This document shows positions 1-64,000 of a DNA stretch of 64,000 nt, in pieces. Made by a program: the position numbers and the translations under genes. The notes under the pieces are model-generated. The model was not told the DNA's origin. It did not search any database and saw nothing but the letters and a program-made list of their open reading frames with translations. The DNA is from Sminthopsis crassicaudata (lineage: Eukaryota), in contig NC_133622.1 of the NCBI RefSeq assembly GCF_048593235.1, positions 257,118,055-257,182,054 of the forward strand, read 5' to 3'. Position 1 is the stretch's first letter, and the number at the start of each line of letters is the position of its first letter.

Positions 1-199
1 CCAGCCACTTGAGTTTTTGAGGTTCCCTTGAATTGGTGATGTATTCTCTTCCTCTATCTGCTATAATTGTCATGTTGTTAATTGTTCTTATTTCTATTTG
101 TTTGTGTAAATCTAAATTGTCTGTACCTTGTCTTGTTTAAAACTTTTTACCTTTTTTTTTTTTTTTTAAATCGAGCTTGAGAGCGTCATTTATAGGAGC

Positions 200-1990
200 A
201 AATCCGAACTTTTCTTTAAAATCATAATACAGTGGGAGAGCTGGAAGTCCCCTGGCTGCTAATGACCTCTTCCAAGCTCCTCCTCTACCACCACCACTAA
301 TAAACTCTTCTGTTGGGATTCCTTCATCCAAATATCTCATCACATCATCCAGATCCTGAGGCAATTATAAGGAACACCCAACCCCGGGCTCCCAAGGCTG
401 TTTCTCCTCCCCACCTTCTGCCTTCATTTAAGGGAAGTTTCTCATGTATGTCAATGTTTCCTCAGATGCCCTAATTTCCCACGATCTCCTTTCCTTCACT
501 CCATCCCAGCCTCAAACAGACATGTTCACAAGTAGCCTTTCCTGATGAAAAGATAAGCTCTCTCGTCTCTTTGTCTGACCATTGCCCAGAACTGTTGTTC
601 TTTTTCCTTGTTCAAGAACTCCAGAGTTCCTTTAATAGATCATAATTGTTGACCATTCCAGTTCTTTGACTTACTGTTTTTAAAACGCTTTGTCCTCCAG
701 TTCTTTTGTCACTTCCCCTTCCCTCCCTCTCCTCCATTCTCCTTCTTTCCCTATAGCAATTCTGCTCTATGCTCTCCTCTACCCTCTACCCTCGGCCATG
801 GCTTGCCTGAGATGGCAATGGCTCTCACCATCTGCATTCTGGTGTTGAAAAGAGCCAGAGGAGTCCAGTTGGGCTGCCTGGGAGCCCATTGATATGATTT
901 CATTTGCTCTGGGCCTTCACTGCAGCAAAGCAATCCTAGTAATCTTTCCATGGTATCTGCACAGAGGCTGTGGTGGATCTTCCTTTTCTCCTCCAGCCTC
1001 CTCCCCCTTCCCTCTTATCGGAAGGTTTTCATTTTGCTCATCAGAAAAGCCATTGGCCAGGAGCTGCCTCTTCCTTCCTGCTCACTCCTCTGCCATCCTC
1101 TCCTACTTTCTCTCCTTTCCCCGTGTCACATGAAGAGGTGGTTTCTCTCCTTTTCAAGGCAAGGCCCCTTTGTGGATGGGATCCCATCCCTTCTCCCTTT
1201 TTTCAGTACACTGCTCCATCTATTATCCGGCCCTCAGTCACTGGGTTTCAGACTCTCCTGCTGCTCCTGGATCCCTCCCCCTCCCCCATTGCCTACAAAT
1301 ATGGTCCAGAAAACCTTGGGATAACTGGTGATGACCAGAGCCTCATCACCACTAGCTCTTTTCCCTCTTGTGGCCAAACCCTTTGAAAAGGTCTACAGTG
1401 GGTGCCTCCACTTACTTTCCTCTCACTCTGCAAATCTCTGGACTTTCAGCTTCCAACCTCATCCTTTGTCGGAAACTCTCCAGGCTCCAATGGAGACACT
1501 AACCTCCTAACCAAATGCCGTGATCTGTCATCCTTGACTTCCCTGGAGCGTTTGTCACTCCTGATCACCTTGATCAACTAACTAGTCAACGAGGAGCAAC
1601 TTTCTCTGCTAAGCAACTGCCTTTCCTTCAGGAAACCCACTTTTCGGCCTCCTCTTTTGGTTCATCACTCATTTCACACCCACTAAGCAGAGGTGTGCCC
1701 CAGACACTGTCCTGGACCCTTTCTTCTCTCCATACCCTCTCACTAGGTGATCTCATCCGCTCCCCTAGGGGACACATTACCTAGATCTCTGTAGCTGGTC
1801 CCAATATCCCACCTGATCTGGTCCACTTTCCCCGACTGGACAAATCCAACCGCAGGTCCCAGACATTTGAAATTCAACGGGTTTAAAACCGATCTCGTTA
1901 TCTCCACAGTCCACATCCATGCGCTCCCCTTTTTCTTTCAGTCATTTTCATCCTTTCCCTCCCAGGTTTTCAAGCTTGGTTTTAAGCCCA
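200..1990 (+). mobile_element. Old L2 LINE remnant (endonuclease and RT region of ORF2, 3' part)
   Basis: ORF 970-1386 reads FSPFPVSHEEVVSLLFKARPLCGWDPIPS, like L2 RT-upstream FSPVSEEEV..DPIP. 1520-1570 resembles the L2 'LDLSAAFDTVDH' coding stretch and 1861-1910 resembles L2 'ctcaaactcaacatgtccaaaactgaactc'. Many disablements; boundaries approximate. Confidence 0.6.
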
Positions 1991-2029
1991 GTTCAGATCT
2001 GAGCCCCCCGGACTGCCAATGGGACATTC

Positions 2030-3100
2030 AGGGCTGAGCGCGGGAGGGGGGCAGTCGGGATGAACAAGGGCCTGGAGTCCGGGACACCGGACACGTTTTG
2101 CCAGAAGGGAAGGCCTTGGAAGGGACGGGAAAGTCGTGCACATGGACGCGGAAGGCCGCCCCGTCTGCTGCTGCTTGGCCCCCTAAGGCACGGGATGGCC
2201 GAGGGGCTGCTTTAATCCCGGAGGGCAGGACGGGCATCTGGACCCTAAGCGCAGCCCAGAGTGGAGGTGTGGCCGCCGAGCTAAGGCCCCGGCCCGGGAG
2301 GGCTCGGAGCAGGAGCCAGGGCGGCGGACAGCACCCGAACGCTGCGGGCTCGGGGCCTCGGACTTCCTCAGGGGCGGAGATTCTCTGTCTCTAGGGGCGG
2401 CTCTCCTTGGAGAAGTCTGGCTCTTTGGGGGCCATCCTCAAGGGGCAGGTTTGGGAAGATGCGCTTCCGCCTTACCTCAGCCGCCTCAGTTCCTCTCACC
2501 GCCCCAGGCCCCCCCACCCCCCAGACGTGGCCCTGCTTCGGCCTCTCGGGCCTCAGCCCGGCCACCGCAGGGAGCGCGTGGGACCCGTCTCCATGACGAC
2601 AGGGGGGCGAGGCTATTTAACCTAATTGAATATTCATGAGGTCCTGGCTCCAGTCGGAGCGAGTTCTCCCGGTCCTTCCCTAGTAACGGTTGCTGTGCTA
2701 TCGCCCCGCCCCGCCCCGCCCAGGTTACGGACTCCGAGAAGAGCGGAGTCGGGAGGGCAGACGGGGGACCGGAACTGAGAGACTGTGGACCTTTTCTTCT
2801 CGGAAGAGCCAGACTGGAGGCAGAGGCCGGCGGTTAGGGCCCCGGGGCCCAGAGCTCCGAAGAGACCCCAAGACCTCGAGCCAGGCCCCTAACATACCCG
2901 GACACTCAACTCTGGGGGATTCGGGTCCTCCGAGGGGACCCTCACCCCTAAGAACCACGAGGCCCCCTAGAATTATGGGCGACGAGGGTCTCATCAGATC
3001 AGGCGTTCCGAGCCCCCATCTGAGAAAAAGGAGCCCTGAGCCTCCCCCCCCCCCCCCCCGTGAGACCAGAAACCCTGCACTCCCCATCTGCGCCGTCACT
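2030..3100. promoter_or_regulatory. CpG-island promoter with RFX X-box and GC boxes
   Basis: Dense CpG. X-box-like GTCTCCATGACGAC at 2587-2600, RFX half-sites CTAGTAACGGTTGC at ~2679-2693, and three tandem CCCCGCCC GC boxes at ~2703-2720. Confidence 0.6.
2476..2640 (-). other. Putative non-coding first exon of a leftward gene (LRRC56 by synteny, not confirmed)
   Basis: Strong minus-strand donor GAG|gtaagg at 2476/2475 inside the CpG island. 5' boundary is a guess; no LRRC56 coding exon was recognised in the window. Confidence 0.35.
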
Positions 3101-4800
3101 TAAAAAAGGAGCCCAAAGCTCCTCTCCCGTGAGAAGTCTTCCATGAGTCCCTGAGCCCAAAGACCTGCCAGATCCGGAGACCAGGAGCTCTGGGCTTCCC
3201 CCCCACCCAAGAGCCCGGAGTGGAAAGCCCCATCTGAGACATGAGAACTCTGAGCCCCCTCCCCATCTGAAAAAAGCCCTGATTCTCCATCCTCCCCCCG
3301 GAGCTCTGGGCTCCCCCTAGCTCCACTTCTCTGTAGTGTTTCCCGCCTCCCAGAAGCCCAGACCTAGGATCCAGAAGCCCCGAGGCCCTCCCCACTGCCC
3401 CCACCCTGAGTCAGATCGAGGCTGGAGCTCAGAGCTCCCATTCCCACTTGGAAAGCCAACTCCTCCCCCCACTCCCCCCATGACCTCTAGGCCAGGACTC
3501 CAAGGGCCCGTTGTATTTATTTTATCTAGCCACCTGAGAAAGCTTCCCCAGGACTTAGAGGGACGCAGAAATCCTGTGTGGTCTCATGAGTAAAGACTTC
3601 CTAAGGGCTCCACCAGCATCCAGTGCCAAGGACGGTCTACAATTGGAACCTTAAGGGCCTCCTCCCCAAGGAGCAGAACAGGAGCCCTGGGGGGTCTTGG
3701 ACTTAAGTGGACTAAGGAGCTTCTCATGGAGACATTAGAACTCTGAATCCCTCACCTGAGCTCCCCCTTCCTCAGCCACCGAGTTCCCCTACCTGAGACC
3801 CTGGCTATTCCTCAGCCACCGAGTTCCCCTACCTGAGACCCTGGCTGTTCCTCAGCTGCCGAGTTCCCCTACCTGAGACCCTGGCTGTTCCTCAGCCGCA
3901 GAGTCCCCTACCTGAGACCCTGGCTGTTTCCAGGCTTGAGGCTCTATTTCCCCTTCCCTAACATCCTCTCCTGTCCAGTGAAATCAGGGCTCTGAGCTCC
4001 CCTACCAAGAGATCAGGAGGTCTGAGGCACTCCCAAGGACCCCTGAGCCCCAAAAGGGAACTAGGAAGCCCACCCAGCTGACCAGGAGTAGCCTTGAGAC
4101 CCAACCTGAATCACTTGAGGGAACTTGAAGTAGAAAGCTTCCCCCGTCCTCAGACCTGAGAAAAGATGCTTCAAGGGACTCCCTCTCCCCATACCCCACA
4201 AACCCCTGAGACCAGGAGCTTTGAGGCCTTCCATCCTCTCTGAGAACTGGAACCCCAAACACCCTCCCACAGAGAAGCAGAACTCTGGAGGCCTGCTTTC
4301 CGAGAAATGAGTCCCATCACCTGAGCCCAGGGATTCCAAGCCTCCCCACATCATGAGATTAAAAGTTGTGAGCCCTTCCTCCTCAAGATTTGGAAGTGAG
4401 TCTCCTACCAGGAGGCCTGGAGGTCTAAGACCATTCCTCAACCACGAGACAAAGCCTATCCCTCATGGATCCCGGAGCTTCCCTCTTTCCTGAGACCGGA
4501 AGCTTTGCACTCCCCTAGCAGAGATGAGAAAGCCAGAGATCCTTTCCACGACCTGAGATTGGGAGCCCGGAATCTCATTTCTACTGGAGACAGCGCAAGT
4601 CTCCTTCTCCTCCCAAATATCTCTGAGCCCCTCCCCCTACCTGAGGTCTAGGAGTTTACCATTCCCTACTCCCATCTGAGATAATGGAGCCTCAAGACTT
4701 TCTGCCCCGTCCATTTTGGAAATCTTAAGACCTCCCCCCATAGGAGGAACTAGTCCTTTTTCTCCCAGTTTTTATCTGGAACCTTGAGTCTCTTCCCTAA
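2760..4800. repeat. Eroded ancient minisatellite (~30-35 bp motif CTGAGACCAGGAGCTCTGAGCCCCTCCCCAT)
   Basis: Recurrent degenerate ctgagacc/aggagc/ctgagcccc/tcccca motifs over ~2 kb. Confidence 0.5.
3768..3928. repeat. 4 x 40-bp tandem repeat
   Basis: Unit TTCCTCAGCCACCGAGTTCCCCTACCTGAGACCCTGGCT(A/G), four near-identical copies, no spacers. Confidence 0.95.
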
Positions 4801-6116
4801 GATTTCTCCCAGGGTCTAGGAACCCTGAACCCCACTCTACCACCCAAAAGAAACTTAAAATCACTGACCAACTCCTTCCTACCCAGACAAGGGCATCTCC
4901 ATTCCAACTTGGAGAGACAGAAACAGGCAGGAAAGAGAGGAGACATGAAGAAAGGAGATAGAAACAGGAGAGAGAGGATACAGAGAGAGAGAGAGACAGA
5001 CAGACAGACACAGACCTGTGAAGGATTTTAAAAGATTGTTAAGAGGTAACTGGAGCCACCAGTGTTTTCTGCCCAGAGGAGTGATGGGATCAAGTTTGTA
5101 TTTTGAAAAAGGCACCTTTAATCATGACAAAGTTCAAAGCCCAGCATAAGTAATGTTAAAACTTTGCCAAAGGAAGTGCCCTAGGGGAAGACTCCCCAGG
5201 GACACAGGTGATCCTAACAGTTTAAAATGGACAGTGCTGGTTACATGAAATGGAAAAGCTTTTGTGTAGGCAAAATCGATGCCAACTGGGGAAAATCTTC
5301 ACATTTCGCTTATATGATGAAATATTACCCATAAAAGAGCATCTCTAAGAGACACATTGAGTCAACAATTCTCAAATGAAGAAACACATTAACCATAAGA
5401 AAAAGTGCCACAAATCACTAGTGTGAGAAATGCAAGGTGAGCTGACACTGAGGTTCCCCATCCTGCTGGCCAGATGACAAGGAGCATGACTCCTGCTGGA
5501 GGCCTGTGGAGAACAGCACACAATGCCATTGATGGAGCTATGAATTGGTTCAATCAAGGGTGTATACACCCTATAACTCAGTGATACTTGTTTGGGATAT
5601 ATATCTGAAAGGGAGCAAAGAGAGAAGGGAAAGACTTGTATGCCCTAGAATATTTGGAGAAGCCCTTTTTGTTACTTTTTAAAATAGTTTTTTATTTGCA
5701 AAATACATGCAAAGAGTTTTCAACATTCACCCTTGGGAAACCTTGTGTTCCCAATCTTCCTCCCTCCCTTCCTCCCATTCTTCCTCCTAGACAGCAAGTA
5801 ATCCAAGATAGATATGCAATTCTTCTATATATATTTCCACATGTATCATACTGCATAAGAAAAATCGGATCAAAAAGGGGGGAAAAAAGTGAAATTTGTG
5901 TATTATTGTGATCCCCATTCGGTTTCTATAGTATTTTCTCTGGGTGCAGATGGCTTTCTCCATCACACATCCATTGGAATTGGCCATGTCTATCAGAGTT
6001 GATCATTGCACAATCTTTTTGTTGGTGTGTACGTGTTCTCTTGGTTCTACTCATTTCATTTAGCATCACTTCATGTAATCCCTCCAGGCCTTTCTATGGG
6101 AAAATTAGGACAGTAA

Positions 6117-6645
6117 TGTGAGGGGTGTAGAAGACCCTAACCCAAAATGACTACTTAGAGATCACTCAGTAGGAAGGCAGAAAAGTTGTTTATTGAAAAC
6201 CTCGGGAGGATGAGCCGTCCCATGGCGAGATAAGAAAGAGAAAGCTCCTGGTAGGAGGGAGGAAGAAGTAATAAGGATACCCAGCTTTTACACCAGAGAT
6301 TACATCACAAGGAAGAGGCGCTGAGAAGGGGAGGGGGGGCATCTCATTGGTTGTTGCTATTCGGAGAGATTGGAATGGAAGGTTTCTGTTCATAAGTTGG
6401 GGAGCATTGAGAAATAAGTGTCCTCTCCCCTAATTGTTAAACATTGGTGTCAAAGACAGATTAGGACAGAATGTTTTGTTTCCCTTATTCCGAGAGGAAT
6501 CATCAATCAGACCTTCGAACTTCAGATTAACTGAGATGACGGCATTTAATAAGCTAAATATTGATAACAATGAATAAGGATAAATGTCATCATTTCTGGT
6601 TAAGTAAATCTATCTAAAGTTAAGTAAATATTGGCTTGCACACAC
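6117..6645 (-). mobile_element. Probable solo LTR
   Basis: ~520-bp non-L1 segment interrupting L1 sequence, TG...CA-like ends, minus-strand AATAAA (tttatt at ~6190). TSD not identified. Confidence 0.4.
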
Positions 6646-8031
6646 TGTACTTATACAGGTCACAGAGACATAGAAATGATAAAAAAAATACAGAAAAAGA
6701 ATTTAAAATTCCTGTAAGTTCTTCATCTTATCTCTCCATTCCACACAGTGATATATTATTGGGACACAACAGTGGAGTTGTGAGCTGATCCAACCGTTCT
6801 TGAGAGCAATTTGGAACTCTGCCCAAAGGGCTTTCAAACTGTGTAGACCCTTTGATCCAGCAGTGTCTCTAATGGATCTGTATTCCAAGGAGATCTAAAA
6901 GGAGGGAAAGGGACTCACATGTGCAAAAATGTTTGTGGCAGCCCTTTTTGTAGTGGCAAGCAGCTGGAAACTGAATGGATGCTCATCAATTGGAGAATGT
7001 CTGAATAAGTTGTGGAATACTATTTTTCTATTTTCCCACATCCCCTCCAACATTTGTCATATTTTCCTGTCATCTTAGCCAATCTGAGAAGTGTGTAGTG
7101 GTACATCAGAGTTGTCTTAATTTGCATTTCTCTGATCAATAGTGATTTAGAGCAATTTTTTTTCATATGATTAGAAATAAAAGCCCTTTCTATTATACAA
7201 AGAATTAGAAATAAAACGAATGAAAATACATTTGTTAAGTAGTTACTATGGGTCAGGCAATGATTTGTTATCAATAGTCTCCTTGGGGTAGATACCTGGT
7301 AAAATAATTTTTGGTTTAAAGGATAGAGATAACTGAATCATTTTATTTGCATAATTGCAAATGGTTTCCAAAATGGTTCTATTGATTCATACTTCACTGG
7401 CAATGCACTAGTGTGCCTATCTTGCTACAACTGATCCAAAATTGACTGTTTCCAGCTTTGGTAGTTTTTGTTCGTTTGATTAATTGTGAGATGAAACCTT
7501 AAGCTTATTTTGATTTACACATCATTATTAGTGAAAAGCATTCCATCTTTTGAGGATTGTTCATCTCTTCTGACCAACCCTCTCTGATGAAGAAGGGGTC
7601 TTGGTCCTCTGTATCTGTATATCTATCTAGTTGTAGCTAATTGATAATTGCTTCCATATATGGGATACCAAACCCTTATCAGAGAAATTTGATACAGATT
7701 TTTCCTCATTCATCCACTGCCTTTCTTATCCGGGGTGCATTAATTTAATTTGTGAAAAAGCTTTTTGGTTTCATGTAACTGAAGTTATTTTATCTTTTGT
7801 AATTGCTTCTATTTCTTTTTTGGATAAGAATACATCTGCCCATTTCTCTCCTGAGATGGCATTTGTCTCTAGTTTTTGTTTCTTTATCCTCCCCTATGTT
7901 CTGTATTTAGGCCACTAGGTGGCGCCACAGTGAATAGAGTACCTAGTCTGGAGTCAGAAAAACCTGAGTCCAAATAACTTCAGACACTAGCTGTGTGATA
8001 CCTGGACAAGGCCATTTGTCTCAGTTTTGTC

Positions 8032-8066
<35 letters not shown>

Positions 8067-9290
8067 GACTTTTATTTTCAAAATAAATGCACAGATAATT
8101 TTCAACATTCAGTCCCGCAAAACCTTGTGTTCCAAAGTTTTCCCCTCCTCCCACTCCCTCCCTTAGATAGCAAGTAATCTAATATATGTTAAACATGTGC
8201 AATTCTTCTATATATATATTTCCATTGTTCTATACATATTCTATAGCTATTCCACTTATGTTGCACAAGAAAAATCAGACCAAAAAGGAAAAAAAAATGA
8301 GAAAGAAAACCAAATGCAAGCAAACAAAAAGAGTGAAAATGCTATGTTGTGATCCACATTAAGTTCCCACAGTCCTCTCTCTGGGTGCAGATGGCTCTCT
8401 CCATTGGAGAGTGGCCTGAATCTTCTCATTGTTGAGAAGAGCCACGTTCGTCAGAATTGATCATCATATAATCTTCTTGTTTCCTTGTACAACGATGATC
8501 TGGTTCTGCTCACTTCACTCAGCATCAGTTCCTGTCAGTCTCTCCAGGCCTCTCTGAAACCCTCCTGCTGGTCGTTTCTTACAGAAAAATAATATTCCCT
8601 AACATTCATATCCCATAACTTATTCAGCCATTCTCCATCTGATGGGCATCTACTTAGTTTCCAGTTTTTTGCCATTACAAACAGGGCTGCCACAAACATT
8701 TTTGCACATATGTGTCCTTTTCTCTCCTTTATGATCTCTCTGTCATACAAGCCAGTAGAGTCTGCTGTATCAAAGGGTTTGCAGAGTTTAATAGCCCTTT
8801 GAGCATAGCAAATTGATCTCCAGAATGGTTGAATTACTTCATAACTCTACCAACAATGTATTAGTGTCTCAGTTTTCCCACATCTGCTCCAATATTTGTC
8901 TTTTCCTATCATTTTAGCCAATCTAAGAGGTGTGTAATGACTTAATTTGCATTTCTCTAAGTGATTTAGAGTACCTTTTCATATAACTAGAAATAGTTTC
9001 AATTTCTTCATCTGAAAATTGTTCATATCATTTGACATTTATCAATTAGAGAATGGCTTGAATTCTTATAAATCTGAGTCAATTATATATTTTAGAAATG
9101 AGGCCTTTATCAGAACCCTTGAATGTAAATTTTCCCCCAGTTTTTTGCTTTCCTTCTAATCTTGTCTGCATTAGTTTTGTTTGTACAAAAACTTTTAAAC
9201 TTAATATAATCAAAATTATCCATTTTGTATTCAACAATGTACTCTAATTCTTTTTTGACCACAAACTCCTTCCTTCTCCATAGATCTGGG

Positions 9291-9513
9291 TGTTAAGGAC
9301 CATGCCTAAGTGAAGGAATAGGTCAATTCTCTGAGAGCCTCCACAGTTGTGAATCATAACATCTGAAGGAGCTGTGGGGAAAAGCCTTTGCTGACACAGG
9401 TGGACTAGGAATGAAATAAATTGGAGCCAAGAGGGAAGAGGAGAGAGGTCAGACAACACAACGGCCTCTCAGTGGAGAGGTCAGAGACTGCAACAGTCTC
9501 TCAATCTCTTTGT

Positions 9514-9567
<54 letters not shown>

Positions 9568-9650
9568 TTCTTCTCACATGAAGGGATGCATTCTACTGGT
9601 CTGAGTTGGATCCCCAGAAGCCACTGGCAGGTGGCTCCCATATCACAACA
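9291..9650 (+). mobile_element. Solo LTR inserted into an L1
   Basis: TGTTAAGG...ACAACA ends, 6-bp TSD TCTGGG/TCTGAG (one mismatch), host L1 resumes after it; related copy at 18877. Strand is tentative. Confidence 0.75.
9514..9567. repeat. (ATC)18 microsatellite inside the solo LTR
   Basis: Direct reading. Confidence 0.95.
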
Positions 9651-9794
9651 TCTGAGAGGTAAACTTTGTTCTAATTTGTTTATGATATCACTATGTCTAA
9701 ATCATGAGCCCATTGTGATGGTTTTGCAATTTCAAAATATGAGTTGAAGAAAATGACCAAGAAAACCCAATTAGGGAGTCACAAAGGTCAGATC

Positions 9795-9799
<5 letters not shown>

Positions 9800-9852
<53 letters not shown>
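9800..9852. repeat. (TG)n microsatellite, ~26 units
   Basis: Direct reading. Confidence 0.95.
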
Positions 9853-9856
<4 letters not shown>

Positions 9857-12800
9857 ATAAAAAAGGAAGAGCACTTTCCCCCTCAATTTTTGACAGAATA
9901 AAATATTTAATTACTATTAGAAAAAAAGAAATACAGAAGGGGACATAAATAAATATGATAATTTTGCTATTGCCTTGTTAAATGTATCACATATGTGTGC
10001 TTTTAAAATTATTCATAATAGAAGTTTGTAGTTTATTATACAATCCTTTTTCTTTGCATATTGAAATGCTTTTGATTAATTTCATAATTTTTAAAACAAA
10101 AAATTATTTCAAAAGCTATATGTATAATGGATTAGAGTAGGGAGAGTGAATTACAGTGATGAAAGGCATAGTTTGAGATAAACTTGAGATTTGTATGAAT
10201 AAATTCAGTGAAGTGAGCAGAGGCAGGAAAACAATTTATACAAGGAAATGAACCCCTTTGAAAGACTTCAGAACATTGATTAAAGCAATCACCATCCATG
10301 ATTCCAGAGTACTGATGAAGAATATAACTCACTTCCTGACAAGAAAGTGATAGATTCATGCAGAATGAAATATAGGTTTTTAGGCATAGCCAATGTGGAA
10401 ATTTCATTTGCTTGAGTATGCATACTTGTTTTGAATTTATTTTGAACTTAAATACAAAAAGGATCATTTCCACATACCACAACATAAAAAGAGGATTCAA
10501 TATAAAACCATGAATTTTCCTTTCAGTTTACTTTTTGTGGAAAAATGTAATAATGACTACACATTTTCAAAGTTACCCCGCCTTTCTGTGCTTCCTACTA
10601 TGATTTCTTTTGTTCTTGATGTGTACTTTTTTTTTTTCTCCCTCTCCACTCTGCCGCAGAGAAGACTACTATAAGACACAGATAGGTCTATGGATATATA
10701 TAAAGCCATGCTTTACACACTTCTATTAATCAGTTCTTTCTCTGGAGGTAGATAGCATCTTTCTTCATAGATCCTTTGTCGTTAATTTGAGTATTTATAG
10801 TACTTGGAATAATTTGGTTACACTTATTCTTTGAAGATGATTGCTGTTACTGCATCCAATGTTGTCTTGAGTTCTGTTCATTTTTTCATTATTTTGTCCA
10901 AGTTTTTCTATCCACTGGCTCATTATTTCTTACAGCCCATCCTACTACTCCAGTATTCCATCACACTCATACACCACAACTTGTTCAGTCATTCCCCAAT
11001 TTCCAAAGCTGGTGAAGCTGATGGGGAAGGACAGTCCCTGATTGTTGTTGGACATATCAATGTCATCACTGCCTCTGGAGGCTTCCACACCTCTTCCTGC
11101 CACAGATACCGACCCAGACCCCAATATGCTCACCCAGACCTGCTCCAATTATTTCTAATATCATAATCTCTAGAATAATTCAGATGTATATTTGGATATT
11201 TTTCCATTAATGAAAATTGAAACCTTTCTCATTAAGTTATCAGTTACTGAGTCCCTCCAAGTTATTAGAAATGGTTGATTTAATAAAGTGGAAAAATCCT
11301 CTTTTCCCCCTAGTACTTTTCAAATATCTTACTCTTCTTGGATTAAGTAACCAAATATACAGTACATATAAAGATATAAATATTTCTGTCACACAGACTC
11401 TAGGTTCACTCATTACCCCCAGTTGTATTGCCAGGTTGGTCCCCAGAGCTGAGAGTTCCCCTCAGTGTTCTAGGGCAACTTTGATATTCTGGGTTTTCCC
11501 CCATAGTACTGTGGTTCATAAGCACCCATCCAGCATGTTCTCCCCAATATCAATCATCAGTCACCATCTCCCCAATACCAACTAATCAATTAAAAGCCAT
11601 TTGTTTTTACAGAGAGATCCTGAGAAAGCCTAGCATGGACTGAAGTACTCCCAATGTACTCCCAAAGCCTCAAAGAGGGATGTTGATACCTATCTTAGTC
11701 TCTAGGTAGAAGGAACTCAAAACTCTTGGCTACACCTTCCTCCCACACCCTTTGGCTTCACTTCTGGGTGTGGTGTAGCTAATGGATGAGCTGTTCCTTT
11801 TATTATGAAACACTGCATCTGGTCTGCCAAGATGGTTTGTTGCTGGGCTTGTCTAAGCAAGTAGCTTTTCAAAGCTGGCATCAGCTAGTGGAGCTCACAG
11901 AGGGCTGGTACCAGATCCAGCTGGGTTTCTGAAGTCTCCTCAGATTACAAAATCATGCTACCATCTACGCTGCCCTAAGATCAGGAAGGAAGGGCCATAA
12001 CAGACAGAAGAAATAGAGGTGTCGGTAAGCAGAGACTCTGGCCACCCAGCCGCTTCTAGCCGTTCTTGCCTCACTCATTCCTAGGGAAGAAATTGGGGCT
12101 CAGATGAGTCTGAGCATTTGTATATACACAATTCTGATTCAGGGGCCAATTAAAAGAGGCCCCATATTGTGAGCCATTGATGAAGGAACATTGATGTTCC
12201 TTGAGGAACAGAAGACACCCTCACAGACTGAGGAGGGCAGGCAAAGGGCTCCTTACCCCCATTATATATTTCTGGAAGCAAGCACAAACCTCCACTTAGG
12301 TTGGTATCAAGGAGAACATAGTGCACATACTGTAAATCCTGGGCTTCATTGACCACTTCCTCTACTGGATTTCCAGTATTTAATCTATTTAATTTGTTTT
12401 AAATTATATTTAATAAATATAATTTATTAATTTATAAATTATAAAATGTCATTTATTAACAATAAATTATATATATAAAACCCAAACCAAAAGCTAATAT
12501 TATGAAATGGAAGAATGTTTCAAGCTTACTAACAAACACAAGGTAAAGGAAAGAAAACCCCAAAACAGATTTTGAAAACTGGCTGCCACAAGACTTGGAG
12601 TTCAAAGGGATAAGCTTTCCCCTTAGTCCTGAGGATGCTTTGGGACTATTATACGATTTGAACGGGCTTCAGTCTGGCCCAGGAGTGATGAAAGGGGTAC
12701 ATATTGTCTACAAGGGACAGGAGTGAGAAGATAAGGTTCAGACCAAAGGAGTTTCCCGGTGACCCAGCAGCAGGATGGTATATCTGGACTGACTCATGTT

Positions 12801-13579
12801 TTATCAGGCTGAACGAGAAAGAATGGGCAGAAAACAAAAGGGAAAGGAGAAAGTGGAAGTGAAACCAGAGTATGGTGAAGAAGGGAGAGGTTAATGTGGG
12901 CCATGATACTTCTAAAGGCATCCTGGAACAGAAGATGAGCTAATGATCCTAGTTGTATCTATTTTTTCAAGCACTCAAAGAAGCTCCAGAAAAAAAAAAA
13001 AAAAAAAGACCCGATTTTCACTTATTTTCTCCTTCCTTTGTCTGTCCAGTAATTGATACTCATATGTTCTGCTTACTTCTTTTACCCAAATGTCTCTTGT
13101 ATCCTGATTTTTACCTTAAATATAAAGAGACCTAGGGTAGCTAGAAATGTGCAAATATTTAAGCTAGGACAGAATGCCAAACCTCTTCAGAATGTTAGTA
13201 ATTTTGTAACTGGGGGCTCCAAGTTATAGTGATTGTATTGATAACTTTTAATCTTATATAAGTTCCATAAAAAAGAGAAGAAATTACATGGGCCTAAGGA
13301 TCACATTTCTTCCAGGCTGAAAGGTGAGCTAATCATAACAAAATATGGCTAATTAAGTATCTATCCAAAAGCAAAGTAGGGAAGAGGGGACCATGTCTGG
13401 AAAAAAAGACTACACCTTAGATTTCTCTCTAGGAGAGAAGAAAAACTTGGAAAGAATTCATCTTTGCCCCTATCAATTAGAGAGAAGGGAGCAGAACATG
13501 CTGAGTCCCAGCCAACTAACAGTACTGATATCCATGGTTGTTATATTATGATAATACCAGCTTCAAAATCTCCCCCATA

Positions 13580-14367
13580 GGAAACTGGGACACTAATACA
13601 TTGCTGGTGGAGTTGTGAAAGAATCCAGCCATTCTGGAGAGCAATCTGGAATTATGCCCAAAAAGTTATCAAACTGTGCATACCCTTTGACCCAGCAGCG
13701 CTACTACTGGGATTATATCCCAAAGAAATACTAAAGAGCGGAAAGAGACATATATGTGCCAAAATGTTTGTGGCAGCTCTTTTTGTTGTAGCTAGAAACT
13801 GGAGGATGAATGGATGTCCATCAGTTGGAGAATGGTTGGGTAAATTGTGGTATATGAAGGTTATGGAATATTATTGCTCGGTAAGAAATGACCAGCAGGA
13901 GGAATATAGAGAGGCCTGGAGAGACTTAAATCAACTGATGCTGAGTGAAATGAGCAGAACCAGAAGATCACTGTACACTTCAACAACAATACTGTATGAG
14001 GATGTATTCTGATGGAAGTGGAAATCTTCAACATAAAGAAGATCCAACTCACTTCCAGTTGATCAATGATGGACAGAGGTAGCTGCACCCAGAGAAGAAA
14101 CACTGGGAGGGAAATGAAAATTGTTAGCACTAATATCTGTCTGCCCAGGTTGCATGTACCTTCGGATTCTAATGTTTATTGTGCAAAAAGAAAGTGATAT
14201 CGCACACATGTATTGTACCTAGACTATATTGTAACACATGTAAAATGTATGGTATTGCCTGTCGTCGGGGGGAGGGAATAGAGGGAGGGGGGGTAAATTG
14301 GAAAAATGAATACAAGGGATAATATTATAAAAAATATATATATATATATATATATATAATAAAAAAA
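13580..14367 (+). mobile_element. Young 5'-truncated L1 (ORF2 end, 3' UTR, (TA)n/poly-A tail)
   Basis: ORF 13764-14012 MFVAALFVVARNWRMNGCPSVGEWLGKLWY...; 15-bp TSD AAAATCTCCCCCATA at 13565-13579 and 14368-14382. Confidence 0.92.
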
Positions 14368-14399
14368 AAAATCTCCCCCATAAAGACTAGAGATTATGT

Positions 14400-16000
14400 T
14401 CCCGTATCTTTAAGAGATGAGGGAATCTTGGAGTGACAGGTTTTCTGACATTCTAAGAGGCATGTTGGGAGACTGGAAAATAAACTTTTGGAGATTTATC
14501 TGAGAGAAAGGAGGTGAAGAGAGCTTTTTTTGTGAGGTAACTATTTTAACTCATATTGTGAAGCATCATTAACAGGAGAATTTGTGAGAGATTTTTCTTG
14601 TTTTTGAGAGTCAAATGGTTGGGACTTTTTTATAATTAAGAAGTTAGCATTTATACTGATGGTCAAAGGTAACTTTGTGATGATACTGTCTGCAAAAAGG
14701 ATAATTTCATCTCCCCCCATATCTATTTTTTTTTTGCTTTCTTTTGTGTTACTAACATCACTAACATATCCAGGATGGCATCAAATCACACTCAAGTAGT
14801 TTTGGGGGTCAACCACAGTCACATGTAGCCCAATCAGGTTTTCTTTAATTGTTAATGGCACATTTTCTGAATTCTCATTCTGCGTTCTAAGATAATCAAA
14901 GGGTATTTTCTGATATTTCTACATTAATTATTTAAAATTTTGAATCTTAGTAATGTCCTAAGTCCCTACCTCCTTTTATTATCATATATTTGATAAATTG
15001 AAGAAGCGTCTTTTGCTCATTTCTAGATAAGCCAGAAATAGAAGTGAAAAGAATAATTTGATAAACTATAGAATGCAAAGAGTTTTTTTTTTTTGTTTGT
15101 TTGTTTTTGTACTGTCATTCTTTTCATTGAAATATTTATTTTCTCTCTCTCCCTTTTGGCTCCCAGTTTATTTTTAATATTAAAATAATAATAGCTTTTC
15201 ACTCTTCAAAATAAATGCAAAGATAGTTTTCAACATTCACCCTTGCAAAAACTTGTGTTCCAAAATTTTCCCCCTCCCTTCTCATCTCCCTGCTCCCCTA
15301 GACAGCAAGTAATCTAAGTTAAACATGTGCAATTCTTCTAAACATATTTCCAAATTTATTATTCTGCACAAGAAAAATCAGATAAAAAGGGGGAAATTGA
15401 GAAAGAAAAAAACAAAAAAAGTGAAAGTATCATATTATGATCCACTGTGAATGTGATCCACATTCAGTCTCCATAGTCGTCTCTCTGGATGCAGATGGCT
15501 CTTTCCATCACAAGTCTATTAGAATTTCCTTGAATTACTTAATTGTTGAAAAAGTGCCAAGTCCATCATGGTTGATCATCACAATGTTCTCTTGGTTCTA
15601 TTCACCTCACTCAACATCAATTCATGTAAGTCTTTCCAGGCTTTTCTGAAATCATCCTTTTGATCATTTCTTACATACCAATAATATTCCATTCATATGC
15701 CATCACTTATTCAGCCATTCCCCAACTGATGGGTATCTACTCAGTTTCCAGTTTCTCGACACTACAAAAAGGTTGCTATAGACATTTTTGCCCACATGGT
15801 TTGTTTTCCCCTTTTTATGATCTCTTTGGGATGCAAAACCAGTAGACACACTGCTGGATCAAAAGGTATGCACAATTTTATATTGGCCCCCAGTTTTATA
15901 CATTGTCAAGCAAAGATTTTTTCCCCAAATTGTCCATGTCCAAAAATGTACATCTTATTTTGTGTTTTGAGTGTTATTCATCCTTCATTTTTCATTGTAC
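14400..16000 (-). mobile_element. Old L1 fragments (ORF2 and 3' UTR)
   Basis: Marsupial L1 3'-end sequence on the minus strand (15180-15880) and degraded ORF2 sequence upstream. Confidence 0.65.
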
Positions 16001-16620
16001 CAATAACAACCTGATATGATGGGAAATGACTGGAGCACAAATTGGATTTAAACGAGGTGTAGTTGTACAAAGTCATCAGCATCATTATATCTTCCAGAGT
16101 CATCGAAGCCCAGTGTCCAGGTAAAGGCCAAGACCAGTGGCCCAGGATGTACTGAATGAGCTTGGCATCTTTGCTTTCTGACCAAGCTCTAAGTGCTTTG
16201 CAGTGCCTGTTGCAGCTGCCTTCATGGCCATTGGAACAAACTGTCCTCATTTGCCCATTCTACCAGGATAAGGCTTCACATGCTTGGAATAGACATCATC
16301 TAAATCACAGATTAGTTCAGATCCCCGAGTTATCCTCAACCTGGTTTAGTCTATCAAAAGTTTTCTGGGTGTGGCCACTGCACACATTCCAGCTTCTTGG
16401 AGTCATGAGTGAGAATTCAGTGACAGGTGGACACCGAAGGTGAGAAGTAACCCTTACCCCCTTTGGGGAGTATCATTGTGTTTGATATGATCGGAATTCT
16501 TAAATGTTTCAAAGTTGTCTGTCTTTCCAATCTTGTCCTTCCATAAATTGTCCTGGTTCCTCTCACTTTGCTCTGTATCAGTTCACATTAGTCTTCCCAG
16601 GTTTCTCTGAAATGGATTCT

Positions 16621-16980
16621 TGTTAGGTTCTTACTAAGTGCTAATGAGATAATGAGATATTAGGTTCTTACTAAGTGCTAAAGTCGGTACTTGACAATTC
16701 TCTAGTTCCGGCCATAACTGGGAGTTTTACTTGTGAATTTCTGGGGAAGAGCTTGCATGCTTAGGAGGAGCAAGTTCATTGGTTGAAGTAATTTTTCCCA
16801 GAAGCCCTTGCATTATCCCACGCCTATTCTCTGGGAGGATAAAAGAGGGAAGTCACTACTCTGGTTGAGAGTTAACTGCAACTGTCTGGAGACAACAGCT
16901 CTCTACAGGAAGAAGAATCTGTCCGAGAGATTTGAGTTGACACCGCAGATCTCCTCCCAGAGAGCGACTGGCACATTACA
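16621..16980 (+). mobile_element. Solo LTR related to the LTRs of the 21.4-24.8 kb provirus
   Basis: TGTTAGG...ATTACA ends, perfect 6-bp TSD GATTCT, shares GAGGAGCAAG.TCATTGGTTGAAGT...TTCCCAGAAGCCCTTGCA...GGGAGGATAAAA core with the proviral LTRs. Confidence 0.9.
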
Positions 16981-17380
16981 GATTCTCCCACCATTTCCAA
17001 CAGGAAATAACATTTGATTATGTTAATATATCAGTTTGTCCAGCCAGTTCCCAATGAATAGCCATCGGCTTAGTTTCTAGTGCTGACACTACAAAAAGAC
17101 CTGCTATAACTATTTTCATACTTATGAGTCCTTTCCCATTTCCCTTGATTTCTTTGAGTTATAGATCTTGTAGCAGTGTAGCCTGGTCATGCTACTTGTT
17201 CAGTAACTTTAGGGACACAGTTCAGAAAGACTGGACTCGTTCACAGTTCTACCAATAGTGCATCAATATGCCTGTTTTCCTGCTGTCCCTCCAATATGTT
17301 GTCATTTTCCTATTTTGTCAACTTCACTACTTTAATGAGAGTGAAGAGGAATCTGAAAGTTACTTTAATTTGCATTTTCT

Positions 17381-17665
17381 TTTTTTTTTTTTAAATTTTT
17401 TATTTTATTTTATAATTATAACATTTTTTGACAGTACATATGCATGGGTAATTTTTTACAACATTATCCCTTGCACTTACTTCTATTCAGATTTTTTCCC
17501 TTCCTCCCCCAACCCCCTCCCCCAGATGGCAAGCAGTCCTATATATGTTAAATATATTACAGTATAATTTAGATACAATATATGTGTGTAGAACCGAATT
17601 TTTTGTTGCACAGGAAGAATTGGATTCAGAAGGTAAAAATAACAGTTTACATTCATTTCCCAGTG
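17381..17665 (-). mobile_element. Short 5'-truncated L1 3' end
   Basis: Poly-T at left end, L1 3' UTR, TSD TGCATTTTCT at 17371-17380 and 17666-17675. Confidence 0.85.
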
Positions 17666-18876
17666 TGCATTTTCTAATTTGTTATTGTTTTAGAGCATTT
17701 TCATGTCTGTTGACAGCTTAGGTTTCTTCCTTTGAAAATATGCTGTTCATATCCTTTGATTATCCCTTGGGGAGTGACTCAGTCTTATACATTTTAATCG
17801 AGTCTTCATATATCTTTGAAATGAAATATTTATTAGGAAACTTACTGCAAATACTACCCCCTCAGTTACCCAATTCCCTTCTAATTTTGGTTGTGTTGTT
17901 TGCTTTTGCAAAATATGTAAAACAATTTTATGTAAAAAAAATTATCCATTTTTTCCTTTGGTAATTCTCTCCATCTTTGAAGAGTTTTTTTTGTTTGTTT
18001 TTGTTTTTACAAAAACTTCTGGGGAAACTGGGAAGGAATTTGGAAGAAAGTTAGGTCAGACCAACATTTAACATTATACAACATTTCACAATAAAATTAA
18101 AATAGATAGGGGACCTAATTATGCTATAAAAATAATGAGGAATAAAAGAGCAGGTACTATTTATAGCTAAGAAAAGGAGGCAGATTTTTTAAACTAATCA
18201 AGAAAGGAGATCATAAAAGATAAAACAATCGTGTATAATTTAAAGTTTTTGTGCAAATGAAATAAATAAAGATAGAATTAGATGAAAACTAGCTGAGGGT
18301 GATGGTAGTGGTGGAAATTACTTGGATCAAATATCACTGTTAAAAGCCTGATATACAAAATATACAGGGAATTTATCCAAATACATATCTCTGAGCCATT
18401 CCCAAAATTATTAGGATATATCCACCATTTTCAGAAGAACTGATAGCTTAAAATAATCACTTGAAAACATGCTTAAGATCACTACGAACAATATCTCATT
18501 AATAAGCAAATCTCTTTATCTTATACCATGCAAAATATATGAAAACAGTCAATGATGGAGAAACTCTGGGAATTCAGACAAACAATCCATACTTCTGAAG
18601 ATTGTTGTGGTGCTGTGAGGTAGTCCAACAAGTCTGAATTTCTACTAGGCTATGTTAAGAACAGCAACAAAACTGTCCATACCATTTGACCCAGAAATCT
18701 CACAACTAGTCTGATACTCTTAGGAGGTCAGAAACAAAAAAATATTTATGTAAATATTTTGAGCAGCATTCTTTGTGTTTATTGATGGAACAATGGTCAA
18801 TTTAAAAATCAATTTGATTCAATCAAGTAAAATGCTTCTATCTGGGCTCTTTTATAGTGAAATGTCTCTCTAAAAC

Positions 18877-19155
18877 TGTTAAGGGTTCAGGTCAATTCTC
18901 AAAGAGCCTCCACAGTTGTGAATCATAACATCTGAAGGAGTTGCAAGGCAGCCTTTACTGACACAGATGTTGCTTGTGGACTGGGAATGAAATAAATTGG
19001 AGGCAGAGGGAAGAGGAGAGAGGTCAGACAACGTAATGGCCTCTCAGTCAGAGAGGTCAGAGAACAGCAACTGCCTCTCGTTCTCCTTGTATCATCCTCT
19101 CACACAAGGAGATCCATTCTGCAGGTCTGAGTTGGATCTCCAGCAGCCACTGTCA
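18877..19155 (+). mobile_element. Truncated solo LTR, same family as 9291-9650
   Basis: Long shared sequence GGTCAATTCTC..AGAGCCTCCACAGTTGTGAATCATAACATCTGAAGGAG...GGAAGAGGAGAGAGGTCAGACAAC. Confidence 0.75.
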
Positions 19156-19385
19156 TGCTAGGATCCACAGTGTCACTATGATCCACTTTATGTCACTTAA
19201 CATAAAACATGAGATTTCTTTCAGGAGGTGAATGATGGGTTCTTTCCATTTTTATTTTCCCCTATATTTCTAAGTATGTTATCAATTTTCATTAGAATTT
19301 CTTAGAATTAGGTAAACCAGGCTTTAAGATTTTTTGGTCATAGTTTGCAAATAGTCTAAAGATTCCCCCCCCCCCCCCCCCGGCC

Positions 19386-19503
19386 AGTTAAGTGACTTGC
19401 CCAGGGTCACACAGCTAGGATTAAGTGTCTGAGACCATATTTGAACTCGGATCCTCCTGAATTCAGGGCTGGTGTTCTATCCACTGTGCCACCTAGCTGC
19501 CCC
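19386..19503 (-). mobile_element. WSINE1-like tRNA-derived SINE
   Basis: Reverse complement reads GGGGCAGCTAGGTGGCACAGTGGATAGAACACCAGCCCTGAATTCAGGAGGATCCGAGTTCAAAT... with Pol III A and B boxes. Confidence 0.85.
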
Positions 19504-20199
19504 CTCAGAGTAGGTTTAGTGATGATGATGATGAAAAAAGTGATAATGATGAAAATTAGCATTTATTTATATAGCACTTAAAGGTTTACAAAGCACTTTT
19601 CAGATTATTTGCTCATCTCCATTTTACAGATGAGGAAACTGAGGTGGAATGTTTTATCTATAAAATGATCATAGCACAAGAACTTATAAACTTTGGGAAG
19701 TTTTTGTGAGGACCAAATGAGAAAGCATGCTACAGCACTTTAAAAACTTAATTTTCATTTTTATCAATGGTTATAGCTTGAGTGAGGATCCAGCAAAGGT
19801 AACTGAAAAGGAGCAATCAGACAGGAAGACTGGAGACTATTGTGTCCTAAAAACTGGAGAGAAGAGGGTATTGAGGAAAGGATCAAATGCTATGAAGAGA
19901 TCAATAAGGATGGAAATTATCATAAGATTTAACCATTAGAAAATCATTGGTAACTTTGGAAAGAATAGTTTCAGATGAATGATGAAGTCTAAAGCCAGAC
20001 TATCAAGAATTAAAAAGAAAGTGAGAAGTGGAGGCACCAACTGGAGGTAGCCTTCTCAAGTTTAGTCACAAAAAGAAAGAGAGATATGGGATTATGGGTA
20101 GAAGGGATAGATAAATCAAATATGGGAGTTTTGAGAAAGGGAATAGACCAGGCAAAAGGGAAACAAGCCAGAAGACAATGGAAATGGCATAGGGAGCTA

Positions 20200-21130
20200 A
20201 TGTGCTGGAAAATAAAGAAGTTTCAATAGTTCTCTTTTGGTATTTAATGGGATTTCTAAATTTGTTGACTTTTTGTTTCCTAATTTCTTGACCAATTTGT
20301 TGATCTGTTCTTTTGCTAATTTTTTTTATGAAAGTGCTTAAAGCTTTATTTTTTCCCCTAAATAACTGTTTTAGCTGTACCCAATAGGATTATACTCCAT
20401 TTTTCTGAGTAGGCAATTCTTGGCTGTACGCCTTATCTCTTGGGTTCTAAAACAGTATAATCCAAGCTCTTTACTTCTTTATAGTGATGGTTGCTAAATT
20501 TTGAATTAGGCTGATTATATTTCCTTAAGATTTAAATTCTTTCTTCCTGGTAGTTTTCCTTGACTTGCAAAACTCTCAATTTTGGCTACAATGTTCCTGA
20601 TGGTTTTTATTTTGAAATTTCTTTCAAAGAAATTGACTTTTTATATTTTGACTTTGCCATCTGGTTCTGAAAGATGTGCAATTATCTTACGATTTCTTGA
20701 AATATGATATCTAGCCTTACTTAGATCCTCCTTTTATTTTAATAAGATTCGTTGTAGTTTATTCTATTTTCTCCCCTTGTTGTCTTTAAACAGAAATCAT
20801 TAACTTCTGTCTGGTCCATTATAATTTTTCCAGGAATTGGTCACTTGTTTAATATTTTATACCTCTCATTCCAAGTTGTTAATTCTCATTCCAATTTTTG
20901 TTCTATTGTTTTCATTCTTTTCTAAACTTCCCCCAGTCCTGCCTTTTATTTTCCAATTATTTCTTCTAACATTCTCATTTAATTTATAAAATAATATTTT
21001 AGCTTTTTTCTTTTTTTTTTTTTTGATTCTTGCTTTATCACTTCCAGTAATTCTCATTGAACTTTGTATCCAAGCTGTGTTTTTTCGTTGAAGCTTGATT
21101 TGTAGATATTTGGGGATCATTCTCTTCTTG
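20200..21130 (-). mobile_element. L1 ORF1 remnant
   Basis: Minus-strand reads ...KIGMRINNLE... and IFQEI(IKEN)...PDGKVK, typical of L1 ORF1 coiled coil and RRM; disrupted. Confidence 0.65.
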
Positions 21131-21271
21131 GTTTGTGTGTGTTTTTGAAGCAGCAATAAGAATTAAGTGACTTGCCCAAGGTTACCGGTAAGTATCTATG
21201 GTAGATTTGAACTCAGGTCCTCTTGATTCCAGGGCTGCTGCTCAATCCATGGAACCACTTAGCTGCCCCAA
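21131..21271 (-). mobile_element. WSINE1/CORE-type SINE
   Basis: SINE consensus; 15-bp TSD ATCATTCTCTTCTTG at 21116-21130 and 21272-21286. Confidence 0.85.
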
Positions 21272-22046
21272 ATCATTCTCTTCTTGTCATTTCATATTGA
21301 GTGTCCCTGTCATCATAATAGTTTTCTATGATGGGCTCTTTTTTTACTTGCTCATTCTTCTGTCCTTACAGTGTTAGGATTACTAGGTGAGAACTCAGGT
21401 TGTCTGGAGTGACAAGGTGAGAATTCAGGTTGACTTGACAGTTCTCTGGCTCAGACCTTTGGTTTGGGCCTTTAAAGGGAGTTTACACTTTAGGAATTCT
21501 AGGAGGAGCAAGCTCATTGGTTGAAGTGGTTCTTCCCAGAAGCCCTTGTATGATCCCACGCCCATTCTCTGGGAGGATAAAAAGAGGCAGCATTGAGCCT
21601 GGAGAGCAGTCTGGACTGGGGAAGGACACGAGCTGGAGGAGATTCAGAGCCTGGATTTAGGAAGAAGAAGAGGCTGACTGGAGGCTCCAGAAGCCTCCCA
21701 AGAAACCTGCTCATAGAGGAAAAGATTATACAGAAAAGAAACCTCCTCCCAGAGAAGGATTACAACTGAGAGAAAATCAGAACACTACAATTGGCGCCCA
21801 ATGTGGGGCAAGGACTTTTGCTTATCCTGACAAGAGGAGCTAGACCAGACCTTCGCAATTTGGCTCCTGAATAGGAACAGACACGGTCCTGATTCCAGTG
21901 GAAAAGCCTCCCATCCAGATCTCAGTCTCTCTGACCCAGAACCATGAGTAACGAGGAAACTTTGTTAAAGATTAAGTGAGCGTGCTAATAGATAAATAAG
22001 GAACTTAACTTGTTAAGGGCTAAACCAGCAATCTCTTATAGCTGAA

Positions 22047-23879
22047 ATGGGGCAGATGTTAGCTAAGTACAATCCCTTGACCTCAGCCGACTCAACCCCA
22101 GCCCCAGAGACAGCCTCAGCTCCAGCCCCATTCAGGAGTGGTACTATAGAGAGTATAATTAAGATAATTGAGGAGCAGAGTTTACTTGTAACCTGGGTAC
22201 AGATTGCTAAACTCTTGGCTGCATTAAGACGCACATCTCCTTGGTTCTTAGAGGAAGAAAAGATAGATGTAGATAAATGGAAGCTAGTGGGATTTGAAAT
22301 GAAAGAATTTCATGCAAAAAAAATGGGCCTCGTTCAATTTCTGCAGAAGTATTTTATATCTACAACATAGTTCAATTAGCCTTAAACTATCAAGCAAGTT
22401 GTAGGAGAAGGAAAAGTTTTAAAAATGAACAGAGGAGGAAGTGTGAAGAAAAAAGGAAAGATCAAGATCTTGTCCTAGAGCAAGAGGATTTAAATGAGGA
22501 ATTAGGGTATGATTCTCTTGAAGAAGCTTCAACCCTGCCTAGAGAGCAGATTATTGACAGGCCCACATCAACCTCACCTTCAGAGGTGGAGGAAGAAGGA
22601 GGGGAAGAGGCAGAAACATAAACAGAATTGCCTGTGAAACAGCCTAAGCCTATGGCAAGATTAGAAAAAGCATTGGTTAAAGCTAAGAGAGAAGGACAGG
22701 ATATAAGTGATTTTATACATGCATATCCTGTGATTGAAGATATTGACTCTGTAGGTCAAAAAAGAAGAAGATATGCACCTTTAGATTTGAATAAAATTAA
22801 AGATTTGAAAAAAGGTTGTACCCTTTATGGGGCCACATCAGCTTATGTTAAAATGTTACTATATGGTTTGTCTTTTGAAGTCCTAACCCCAAATGATTGG
22901 AAATCCATAGCAAGGACATGCCTGGAACCTGGAGAAAATTTGCTATGGCTTGCGGAGTTTCATGAATTATGTAAAATCCAAGTCAGATGCAATTTGGAAA
23001 TAGGAGTTAACACACAATTCACTTTTGAGCACTTAGCTGGTGAAGGTCGGTATGGAGAGAATTCAGAACAGATTAATTATACCATGACAATATATGAACA
23101 AATTGCTAAGGCTGCAATAAAAGCTTGGGGTGTCCTCCCTGGACAGAAAGATCGCGGAGAGGCTTTCATTAAAATACAGCAAGGTCCCAATGAACCTTTT
23201 GCAGATTTTGTGGGACGTTTGCAAACTGCTGTCAAAAGAACTATTAAGAGAAAATGCAGCTACAGAAATAATGACCAGACATCTGGCTAAGGAAAATGCC
23301 AATGAGATTTGCAAAAGAATTATATGGGGATTAGACAAAGATGCTCCTTTAGAGGAGATCATAAGACGCTGTGCTACAGTGGGAACAAATGCTTTTTACA
23401 CCCGGACAATGATGAATGTGGAAAGACGGGGTCCCTCCTGGCAAGGGACTTCTAGAGAAACTCGGCGATGTTTTCAATGTGGAAAAATTGGGCATCTAAG
23501 AGCTCAGTGTAGATATGGAGATAGAGTGAGAAGACAGGGTGAAAGAAGACCTAAAACCACATGTCCAAAATGCAACAGAGGACTCCATTGGGCATCAGAG
23601 TGTAAACTAATTCAGGGAAACGGGATGAGGGGCCCAGGTCCAGGGCCCCAGGCAAAAAAGACTTGGGGCATGATGGCAGCTGATGTTACACCCAAAGAGC
23701 CTTTAGAAGGTCAGGACTCTGATTTGATCAACCAGCAGAAAAGCAATCACATGGCAGAAAGGGATTACCTGATAAATCAGCCAAAAGGCAATCAGATTGC
23801 AAAAATGGATTACACTTGGGGAGAATACAGGCCTTTTAAACCAACAGGGCTGTGTCCAGTGCAAACAATTCAAATGTAA
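22047..23879 (+). pseudogene. gag: Frameshifted retroviral gag (MA-CA-NC)
   Basis: MGQMLAK... matrix with SPWFLEEEKIDVDKWK; capsid PVIED...YAPLDLNKIKDLKKGCTLYG...major homology region IQQGPNEPFADFVGRL; two CCHC knuckles CFQCGKIGHLRAQC and CPKCNRGLHWASEC. Split over ORFs 22047-22370, 22628-23290, 23130-23879. Confidence 0.92.
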
Positions 23880-23884
23880 TTGCC

Positions 23885-24040
23885 AGATGATGAGAAGAGA
23901 TTTAGAAAGTGGTAAATAGAAGAAAATTAGATAGGTTAACTGCCTGGGAGAGAGGGTTTGCTTGTATTTTAACAGACAGAAGGAAACAGACGAAGGAAAT
24001 AGATGGGTGGCAACAAGCACCTGGAGAGAGACAGAAAAAG
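23885..24040 (+). pseudogene. Integrase C-terminal remnant
   Basis: Reads MRRDLESGK*...AWERGFACI, matching the betaretroviral IN C-terminal W(G)RGYAC motif. Confidence 0.6.
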
Positions 24041-25279
24041 AGAAAAACCTCAAAATAAAGGAGAAAATCTAAGAAACATCTGGCAGTGAAAGAGCATGGC
24101 TAATAAAAAGACTGTTAAAGAACTTTAAAACCAGCAGGAATCATTGGATTTCCTAACACAAGATGAGACTAATGGACAATGGACTTATGGACATTTATAA
24201 ATTCTCAATTTATGATTATTTGATCATGTTATTTATATACTTCTAGCATGTATTATGTTACTATGTGTTTATGTAATTTATGTAATTATGTGTAATACCT
24301 CCCATATTGATGGATTTATGTTTCAAGTCATGACTATCCTATGTTCTAAATCAAAAGAAAGGGGGAGATGTTAGGATTACAAGGTGAGAACTCAGGTTGT
24401 CTGGACGGTGACAAGGTGAGAACTCAGGTTGTCTGGACAATTACAAGGTGAGAATTCAGGTTGACTTGACAGTTCTCTGGCTCAGACCTTTGGCTTGGGC
24501 CTTTAAAGGGAGTTTACACCTTAGGAATTCTAAGAGGAGCAAGCTCATTGCTTGGAGTACTTCTTCCCAGAAGCCCTTGCATGATCCCACACCCATTTCT
24601 GGGAGGATAAAAAGAGGCAGCATTGAGCCTGGAGAGCATTCTGGACTGGGGAAGGACAAGACCTGGAGGAGATTGAGAGCCAGGATTCAGGAAGAAGAAG
24701 AGGCTGGCTGGAGGCTGCAGAAGCCTCCCAAGAAACCTGCTCATAGAGGAAAAGATTATACAGAAAAGAAGCCTCCTGCCAGAGAAGGATCACAACTGAG
24801 AGGCGATCAGAACACTACATTACAGCCTGACTTTAAACTTCACGTGAGGGTCAGATTTGTGAGGAGAATGGCCGGTCATGTTCTGTCCTTTTGGGGGCTG
24901 CTTTGCTTTCTTGGGATACCGTGTGTTATTTCAGGAAATCAGGGACAGGTTGGAAAGTTGCAAACTTCTTCCAAAGTGTTCCCAAAGGGGTCTGGTTCAG
25001 CGTTATCACTCTTTGGATTCGGATGGCACTGGTTATTCCTCTCCCATTCTCACCCTCACCTCCTCCAGAAACCCATGGAAATGCATCATCTTTGCTATTC
25101 ACACCTCATTAGGAGCCTCAGTTGCCTGTGCTTGGAGGGCAGAGCAACCCGGCCCAGGCTCCATTTAAAAGAGGGCTCAGAAGTCCAGCTAATTCATTTT
25201 CCAACAGCTGCCCTCTTCGGCTTCCGTCATTCACAGCCCCCCCCCCCCCCCCATTCCACTTTCCCATTCCCGTGGGAGT

Positions 25280-29525
<4,246 letters not shown>

Positions 29526-29615
29526 CCGCGGGGTCGAGGTGAGCGGGCGCCCCCACCCCCCGCCCGGCCCTCGCCCCCACACTCGCGCCTGACTTTGCCT
29601 TCTGTCCCTGCCCAG

Positions 29616-29905
29616 GCTGGGGGTTCGGAGGTGCAGGCCCTGAGTGAGGGAGGGAGGAGCCGACGGACGGAGGACGGCGGATGGACGGCGGCCGGACGGA
29701 AGGGAGACGGCGGCGACCGCCCCTAGCTGCCGCTGGAGTTCCTGGTGCTGCCACGGAGGGCGAGAGTGGGCGCCTCGGACCCCCACCACAGGCTCTTTTG
29801 CACGGACTGTCTCCAACTCCCCAGCCCCAAACTGCTTCCTCTGCCTCCCCGCCCCCATGCCTGACCCACTGGGCTCATTTCAGTAAATTATTGGATGGTC
29901 TTGAC
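29616..29905 (+). other. HRAS: HRAS final 3' UTR exon (4B equivalent)
   Basis: Donor GAG|gtgagc at 29538/29539, acceptor cccag| at 29615, ends at conserved AGTAAATTATTGGATGGTCTTGA. Confidence 0.8.
29882..29887 (+). terminator. HRAS non-canonical poly(A) signal AGTAAA
   Basis: Embedded in CAGTAAATTATTGGATGGTCTTGA, which matches the recalled end of human HRAS mRNA. Confidence 0.75.
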
Positions 29906-30070
29906 CTCGGTGTGGCTGTGGGGGTCAAGGGGGGGCCCCAAGGAGCAGCCCGTCCCTAGGTATGGAAATGGGGGAGGGGCATCTGGCTCCTGCCTTTCCC
30001 CAAGGGAGTCTAGCCCACTGCGCGGGGCAGGCTCTGAGCTGGTGGGGAGGGGCCCAGAATGGGCAGGGGC

Positions 30071-30300
30071 AGGGCTGTGAACCCGGGGGTCTCTGCATTT
30101 GGGGGGTGCCCAGAAAGGGCCGGGCTCTGGGCTCCAGGGGGGATGCCCAGGCTGGGCAAGGCAGGGCTCTGAACCCGGGGGTCTCTGCATTGGGGGTGCC
30201 CAGAAAGGGCCGGGCTCTGGGCTCCAGGGGGGATGCCCAGGCTGGGCAAGGTAGGGCTCTGAACCCGGGGGTCTCTGCATTGGGGGTGCCCAGGAAGGGC
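30071..30300. repeat. ~2.5 x 90-bp tandem repeat between the convergent HRAS and TBC-gene 3' ends
   Basis: Unit AGGGCTCTGAACCCGGGGGTCTCTGCATTGGGGGTGCCCAGAAAGGGCCGGGCTCTGGGCTCCAGGGGGGATGCCCAGGCTGGGCAAGG(C/T). Confidence 0.92.
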
Positions 30301-30456
30301 CTTTAGGAATAAGGAGACGCCACAGAGAGGGTCTTTTCTGCAGACGCCTTTACTGGCAGAGCCATCTCTGGTCTTTCAGTGGGCCCTCCTGGGTCGTACC
30401 ATTTACGCCCGGTGCGGGTCCCATTCTCTAGCAGGCCCCGCCCGGCCCCGTGTCCC

Positions 30457-33400
30457 TTAAACGGGCCCTGGCGTGAGCCCCAGGTCACAGCCGCCCTCTC
30501 TGTCCAGGGCCTCCTGCGGGGGGCGCTCTGTGCCCAGGGGCAGCAGGGGGCCAGCTCCACCTGGGAGCTGCCCTTCTTGCCCCAAGTCCTGGCCAGCCTG
30601 GGCCCTGCAGAGGCTGGGGCTGCTCCGCGGTAGGCCCCGGGGGCTCGTGCCCAGGAAGGGCGAGGAGGGTGCGGGAGTGGCCAGGCTGGGCATGCTGGCC
30701 CAGTGCCTGGGCGGGAGGCTGCTGGGGGCCGGCCCCGGGCCCCCCGCCCCCTCGAGAGCGTGGTGCTGGGAGGGCGGGGGGGCAGACTGCTCTGGGGTGC
30801 CGGGAGGAGGAGGGGGAGGGCCGGCGGGATAGGCGTCCTCATCGGGAACACTTTCCAGGGGCAGCAGCTCTTCAGGGGATGGGGGAGGAGGGAAGCGGGC
30901 TGCATCCAGCTCCGGGGGGCCACCCCCTGCCGGCCTCCCCTCCTCGGGGGAAGCCGGGGCTTGGGGGGCCGGGCCCGAGGAGGCCGTAGGTCCGGGCCGC
31001 GCGCCAGCTTCTTCCGGGTCTCGGCTGTCCGGCTGCTGGGGCTCCTGAGGCTGGGCACAGGGCGCATCTTCGGGGGGCACAGGAGGCTGGCTGGCTGGTG
31101 CGGGGCTGAGGGTGGGGCTCTGGGTGCGTGCTGCTTTGCTCTGCCCATTAATCACAAGGCCCAGGGAGAGGTCCACTCCCAGAGGTTTCTTGGGGAGCTC
31201 CTCCAGTTTGGCTGAAGGAAAAGAAGGCAGTGGGCATTCGGAGCCCCAGCCACCCTCCCTGACCCGCTGGGGAATGCGCCGGTTCTATAAGGGAGGGCCG
31301 GGACTCGAACCCAGAAGCCCAAACCCTGGCCTGGGCAGCGATTGTTAGAGCGCCAGCTCCCCGGGAAGAGGGCTGCCTCAGGAGGCTTCCGGCTGTCCCC
31401 TGAGCTGGCAGCCCCCCAGGCCGCCCTCGGCCGCTCTGGCCCTGCCGGGCAGGCTGTCCCCCGGCCCCCCCGGGCCATCTCCTGCTTGCCCCGCTGCGGC
31501 CCTCCTCGGGGGTCTCTGCCTGCGCGCCTCCGGCCTCGGCCCCCGTGCCCACCTGGCGGGGGCAGCTCGCACTTCATTCGGCGCAGCTCGGCCATGGACG
31601 CCTGCAGGTGGTCCAGGACCGCGTCGTCTTCGTGGGGCCACGGGCCGGCCAGCTTCTCCTGCAGAAATTCTCGGAGCTCCTCCAGGGACATCTTCAGCAG
31701 GCGCTCTGGAAATCCAAGGGGGGCGGGCGGTGAGCCCCCGCCCGCAGCTCCTGCCCCCCCACCCGAGCCCGGGGTCCTTACTCCTGTGCAGCTTGAGGAC
31801 TGTGTAGGCCATGGCGGTGAGAACCCTCTCGCCCTCCAAGATGTACACGTCCCACAGGCGCAGGGTCAGGGTGAACGGGGTCTGTGGAGGAGAGGCGGGC
31901 TGAGAGGGGGTCCCCGGGGGTCCCCGCCCCCCAGGCCCTGGAGCAGGCGGGGGCCCTGCCGTCCTCACCCGGTCGATGAAGCACTGCAGGAACCACTTGG
32001 TGGTGTAAATGCCGGTGGACATCTGTTCCTTGTCCTGCGGGGAGAGAGAGGAGATGGGGGCTCGCCCTGAGCCGCGGTGGGCACCCCTGAGCCCACGGTG
32101 GCACTGGCCCGTGCCCGCAGGGCCCGCGCGCTCACCATGTGCTTCTTCAGCTTGGGCAGGGCCTTCCCCAGGATCTGCTCGTGGTGGTCCTGGAAGCGCT
32201 GCAGCTTGGGGAATCCGGGCGTGAAGAAGCCTGTGGGGAGCCCACGGGGCAGAGGGCTCAGCAGCAGCTGGGGAGAGAGCCCGGGAGCCACCTCGGCTTC
32301 ACCCCCTGCCCGCACGGGGGCGGGCTTCCCCAGTGAGCACGGTGCCCCCGGGCAGTGCCAGCTGCAGCCCCAGCCCCCCCCAGACTCCACGCTGAGAGCG
32401 GAGTTGGTCCGGGCAGCCCCCCTCCCTCGCCCCCAGGGAGGAGGGGGGGAGGGGCGGGCACTCACCGTGCATCGCGTGCTTCTGATTGGCCAGGAGCTGG
32501 GCCAGCGCCCAGAAAGCCTCCTCTTCGTTCAGGTACATCAGCAGGATGGCCGCGATCTGACTCATGCCCTGGCAATAGCTAACCTCCTGCGGGGCGCCCG
32601 CGGCCAGACACACAGAGAAGACTTGGGGGGGAGGGGGGCACCTCCCCCTCCCCAGGCTCCGCGCGCCCCTCCCCCCGCCACCCCCACCCCCCCGCCCGGG
32701 AACCCCCGGCTCACCGTGTTGTAGACGGAGTAGGCGGCCAGGACGTGGAACAGCGCTTGCTGCCTGGGGAGAGAGGGGGGTCCGTGGTCTCGGCGGCCGC
32801 CCTGCCCGCTCTCCGGCCTTCCCACCCTCGGCAAAGGGCGCCCCCCGGCGGTCAGGCTGGCCCGCCCGCCACTCACTTCACTCCGTAGCGGTCGCGGAAC
32901 ATGATGTGGTTGCGGAACGTCCGGTGGATGTCCAGGTCGATCTGCCTGATCTCAGAAGAGAAGCTCTGGGCCTTCTCCTTCATCTCCTGCGGGGGCGGCG
33001 GCGCGTCAGGGCCGAGCCCAGCGAGGGGAGCCTGGGCTGGGGCCGCCCGTGGACGAGGCAGCGAGGGGCTCCGGCGCTCCCCTCCGGCCTCCGCCCCCCG
33101 CGCCCCGTGCGCTGCCCTTCTGGGGGCTCCGGGGCCCCGTGCTTCTCCCCCAGTCCGCCTCTGGCTGGTGCTACCTCACCCGCAGCTTTGCTCCTTTTGT
33201 TTTTATTCTGCCGGGTCTCCCCTCCCTCCCTCCGTCCGCCCGCCGGGCACCACTGCGGGCTGCAGTCTTTGTAAGGCTCACAAATAGCCCGGCTCCTCTC
33301 CGGTCTCAGGGCCCGCGCTCTCCCGGTGCGGCCCACCCCCGTCGCGGCCTGGGGCGGTTCTGTCCCGCGTTTCAGGCCGCTGAGCCCCCCCACCACAATC

Positions 33401-36400
33401 AGCCCTGTTCAGCCATTCCCCAATTGCCGCTGGGCTGGGAATCCTAGCCCTCCCCGCCCCACCGAGCCGCTTGTAGAACCCGCCCCAGGGGGGTGGGGGA
33501 GGTACTGCTGGAGCACGGAACATCCTAAGGAGGCTTGGGGCGTAATTCCAGATTGTTCCCAGGAGGGTTGGATCCCCCCCCAGTCCGCTAGTGTCCCGAC
33601 TTCCCCCCCTCCTTCCACCATTTATTGCTTTCCCCTCAATCACTTTAGCCAATCTGATAGGAATAAGGTTTTAATTTGTTTCTCTCCAGTCTTTCATATG
33701 ACTCTATAAAATCTGATTTCATCAAAAATTTGCTGATTTATAACCTTTGACCACTTGTCAATTGGGGAATGACTTGTATCCTATTAGATTCCACCAAGTT
33801 CTCTATTCAGCTGGATAGGAGACCTTTATCTGAGAAACTATCAAATCCCTCCCCCCCATCTTGGGCTTTCCTTCTGATCTTTGCCACATTGGTTTAATTT
33901 GCATAAACCCGCTTAAGATTGAACAGAATCAGAATTATTTTCCACCCCACAGTAATCTCTTATATATTCATAAACTGTCAGCTCCTCATGGAGGTTCTTC
34001 CAGGTTCTCCTCACTTTCTTAGGTCATCTCCCTTTACATCTAGGTCACAGCTCCCTCTGGACCTGATCTTGGAAGTTTGCTTCTTATTGCACCTTCCCCC
34101 GCCATGCTCTCCTCTCCAGTCCCATTGCTGCTCTGTCCCTCCCCTCCCCCCAACGTGCTTTGTTCAGAGTGGGGGCTTCCCCCGGGGCCCTCTCCCTTCT
34201 GTCCTTGTGGACGCTGCCCGTCCTTCGAACTCCTGGCGGGCAGACGCTGCCTCCAGGAAGCCTTCCCGGGGCCGGCTCAGCGGGCAGAGCTTCCCCTCAG
34301 CCCTTCTCTGTCTTCCCTCCTCTGAGGCTAAGCTCCGGGAGAGACTCCACTCTGGTGCCCTCCCACCCCTGGGCCCCTTACTAAGTACACAGTAGGTGCT
34401 TCATAAAGCTTGCTGGATGTGGGCTGGTTCAGGTGACTGCTTCATCTGGAGGATGGCATTAGGGCAACTCTGGGGACCCCGGGGGTGGAGGTGGCCCGGG
34501 CTGGCACCTGCTAGTCCATGATGGTGGAAGAGGGAGGGGTTTGGTGCCCAGAGCCCTGATCCCTGAGCTTGGCGGCTCTGGGTGAATCCGGCACTTTTTC
34601 GACGTGAAACCTGGGCACGCTGCTTGGACTCGCTCCCTGTTTCCCCCTCAGGAAAAAGGGGAATCCTGACTGTCCCCCCCTCCTCCAGAGTGGCAGGAAG
34701 GCGGGCAGGGAAGAAGCATTTTTAAGCACCTCCTGGGTGCCAGGCAACATGCTGAGCCCTTTACAAAGACTCAGTTGATCCTTGTAATGGCCCCGGGCAC
34801 GAGCACTGTTTTAGAGTCGTGGAAGCCGAGGAAGCTGGGAGAGAACCCTGCGGCTTCCTCAGCATGGGGGGAGGGGCTGAGCCCAGAGGAAGGCCCGGAA
34901 CGAGTGGGCTCGGGCTGGAGGTGGGGGAGGACGGGCCGGGACCTGCGACCCGGCTGGGAAAGCCACTGAGAGTCACAGGGCAGGGTCTCCTACCTCATAT
35001 TTGCCGGGGTTTTCTGTCTTCACCTTCTCCACTTCCAGGAGGAGGGACCAGACTTGGCCCCGCACCTGCAGAGGGATGCCCTTGTAGACCCTTCGAGCCA
35101 TCTGAGGGAAGAGAGAGGGCACCGGCCCTTGGAGCGGGCACCCACTGGCCAAGCGGGTCCCTACAGGAGGTGCCCTGGCTCCTTTCCCCAGCCTGCACAG
35201 GGCCAAGGGACAGGAGCCTCCCTCCCCCTGTATCTCTAACTCTGTGACCTTTTCCCAGCCTTGGAGGCCCAGTTCAGGCCCTGCCTCCTCCAGGCAGCTC
35301 CCCCGGGCCCAGCCTCCTCATCTGGTCAGTCAGAAGTCACCTTTGCTTTTTGGAACCTCCTGCTGAACTCTGTCCTCCACCCCAGCCTGTGTTTGCCCCC
35401 CATATCCGCATATGTACCCGCCCCCCCAACTCAGACATACACATTCATACCCCCACCTATACATCCATATCTACACCCTGTACCCCAATATACACACCCC
35501 ACCCACATCTATACCCTGTACCCCCACATACATGTCCCCACATATATATCCTGTACCCCCAAACACAGTCCCCAGCCCCCCATACCTATCCCTCCAAGAC
35601 ATTTTTTTATTTTACTTTATTTTTTTTATTTATTTTATTTTTTTTTATTATATATTTTTTATAATATTATCCCTTGTATTCATTTTTCCAAATTATCCTC
35701 CCCTCCCTCTACTCCCTCCCCCCGATGACAGGCAGTCCCATACATTTTACATGTGTTACAATATAACCTAGATACAATACATGTGTGTAAATCCCATTTT
35801 CCAAGACATTTTTCTAGGAACTCTCTCTCGGTTCCCATCTCCCAGTGCAGGGCTCTAGGACTCAGCACGCTGAACAAGTAGGGAGAGAATGGAGGGAGCC
35901 ATCCCTCTCATTTAGCCAGGAAGGAGTCCAAGGAATATCTGACTAAGGGGGACTGACTAATCTGCCCCGGCTCCCAGGCTCCCACTGCCCCGGCCCCCGC
36001 GGCCCCCGCTCCGGCCTCCTACCTTCTCACTGTGCCGGTATTTATCCCATTTCTTCAGCATCTTCAGCCACTTGTCCACCCGCTCGATCTCCTGGAGCTT
36101 TTGCTGAAAAATGAAGTCCGAGTGTCCGCAGGGCGGGGAGTCCCTGGAGAAGTGCCCCCAGACACGCGGAGAGGGGACCCAGCGGCCCTGCGGGAGAGCC
36201 GCCCCTCGAGGCGCCCTGCGCCCGAGTACAAATCTGGACAGAGGGGCTTACTACTGCAAGGGGCGGTCCGGAAAGATGATAAGACTGAAGGACGAAGGGG
36301 GAGAGAGAGATGCTGGGGATCGGAAAGGGACAGGGAAGGGAAGGAGAAGGGGATGGGGAAGAGGAAAGGGAAGAAGGGGGAAGGGTGGGGAAGGGAAAGG

Positions 36401-37380
36401 AGAAAGGAAAGGGGAGGGAAAGGGAAGGGAGAAGAGGAAAAGGAATGGGAAGGGAAAGAGAAGGGGGAAAGGGAAGAGAAAAAGCGAGGGGCTAGAGCCT
36501 GCAGCACCTCTCGGGCACAGCCGGCCTCCTGCCTTCTGGGGAGGGGTCCCCAGCCCCCTTCTGCAGCCCTCTGCTGGCTCTCACCTTCTCCTCCAGGGCG
36601 CTGTGGCTTGGCAGTTCACTCTCACTGGGAGGACAGAGGAAAAGGATAGTGAGGGCCCCCCTAGGACAAAACCCTCCAGGAGCTGCCCTGGGGCAGGGGT
36701 CTCGGGTCGGGCCTGGGGCCCCTCCAAGTCCACCGGTGACGGGACCCCTGGCAAGCACCAGCCTCTTCTGAAGTCTCCTTGTCTCTAAATTGGGGGGCTG
36801 GCTCTCTGTCCCTCCGCACTCCCTATCTGGGACTCTGGGTTTGGGGGGCTTGAGGGCCGGGGTGCCCGTCTGAACAGCCAGCCCCAACCTGGAAAGCTCT
36901 CAGCCTTCCAGGACAGCGCCTCTGGGGGCATCTGGGCCTGCCTGCAGGACAGTGGGGTGCACGGGGCCCAGGGCAGAGCACTTACTGTAGAAACCCAAAC
37001 CGGTCCGTGACTTTGTAAAGGGCGAAGTCTGCGTCCTCCCAAGGGTCGATCTGAGCCCCATGCTGTCTCCCCTGTAAAGGGAGGGGGGCTCAGGGAGCCG
37101 CCTGCCCCACGCTGGGCCTCCCCCCTCTCCCAGCGCCGCCGTGGGGCGAGCTCTACCCACCCCCACTCTTTCCTGGAAATCCGGGCCCACTCAGGCCTGC
37201 CCACCGGCCCCGGATCCCTCAGGCTGGGGACCTCGCTGCTCGGGAAGTGGAGGGGCGGAGGGCTCCGGGAAGGACTGAGGGGGCTCGGAGCGGCTCCTGT
37301 AGACAGCGCCTCACCTTCCGGTACTTGGCAATGATTTCAGCTCTCTCCTCGGAGACCAAAACCTCAACGTCCTTCTTCAT
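30457..37380 (-). CDS. USP6NL/TBC1D3-family TBC-domain Rab-GAP paralogue, 609 aa from the ATG at 37380, 13 coding exons
   Basis: Exons on the minus strand: 37380-37315, 37071-36986, 36624-36585, 36103-36023, 35101-34994, 32986-32877, 32763-32715, 32586-32466, 32230-32136, 32034-31969, 31881-31782, 31705-31553, 31211-30457. Total 1830 nt, phases consistent, internal introns all GT-AG. Motifs [52 protein letters not shown] (R-finger), EVSYCQGMS (Q-finger), [24 protein letters not shown]. Confidence 0.93.
35607..35799 (-). mobile_element. Young L1 3'-end insertion in a TBC-gene intron
   Basis: Same family as 13580-14367; 14-bp TSD TCCAAGACATTTTT at 35593-35606 and 35800-35813. Confidence 0.9.
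36295..36490. repeat. Polypurine/polypyrimidine (GA-rich) tract
   Basis: About 190 bp of nearly pure A/G on the plus strand. Confidence 0.85.
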
Positions 37381-38214
37381 GTCCAGGGAGGGGAGGCGAG
37401 AGAAGCCCCTCCCCCGCTCTGTGCTCACAGGCACCCCTGCCACAACAGCCCGAGGAAGGAGAGAGTGAAAAGGGATGAGAAGGGAGGGGAGGGGAGGGGG
37501 GGGAAGAAACGGGAGGGGAGGGGCGGGGTGCACCAGCTGGGCCTGCCTTCTTTGGCTGTCCACGATCCTGGGCCAAGGCCAGGCAGGAGAGCCTGGTGCA
37601 GTGGACACACAGGGAGACATTCCCTCGGGGAAAACTGGAAACCGACCAGCGGGGTCCTGGGGGTCCACTCAGCCACCCACAGGGACGCGGGCCTTTGCTC
37701 TACCAGCTCCGATTTCTGGGCCCTGTGGGGGCCGCTCAGGGACCCAGAACCGCAGCCCCTGGAGCAGAATCACAGGGTCAGCCCTGGTTACAGCGTCCCT
37801 GCCTGCCGTCCTCCAAGAAAGGAGAGTCTACCAGCTCCCGAGGCAGCCCGTGTCACACTGGGACAGCTGTCAGCCTCAGCAGTGGTTTCCTGGCTTCTGG
37901 CTTCCCTCAGCCTCTCTGTCACCCTCCCCCACCGGGGGGGCCCCACCAAGCTCTCCAGATCCCCAAAGATGGCTGAATGCCCCCCAGGTCCTTCAACTGG
38001 CTCTCACGTGGCAGGCCCCTCCTGGGACCACTGGAGTCAGCCTCAGACCCCTCCTGGCTACCTCTCACCCCTCTCTGCCTCAGTTGTTCTGTCTGTGAAA
38101 TGGAGCTAAGAGGAGCCCCAACCTCCCAATGATGCAGACCCACAGCAGCAGCTGGGGAGATCCCCTTCCTCCTGGGACCCGTGACTGAGCCTGAAGCCCC
38201 CTTCTCAGGCCAGC

Positions 38215-39175
38215 GCATGTATGCATGTATGTGTGCTTGTGTGCATGTGTGTATATGCACACGTAGAGGTATGCTTAAGTCTGCAGTGCATGTGTATTTG
38301 TACATGTGTGCATTGTACACATGGGTGCACTGCACATGTGCATGCGTGCTTGTACGTTTGCAGGTATGTTTGTGTGCAAGTTTGTACATGTGCACAGGGC
38401 TATGGTGCATGGGTGCACTGTGCGTGTGCATGCGTGTTTGTACCATGCAGAGGTTTTTGTGTGCACACTTGTACATATTCACAAATGCATGCGTGCCTGG
38501 GTGCACTGTGCTTGTGCATGTGTGCTTGTACTATGCAGAGGTTTTTGTGTGCATACTTGTACATATTCACAAATGCATGGGTGCACTGTGCGTGTGCATG
38601 CGTGCTTGTACTATGCAGAGGTTTTTGTGTGCATACTTGTACATATTCACAAATGCATGGGTGTACTGTGCGTGTGCATGTGTGCTTGTACTATGCAGAG
38701 GTTTTTGTGTGCATACTTGTACATATTCACAAATGCATGGGTGCACTGTGCGTGTGCATGCGTGTTTGTACTATGCAGAGGTTTTTGTGTGCATACTTGT
38801 ACATATTCACAAATGCATGCATGCATGGGTGCACTGTGCGTGTGCATGTGTGCTTGTACTATGCAGAGGTTTTTGTGTGCATACTTGTACATATTCACAA
38901 ATGCATGTGTGCATAGGTGCACTGTGCGTGTGCATGCGTGCTTGTACGTTTGCAGGTATGTTTGTGTGCAAGTTTGTACATGTGCACAGGGCTATGGTGC
39001 ATGGGTGCACTGTGCGTGTGCATGCGTGTTTGTACCATGCAGAGGTTTTTGTGTGCACACTTGTACATATTCACAAATGCATGTGTGCATGGGTGCACTG
39101 TGCGTGTGCATGCGTGCTTGTACTATGCAGAGCTTTTTGTGTGCACACTTGTACTATGCAGGGGTGTTTGTGTGC
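38215..39175. repeat. Purine-pyrimidine-alternating minisatellite, 80-bp monomer with a 592-bp higher-order duplication
   Basis: GTGCACTGTG starts at 38581, 38661, 38741; variant block CGTTTGCAGG...CAGGGCTATGG recurs at 38355 and 38947. Confidence 0.93.
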
Positions 39176-41179
39176 ATACAAAGGCCCCCAGCCAAGACAG
39201 AACCCCTTGCTGGAGGCAGGGCCTCTTACCAGAGCAGGCCTTGGCAGTCTAAACACATCCAGAGAGCGCCTTCGAACTAGCAGGCAGGAGGGCCGCTGGC
39301 CCTCCCCGGGGCCTGGAAGTCCATGTCAGAGCACCAGCCGCCAGGCCGCCCTGGCCATCAGCCCCCGAGGGCGAATCCCTCGCATGCTGCCTGGGTCAGG
39401 TGCGCCTCGAGGCCAGCAGTTGGGGCGCCCAAGCCTTCTGGCGGCTCACTGCCCGCATGCAGACATCCTTCTGGGGGCCGCTCACTAGGAGGAGGGAGAG
39501 AAGAGGGCATCACCCTGGGAAAGCGCCCGCACCACAGGCCGGACGGGGGCTTGCCGCCAGCTCCCCACCCCGATTCCCCGCAGCCTTCCAGCATCACCTT
39601 CAGGCTTCTGGGGAGGACCCACCCCCAGCCGGTGGCTGCTCCCTGTGACTCCCTGACCCAGTGCCCACAACAGGGCAGGACAGGAGGGCGGGGAAGCTGC
39701 CAGCTGCAGGGCATGGAACGGTCAAACAGGTGCCGCCCCCTGGGCACAAGCCATCCTGGGGCTGCCAGGATCATCCTCCCCTGTACTAGGTCCCTGGTGT
39801 GTGTGGGGGGTTAGGGCCCCTCCCATTCTACCACACTCAGGGACCAGAAAAGGGATGTGTTGGAGAAAATGGCCGAATCTCATTATTTCTGCAGTGCTCA
39901 CAGCCCTGGGAGGGAGACACTATCACCATCCCATTTTACAGATGAAGAACCCAAGGTAGGCAGGTCCCACCCAACTAGCGAATGTCTGTGGCTGGACTTG
40001 AACTCGGGGCTCGTCGGCTTCCCATGGGGCATCCATCCCCCGGGGCCAACACTGGGGCGGGGGGAGGCCCTTCCAAAGAGGCTGTGCCAGGGGCGCTGGG
40101 GCAGAGGGGCAGAGGGGCCGGGAACCGGGCTTGGAGCCTTTCTCAAACCTGGATTTTGACCAGAGACCCAGGGCTACTCTGGCAAGTCTGGGAGAAGCTG
40201 GCTCCCAAGGAGAGGCTGCGGCCGCACTGGGGGGCCTGCTAGGGTGGGCCCGGTACGGCCAGGTCACCCCGATGGGGCATTCTGGTGCGGGTCACCTCTG
40301 GCCATTCCTCTGGGCAGTGCCGCCTGGCAGCTGGAAGGGGGGACTGCCGGCCCCTGTTGAGCCTCAGTGTGGGAGGGAAGCCTGAAGGTCTCCCCGCAGT
40401 GCCCGCAGACTCAAGGAGAAAGGGCAGGGCCCCTGGAAGGCGCAGAGGACACACGGCCCCCGGAAGCCAGAGCTGCAGGTCTGCTTCCTCTCCCGTGGGA
40501 TGCCGGTTCCTGAGCAAGGACCGAATCCCAGACTCCCCAAGAAAATCCCTGGTCGAAAGGCTGCTCACTTGATGTGGAGGCAGAGGACTGGGGAGTTGGG
40601 GGGGCTCTCTGTAATTGGCTGCTTGGCTGGACCTGGGCCAGATCTTGCTCCTTAGCCTTCCTGATTAATGGGCTTCCCTCGGGCTTTGGGGTTCTGAGTG
40701 CTGGCTCCCACTGTGGGAGCTCCTGCCATGGGGAGCTCCTCCTGGGTGTGGCTCAAGTCGCCCCCTTCACAAGTCTGAGTTCCTCGGAGACATCCCCGAG
40801 CAGACACACGCCCTGCTTTCGGCTCCTTCCCTTATTCCCATCAGGATCTTCTCTTGCCAGACTTGTGGCTTGGGGGGCTAACTGGCCCTGCAGAGATTTT
40901 AGTCTTTGAGCTTGTGGTGTGTTTGTGGGGCCTCTGAACATTTAGAACCCTCCATTTCTGAAGTCCAGGGCTTTTCAGAGGATCTATTCCAGTGGAACAG
41001 AACACAGTGGAAAAGGCAAGATGTGCTCAGAGACCCTTGCCTTAAGGCTTGTGTGGAGGGATTTCCATTGATAAGTGTTTATTAAGTCTCTATAGTGTGC
41101 AAGGCTCTCTTAAAGAATTTTCATGTGTGATCCTGGGCAAGTCACTTAACCCCAATTGCAGAAGAAGGAGGAGGACGAG

Positions 41180-41800
41180 GAGGAGGAGAATTTTCAACAC
41201 TGGAACTGAGTGGATACTCATTAGCTGAAGAATGGCTGAGTAAGTTACGGTATATGAATATAATGAAATATTCTTGTTCTGTAATAAATGACCAACAGGA
41301 GGATTTCAGAGAGGTCGGAGAGACTGACAGGAATCGATGCTTAGAGAAATGAGCAGGACCAGGAGATCTCTGTACACGCAACAAGATTATGTGATCAACA
41401 GTGTTGGAAATGAGGAGATTCAAGGCAATTCCAATAGACGGGAGATGGAAAGTGCCATCCACAGGCCAGAGAGCACTGTGGAGGCTGAATGTGGATCAGA
41501 GCAGAGGATTTCACCTTTGTTGTTGTTTGGGTTTTTTTTTTTTTTTCTTTCTTGTGTTTTTTTTTTTTTTTTTTTTTCTGATTTTTCTTGTGCAGCATAA
41601 TGAATATGGAAATATGTTTAGAAGAATTGCCCATGTTGAACCTATATCAGTTTGCTTGCTGTCCTGGGGAGAGGGGAGGGAGAGCTAAGAAAGGGAGACA
41701 AATTTGGAACACAAGGTTTGGCAAAGATGAATGTTGAAAACTATCTTTGTATGGATTTGGAAAAATAGAATACTATTAAAAGTTTTTTAAGGTTCAATAG
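41180..41800 (+). mobile_element. L1 3' end (ORF2 end and 3' UTR)
   Basis: Matches the L1 family end seen at 13800-14300, with more divergence. Confidence 0.8.
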
Positions 41801-42718
41801 TACAGATCCCTGGGACACTTTCCTCTCAGCCACCCCATCAAGCAATGTCTAGTTTTTGAGTTCTGCCACTGAACAAGTTCTGGATTTATCAGCTTAGTCA
41901 CCCTAACCCTAACCCTACATCTAGAAAGGAAGTAAGGTTAGTCTGGCAGACGGTATTTCTGATGAAGCCACACTAGCTCTCTGGAATTACTGTTTACTTT
42001 CTCCAAAAATTCATTTGGTGTTTTCTTTGTTTTCATTTTCCAAATATGTTTGCTCTGATCTCCTAGGCAGAGAGCCTTTCCCCATAACAAAAACTAAAAG
42101 AAACGAGAGGGGAAGAAGAGCCTTGCCCATGGCGTTCCCTCCTCAAGGAAGGTTCTGGCCTCAGCTGGTGGATTTCCGATTCCATTCTCTCCCCACTTTT
42201 GTGCTCTGTGATAATGTTCTCCAATCCACTCATGGCTGTCTCATTTATTAAGTCATTTGGTCTTTCACAATCCCTGATGGGCTCAGTCCAAGGATGGGGT
42301 TCCTTTGGGCCAGGGAACTGGATTCCACTTGAGGCAGCCAGGCACTCTCTTCCCAGATCCCTCTGTTGTTAGCCACCTCTGTCTGGCTCTTACAAAAGCC
42401 TTAATTTAGTCCCCTCCCTGTGGTGAGCCTAAGTGAGACCAGAGACAAGAGGCACACAAGGATGGGGTAAGAACGGCATCATCAGAGGGAATCCACATAG
42501 ATGAAACTTTGGATTACTTAGTTAATTTCCATTCTGGTTCTGGCATTACCCCATTTCAGGCCCTCTGCCTTGGATTTTCACAGTATTTTCCAGATGAATA
42601 AAAGGGTGAATAAAACATCTATTAAGTACTTATGGTCTACAAAGCACTGAACCCTAACCACTGGGAATAGATTGCTGGGAAAAGTAAAAAGCAGTCTGGC
42701 AGAAATGAGCCTTAGACC

Positions 42719-42721
<3 letters not shown>

Positions 42722-42759
<38 letters not shown>

Positions 42760-42869
42760 CCTGAGGCAATTGGGGTTAAGTGACTTGCCCAGGGTTACAC
42801 AGCTAGGAAGTATCTGAAGTCACATTTGAACTTAGGTCTTCCTGACTTCAGGGCTGGTGCTTTATCCAC
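42722..42869 (-). mobile_element. Young 5'-truncated WSINE1 with long poly(A)
   Basis: ~39-nt poly-T, SINE body, TSD TAGACCAAC at 42713-42721 and 42870-42878. Confidence 0.88.
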
Positions 42870-42879
42870 TAGACCAACA

Positions 42880-43550
42880 TCTTATAACACATTCCAGAAT
42901 ACATTTTAAATGGATCTAAGACTTTTACTATTAAAGGTCAAACTATTAAAAATAAGAAGAGATACAAATCATATCTGTAACCCAAAATGTGCACAGCTAT
43001 GGGTAACAGAATATTCTTCACTAAAGAAGAGATAGAGGCAATTAAAAAATAATTTTGATTACTCGAGACTAAAAAGCTTTTTGCAAAGATATAACATAAA
43101 GATGGAAGATAAAACGGAAATGGCTGAATGGGAAAACAATCTGTGCACTGGTTTTGGTATTCAGGATATCTAACAATTTATAAGAAACATAAATACCTAC
43201 ATGACTCATAACCCCTTCCCAATTGGTTAAAGGATGTGAACAAATAGTTCTCAAAAGAAGACCTGCAAAGTATTTCGTCACATGAAAAAATATTAAAAAT
43301 CACTAATAACAAGAGAAATACAAATCAAAATGACCCCGAATTTTATCTCATACCCTGAAAATTGGGAAAAAAAAGGCAGAAAAAATGGTTACAATCAATA
43401 TCTGAGGGTTTTAGGCACCCTAATACATTGTTGGTAGAACTATGAATGTGTATCCATTTTGGAAAACAATTTGGAATTGCATGAATAAAGTAACTAAAAT
43501 GTCCCTGCCCTTTGACCCAGAGACTCCATTGTTGGGTTTATACCCTAAGG
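42880..43550 (+). mobile_element. Old L1 ORF2 3' fragment
   Basis: gaaatacaaatcaaaatgaccc...atacattgttggtagaac...ccctttgacccag, typical L1 ORF2 C-terminal DNA. Confidence 0.7.
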
Positions 43551-44198
43551 AAGGGTAGGTAGCTAAGTACGTAGTGGACAGGACACCAGGCCTGGAGTCT
43601 TCCTAAATTCAACTCTGGCCTCAGACACTTATTACCTGAGTTCCAAACTGGCTGTGTGAGCATGAACATGTCACTTCACCCTATTTGCCTCAGTTTCCTC
43701 CAGTTTGAGCTGGAGAAGGAAAAGGCAAACCATGTCAGAATCTTTGCCAAGAAAACCCCCAATAGGGCCCCAAGGACTCAGACACAACTAGGCACAACTA
43801 TAGTGAGCGAGCCCTTGAACACACCAAGATTAGGCGGGACTACAGGGTCAGGGAGTCCCAAAACAAAACTTTCGATCTTTCTCTGCAAACCCTCTGCATC
43901 CTGAATTTTCGGCTTTAACCCTTCCATTGTCGCCTCCAATTGTCTTTTAGACTTCTTGAAGTGAATGCCCAATAGACATCTTAAATTCGATACACCTAAA
44001 ATGGAGCTATTTTTTGCACTAAGTCCTCCTCTCCTCCTTCCTTTTCTGTTACTATAGAGGGCCACACTCTCGGCCCCCAGGCTCACCACCAAGGCATCAA
44101 TGTGATTCCTCACTCATTCTCAACCCTCTACCCTCTCCCATCCCCATGTCTTAGCTGCTGGCAAGATCAATTTCATCTCGGTAGCTGGTTGATGTCAT

Positions 44199-44506
44199 CC
44201 CTGCAACATCTTTATCAATTTCACCTCTGCAACATTTCTCATCCATTTCCTCTGCAACATGTCTTGTAAATTTCTTCTGCAGCATCTCCTGTAGATTTCA
44301 CTTCTGTAGCATCTCTCATAGATTTCAACTAAGCAGAATCTTCCATAGATTTCACCTCTGCAGCATCTCTCATAAATCTCGCTTTTGTAGCATCTCTCAC
44401 AGATTTCACCTCTGCAATATCTTTCATGAATTTCACCCCTGCAGCATCTCTCACAAATGTCACCTTTGCAGCATCTCTCATAGATCTCACTTAGGCAGCA
44501 TCTTTC
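44199..44506. repeat. 27-bp minisatellite (11-12 units) amplified from L2 sequence
   Basis: Unit TTTCACCTCTGCAGCATCTCTCATAGA; cores at 44302, 44329, 44356, 44383, 44410, 44437, 44464, 44491. Confidence 0.88.
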
Positions 44507-44724
44507 TAATAATCCCTCTTCTCTCCTCTGCCACTGTCCCTATCCTGGTGCAGGCCCTTATCCTTAACACTTGGATTCTTGTAATATGTGCCTATGGGGA
44601 GGGCTCTGTCTGTCTTGGTCTTTCCCCCTCCAGTCCATCCTCCAATCAGCCACTAAAATGATTTTCCTAAAGCCCAGGTCTGACCATGTCACCTCTCCTC
44701 TCCCTTATTCAAGAATCTTAATAT

Positions 44725-44873
44725 AATTTTTTTTTTTTTCTGAGACAATTGGGATTAAGTGACTCACCCAGGGTCACATAGTTAAAAAGTATTATGTGTC
44801 TGAGGCCGGATTTGAACTTAGGTCCTCCTGACTTCAGGGCTGGTGCTCTATCCACTGTGCCATCTAGCTTCCC
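44725..44873 (-). mobile_element. WSINE1-like SINE
   Basis: Poly-T plus SINE consensus. Confidence 0.85.
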
Positions 44874-47800
44874 CCTTAATAACTTTTTAAAGCCTTTTTG
44901 CCACCTGTCACTAATCTTGTTGCACATGACACCCCTTCACTGATGCATGATGCAATCACACTCTATTTGCTATTCCCTGACATGAAAATCTACCCCCATC
45001 TCAATTCCTTTTTATTGCCTATCCCACATGTCTCCTCCTCATACTCACTTCTCATGTCACCTACATGAGGCCTACTCCAGTCCTCCTACCTGCTCTCATC
45101 ACCTCCTCTAGGACACACTTCTTGATTTATTTTATTTGATATTTCTGTACATGTGTTATTTCCCCCAGTAGAACGTAAGCTCCTTGCAGACAAGAACTGT
45201 CTCCTTTGTCTTTGTTCTCTGGTACCCAGGGCCAGACACACAGTAGGTACTTAATAAATGCTCATTGTCTATGAGTTTCCAAGAAGGGCAAGCAGTGTCA
45301 GTACCAAGCAAGCTCCAGACTGTTTCAGAAAAGGGTGGGAGTAATGACTGAGGCTCTAAGACCTCACTGGTCTGAAGGGCAGAGATGGCAGAAGAGACAA
45401 CACCAGTTGTCTGAGAGGCCCCAGAAGAGGGCAGGCAGGCAGGACCACCAGGGCACTCCTGGTAGAGAGGAGAATTGGGCCAGAAGTGAACATGGTTTTT
45501 AAAAGGGGGGGAGGGGACTACTATGCAGCCCTAAATTCTGGGACCTAGAGTGGCCCATATTCCAAGAAGGACAAAGACAGGGAATTGGGTCTGGTATAGA
45601 CATCCATATTGACAACAGGCCATGACACAGGACCAGAAGCTGAGCAAGGAAATATATAGGAACTAATTGAGCCAGGACTATAAGTGCTTTCTGTAAGAAG
45701 CGACAAATATGGCACACTTGGAGAGTCTCAGAAACATATGCACAGACTGGCAGAGAGGGCAGAGAACAGAACTAGGAAGCCAATTTACAGTACAAAAGAA
45801 AGCACCGTTCCAAGAGGTGGCAGGCTACAGGTGGGCGACCACGGTCGGACGCAATGAATGTGCCCGTTGGTCTGACTGGCCTTATTTGTTGTAAGGGAGG
45901 TGCCCCACAGCCTGGCCTACCTCTTCCCTGGGCCCCAGAGAGCCTGTGGTTGCAGGGAAATTGGGGTGGAGGTGGGCAGGAAGAGAGAAGCACGAGTTTC
46001 CCCAGCTTTGGAGGCTCTGCAAGGAACAGGAGGCACCCATGGTCACAAAGGCCCATGGTTCTGAGATGCTGAGACAAGTCCCCTGCCACCTGGGGGGCCA
46101 CAGCTCAGAAAAGAAATCTGGCTGTGCCTGTGAGGAGCCTGAAAGCCAGTCTGGCAGTCGCCCCGTCCCTTAGCTAGAGGGACCACAGCTACTTCTTTTT
46201 ACATGTGAGGAAACTGAGAACCAGGGAGGTCAAACATCCAGGGTCACAGGGCTAAGAAGGGCCTCAGGTGGGATTTGAATCCGAGCTTCCAGCCTCCCAG
46301 CCCGTGCCCTGTCCACCGTAACACACTGTCTCTAGCTGTGCGACTCGAGCCTGACAGCTGGAACCTCTGATTAGAGGCAGGGGCAGGCTGCCCGCAGTCC
46401 GAAGGCTCTAAGGTGGACTGATCTCTGACAAAAGCCCAACCAGGACATCCTGTCCCTGCCAGGCCGTGTTTCCGCCCGTGCTCTGAGCAGGAGAGGCTTG
46501 CCAGCAGGAGGTCCAGACTGGCTGTCGGATCCTGGGGCCGTTCCCTGTATGAGCACGCATGTGTGGCTGTGGCCGTGTGCCGGGGTCGGGTGTCCAGGCC
46601 GCAGACGCCCCACCACAAGCTCCCGGCACAGAGAAGGGGCCACCAGTGACGGGAGCTCACTCCCGAACCCACAAAGCGGCGGCTAGGGCTGCCAGTAGGG
46701 GGAGTCCTTCCCTCCCACTGGCCAGTGGGCTCTGGGGGGCCTGATCTTCCCCCGGCAACATCCCAAACACTCTGCTCAGGTCGGGGCTGGCGCCCAGCGT
46801 GCCAGCTCACCGGGCTCCCCTCAAAGGCTGCTGCTCCTCCCCGGCAACCCCGGCGTGGCTCTGCTTCTCATCCCTCTCAGAATCTTCCAGTGATGCAGGT
46901 CACTCCTCACTACCTGCCAAGAAGGCGGGGAGCGGGCCACTGGCTGGGAAGAGCCCCGAGAACTCGAGCTAGAACATGGCCGGGCACGTCCGTCCGGCCC
47001 TGGCAACTCCTGAGCCAGGGAGGAAGGCAGCGGGGGGCATGGGCAGTGGGATGAAGCGGGGAGAACTCCTTCTGGAGCAAGGCCCTGGGTCTCTGATCCC
47101 CCTGAGTCTGAGCCCACGGCTCTCTCTCTCCCTGGCTGCAGTCGGGGGCTGGAGCCTCACAAAGGAAAACCATTGTGGGGGGGAGTTCCTTCTCTGATTC
47201 TGGGAAAGAAAGCCTCTGTCACTGAGAGCAAATCTCAGGACCTGGTGGCCAGGCTGAAGGTCCTTCCCCCATCCTCCCCACCCAGCAGAAGCCCATTTCT
47301 TGGAAGTCAAGTTGGGGGGACAGCCCGGATGGGGGGGTCCTCCCTGTGGCCGCCAGATCTGGAGCTGCAGCCCCTGCCGGAGGCCCCCTGAGTCCGTCTC
47401 GGGCCCGGCCCCTCTTGGGGGAGAGGGTCGAGGCAGCCAGGCACTGCCTGCTGGCCCCGTCACAGCCCCTTTCAGAGCAATGAAAGGCGCGTTTGTCCTC
47501 GGCGGCGTCTCTGGGGATTGCTTCTGCCCACGATGTCTCCTTTCACAGGAGCCGCAGAAGGAAGGGTCATCCCCGGGACGCCCCACACAGGGGCCACGGG
47601 CTTCAGGACCCCCTGGGCTCCTGCTCCCCCCTTCCCTTGCCCCAGGGTGGGGACCTCCAGGGCCACCGCAGACTTGCCCTTCCCCAAAGTGGAACCCCAG
47701 ATGTCCCAGCCAAATGCCTCATCCTACCCGTGCCCTGAGGCCTGGAGAGGCACACAAGGGGTAAGAGGGTGAACCCAGGGACTGGGAGAGCAACCCTGGT

Positions 47801-48304
47801 TCTCGCCAGCCACCTCCGAGACACTCTCCCTAACCCCTACACCCTGTGTGGGCGGCCATCAAGTCCCTCTCCAGGTGACCCTACACCCTCCTGGCTGACC
47901 TCCCCGGGTGACCCTCACAGACTGACCTACTTCCTGGAAACCCAGAACCCACGTCAGAATGAGCCCCCCAGCCCCTCTGTGCCCCAGACCCCAGGTCAGT
48001 GCTGGCGGCCACATGGGAGCCCAAGGCTGGGAGTGGGGGACTGCGGGAACCTGCTCCCATTGGGTTCTATCCCGCCAGCCCACCCCTCCATTTCCACAAG
48101 GCTCTCACATGGTCAGGGCTGGCTTCCAAAGTTTGGGGTATCTGACCTATAGATCCCTTTGGCTAAAGGAGGCAGAAGGTAGGGAGCACTTGGTCAACCG
48201 ACATATCTTTAAAGCACCTACTACAATGCTTAGCACAGAATCTGGCACACAGTAGGTGCTTCATAAATCTCTTGTGATTGCCCTACTATGTCCTTTAAGT
48301 GGTA

Positions 48305-49400
48305 GGGAGATCTAGCCAAGATGGCAGAGAGAAGGCAGAGCACTGTCTTAGTCCCCCCACCCAGCTTCCTAGGAATCAATCAAGCCTCGACAGCACCCCC
48401 AAACGTTCAGAGTGAAACAATTATCATGGAGGGACTTCAGGGAGCTCTGTCGCACTTGAGCGGGGAATGTGGTCAGTGGAGACACAACGCGGACAGCCTA
48501 GCGGGAGGCTCTTAGCCCAACTTCGGCAGCATCGGTCACTCCGTCCCGGTTCAGAGGGCCAACGGCTCAGCGGGTCAGCCGGGAGACCTCCGGCCCAACC
48601 ACAGAAGGTGAATGGTGAGCCCCCAATCCCAGCATTACAAGTGGGACGCACTGCCCGCCCCAGCACGGCTGAAAGTCAGCCAGAGGCCCCTGAAAAACAG
48701 CTTGGGACAATCTGGCCCTGTGCCCTAGGGACACAGCTCAACCTTTTTAAATGAGCAAAAAAAGAAGAGCCCTGACCAAAGAAAGCTACTTTGGCGACAG
48801 CGAAGATCGGGACACCACGCAGAGGAGGACGGCAAAAATGTCTACACACGGAGCCTCAAAGGGGGATAGGAGCTGCTCTCAAGCTCAAAGGCTCTCTTGG
48901 AAGAGCTCAAAAAGGATTTTAAAAGTCAAGTAAGAGAGAAAGGGGAAAGAAAGCAGAGCCCCGCAGGAGAATTCTGAAAGTCTGGGGGGAGCCGACAGCT
49001 TGGGAAAGGAAGCACAGAAACTGACTGGGGAAAACAACTCCTTAAAAAATAAATTTGGTGAAATGGAAAAAAACAAAAAACAAACCACTGAACGAAACGA
49101 GGCCTTTAAAAGTGCAGCTGACCCAATGCAAGAGATAAAAAATTCATTAAAAAGTGGAATTGGACAAATGGAAGTGAATGACTCAAGGAGACCTTGAGAT
49201 CAAACGAGCGAAAAAAGAGGAGAAAATGTCAAGTACCTGGTGAAAGTGCAGGGGTACAGGACGCTTCCCTGCCCCCCCCAGAGCTGAGAGTCCCTCACTA
49301 CTGTTCACAGGGAGGTCGATATAAGAATATGCAAAACGGGGGAACGCACAAAAGAAAACCCACAAATAGAATCGCTCAGTGATGGGGAGAAGGGGAAAGC
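48305..49400 (+). mobile_element. L1 5' UTR and ORF1 N-terminal remnant
   Basis: Starts ..AGCCAAGATGGCAGAG; ORF1 start at 48751 MSKKRRALTKESYFGDSEDRDT, like marsupial L1 ORF1; coiled-coil ENNSLKNKFGEMEK. Confidence 0.75.
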
Positions 49401-49883
49401 GGTCCCCACAACTGGGAGGAGCCCTGGAGATGAGCCTTGGAGGTAGAGGCTGGGGGGAAGCCTGGGCCAGGTTGAACCTCTCAGGGACCAACCAGAAACT
49501 GGTCACACACTTGCGCTTGCGTGTTCCTAGCACTGTGCTAAGGTCTGAGGGCAGGAAGAAAAGGGACAATGGCCCCAGTTCTCAGGGAGGGCACAGCCTA
49601 GCAGGGGAAGGGGATGACTGAGGAGAGAACAATGGAAGAGCCCTGGAGGCTGGGGGAGGCTGCAGGAGACAAGTCTGGGGGGAGGCCAGCAAAGCTGGAG
49701 CTGGAGGTTAGAGGATGAGGATGGAGAAAAGCCTTAAGCACTGGACGGCAGTGAGTCAGAAGGCAGAGAGCAGAGAGAGGCAGTCAGTGTAGGAGATGCC
49801 CAGGGGGCAGCTGCTGAGTGGGAGAGGGCCCTGGAAGCCTCTGCAGAAGCAACCAGTATGTCAGTGCTCTGGACATGGCTGCC

Positions 49884-50160
49884 CTCCCTCCGGGCCAGCG
49901 ACCTTCCCTTCCCATGTCAGAGACCCTCCCTCCGGGGCCAGCAACCTTCCCTCCCCATGTCGGAGACCCTCCCTCCGGGGCCAGCGACCTTCCCTTCCCA
50001 TGTCAGAGACCCTCCCTCCGGGGCCAGCAACCTTCCCTCCCCATGTCGGAGACCCTCCCTCCGGGGCCAGCGACCTTCCCTTCCTCTGCCAGGGACCCTT
50101 CTGTGCCAGCGACCTTCCCTCCCCATGTCGGAGACCCTCCCTCCGGGGCCAGCGACCCTT
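49884..50160. repeat. 43-bp minisatellite with alternating A/B units
   Basis: Unit GAGACCCTCCCTCCGGGGCCAGC(A/G)ACCTTCCCT(C/T)CCCATGTC(G/A), about 6 copies. Confidence 0.92.
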
Positions 50161-51950
50161 CTTTCAGTGCCCTTTCTTCTCAGGGCAAGGCTTCTGTGCA
50201 CATGCTCAGCAGGGCAGAGGGGCAGAATGATCCCAGAGAAGGTGGCAGAGCTGGGGGTGAAGCCGGGGCTCGGCCACATCCTGCTCGGGCACACTTGAAA
50301 CCCATTGCGCGGCTAAAGGGTTCAGTTCCTCGTATCCTGGGCAGGGGAGGGAGCCGGGTCCCTTGCCCCTCTGAGGCCTGGCATGGAGAGGGTACAGCTG
50401 CTGGTGGCAGGTCCACAAGGAGCTCCCCTCCCGCCCCAACAAGGAAGCAAAGTGGGAGGGGGCTGCCAGAGGGGCCTTCCGCCTGTGCCTTTCACAGCCC
50501 GGGACTTGGCCCTCCAAGGCCGGGTGAGAAAGGGATGCTCAGTGAGCAGGAGCCGGCTCTGTGCTGGAGAGCCCAGCCCTCTCCGGGCCGGTGGACAGAA
50601 CCGCCCATCCTGGGTCTGGGAGCCTCGCTCGCCTTCCCAGCGGCGTACCCGGCCACGGAAGCCACAGCGGGCCCGGCCGAGCCAGGCTGGATGGGGGAAG
50701 GTTAGGTTTGACCCATGGGAGCCCCCGTAGAGCTCCCTGCCCATGGCCTCCCCCATGCTTTGCTCTTCAATAAGGCAGGCTTTTGTGGGGCTTGAAGGGA
50801 GAAGGACACATCCATCAAAGCCCTTCTTTTCCTTAGGGGGGCCGCTCCCTGTCTCAGAGTCACCTCCAGAGGAAATGAGCCCCATGCCCTTGTTCTCCAC
50901 TTTGGGCTGAGTCCCCTGCGGGTCCTGGCAGCACCTCTTGAGGTCACAGCCCCCTTGGAGAGGGAAGGACAAAGGACAACCACAGAACGCCATCTTAGGA
51001 AGGGACCTTGGCTCCAGAGACTTTGGAACAGCTTCCCTTGGACCAGCCTCTGGGCCCAAAGAACCCTGGGCTGGAGTGTGGAAGGTCCGCATTCAAACCC
51101 AGCCTCAGACACAGACTAACTCTGAGATGTTGGACAAGTCACTTCCTCCCTGCCTCAGTTTCCTCCTCTGTGAAATGGCCCCCACATCAAGTTTGTGATC
51201 TGGTACTCAGGAGTCCCCCCCATCCCCCCCCACTCCCCACAGCCCTCCACGGGCCCCTGCAGCTCCTCCTTCCCAAAGGAGCCGGCTGCTGGCAGAGCCC
51301 GGGTCCGAGAGACAGGGGCCCGGGCTGGGACCTCAGGGAGCAGCTGCCTGTCCCGGGGCCTCTGGGGGCCAAATCCAGCCCCCCCCCACTCTGAAATCTC
51401 TCCTGGCCTGGGTCCAATGGCACCTTCTCCCCGAGGCCTCCCCACGGCCCCGGGCTCAGAGGATGTGTCTGGGATGGAGGTGTGAGGGGGCGGTGAGACA
51501 GCACCAGCTTCCTGTGTCACGGCTGAGCCCCCCCAGCTCAGCCTCCCTCTCCCCCCGGCCTCCCCCCCAGCTCAGCCTTCCTCCCTCAGCCGGGACCTGC
51601 CCGAGGCACAAGGAGCTCCCCGTCCTCCCTGTGACGGCTTCCCCCCAACTCCTTCAGCCCCCCACGGAAACGCCCATCCCTCCTCCCCTTCTCAGCCTGG
51701 CTCCCAGAGCAAGCTGCCCCCACCCCCCACTTCCTGCCCGGGCCCTCCCCTGCCAACAAGCCCCAGCGGCTTCCGGCCGGCCCCCAGCTCCGCGGCTTGC
51801 CACCTCCCCTCCCCCAGCCGGGTCATCCAGCTCTGCCGGCGCTCCCTCCTCGGGGTGCTCTCCCGGGGTCCCCGAGGTGCCAGGGCGGAAGGTGGGGCCC
51901 GTTTGGCAGGGGAGGTCACCGGCCGCCAGACTCCAGCCCCAGGCGCTCAC

Positions 51951-52032
51951 CCATGTGAAGTGGCAGGAATGGGGGCTCAGCCCTGGGCGCCGCCCCCTGG
52001 AGCTTCCTGGCCGGCGAGATCTGCCGCAAGGG
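51951..52032 (-). other. Candidate start-codon exon of the TBC gene (82 nt, ends ATGG|)
   Basis: Branch-like CCCTAAT, pyrimidine tract, cag| acceptor at 52033, donor |gtgagc at 51950. ATG at 51954-51952 in phase 1 matches the phase of exon 37382. Confidence 0.6.
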
Positions 52033-53354
52033 CTGGGGCAGGAGAGATGGAAATCAAATTAGGGAAGTCGGCAGGGCGGGCTTTGGGCCCGGGTCAAGGT
52101 CAGGGGGGACGGAAGGGCATCGGGGCCAGGGAGGGGGGGGGGGGCTCTCTCTCGGTCTCTGTGCCCAGAGGAGGCTTCCTCTACTGGAGCCCACTAAAGC
52201 CGCTGCTCAAGGGGCCTCGGCGCAGCTCAGAGACCCCCGCTCTGTATCCCAAGTCCCACTGCAGACCCCCGTGGGTGTCCTGACTCTGAGGCAGGCCCTG
52301 CTGCCTCCCCGCCCGGGCGGCCCACAACCACTGGGAGAGGCCTGCAGACTCACCGCTAGGCTACTCTGCCTTTGCTAATGTCAGGGAAGGCAAGAATTTC
52401 AGACTCTCCACCGCAAGTTTGGGGGCTTCCTGAGGACGCCTGGGTTTTCCCAGGCCGAGGCCCAGCCTCCCCGAGGCCTCCGCCCCCCGGGGCCAAAGCT
52501 GGGCTGCTGGGAGGGGAGGGCCCGGGGGCCATATCTTGGAGTCCGAAGGAGAACGGGAGCACGGCTCCGCTGGGGCCCGGAGGGCAGCAGCTCCTGAAAG
52601 GCCCGCTGCGTCCAGGGCAGCTCCCGGGTCGGCCCCCTCCGGGAACATCCTGGAGCCGCGGGCCGGAGGGGCTCCCAAAGCTTTGTTCCAAGGTCCAAGA
52701 TTACGGTGCTCCTCTTAGGGGACCGCAGCCCCGGGGCAGAGAGCGGGGGATGCTGGGGCTTCTCCTCCGCCTCCCAGCCTTGCCTCTGCCCGCTCTGCCA
52801 GAGCCCATGCCTGGGCACACACGTGTGCACCAACGTCCCACGTCCCGCTCTCACACATGTGCACAGACCCCCCCCCCCACTCCCTCACACACACTCACAC
52901 TCACACTCCCTCACACAGACCCCCCCCCCCCAGAGCAGCAGCATTCCCAGTGAGGACCAGAGCCCGGCTGTCCATCCCCCCTCCCCTCCTTTGGCTGTCT
53001 AACCAGGCTCCCCACCCCCTCCAGCAGGCCGCCCCCTCCCCTTTCCTCAACTCTATACAACCCCCATCTGGCCTTGGAGGACACCGCTTCTGGAAATACT
53101 CAGTCCTTGCTCCCCCCCCCCTTGGAACCCAGGCTGCCTCCCCCCATTCAGACGTTTCCACACAGCCTTGGCATCTGCGGGCCGGCTGCCCGCCCGCTGC
53201 CCGGGCCCTGGGCCGCCAGGGCCTCCTGCCAATGAGTCACTCCCTCAGGGCGGCTGCTTCCAGGAGGAAAGAATCCCGAAAACCCTAGGGAAGGGGGAGG
53301 GGGAAGGGAGCCCAGCTAGGCCGAGCCTCATCCTGGAGGCTGAGGGGAGGGAGC

Positions 53355-53510
53355 CCGGCTGCAGGAGCCGGGCCCGCAGAAGGGCGAGCGAGCCCAGGGA
53401 GCCCAGGGAGCCCAGGGAGCCGGGGGCCCGCAGAAGGGCGAGCGAGCCCAGGGAGCCCAGGGAGCCGGGGTCCGCAGAAGGGCGAGCGAGCCTGGGGAGC
53501 CGGAGCCCTG
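53355..53510. repeat. Short GC-rich tandem repeat (GCAGAAGGGCGAGCGAGCC x3 with GGGAGCCCA units)
   Basis: Direct reading. Confidence 0.8.
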
Positions 53511-55383
53511 GCACCAGCCCGGACAAGAAGGCCCCATTCCAGACCTTGGTGCGATGGCTTTGCTCCTGACTTCTGGGGTCAAGCCGGCCGAGGCCGGATG
53601 GACCGTGGCCAGGAAGAGTCCCGGTCCCCGGGCCGGAGAATCAGCTTCTCGTAGGGCTGCCCGGCCCCTGGGAAGAACTGCAGTCACTACCATGATCACT
53701 CACCACCTCGTACTTAGGAGGTGCCCTAGCTCCATGTGGGGAAACTGAGGCAGGCAGAGGGCTAGTAGGCACAGCCTGGGCTCCCCTGGGGCCGGGCCAG
53801 GCCAGGCACAGCAGGCAGCCTCCCCCAGTGCCCCCTCCTATGATCTGCATGCTCCCTCTCCCTTGTCCTGGGGTGAGGCTGACTCTGGGTCAGCCAGGAC
53901 CGCCCCCCAGGGCAGGGGCTGGCCACCCCTTTTCCCCCACGTGTTGGGACAGCCTTGATTCGGTCCTCCCGAAATAAGATGGGAGGCAGACCTTCAGCTA
54001 AAGAAACTGAGGCACGGAGGATTCTGGTCAGAGCCAGAAAGGTGGCCGGAGGTCACCTCATCCAAGTCTCCCATTTTACAGATAAGGAAACTTAAGCACT
54101 CCTCTCTCCCCTCCCTCGCCCCCCTCCGTGAGTTAACTTCAGAACAGTTAACTGTGTTTGGCTCCTTGGAGATCCTCCAAGCTGTGGGGCAGTCTCCGGT
54201 CAAGGCCTTATAGCTTGGGAACAGTTGCGTCCAAATGGGCCTCAGTGCCCGTGTCAGCACCACATCCCCAAAGGGAAAGAGCACACGCCTCATCCTGGGG
54301 GTGGCGAGTGTCGCCTCGCTTCCTATTTCCTGACACACAGTAGGGGCTTTATGGCCTTCCTCTGAGGCTGGTTAAGAACTCGCTGCTTCTCGGTGACCAG
54401 AGGCCCTAACCACTGAACCACACGTCACACATCACATGAGTACCCAGAATAGCCATCCCCTCCCCAAGTTCATTTGCACTCAGCGTCCGCTCGGTCACCT
54501 CTCCCCCAGTATTCTGGAACAAGCACAGGCTCCCCATTTCCTTCTCACTGGAGGGAACAGAGGTGAGAGCTGGAAACAGGCCACAGCCTGACAGAGGGGA
54601 GTAACTACAACAGTCAGCCACGAGAACTAGGGCCTCAGCAGCCTCAGGAGAGCGCCGCCTCCAGCACCGGGCTTTCCCCAGCGCAATGATGGCAGGACGG
54701 GGTTACAAAGATTTCCCTGGGGAGCCCATTTCCTCCAACTTCAGGTCCCCTGAGGCCCCGAGGGGCCCGGGCTCCCCCTCGTCTGGGAGCCACCTTCCTG
54801 CCCCGGCCAGGACTGGAGGCCAGCTGTCTGCTCTGAGGACAGGGGAGCTCCTAGTTGGATACCCAGAAGGCCCTGGGGTCAAGGGATGTCCACAAAGGTG
54901 GCAGGAGCCGAGAAACTCGGGCCCAGAAGCAGTGGGGGGTTGGGCTGGGGGAGCCAGTGGGATGGAGAGGGATGAGCCCAGTGAGCCCGGCAGTGCCCAA
55001 GTCTGAGCCAGCTTGGCCCCTTCCCTGAGCTCTGCCCACCATGCGTGTGGCCATGCGTGGGACCCTGCCAGCTCCGGGTCCCCATCCCCCAGCCCCCTTC
55101 TGCCCACGGTGGGGGGCTGGCCACGCGTGGGATCAACATGAAACCCTGCCAGCTCCGCGTCCCCATCCCCCAGCACAGATGGGCCGGGCCGGGTTTAGGC
55201 CCCGGTCCGCCCCGACAGACACGGGGTGTCACCCCCACAGTCTCCCAGAAGCTCGCGGGGTCACACCCAGCTGCGCCGCAGCTCTCCCACGCGAGGGGGG
55301 GGGGACAGCGTGCCCACGCAGCCACGCGCGGCTCCCCCTCCCCCCCTCGCCGCCTCCCCCCACGGGCTGGCTGGCTCTCTTAC

Positions 55384-55560
55384 CTGCAGCAGCCCAGACG
55401 GAGGCGGCCACAGCGGCTCAGGCTCCGGAGGCTCGGGCCAGACGGAGGAGAAGGCTCGGGGCAGCCCAGCATCCCCCGCCCTCGCCCTCCTCCCCCTCCT
55501 CCGCCTCCCCCTCCAGCCTGTGGGCGGAGCAGGAGCCTCCCCGCCCCCTTCCCCCCGCCC
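55384..55560 (-). other. Candidate first exon of the TBC gene (5' boundary approximate)
   Basis: Strong donor CAG|gtaaga at 55384/55383 within CpG-rich sequence just downstream of GC boxes and a ZNF143-type motif. Confidence 0.5.
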
Positions 55561-55800
55561 CCATTTCTCTTTCCCTTTCTCCCTCCTCTCAGGCCCTCCT
55601 ACCGCCCCTTTCCGTCCCCCCGCCCCGCCCACCAGTGGAGCAGCAGCGCCACCCAGTGGTGTCAGACCCGAAAGGCCGAGTTCTGGACTCATGTGCAATG
55701 ACTCCTCGCCCCGAGGCCGCGGGGAGTTGTAGTCCAGACTCTGTTTTTGTAGTCCAGACTTTGTTGCTCTGCTGGTCTCCGGGGCCCGACGGCCATTTGT
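55540..55800 (-). promoter_or_regulatory. Promoter with GC boxes and ACTACA(N)NTCCC (ZNF143/THAP11) motif
   Basis: GGGAGTTGTAGT at 55722-55733 is the reverse complement of ACTACAACTCCC; TTGTAGTCCAGACT repeated 20 bp later. Confidence 0.6.
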
Positions 55801-57479
55801 AGACAGGGGGAAGACGTACCCATTCCCCAGATGGAAGTGTACGCAGTGCCCGGGATGAAGGCACAACCGGCGGATCTGTGATCAATCAATCCCTGGGCAA
55901 GCATTAAGCCCTTGCTGTGCGCTGGGCCCTGGCAGCCGAAGACAAAGCACGACGTCCTCTGCGTGGCAAAGGCTCCCGGCCCTTCTCTGGCCAAATCTCC
56001 AGCCTGTAGCTCCAGAAGGGAGCCAGGAAGTATTGGCAGTAGACCTGCCTGGCAGCGGGGGGAGGCTCGGGGTAGGGGACGCAGGCCTGCCTGGCAGGGG
56101 CGGGGGAGGCTCGGGGTAGGGGACGCAGGCCTGCCTGGGGTGGTCAGTCCCAAGGAGGTGGGAGACAGAGGGCCCTGGCTCAGGGGCAGAGACAAGGCTT
56201 GTTTGAGTGGCCCGAACAGAGGTCAAAGGAGTGCTGAACCGAAGGGGGCCTTTTACCCAGGGGGCGCTGGCGTGGTTCTAGAAGTGGCAAATCTTCATTC
56301 AAAGATGGCTTGGGTGGCAGTGGGTGGAATGGCTTGTAGTGGGGGGAGACTTTTTTCAATTTCAATTTTATTTTATATAAAACATTTTTGCAGCTTCTCT
56401 GGAGTGTGTAGGGGGGGAGGCCCGCCCTCTTCTGACTCATTTTCTCCCTTGCCCCCTCTCAAGTTATTCCAGCTTCAAGGAAAAGGGAGTATGGGGATTG
56501 GGCAGAGGCTGTACCCCTCTTCTTCTTCTATGGGGGAGGAGGGCAGCGAGGCTTCCAGGCATCCCGGTTACTTGGTGATCTCGAGGCACAAAGAAGGTGA
56601 GTGTATCCAGCCCCCGTGCGCAGCCAGCTTGGCTGTACAGGAACAGTGCGCAGATGTCTCCCGCTGGCTGACTTCACCGCCGGCTTCCCCACGGCCAGGA
56701 GCATGTTCTGTGGCCACAGCCGGGATCGCCCCAGTCACTCCTCCATCCTCAGGAGAAGGGTCCTGAACGTGGGCCCCTGGGAGGCTGGTGGGACCTTGGG
56801 CGGAGGGAAGCTAGGAAGAGAAGAGATCCTGCGAGGAAAGGGCACGAGCCCAGTGTCGGATATGTGGAGTTTAAGGTATCCTTGGGATACCCCGTTGGTA
56901 ATACCCACCGGGCTGTGGATGGTGTAGGTGTGGAGTTCAGGGAGAGCCGGGGGTTGGAATTCGGGAGTCACATGCAGTAGGGGGCTAACTGAAGCCCAGG
57001 GAGACTATTGAGATCATGAGGAAAGAACAGATCGGGACACCCCCAGGTAGCGGGCACGGCCTCGGACAATGACCCCTAAGACAGGAGTAGGAGCAGGCCG
57101 GCGGGAGTGGAGGAGGGAGGATCCAGGAGGAGAGAGAGGAGAGGGAGGATCCGGGAGGAGAGAGAAGTGCCAAGGAGAATCCTGGGGGAGAAGGAGAGAG
57201 GATCCAGAAGGAGCCTGCTCCCCAGGTCTAAGAGACGGCCAGAAGCAGGACGGAGAAAAGGCCGCAGACAACGTTAAGGATAGGAAACGTTTGCTGGCTT
57301 GAATCGTGCCCGGGAAGCTGCAGCTCTCGGCCCCAGAGGACTGGGCCAAGGCCCCCAGCGTTCATCCCGCATTAGAGTCGGCTCGGCTCGGGATATACAA
57401 AATAACAAATTACCAGACACGCGATACAAAGTAACTACTACACGTGATACAAAGTAGCTCAGGAAAGCTGCAGAGGCGG

Positions 57480-58700
57480 CCCGAGAGTGGCTGCAGACAA
57501 GCTCTGGCCCCGCCCCTCCCGCCATAGCCCCACCCTCCCCCGCAAAGGCCCCGCCTCCTGCCGCTCTGGCCCCGCCCCCGAGACTAGGTTAACGGACCCA
57601 GTAGGGCCTTGGGCCTCCTCCCGTGTGCGTCGCTACCGTAGCTGCGGGACTCTTGGCCCGGCCCGGCCCCGAGGGAGGGAGGGAGAAGCGAGGCCGAGGT
57701 GAGTGTGCCCGGGGCCGGTCCTGCCGGATGCCTGGGTCCTCCCTGAGCCCTCAGACCCGAGTCCGGGGCTCCGGGGGACGTGGGACGGGAGTGTTCCCCC
57801 ATCCCCCATCCCCTCCACGGGCGGCGGGGGCGGGGCCTCGCGCTTCTCCACCCACGCGCAGACACGCACACGCAGTGTCCGCGTGAGGCCACGGCGTGCC
57901 CCGGGACGCCTCGCGAGGGTAAGGCCCCTCCCTCCACGCAAGGCGCGTGCCCGGAGCTAGAGCCCTTCCTTCCGCGTCTGAAGTCGCCCCCACGCGGCAG
58001 CCCCGGGACTGCGAGGTGCGAAGGTGGGACGACTCTCGGGGTCCGACCCCGGCCCGGGGGTGGGGGCAGGACCTGCGCGCGCCCTCAGCCCTCGCCGCGC
58101 CGCTTCCGGGCCGAGCCTGACTCCGCCGCCCGCGGGCCATGCCGGGGCTGCTGCGGTGGCCGCGGTGGGGAGTTTCTTGGCCGGGCCGCCCACCCTCTCG
58201 GGACCCGGGTCTCGGGACCCCGGATTCGTCCTTCCGGAAGCTGCGGACCCCCCGGGGCGGCCCCGCGCCCACAGGTCTCCGGGGCCGGGCCTCGGGCTCC
58301 GATGGTAACTGCCCCTCGTGGCCGGCCGTCTCTCCCCTCCCCCCTCCAAGTTGGTGCCGAGATTGCCGGGAGCCGGGCCCGCCCCGGCCTTGGGCGATGG
58401 CGGGGAGGTAGCCCTGCCTGGGGGCGGCCACGCGGGGTTCCGGGTTGGGGAGGCCAGGAAGTGAGGGGAGGGCAGCCTGGGAGTAGACCCGCGGGGGCGG
58501 GGGGGGGGGTGCCGCTCCCTCCTGCGGCCTCTGGTCCGGGTTTGGAAGGGACCCCAAAAGGTTGGGCTCAGACCCGGGTCTCAAAAGAATTTGCATCTCC
58601 AAGTCAGGGGGTAAAGTTTGGCCTGGGGGTTCGAGCTAGAATTCGCGCTGCCCCCGGTCCCGGGACCAGGAGGCCCTGGCCGGCCTTGGCCGGCCGGTTC
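57480..58700 (+). promoter_or_regulatory. RNH1: RNH1 CpG-island promoter and non-coding first exon (ends 57698)
   Basis: GC boxes at ~57507-57575, donor GAG|gtgagt at 57698/57699, downstream acceptor ctccag| at 62596 before the RNH1 ATG. Confidence 0.7.
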
Positions 58701-61700
58701 GAAGGTTGGGGGGGAGGGGGGACATCGGGACAACAGAAGCCCCTCCCCCCCCACGAGGGGGGACTTAAAGTGCTTGCTGTCTCCCCTGGGAGTTGTGTTC
58801 CATCAAAAGGGAACATGGGGCAGCGGCACCCGCTGGTCTGGGGGGACCCCATTCCTCCAGCTCAGGCACCGTTAATCATTTTACAGAATCTCTTTTGGTC
58901 TCCCCTTCCCCAAAGGCAGGTGCTGACAGTAGTGACTTAGAGGGGGAGCCTGAGGTCAGGGGCCCTGGGGAAGGCCTGCGGCCCCCAGGGCCTTCCAGAT
59001 GGGCGTGGCCTCCAGCTTTCTGCCTCCCCCCCCTTTTTGAGAAAATAGTGACAGCCCACTTACTGGCTCCTGGCGACTTCAGGGGCTTGGCGGCACTGCC
59101 AGCCTCAGTCTCCCCTTCTGTCCCCGGCCACCACCACAGTGGATGATCAGCAGCATTTACCTGAAGTTTTTCAGTCTCTCCCTTGGGCAGGTCCCCAGTT
59201 TATCTGAGAACTGATTTGAATTCTGGCCTTCGGGCATGTGGGTAATCGCCCCTGGGAACCCCCCTCCCCCCTGGGAACCTCCCTTCCCTCTGGGAACCCC
59301 TCCCCAATGGGCATTCCCGTGTGGGTCCGCCCCTCCGGGCTGGGAGATCCCTCCCTCCCCCTCCCAGGGAGGGTCTAGGAGCCCTGCTCTGGGCCGGCAC
59401 CCCTGGAGGGCGGGGTCCTGGGGGAGGAGCCGCGGCCTGGGAGCTCTGAGTCATGGGACTTGAGTCACATCCCCGCCTAGAGTAGGTAGCAGCTGTTGCC
59501 TGGCTCCGCGGGTCTCCCGGGCCTTTTGGGGCGCTCTTCTCTCTCGGTGCAGGTAAGCAGGGGCTCCTGGGGCCCTCCCACTTCTCAGCCTGGCCCAGGG
59601 GGCGGAGGATGCTCCCAAACTGGCAGCTCCCTGTCTGCTTCCGGCTGCTGGGGGAGGGGAGGCAGCGTCCAGACCGCGCTGAGCCAGACGTCAGGGGGTC
59701 CCTTGTAGCTAGGACTGGGAAGGAAAGCCTTGAAGGCCAGCCCAGAGGGTTTGGAGAGAGACGGCCCTAGCCAGGTGGTGCGGGGAACATGATGTAGTGG
59801 GGGGGAGGGGGCCAGGGCTGGCAGAGGTTGTAGGCCGCCGGGGGGGAGGGGTCTCTCGGCCTTGGAGGGTTGGACTCTGCTTCTGGAGCAACTGCCCGAA
59901 GAGGCCAGAGCTGGGAGGGCTCCCAGGTGGCCGTGGGGGCCCAGCTCCACCCCGGCTGACTCCTCACACAGTGGCTGCGTGCCCGCTGTGGGCCGGGCCG
60001 TGTGCCAGAGCCAGGCCCGGCACGCCAGGCGGAGCGAGTGCAAAGGCTCGGCCGGCACCGGGGCCAGTGGGACTACAAGGGGGGGGTCTGTGGGTCTGGA
60101 GGGGGCCTGTAACCTTGACTGAGGTCTGGTGGGAGGGGGAGAGCAGACACAGGGCCAGGGGCGCCCCCTCGGGAGAGACCCTCACCCTCTCTACCTCAGG
60201 CTTCTGCACCTGCCCTCAGTCCCAGAGCGGGACGGGCACTCACTTTCAGCAGCCAGGGGGGCAGCAAGCAGGGAGGGGGCCCACCTCCTTACTGTGGAAG
60301 ACATATTTTTGACCTGACATGGGGGGCCCTGGGGCATTTCTCCCGTTGGGGGGGTTGTGGTCCAGACCCCCCAGCCCTGGGGACAGAGCTTTGCCATGAC
60401 CTTGTCTGAAGGCACCCTCATCCCTGCCTCCTTTTGCTTCCTTCTCTATTGGGGTAGGCGTGGGGGGGGTCCCAGGACCGGAGCTGGAGGGCTTGGCTGT
60501 CCCCTTCTTTTTTGGCCTCTTGTGTGGTGGCAAAGACCCCCCTTCTCTATAGACCCAGGAGCTCTCTTTCCTTGTTTATGATGAAAGGGGCCTTTATGGC
60601 TAAATCACACGCCCTGGGCGCTGCCTTTGTTCTTGGGGTGAGATGTTTGTCTGTGCCCCATTTCTACCCAACGGCTTTGCACTTTTCCCAAGCAGTTTGG
60701 GCCACGTAGTTAATTTTTGCCCCCAAACTCCAATCTTAGGTTCTCAAATCCTAGATTACATGGGCAGCTGGCCTTGGACCCGAGTTCAGATTTAGCCTCA
60801 AACACTTGTGCGACTTGTCACTTCCCCTCATGTACCTCAGTTTCCTCATCTGTAAAATGAGCTGGAGAAGGAAATGGAAGCCACTCCAGAAAAGCCCAAC
60901 TTGAGTCACAGAGAGGGGGACACAACTGAACCACAACAGCAGCAGAGCACCACGGCCTCGGTCCCGGGGACGCCGATGGTCCGCTGCTCTTTGGCTTAGC
61001 CAGGACCACACGCTTTTGATGACTGGTCCAAGGAGAAATCTAACCAGCGGATAAAACGAGCCTAAGATCAGTAGGGGCTAGAGAGCTCTCAGTAAGGATC
61101 CAGCCATCATTTGTGCCAAAGACTAGTCAAGAGCTTTCGACCTGAGACCCCGAGGCCCTTGCAGACTGCAGGACATTTCCTTGAGGGAGGGAAGGTTATG
61201 GGTGGGCTTGATCCTATCTGGCTCAAGGACTAGGAATTGCTGGAGCAATCTGGTTTTCACCAGCATGAAAGCTCTTAGTCCCTGGGGAAGGGTCCCTTTT
61301 GGGTGGGGCCCTGCTCAAACTAGTTAGTGGCAGGTGCTTTGGGGACTGAGGATCTCCACTTCTGAGATCTTAATAAGAGAACAAATTTTGGCTGGTCCGG
61401 TGGCTTTTAATGGTCATAGCTTCATTTCCCTCGACTGCCCTGCAGCCTGGCTTCAAGTCTGCTTCCCTTCACGTGGTTTTCTGAATCCCCCATATTCTCG
61501 AACTTTGGTTCTTCCAGATGAGTTTTATTATTTTTTTCGAGCTCTAAGAAATACTTTTCCCTAGTGGGGTCGGTGCGGAGTCAAATAAGCGAGCTGAGAT
61601 CGAATTCTGCCTTTATTCTTAGAGTGGCTTGTGGGTCTACCCCAAGAAACTCCCTTCTGCAGTTTCTCATTTGCATGGATTTGAGGTGCTCAGAGACCTT

Positions 61701-62616
61701 AAGCCGCTGGTCCTTTGACTTTTCTGCTCCACCCTTCTTTTGAGATCCTCTGGGCTTCCCCCCTGCTGCCTCCTGGCCACACCTGTTCCTCTCCCTGGGA
61801 ATTGTCTTGTCTCTAAGGCTGCTCTGGCTCCAAGGCTAGGCAGGCCCAGTCCTGCAGTGCCCTAGAGGGGGACAAGGGCAAGGGTCAAGGCCTGTGGCGA
61901 TTTGGGGGGGACTGGGCAGAAGTTTAGGCTCCCTGTCAGGAGCAGCCAGAAGCTGCCGAGGCTGGAGATTATGGGTCTCCATCTGGGCCCGGGTTAGGCA
62001 GAGGCCTCCAAAGCCCCAAATGACTCACTGGATTGGGCCAGGGACTGCTCTCTACTCCTAGCCCTGGCTTGTGGTGCCCTGGGGGCCTCTATCCTAGCCT
62101 CGGCCTTCTGCTTCTTGCCCCTAACTTGAGGCTTCCCCTCAGCTCTCTACCATATTGGTTGTTTGTGTTAGCCTGGAGTTCCAGGAGCCCTTGCTTACCT
62201 ACCCTTCCCCAGCACCCATACTACTGCCTCAGGGAATCGGGGTGCCCACTGGCCCCTTGACCTGATTCCTTGGGAAGGGAACCTGCGAATGGGTGGCTCG
62301 GGTCCCTGCTTGGAGAGGGGGGCCACTGAGCGAGAACGAGAGGGGACCGCCCCCGTTGGGAAGGTCTGTCCTGTTGATTGATGGAGGGGAGGGAATGGCC
62401 CCCGTGCACCCTCCATGCATCTGTTGTAAACACAGCCGGAGCAGACTCGGGGTGAGTTTGGGCTGTACCCCGCCTCTCCCCAGTCCAGTGGGGCCTGTGG
62501 GCGTGTTGGCAGGTGCAATCTCTCAGCAGACGGGCTCTGGTTCCTGGGGGCGCTCCAACTGGCCTGACTTTGCCCCCTACCCATCTCCCTCTCCAGGTAC
62601 CACTCCCTCGCCCACC

Positions 62617-63761
62617 ATGAGCCTGGACATTCAGTGTGAGGATCTGAGCACTGCCCGCTGGACGGAGCTTCTTCCCTCTATGCAGCAGTATGGCGTCATC
62701 AGGTAGGGACTGGCTCCTGCTGTGGCTGTGGGGACGGGGGTAAGGGGGCCAGCTGTGGCGGTCCCCCGGGCCTCTCCAGAAAGGGGGGCCCCTTTTGCCC
62801 TTGGGGTTCCCGGGCCAGGCGGCCTCTGGGGGCCCCACTTCTGACCCGGCCTTCGTCTTCAGGCTCGACGACTGCGGCCTCACAGACGCCATGTGCGCCA
62901 AAATCAGCTCCGTGCTCCAGGACAACTTGTCCCTGACAGAACTCAGCCTCGCCAACAACGAGCTGAGGGACTCGGGGGTGCAGATGGTGCTGAGCGGCCT
63001 GCAGACTCCCACCTGCAAGATCCAGAAGCTCAGGTGAGTGCCTCGGGTGGGTTGGGCTGCAGGAGCTGCCCCTGCCTGGGCCGAAGCGGGAAGCACTCGC
63101 ACCCCCGGTCCCCGCCCCGCTTTGTGGCCCTGACCCCGGGCGCCGCCCCCGTCTCTGCCAGCCTGCAGAACTGCAACATCACGGGCGCCAGCTGCGAGCT
63201 GATCCCGGCCCTGCTGCGCACCAAGTCCACCCTGACGGACCTGCAGCTGAGCGACAACCACCTGGGCGACGAGGGCGTGAAGCTGCTGTGCGAGGGCTTG
63301 ATGGACCCCAAGTGCAACCTGCAGAGGCTGGAGTGAGTGCCCGGCCCGGGCCCTCCGGGCCGCTGGGATCAGAGCAAGGGTTAGGGGAGAGGTTGGGGGG
63401 GCAGCCGAGGCCGTAGGAGGGGGTAGGGAACGAGGGGTTGGGAGGAGAGGGGTCGGGTTTGGACCTGGGGCGTCGATCCGAGAACGGAGAGCAATAGAGA
63501 TCGGGGCAGGAAAGGCAGAGCAGTCACTGCATGGCGGGAGGAGGGGCCGGGGCGGCCGGGGTCCTCAGTGCCCTTTGCCCTCCCGGCCAGGCTGGAGTAC
63601 TGCGAGTTCACCTCTGCCAGCTGCGAAGCTCTGTCCTCCGTGCTCAAAAGCAAGAACTCCCTGAAGGAGCTGACCCTGAACAACAACGAGCTGGGCGAGG
63701 CCGGGGTGCTCCTCCTCTGCCAGGGCCTGATGGAGCCCAACTGCAACCTGCAGGTCTTGAA
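62617..63761 (+). CDS. RNH1: Ribonuclease/angiogenin inhibitor, first 4 coding exons (gene continues beyond the window)
   Basis: Exons 62617-62702, 62863-63033, 63162-63332, 63591-63761 (86, 171, 171, 171 nt; phase-2 171-nt LRR exons). [20 protein letters not shown]...LDDCGLT...[16 protein letters not shown]...[20 protein letters not shown]. Confidence 0.97.
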
Positions 63762-64000
63762 GTGAGTGCTCCGGGGCCGGAGAGCAGGGCTCTGAGCAGG
63801 TCGCTCAGCGGCCTCCCCTCCCGCGGGGGCCGGCTGCTCGGGGACGGGACGGAACTCGACGCCATGTTGGTCAGGGGTCCGGCGCAGGCCGGGAGGCGGG
63901 GCAGGACCGCCTGGGAGCCTCCCAGAGGCAAGGGTGCAGCTGTGAAGTCCCTCCCGGGCCCGGCCCCAGGAGGGCGCCCGCTGCCGGGGGGCACGGCAAG

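What the first reader, a model, noticed from the sequence alone, without database searches (positions are those of the whole stretch)
30457..37382. Catalytically intact Rab-GAP between HRAS and RNH1 that looks like a pro-orthologue of the primate TBC1D3/USP6 family
Seen: a complete intron-containing TBC gene with both catalytic fingers (IDLDIHR, YCQG). Compared from memory, several segments match TBC1D3/USP6 better than USP6NL: ENPGKYEEMKEKAQ vs TBC1D3 KNPGRYQIMKEKGK (USP6NL ETRDLYSKLKHRAR); [11 protein letters not shown] vs ALVQLLASERH; [12 protein letters not shown] vs [12 protein letters not shown]; [24 protein letters not shown] vs [24 protein letters not shown]; ESELP vs ETELP; predicted start MDM as in USP6. 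Known: TBC1D3/USP6 are GAP-dead, primate-expanded, linked to EGFR-Ras signalling and cortical expansion, and are usually described as USP6NL derivatives. I know of no protein-coding gene between human HRAS and RNH1. Inference: the family descends from this older, active paralogue, which moved or was lost from the HRAS locus in the human lineage.
Basis: partly seen in the sequence, partly recalled or inferred. Interest (0 to 1): 0.85.

Follow-up and report, generated by a model that had tools for sequence, protein, structure and literature searches.

The report
HRAS-linked RabGAP, likely TBC1D3 ancestor
This marsupial window carries an intact, expressed gene for an ancient sister of the trafficking regulator USP6NL, and this sister lineage, not USP6NL itself, is most likely the ancestor of the "primate-specific" TBC1D3/USP6 genes linked to human brain expansion.

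Summary
A 13-coding-exon, 609-aa TBC/RabGAP gene lies on the minus strand (ATG 37380, stop 30457-30459). It sits tail-to-tail with HRAS and about 25 kb upstream of RNH1. Every intron is GT-AG, and RNA contigs from four studies confirm every junction. Both catalytic fingers (IDLDIHR, YCQG) are intact. One correction: the start is MKK..., not MDM.

The window is marsupial. The gene belongs to a shark-to-mammal paralogue ("B") that databases auto-name "USP6NL-like". In an ML tree, mammalian USP6NL ("A") falls outside the B clade. Eutherian B genes (donkey, mustelids, canids) are fast-evolving. In two mustelids no HRAS lies within 10 kb of the gene. In canids the family is massively amplified.

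TBC1D3/USP6 sequences could not be retrieved, so the decisive tree was not run.
- Wombat B is 41-45% identical to TBC1D3/USP6 by Foldseek, against a published 34% for USP6NL-TBC1D3.
- At 29 informative A-versus-B sites, a recalled TBC1D3 sequence sides with B 25:4.

I rate descent of TBC1D3/USP6 from B at about 75%. No paper found describes this paralogue or this origin.

The parts
30457..37380 (-). Whole coding span of the TBC/RabGAP gene (609 aa, 13 coding exons)
   Evidence: Gene model. All junctions seen in RNA contigs of 4 runs.
37315..37380 (-). Coding exon 1 (aa 1-22, [22 protein letters not shown])
   Evidence: The loose end at 37073 in all 4 RNA runs carries the reverse complement of this exon's 3' end.
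36986..37071 (-). Coding exon 2
   Evidence: joint 36624/36986.
36585..36624 (-). Coding exon 3 (..[13 protein letters not shown])
   Evidence: joints 36103/36585 and 36624/36986.
36023..36103 (-). Coding exon 4
   Evidence: joints 35101/36023 and 36103/36585.
34994..35101 (-). Coding exon 5 (start of the TBC domain)
   Evidence: joints 32985/34993 and 35101/36023.
32877..32986 (-). Coding exon 6. It holds the arginine finger IDLDIHR (codons 32941-32921).
   Evidence: Pfam RabGAP-TBC. D144, D146 and R149 are invariant in 40 family members.
32715..32763 (-). Coding exon 7
32466..32586 (-). Coding exon 8. It holds the glutamine finger YCQG (codons 32577-32566).
   Evidence: Pfam PF00566 E=3e-12. 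Y184, C185, Q186 and G187 are invariant.
32136..32230 (-). Coding exon 9
31969..32034 (-). Coding exon 10
31782..31881 (-). Coding exon 11 ([16 protein letters not shown]..)
31553..31705 (-). Coding exon 12 (post-TBC helices, ..[19 protein letters not shown])
30457..31211 (-). Coding exon 13: proline-rich tail (aa 359-609) plus the stop codon. It contains FPPPP (30894-30880) and the mammal-conserved W-A-S-M-P-S-L motif (30702-30682).
   Evidence: (joint 31211/31553).
30350..30456 (-). 3' UTR, about 107 nt, as far as the RNA contigs reach
   Evidence: Contig record positions 751-862 lie on 31100-31211, so position 1 of the records maps to about 30350.
27183..29525 (+). HRAS coding exons, tail-to-tail neighbour. 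Its stop codon is about 0.93 kb from the TBC gene's stop codon.
   Evidence: The same arrangement, a 189-aa Ras gene on the opposite strand just downstream, is seen in opossum and wombat.
62617..62706 (+). First coding exon of RNH1 ([29 protein letters not shown]). LRR exons follow at 62.9-63.7 kb.

Best explanation
The window, from a dasyurid-like marsupial, encodes an intact, transcribed dual-finger TBC-domain Rab GTPase-activating protein. I call its family 'B'.

What is shown:
- B is a paralogue of USP6NL/RN-tre ('A'). It is present from sharks to mammals and is very slowly evolving outside eutherians.
- In marsupials B sits 3'-to-3' next to HRAS.

How it most likely works (inferred): like USP6NL, it inserts the Arg (IxxDxxR) and Gln (YxQ) fingers into the active site of a Rab43-type Rab to switch it off. 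The proline-rich tail probably recruits partners.

What happened in eutherians (shown for carnivores and donkey):
- The same gene accelerated in evolution.
- No HRAS lies within 10 kb of the gene in the two mustelids examined.
- It amplified in some lineages, most strongly canids.

The primate TBC1D3/USP6/TBC1D26-28 family is most likely the primate branch of this eutherian B lineage. That branch has lost both catalytic fingers. It is not a primate-age copy of USP6NL. This last step is inferred, not shown.
For: Gene and expression:
- Gene model.
- All splice junctions appear in RNA contigs from 4 studies.

Domain and catalysis:
- Pfam RabGAP-TBC hits on individual exons.
- The catalytic D, D, R and Y, C, Q, G residues are invariant in 40 family members.
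- An AF2 model of the wombat orthologue, which is 96% identical to the window protein, superposes on the solved USP6NL TBC-RAB43 transition-state complex 9ltp at TM 0.82-0.84 and 64% identity.
- RN-tre acts on Rab43 (PMC2064371).

B is a distinct ancient paralogue:
- Orthologues occur in marsupials, about 100 birds, tuatara, teleosts and a shark.
- In the ML tree with invertebrate outgroups, B is monophyletic (91/94) and mammalian USP6NL (metatranscriptome cDNA L006) lies outside it. A+B together have 93/96 support.
- Window-to-shark B identity is 77%, against 65.5% for window-to-mammalian A.

Eutherian orthologues:
- Donkey, mustelid and canid genes are sister to the marsupial genes (95/94, 92/94) on a long stem of 0.26.
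- Otter versus ferret dN/dS is 0.19 in the TBC region and 0.69 in the tail.

TBC1D3 link:
- Foldseek against Swiss-Prot AFDB models gives wombat B 45% to USP6, 41-43% to TBC1D3A-L and 50% to TBC1D26.
- The published USP6NL-TBC1D3 identity is 34% (bioRxiv 10.64898/2026.01.14.699559). A gene copied from USP6NL in primates cannot be closer to B than to USP6NL.
- One search listed 71 sites where the non-eutherian B consensus differs from A. At the 29 informative ones, TBC1D3 as I recall it matches B at 25 and A at 4. The B matches include states that are derived in B relative to invertebrates: S110, E116, N122, Q231, I272, R309, A343.
- TBC1D3 also has B's length where A has a one-residue deletion.
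- It shares eutherian-B derived states A26, P29, A63, K339 and R342.
- NCBI's automatic names for some canid copies are 'TBC1D3B-like', 'TBC1D3K-like' and 'USP6-like'. A bird orthologue is named 'TBC1D3G-like'.
Against: - No TBC1D3 or USP6 sequence was obtained from a tool, so no tree or AU test includes them.
- The site count rests on a sequence recalled from memory. It is validated only in aggregate: it gives 42.7% identity to wombat B against Foldseek's 42%, about 40% to donkey B against 41%, and 35.6% to USP6NL against the published 34%.
- The 34% figure comes from a different method and possibly a different region than the Foldseek figures.
- Donkey B is not closer to TBC1D3 than wombat B is (40-42% against 41-43%). 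TBC1D3 therefore lacks most changes of the donkey+carnivore stem. The idea needs most of that acceleration to post-date the split from primates.
- Guitart et al. 2024 (PMC11610581) found no TBC1D3 in mouse lemur by BLASTN.
- Co-existence of a USP6NL-type gene with B in marsupials was not shown here.
- GAP activity and the Rab target are inferred only.
Confidence: 0.75

Rival explanations
1. The literature view. TBC1D3/USP6 arose in simians by segmental duplication of USP6NL followed by very rapid divergence. On this view the HRAS-linked gene is an unrelated older paralogue that primates simply lost.
For: - This origin is stated in PMC6920530 and in bioRxiv 10.64898/2026.01.14.699559, on the basis of 13 of 14 shared exons.
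- TBC1D3 is absent from mouse lemur by BLASTN.
- Donkey B is no closer to TBC1D3 than wombat B is.
Against: - Shared exon structure is equally expected for B, which shows the same 13 coding-exon hits in the tinamou orthologue.
- TBC1D3/USP6 are 41-45% identical to wombat B against a published 34% to USP6NL.
- At diagnostic sites the recalled TBC1D3 sequence carries B states 25:4. It lacks USP6NL-derived states such as ETRDLYSKLKHRAR, which are verified for A.
- A has a one-residue deletion that TBC1D3 does not share.
Confidence: 0.15
2. The gene is simply the marsupial orthologue of USP6NL, as its database name says, and there is no separate paralogue. The distance to human and mouse USP6NL would reflect acceleration of USP6NL in eutherians.
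For: - All orthologues are auto-named 'USP6 N-terminal-like protein'.
- I did not retrieve a second, USP6NL-type gene from a marsupial, bird or fish.
Against: - Eutherians carry both kinds of gene. Donkey, mustelid and canid B genes are sister to marsupial B (95/94, 92/94), while mammalian USP6NL (L006; human and mouse) lies outside the whole shark-to-mammal B clade.
- The tails are unrelated: a 244-aa tail here against about 460 aa in A, with 28% local identity.
- Human USP6NL is not next to HRAS (general knowledge, not tested here).
Confidence: 0.05
3. TBC1D3/USP6 descend from neither A nor B. They would come from a third ancient paralogue that has otherwise been lost.
For: - TBC1D3 matches neither A nor B at about half of the diagnostic sites.
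- It lacks the donkey+carnivore stem changes.
Against: - TBC1D3 shares B-derived states and eutherian-B-specific states (A26, P29, A63, K339, R342, using the recalled TBC1D3 sequence).
- No third paralogue appeared in any search.
Confidence: 0.05

Closest known systems
USP6NL / RN-tre (human Q92738; PDB 9ltp, TBC domain with RAB43-GDP-AlF3)
   Same: - Same fold: TM 0.82-0.84.
- 64-65% identity over the first ~365 residues.
- Both catalytic fingers present.
- Same N-terminal helix and post-TBC helices, followed by a P-rich tail that begins ..DLPxP.K...
   Different: - A separate gnathostome-wide clade.
- One-residue indel (GRQHGAQ against GRE-GAE).
- Diagnostic blocks differ: ENPGKYEEMKEKAQ against ETRDLYSKLKHRAR, and ELPPPAKLEE against DLPEPGKEDE.
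- The tail is 244 aa and unrelated in sequence, against about 460 aa in USP6NL.
- It lies next to HRAS in marsupials.
TBC1D3A-L / USP6 (N-terminal part) / TBC1D26 (primates)
   Same: - 41-45% identity over ~360 collinear residues (B5-360 = TBC1D3 7-362), and 50% for TBC1D26.
- From memory of the TBC1D3 sequence, these shared blocks: NPG.Y..MKEK, ALx[24 protein letters not shown] and a tail W-x-S-M-P-x-L motif.
- Total length is 549 aa in TBC1D3, against 556-618 aa in eutherian B proteins.
   Different: - The window gene keeps the Arg and Gln fingers. TBC1D3 has lost both (from memory), and its GAP activity is described as equivocal (PMC6920530).
- It appears single-copy here and in opossum and wombat (one copy seen per locus), not embedded in segmental duplications.
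- It is slowly evolving.
Carnivore and donkey 'USP6NL-like' genes (e.g. otter P0183, ferret P0184, donkey P0195, canid copies)
   Same: - Orthologous clade in the ML tree.
- Same exon layout.
- Fingers intact in most copies.
- TBC region under purifying selection in mustelids (dN/dS 0.19).
   Different: - 64-71% identity only, on a long stem branch.
- No HRAS within 10 kb.
- A tandem array of ~16.8 kb period near a fox chromosome end.
- Copies on contigs of 13 or more different lengths in arctic fox.
- Some copies are broken.

Membership tests
TBC-domain dual-finger RabGAP | TBC/RabGAP domain | tested here: met
   Pfam PF00566 hits on exons 6, 8, 9 and 11. Orthologues carry precomputed PF00566 and PF23436.
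TBC-domain dual-finger RabGAP | Arginine finger in IxxDxxR and glutamine finger in YxQ | tested here: met
   IDLDIHR at aa 143-149 and YCQG at aa 184-187. These residues are invariant across 40 family members.
TBC-domain dual-finger RabGAP | All-helical TBC fold superposable on a solved RabGAP-Rab complex | tested here: met
   The AF2 model of the 96%-identical wombat orthologue has pLDDT 79 and matches 9ltp_A at TM 0.82/0.84.
TBC-domain dual-finger RabGAP | Stimulates GTP hydrolysis on a Rab | not testable with these tools
   Needs a biochemical assay. Rab43 is inferred by analogy with RN-tre (PDB 9ltp).
USP6NL orthologue group (A) | Groups with mammalian USP6NL rather than with other vertebrates' B genes | tested here: not met
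   The B clade (shark to mammals, 91/94) excludes mammalian USP6NL L006.
USP6NL orthologue group (A) | Long USP6NL-type C-terminal region (~460 aa) | tested here: not met
   The tail is 244 aa. The best local match to the L006 tail is 28% over 149 aa of low-complexity sequence.
TBC1D3/USP6 family (as pro-orthologue) | TBC1D3/USP6 branch with or inside eutherian B in a supported tree | not testable with these tools
   No TBC1D3 or USP6 sequence was returned by any search. Only Foldseek identities are available.
TBC1D3/USP6 family (as pro-orthologue) | TBC1D3 closer to B than to USP6NL | tested here: inconclusive
   41-45% against a published 34%, but the methods differ. The 25:4 site count uses a recalled TBC1D3 sequence.
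TBC1D3/USP6 family (as member) | Loss of catalytic fingers and location in primate segmental duplications | tested here: not met
   The fingers are intact. The gene appears single-copy next to HRAS in three marsupials.

The most novel reading that the evidence does not exclude
The 'primate-specific' or 'hominoid-specific' TBC1D3/USP6/TBC1D26-28 family is not a young offshoot of USP6NL. It is the primate remnant of an ancient, catalytically active RabGAP gene that still sits beside HRAS in marsupials. In eutherians this gene began to evolve fast and became prone to lineage-specific amplification, independently in canids and in simians. In primates it also lost its GAP fingers.
Probability: 0.72. 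Interest if true: 0.72.

Novelty: new member of a known kind. Interest (0 to 1): 0.64.

Why it matters
TBC1D3 is a leading candidate gene for human cortical expansion, and its origin is still described as unresolved. [quoted passage not shown]

If the family descends from the B paralogue, several things follow:
- There is a concrete ancestral gene with intact catalysis to compare against.
- There is an outgroup for dating the loss of GAP activity and for tests of selection.
- There are non-primate models of the same gene lineage: marsupials and birds for the conserved form, and canids for an independent amplification.
- The apparent burst of change shrinks, from 34% to about 45% identity.

Separately, B is an uncharacterised, highly conserved vertebrate RabGAP. 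It is missing from mouse-centred work and hidden under the USP6NL name.

Tried and rejected
1. A representative-library search with the 250-aa tail gave no hits at all, probably because of low complexity.
2. I tried to fish TBC1D3 with carnivore C-terminal regions chosen to share words with it. Fox residues 67-106 and sea-otter residues 341-380 returned only carnivore copies plus donkey.
3. Searches for printed TBC1D3 peptides in papers and in the Guitart supplements found nothing.
4. The metagenome scan gave a mammalian USP6NL cDNA (L006) and invertebrate outgroups, which were useful, but no TBC1D3. The prokaryote-genome scan gave one unrelated TBC gene.
5. The four-point distance test from Foldseek identities was inconclusive. 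The quantity d(donkey,A)+d(wombat,T) minus d(wombat,A)+d(donkey,T) came to about 0.09. That lies between the expectation of 0 for a USP6NL origin and about 0.2 for TBC1D3 sharing the whole donkey+carnivore stem.
6. I looked for synteny of eutherian B with HRAS or with anything else. Only repeat-derived matches appeared between the window and loci L001-L005. The otter and ferret flanks have no annotated neighbours and only spurious GC-rich ORFs.
7. No HRAS lies within 10 kb in tinamou or eel. The eel neighbour is a YhhN/TMEM86-like gene.
8. The protein-atlas look-up was uninformative.
9. Rfam found nothing in the window.
10. Earlier notes of this scan held nothing for this place or these words.
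The three-way site count was therefore made by hand against the column table.
Full report
**The observation**

On the minus strand between 37380 and 30457 there is a complete gene of 13 coding exons. All introns are GT-AG, and the phases fit a single 1830-nt reading frame of 609 aa.

The start is MKKDVEV. The in-frame codons just upstream read S-L-D, so 'MDM' would need a CTG start. B10K bird models also begin 'DMKKD', so the upstream Asp codon is conserved. Only the ATG is a canonical start.

Pfam recognises RabGAP-TBC in exons 6, 8, 9 and 11 taken singly.

Assembled RNA contigs of about 2.35 kb, from four runs of four different studies of the same organism, skip exactly the modelled introns 2-12. 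They end at 37073 with letters that are the end of exon 1. The gene is therefore transcribed and spliced as modelled.

HRAS (27183-29525, + strand) ends 0.93 kb from the TBC stop codon, tail to tail. RNH1's first coding exon starts at 62617 on the + strand.

**What organism and what family**

A search with the stop-free frame that covers exons 10-11 showed that the window is marsupial. The Antechinus 'USP6 N-terminal-like protein isoform X3' is 98.7% identical in the TBC region, wombat 95.6% and opossum 90.7%.

The same search returned about 100 bird proteins, tuatara, many teleosts (including si:dkeyp-19e1.3 and si:ch211-288d18.1) and a shark. The blocks EN.GKYE.MK and DLPPPAK.EE.P.KPLG recur in most of the sequences that cover those regions.

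In opossum and wombat, a 189-aa Ras-family gene lies 0.5-1.4 kb downstream on the opposite strand. The HRAS linkage is therefore shared by American and Australian marsupials.

**Distinct from USP6NL**

The PDB holds human USP6NL 1-367 in a transition-state complex with RAB43 (9ltp). Its printed alignment to wombat B shows the USP6NL-specific blocks: ETRDLYSKLKHRAR, LVKLFSGPKH, NLRIWDIYIFEG, DLPEPGKEDE. It also shows a one-residue deletion in USP6NL.

A metagenome scan yielded a contiguous mammalian USP6NL cDNA (L006, 804 aa) and several invertebrate homologues. In an ML tree (LG+C20+F+G4) rooted on the invertebrates:
- the vertebrate genes form one group (93/96);
- within it, the 18 B proteins from shark to mammals are monophyletic (91/94), with mammalian USP6NL outside.

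B is therefore an ancient paralogue, not the marsupial USP6NL. It is strikingly conserved: 77% identity between the window and shark B, against 65.5% between the window and mammalian USP6NL.

I did not retrieve a USP6NL-type gene from a marsupial. That leg rests on the tree and on general knowledge.

**Eutherian orthologues**

Carnivore and donkey proteins are the sister group of marsupial B (95/94, 92/94), on a long stem of 0.26 substitutions per site against 0.06 for marsupials.
- In mustelids the gene is under purifying selection in the TBC region (dN/dS 0.19) and relaxed in the tail (0.69).
- No HRAS exon lies within 10 kb of the otter or ferret gene. The ferret locus also carries an inverted, broken copy.
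- In fox the gene forms a tandem array with a period of about 16.8 kb, lying 43-83 kb from a chromosome end.
- Canid copies sit on contigs of many different lengths, 13 or more in arctic fox.
- NCBI's pipeline named some of these copies 'TBC1D3B-like', 'TBC1D3K-like' and 'ubiquitin carboxyl-terminal hydrolase 6-like'. It named one bird orthologue 'TBC1D3G-like'.

**The link to TBC1D3/USP6**

Three lines of indirect evidence remain.

1. Foldseek identities. AF2 models of wombat B (pLDDT 79) and donkey B (pLDDT 76) were searched against Swiss-Prot AlphaFold models.
   - Wombat B: USP6NL 64%, USP6 45%, TBC1D3A-L 41-43%, TBC1D26 50%.
   - Donkey B: USP6NL 58%, USP6 44%, TBC1D3A-L 40-42%, TBC1D26 45%.
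   - The TBC1D3 alignments are collinear (B5-360 = TBC1D3 7-362).
   - The published USP6NL-TBC1D3 identity is 34%.
   - If TBC1D3 had been copied from USP6NL in primates, it would have to be closer to USP6NL than to any B protein, whatever the rates. The numbers point the other way. The caveat is that the methods, and perhaps the regions, differ.

2. Diagnostic sites. One search lists the 71 alignment positions where the non-eutherian B consensus differs from mammalian USP6NL, with invertebrate states for polarity.
   - I read these against TBC1D3 as I recall it. The recalled sequence is 549 aa. It reproduces 42.7% identity to wombat B, about 40% to donkey B and 35.6% to USP6NL, matching the tool and literature values.
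   - 29 sites are informative. TBC1D3 carries the B state at 25 and the USP6NL state at 4.
   - Seven of the B matches are states derived in B: S110, E116, N122, Q231, I272, R309, A343.
   - Two of the four A matches are ancestral states that eutherian B or the invertebrates also carry.
   - TBC1D3 also has B's length at the USP6NL deletion.

3. Position within B. TBC1D3 shares five states that are derived in all eutherian B proteins: A26, P29, A63, K/R339 and R342. These give the 'AG.P', 'EAK' and 'LKHLRASM' blocks. It lacks the changes common to donkey plus carnivores: P102, F198, M212, G273, K282, A/T286. That is the pattern expected if TBC1D3 branches from the eutherian B stem before Perissodactyla and Carnivora diverged, where a primate orthologue should sit. 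It also explains why donkey B is not closer to TBC1D3 than wombat B is.

**Weaknesses**

- The key sequence is recalled, not retrieved.
- The distance-only four-point test is inconclusive.
- Guitart et al. found nothing in mouse lemur by BLASTN. This needs either loss of the gene there or divergence beyond DNA-level search.

**Mechanism**

By homology with RN-tre/USP6NL, the window protein is most likely an active RabGAP for a Rab43-type Rab of the endosome/Golgi pathway. RN-tre is a Rab43 GAP and is now solved with RAB43-GDP-AlF3.
- Shown: an intact gene, expression, the fold, and conservation of the fingers.
- Inferred: catalytic activity, the target Rab, and a role of the tail. The tail has FPPPP at aa 465-469, conserved in Australidelphia, and W-A-S-M-P-S-L at aa 529-535, recognisable in opossum and carnivores.

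**Novelty**

The gene is predicted in many genomes under the USP6NL name. I found no paper describing this paralogue or proposing it as the source of TBC1D3:
- searches for usp6nl2, the zebrafish clone names, USP6NL-like and TBC1D3-like gave nothing relevant;
- current papers still derive TBC1D3 from USP6NL and call it simian-specific.

Orthology databases, which I could not consult, may already imply the relationship.

**Verdict**

The gene is a real, ordinary-looking but uncharacterised RabGAP. Its evolutionary implication is interesting and probably correct.

Noticed in passing
window 27377-28618: A 1.2-kb tandem array (units of about 25, 48 and 96 nt, GACTGTGACCCCCCCAGGACCCCA-like, 77-81% matches) fills the intron between the first two HRAS coding exons.
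   Followed up: no
window 30052-30301: A 90-bp unit repeated 2.7 times (94% matches) lies in the 0.9-kb gap between the HRAS and TBC stop codons. This is the position where human HRAS has its 3' minisatellite (from memory). It probably falls in one or both 3' UTRs.
   Followed up: no
window 38320-39154: An 88-bp unit repeated 9.8 times (87% matches), rich in TGCA and GTG, lies about 1 kb upstream of the TBC gene's first coding exon.
   Followed up: no
window 35500-35900 (intron 4 of the TBC gene): RNA contig depth here is 100-9000 against 10-200 on the exons, with loose ends at 35698-35801 and an A-rich run at 35599-35664. This looks like a dispersed, highly transcribed repeat (SINE-like), not part of the gene.
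   Followed up: no
L001 (red fox, chromosome CM108138.1, 43.5-83.1 kb from the end): There are at least three head-to-tail copies of the B gene with a period of about 16.8 kb near a chromosome end. Canid copies occur on contigs of many different lengths, and several have broken motifs (e.g. GYSQSMS in P0160). This is an amplification parallel to primate TBC1D3.
   Followed up: partly
L003 22.8-26.2 kb (ferret): An inverted second copy lies tail-to-tail with the intact ferret gene. It has an in-frame stop (EEDAF*AL) and degraded motifs.
   Followed up: no
window 30894-30880 and 30702-30682: The tail holds two motifs. FPPPP (aa 465-469) has the form of an Ena/VASP EVH1 ligand and is conserved in the dasyurid, wombat and Dromiciops. 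W-A-S-M-P-S-L (aa 529-535) is also seen as WTSMPSL in opossum, WNSLPTL in canids and CSSLPNL in mustelids.
   Followed up: partly
L006 (ERZ786672 NODE-773, 2706 nt): A metagenome assembly contains an intronless, near full-length mammalian USP6NL transcript (804-aa ORF), presumably host RNA. It served here as the USP6NL representative.
   Followed up: yes
L005 20957-29177 (conger eel): The eel B gene is followed on the same strand by a YhhN-family (TMEM86-like) gene rather than by HRAS. HRAS linkage is so far shown only for marsupials.
   Followed up: no
alignment position 183 of B (window codon for S183, exon 8): All non-eutherian B proteins, from shark to marsupials, have Ser before the YCQG finger (EVSYCQG). 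Eutherian B, USP6NL and the invertebrate homologues have Gly (EVGYCQG). This is an apparent reversal on the eutherian stem.
   Followed up: no
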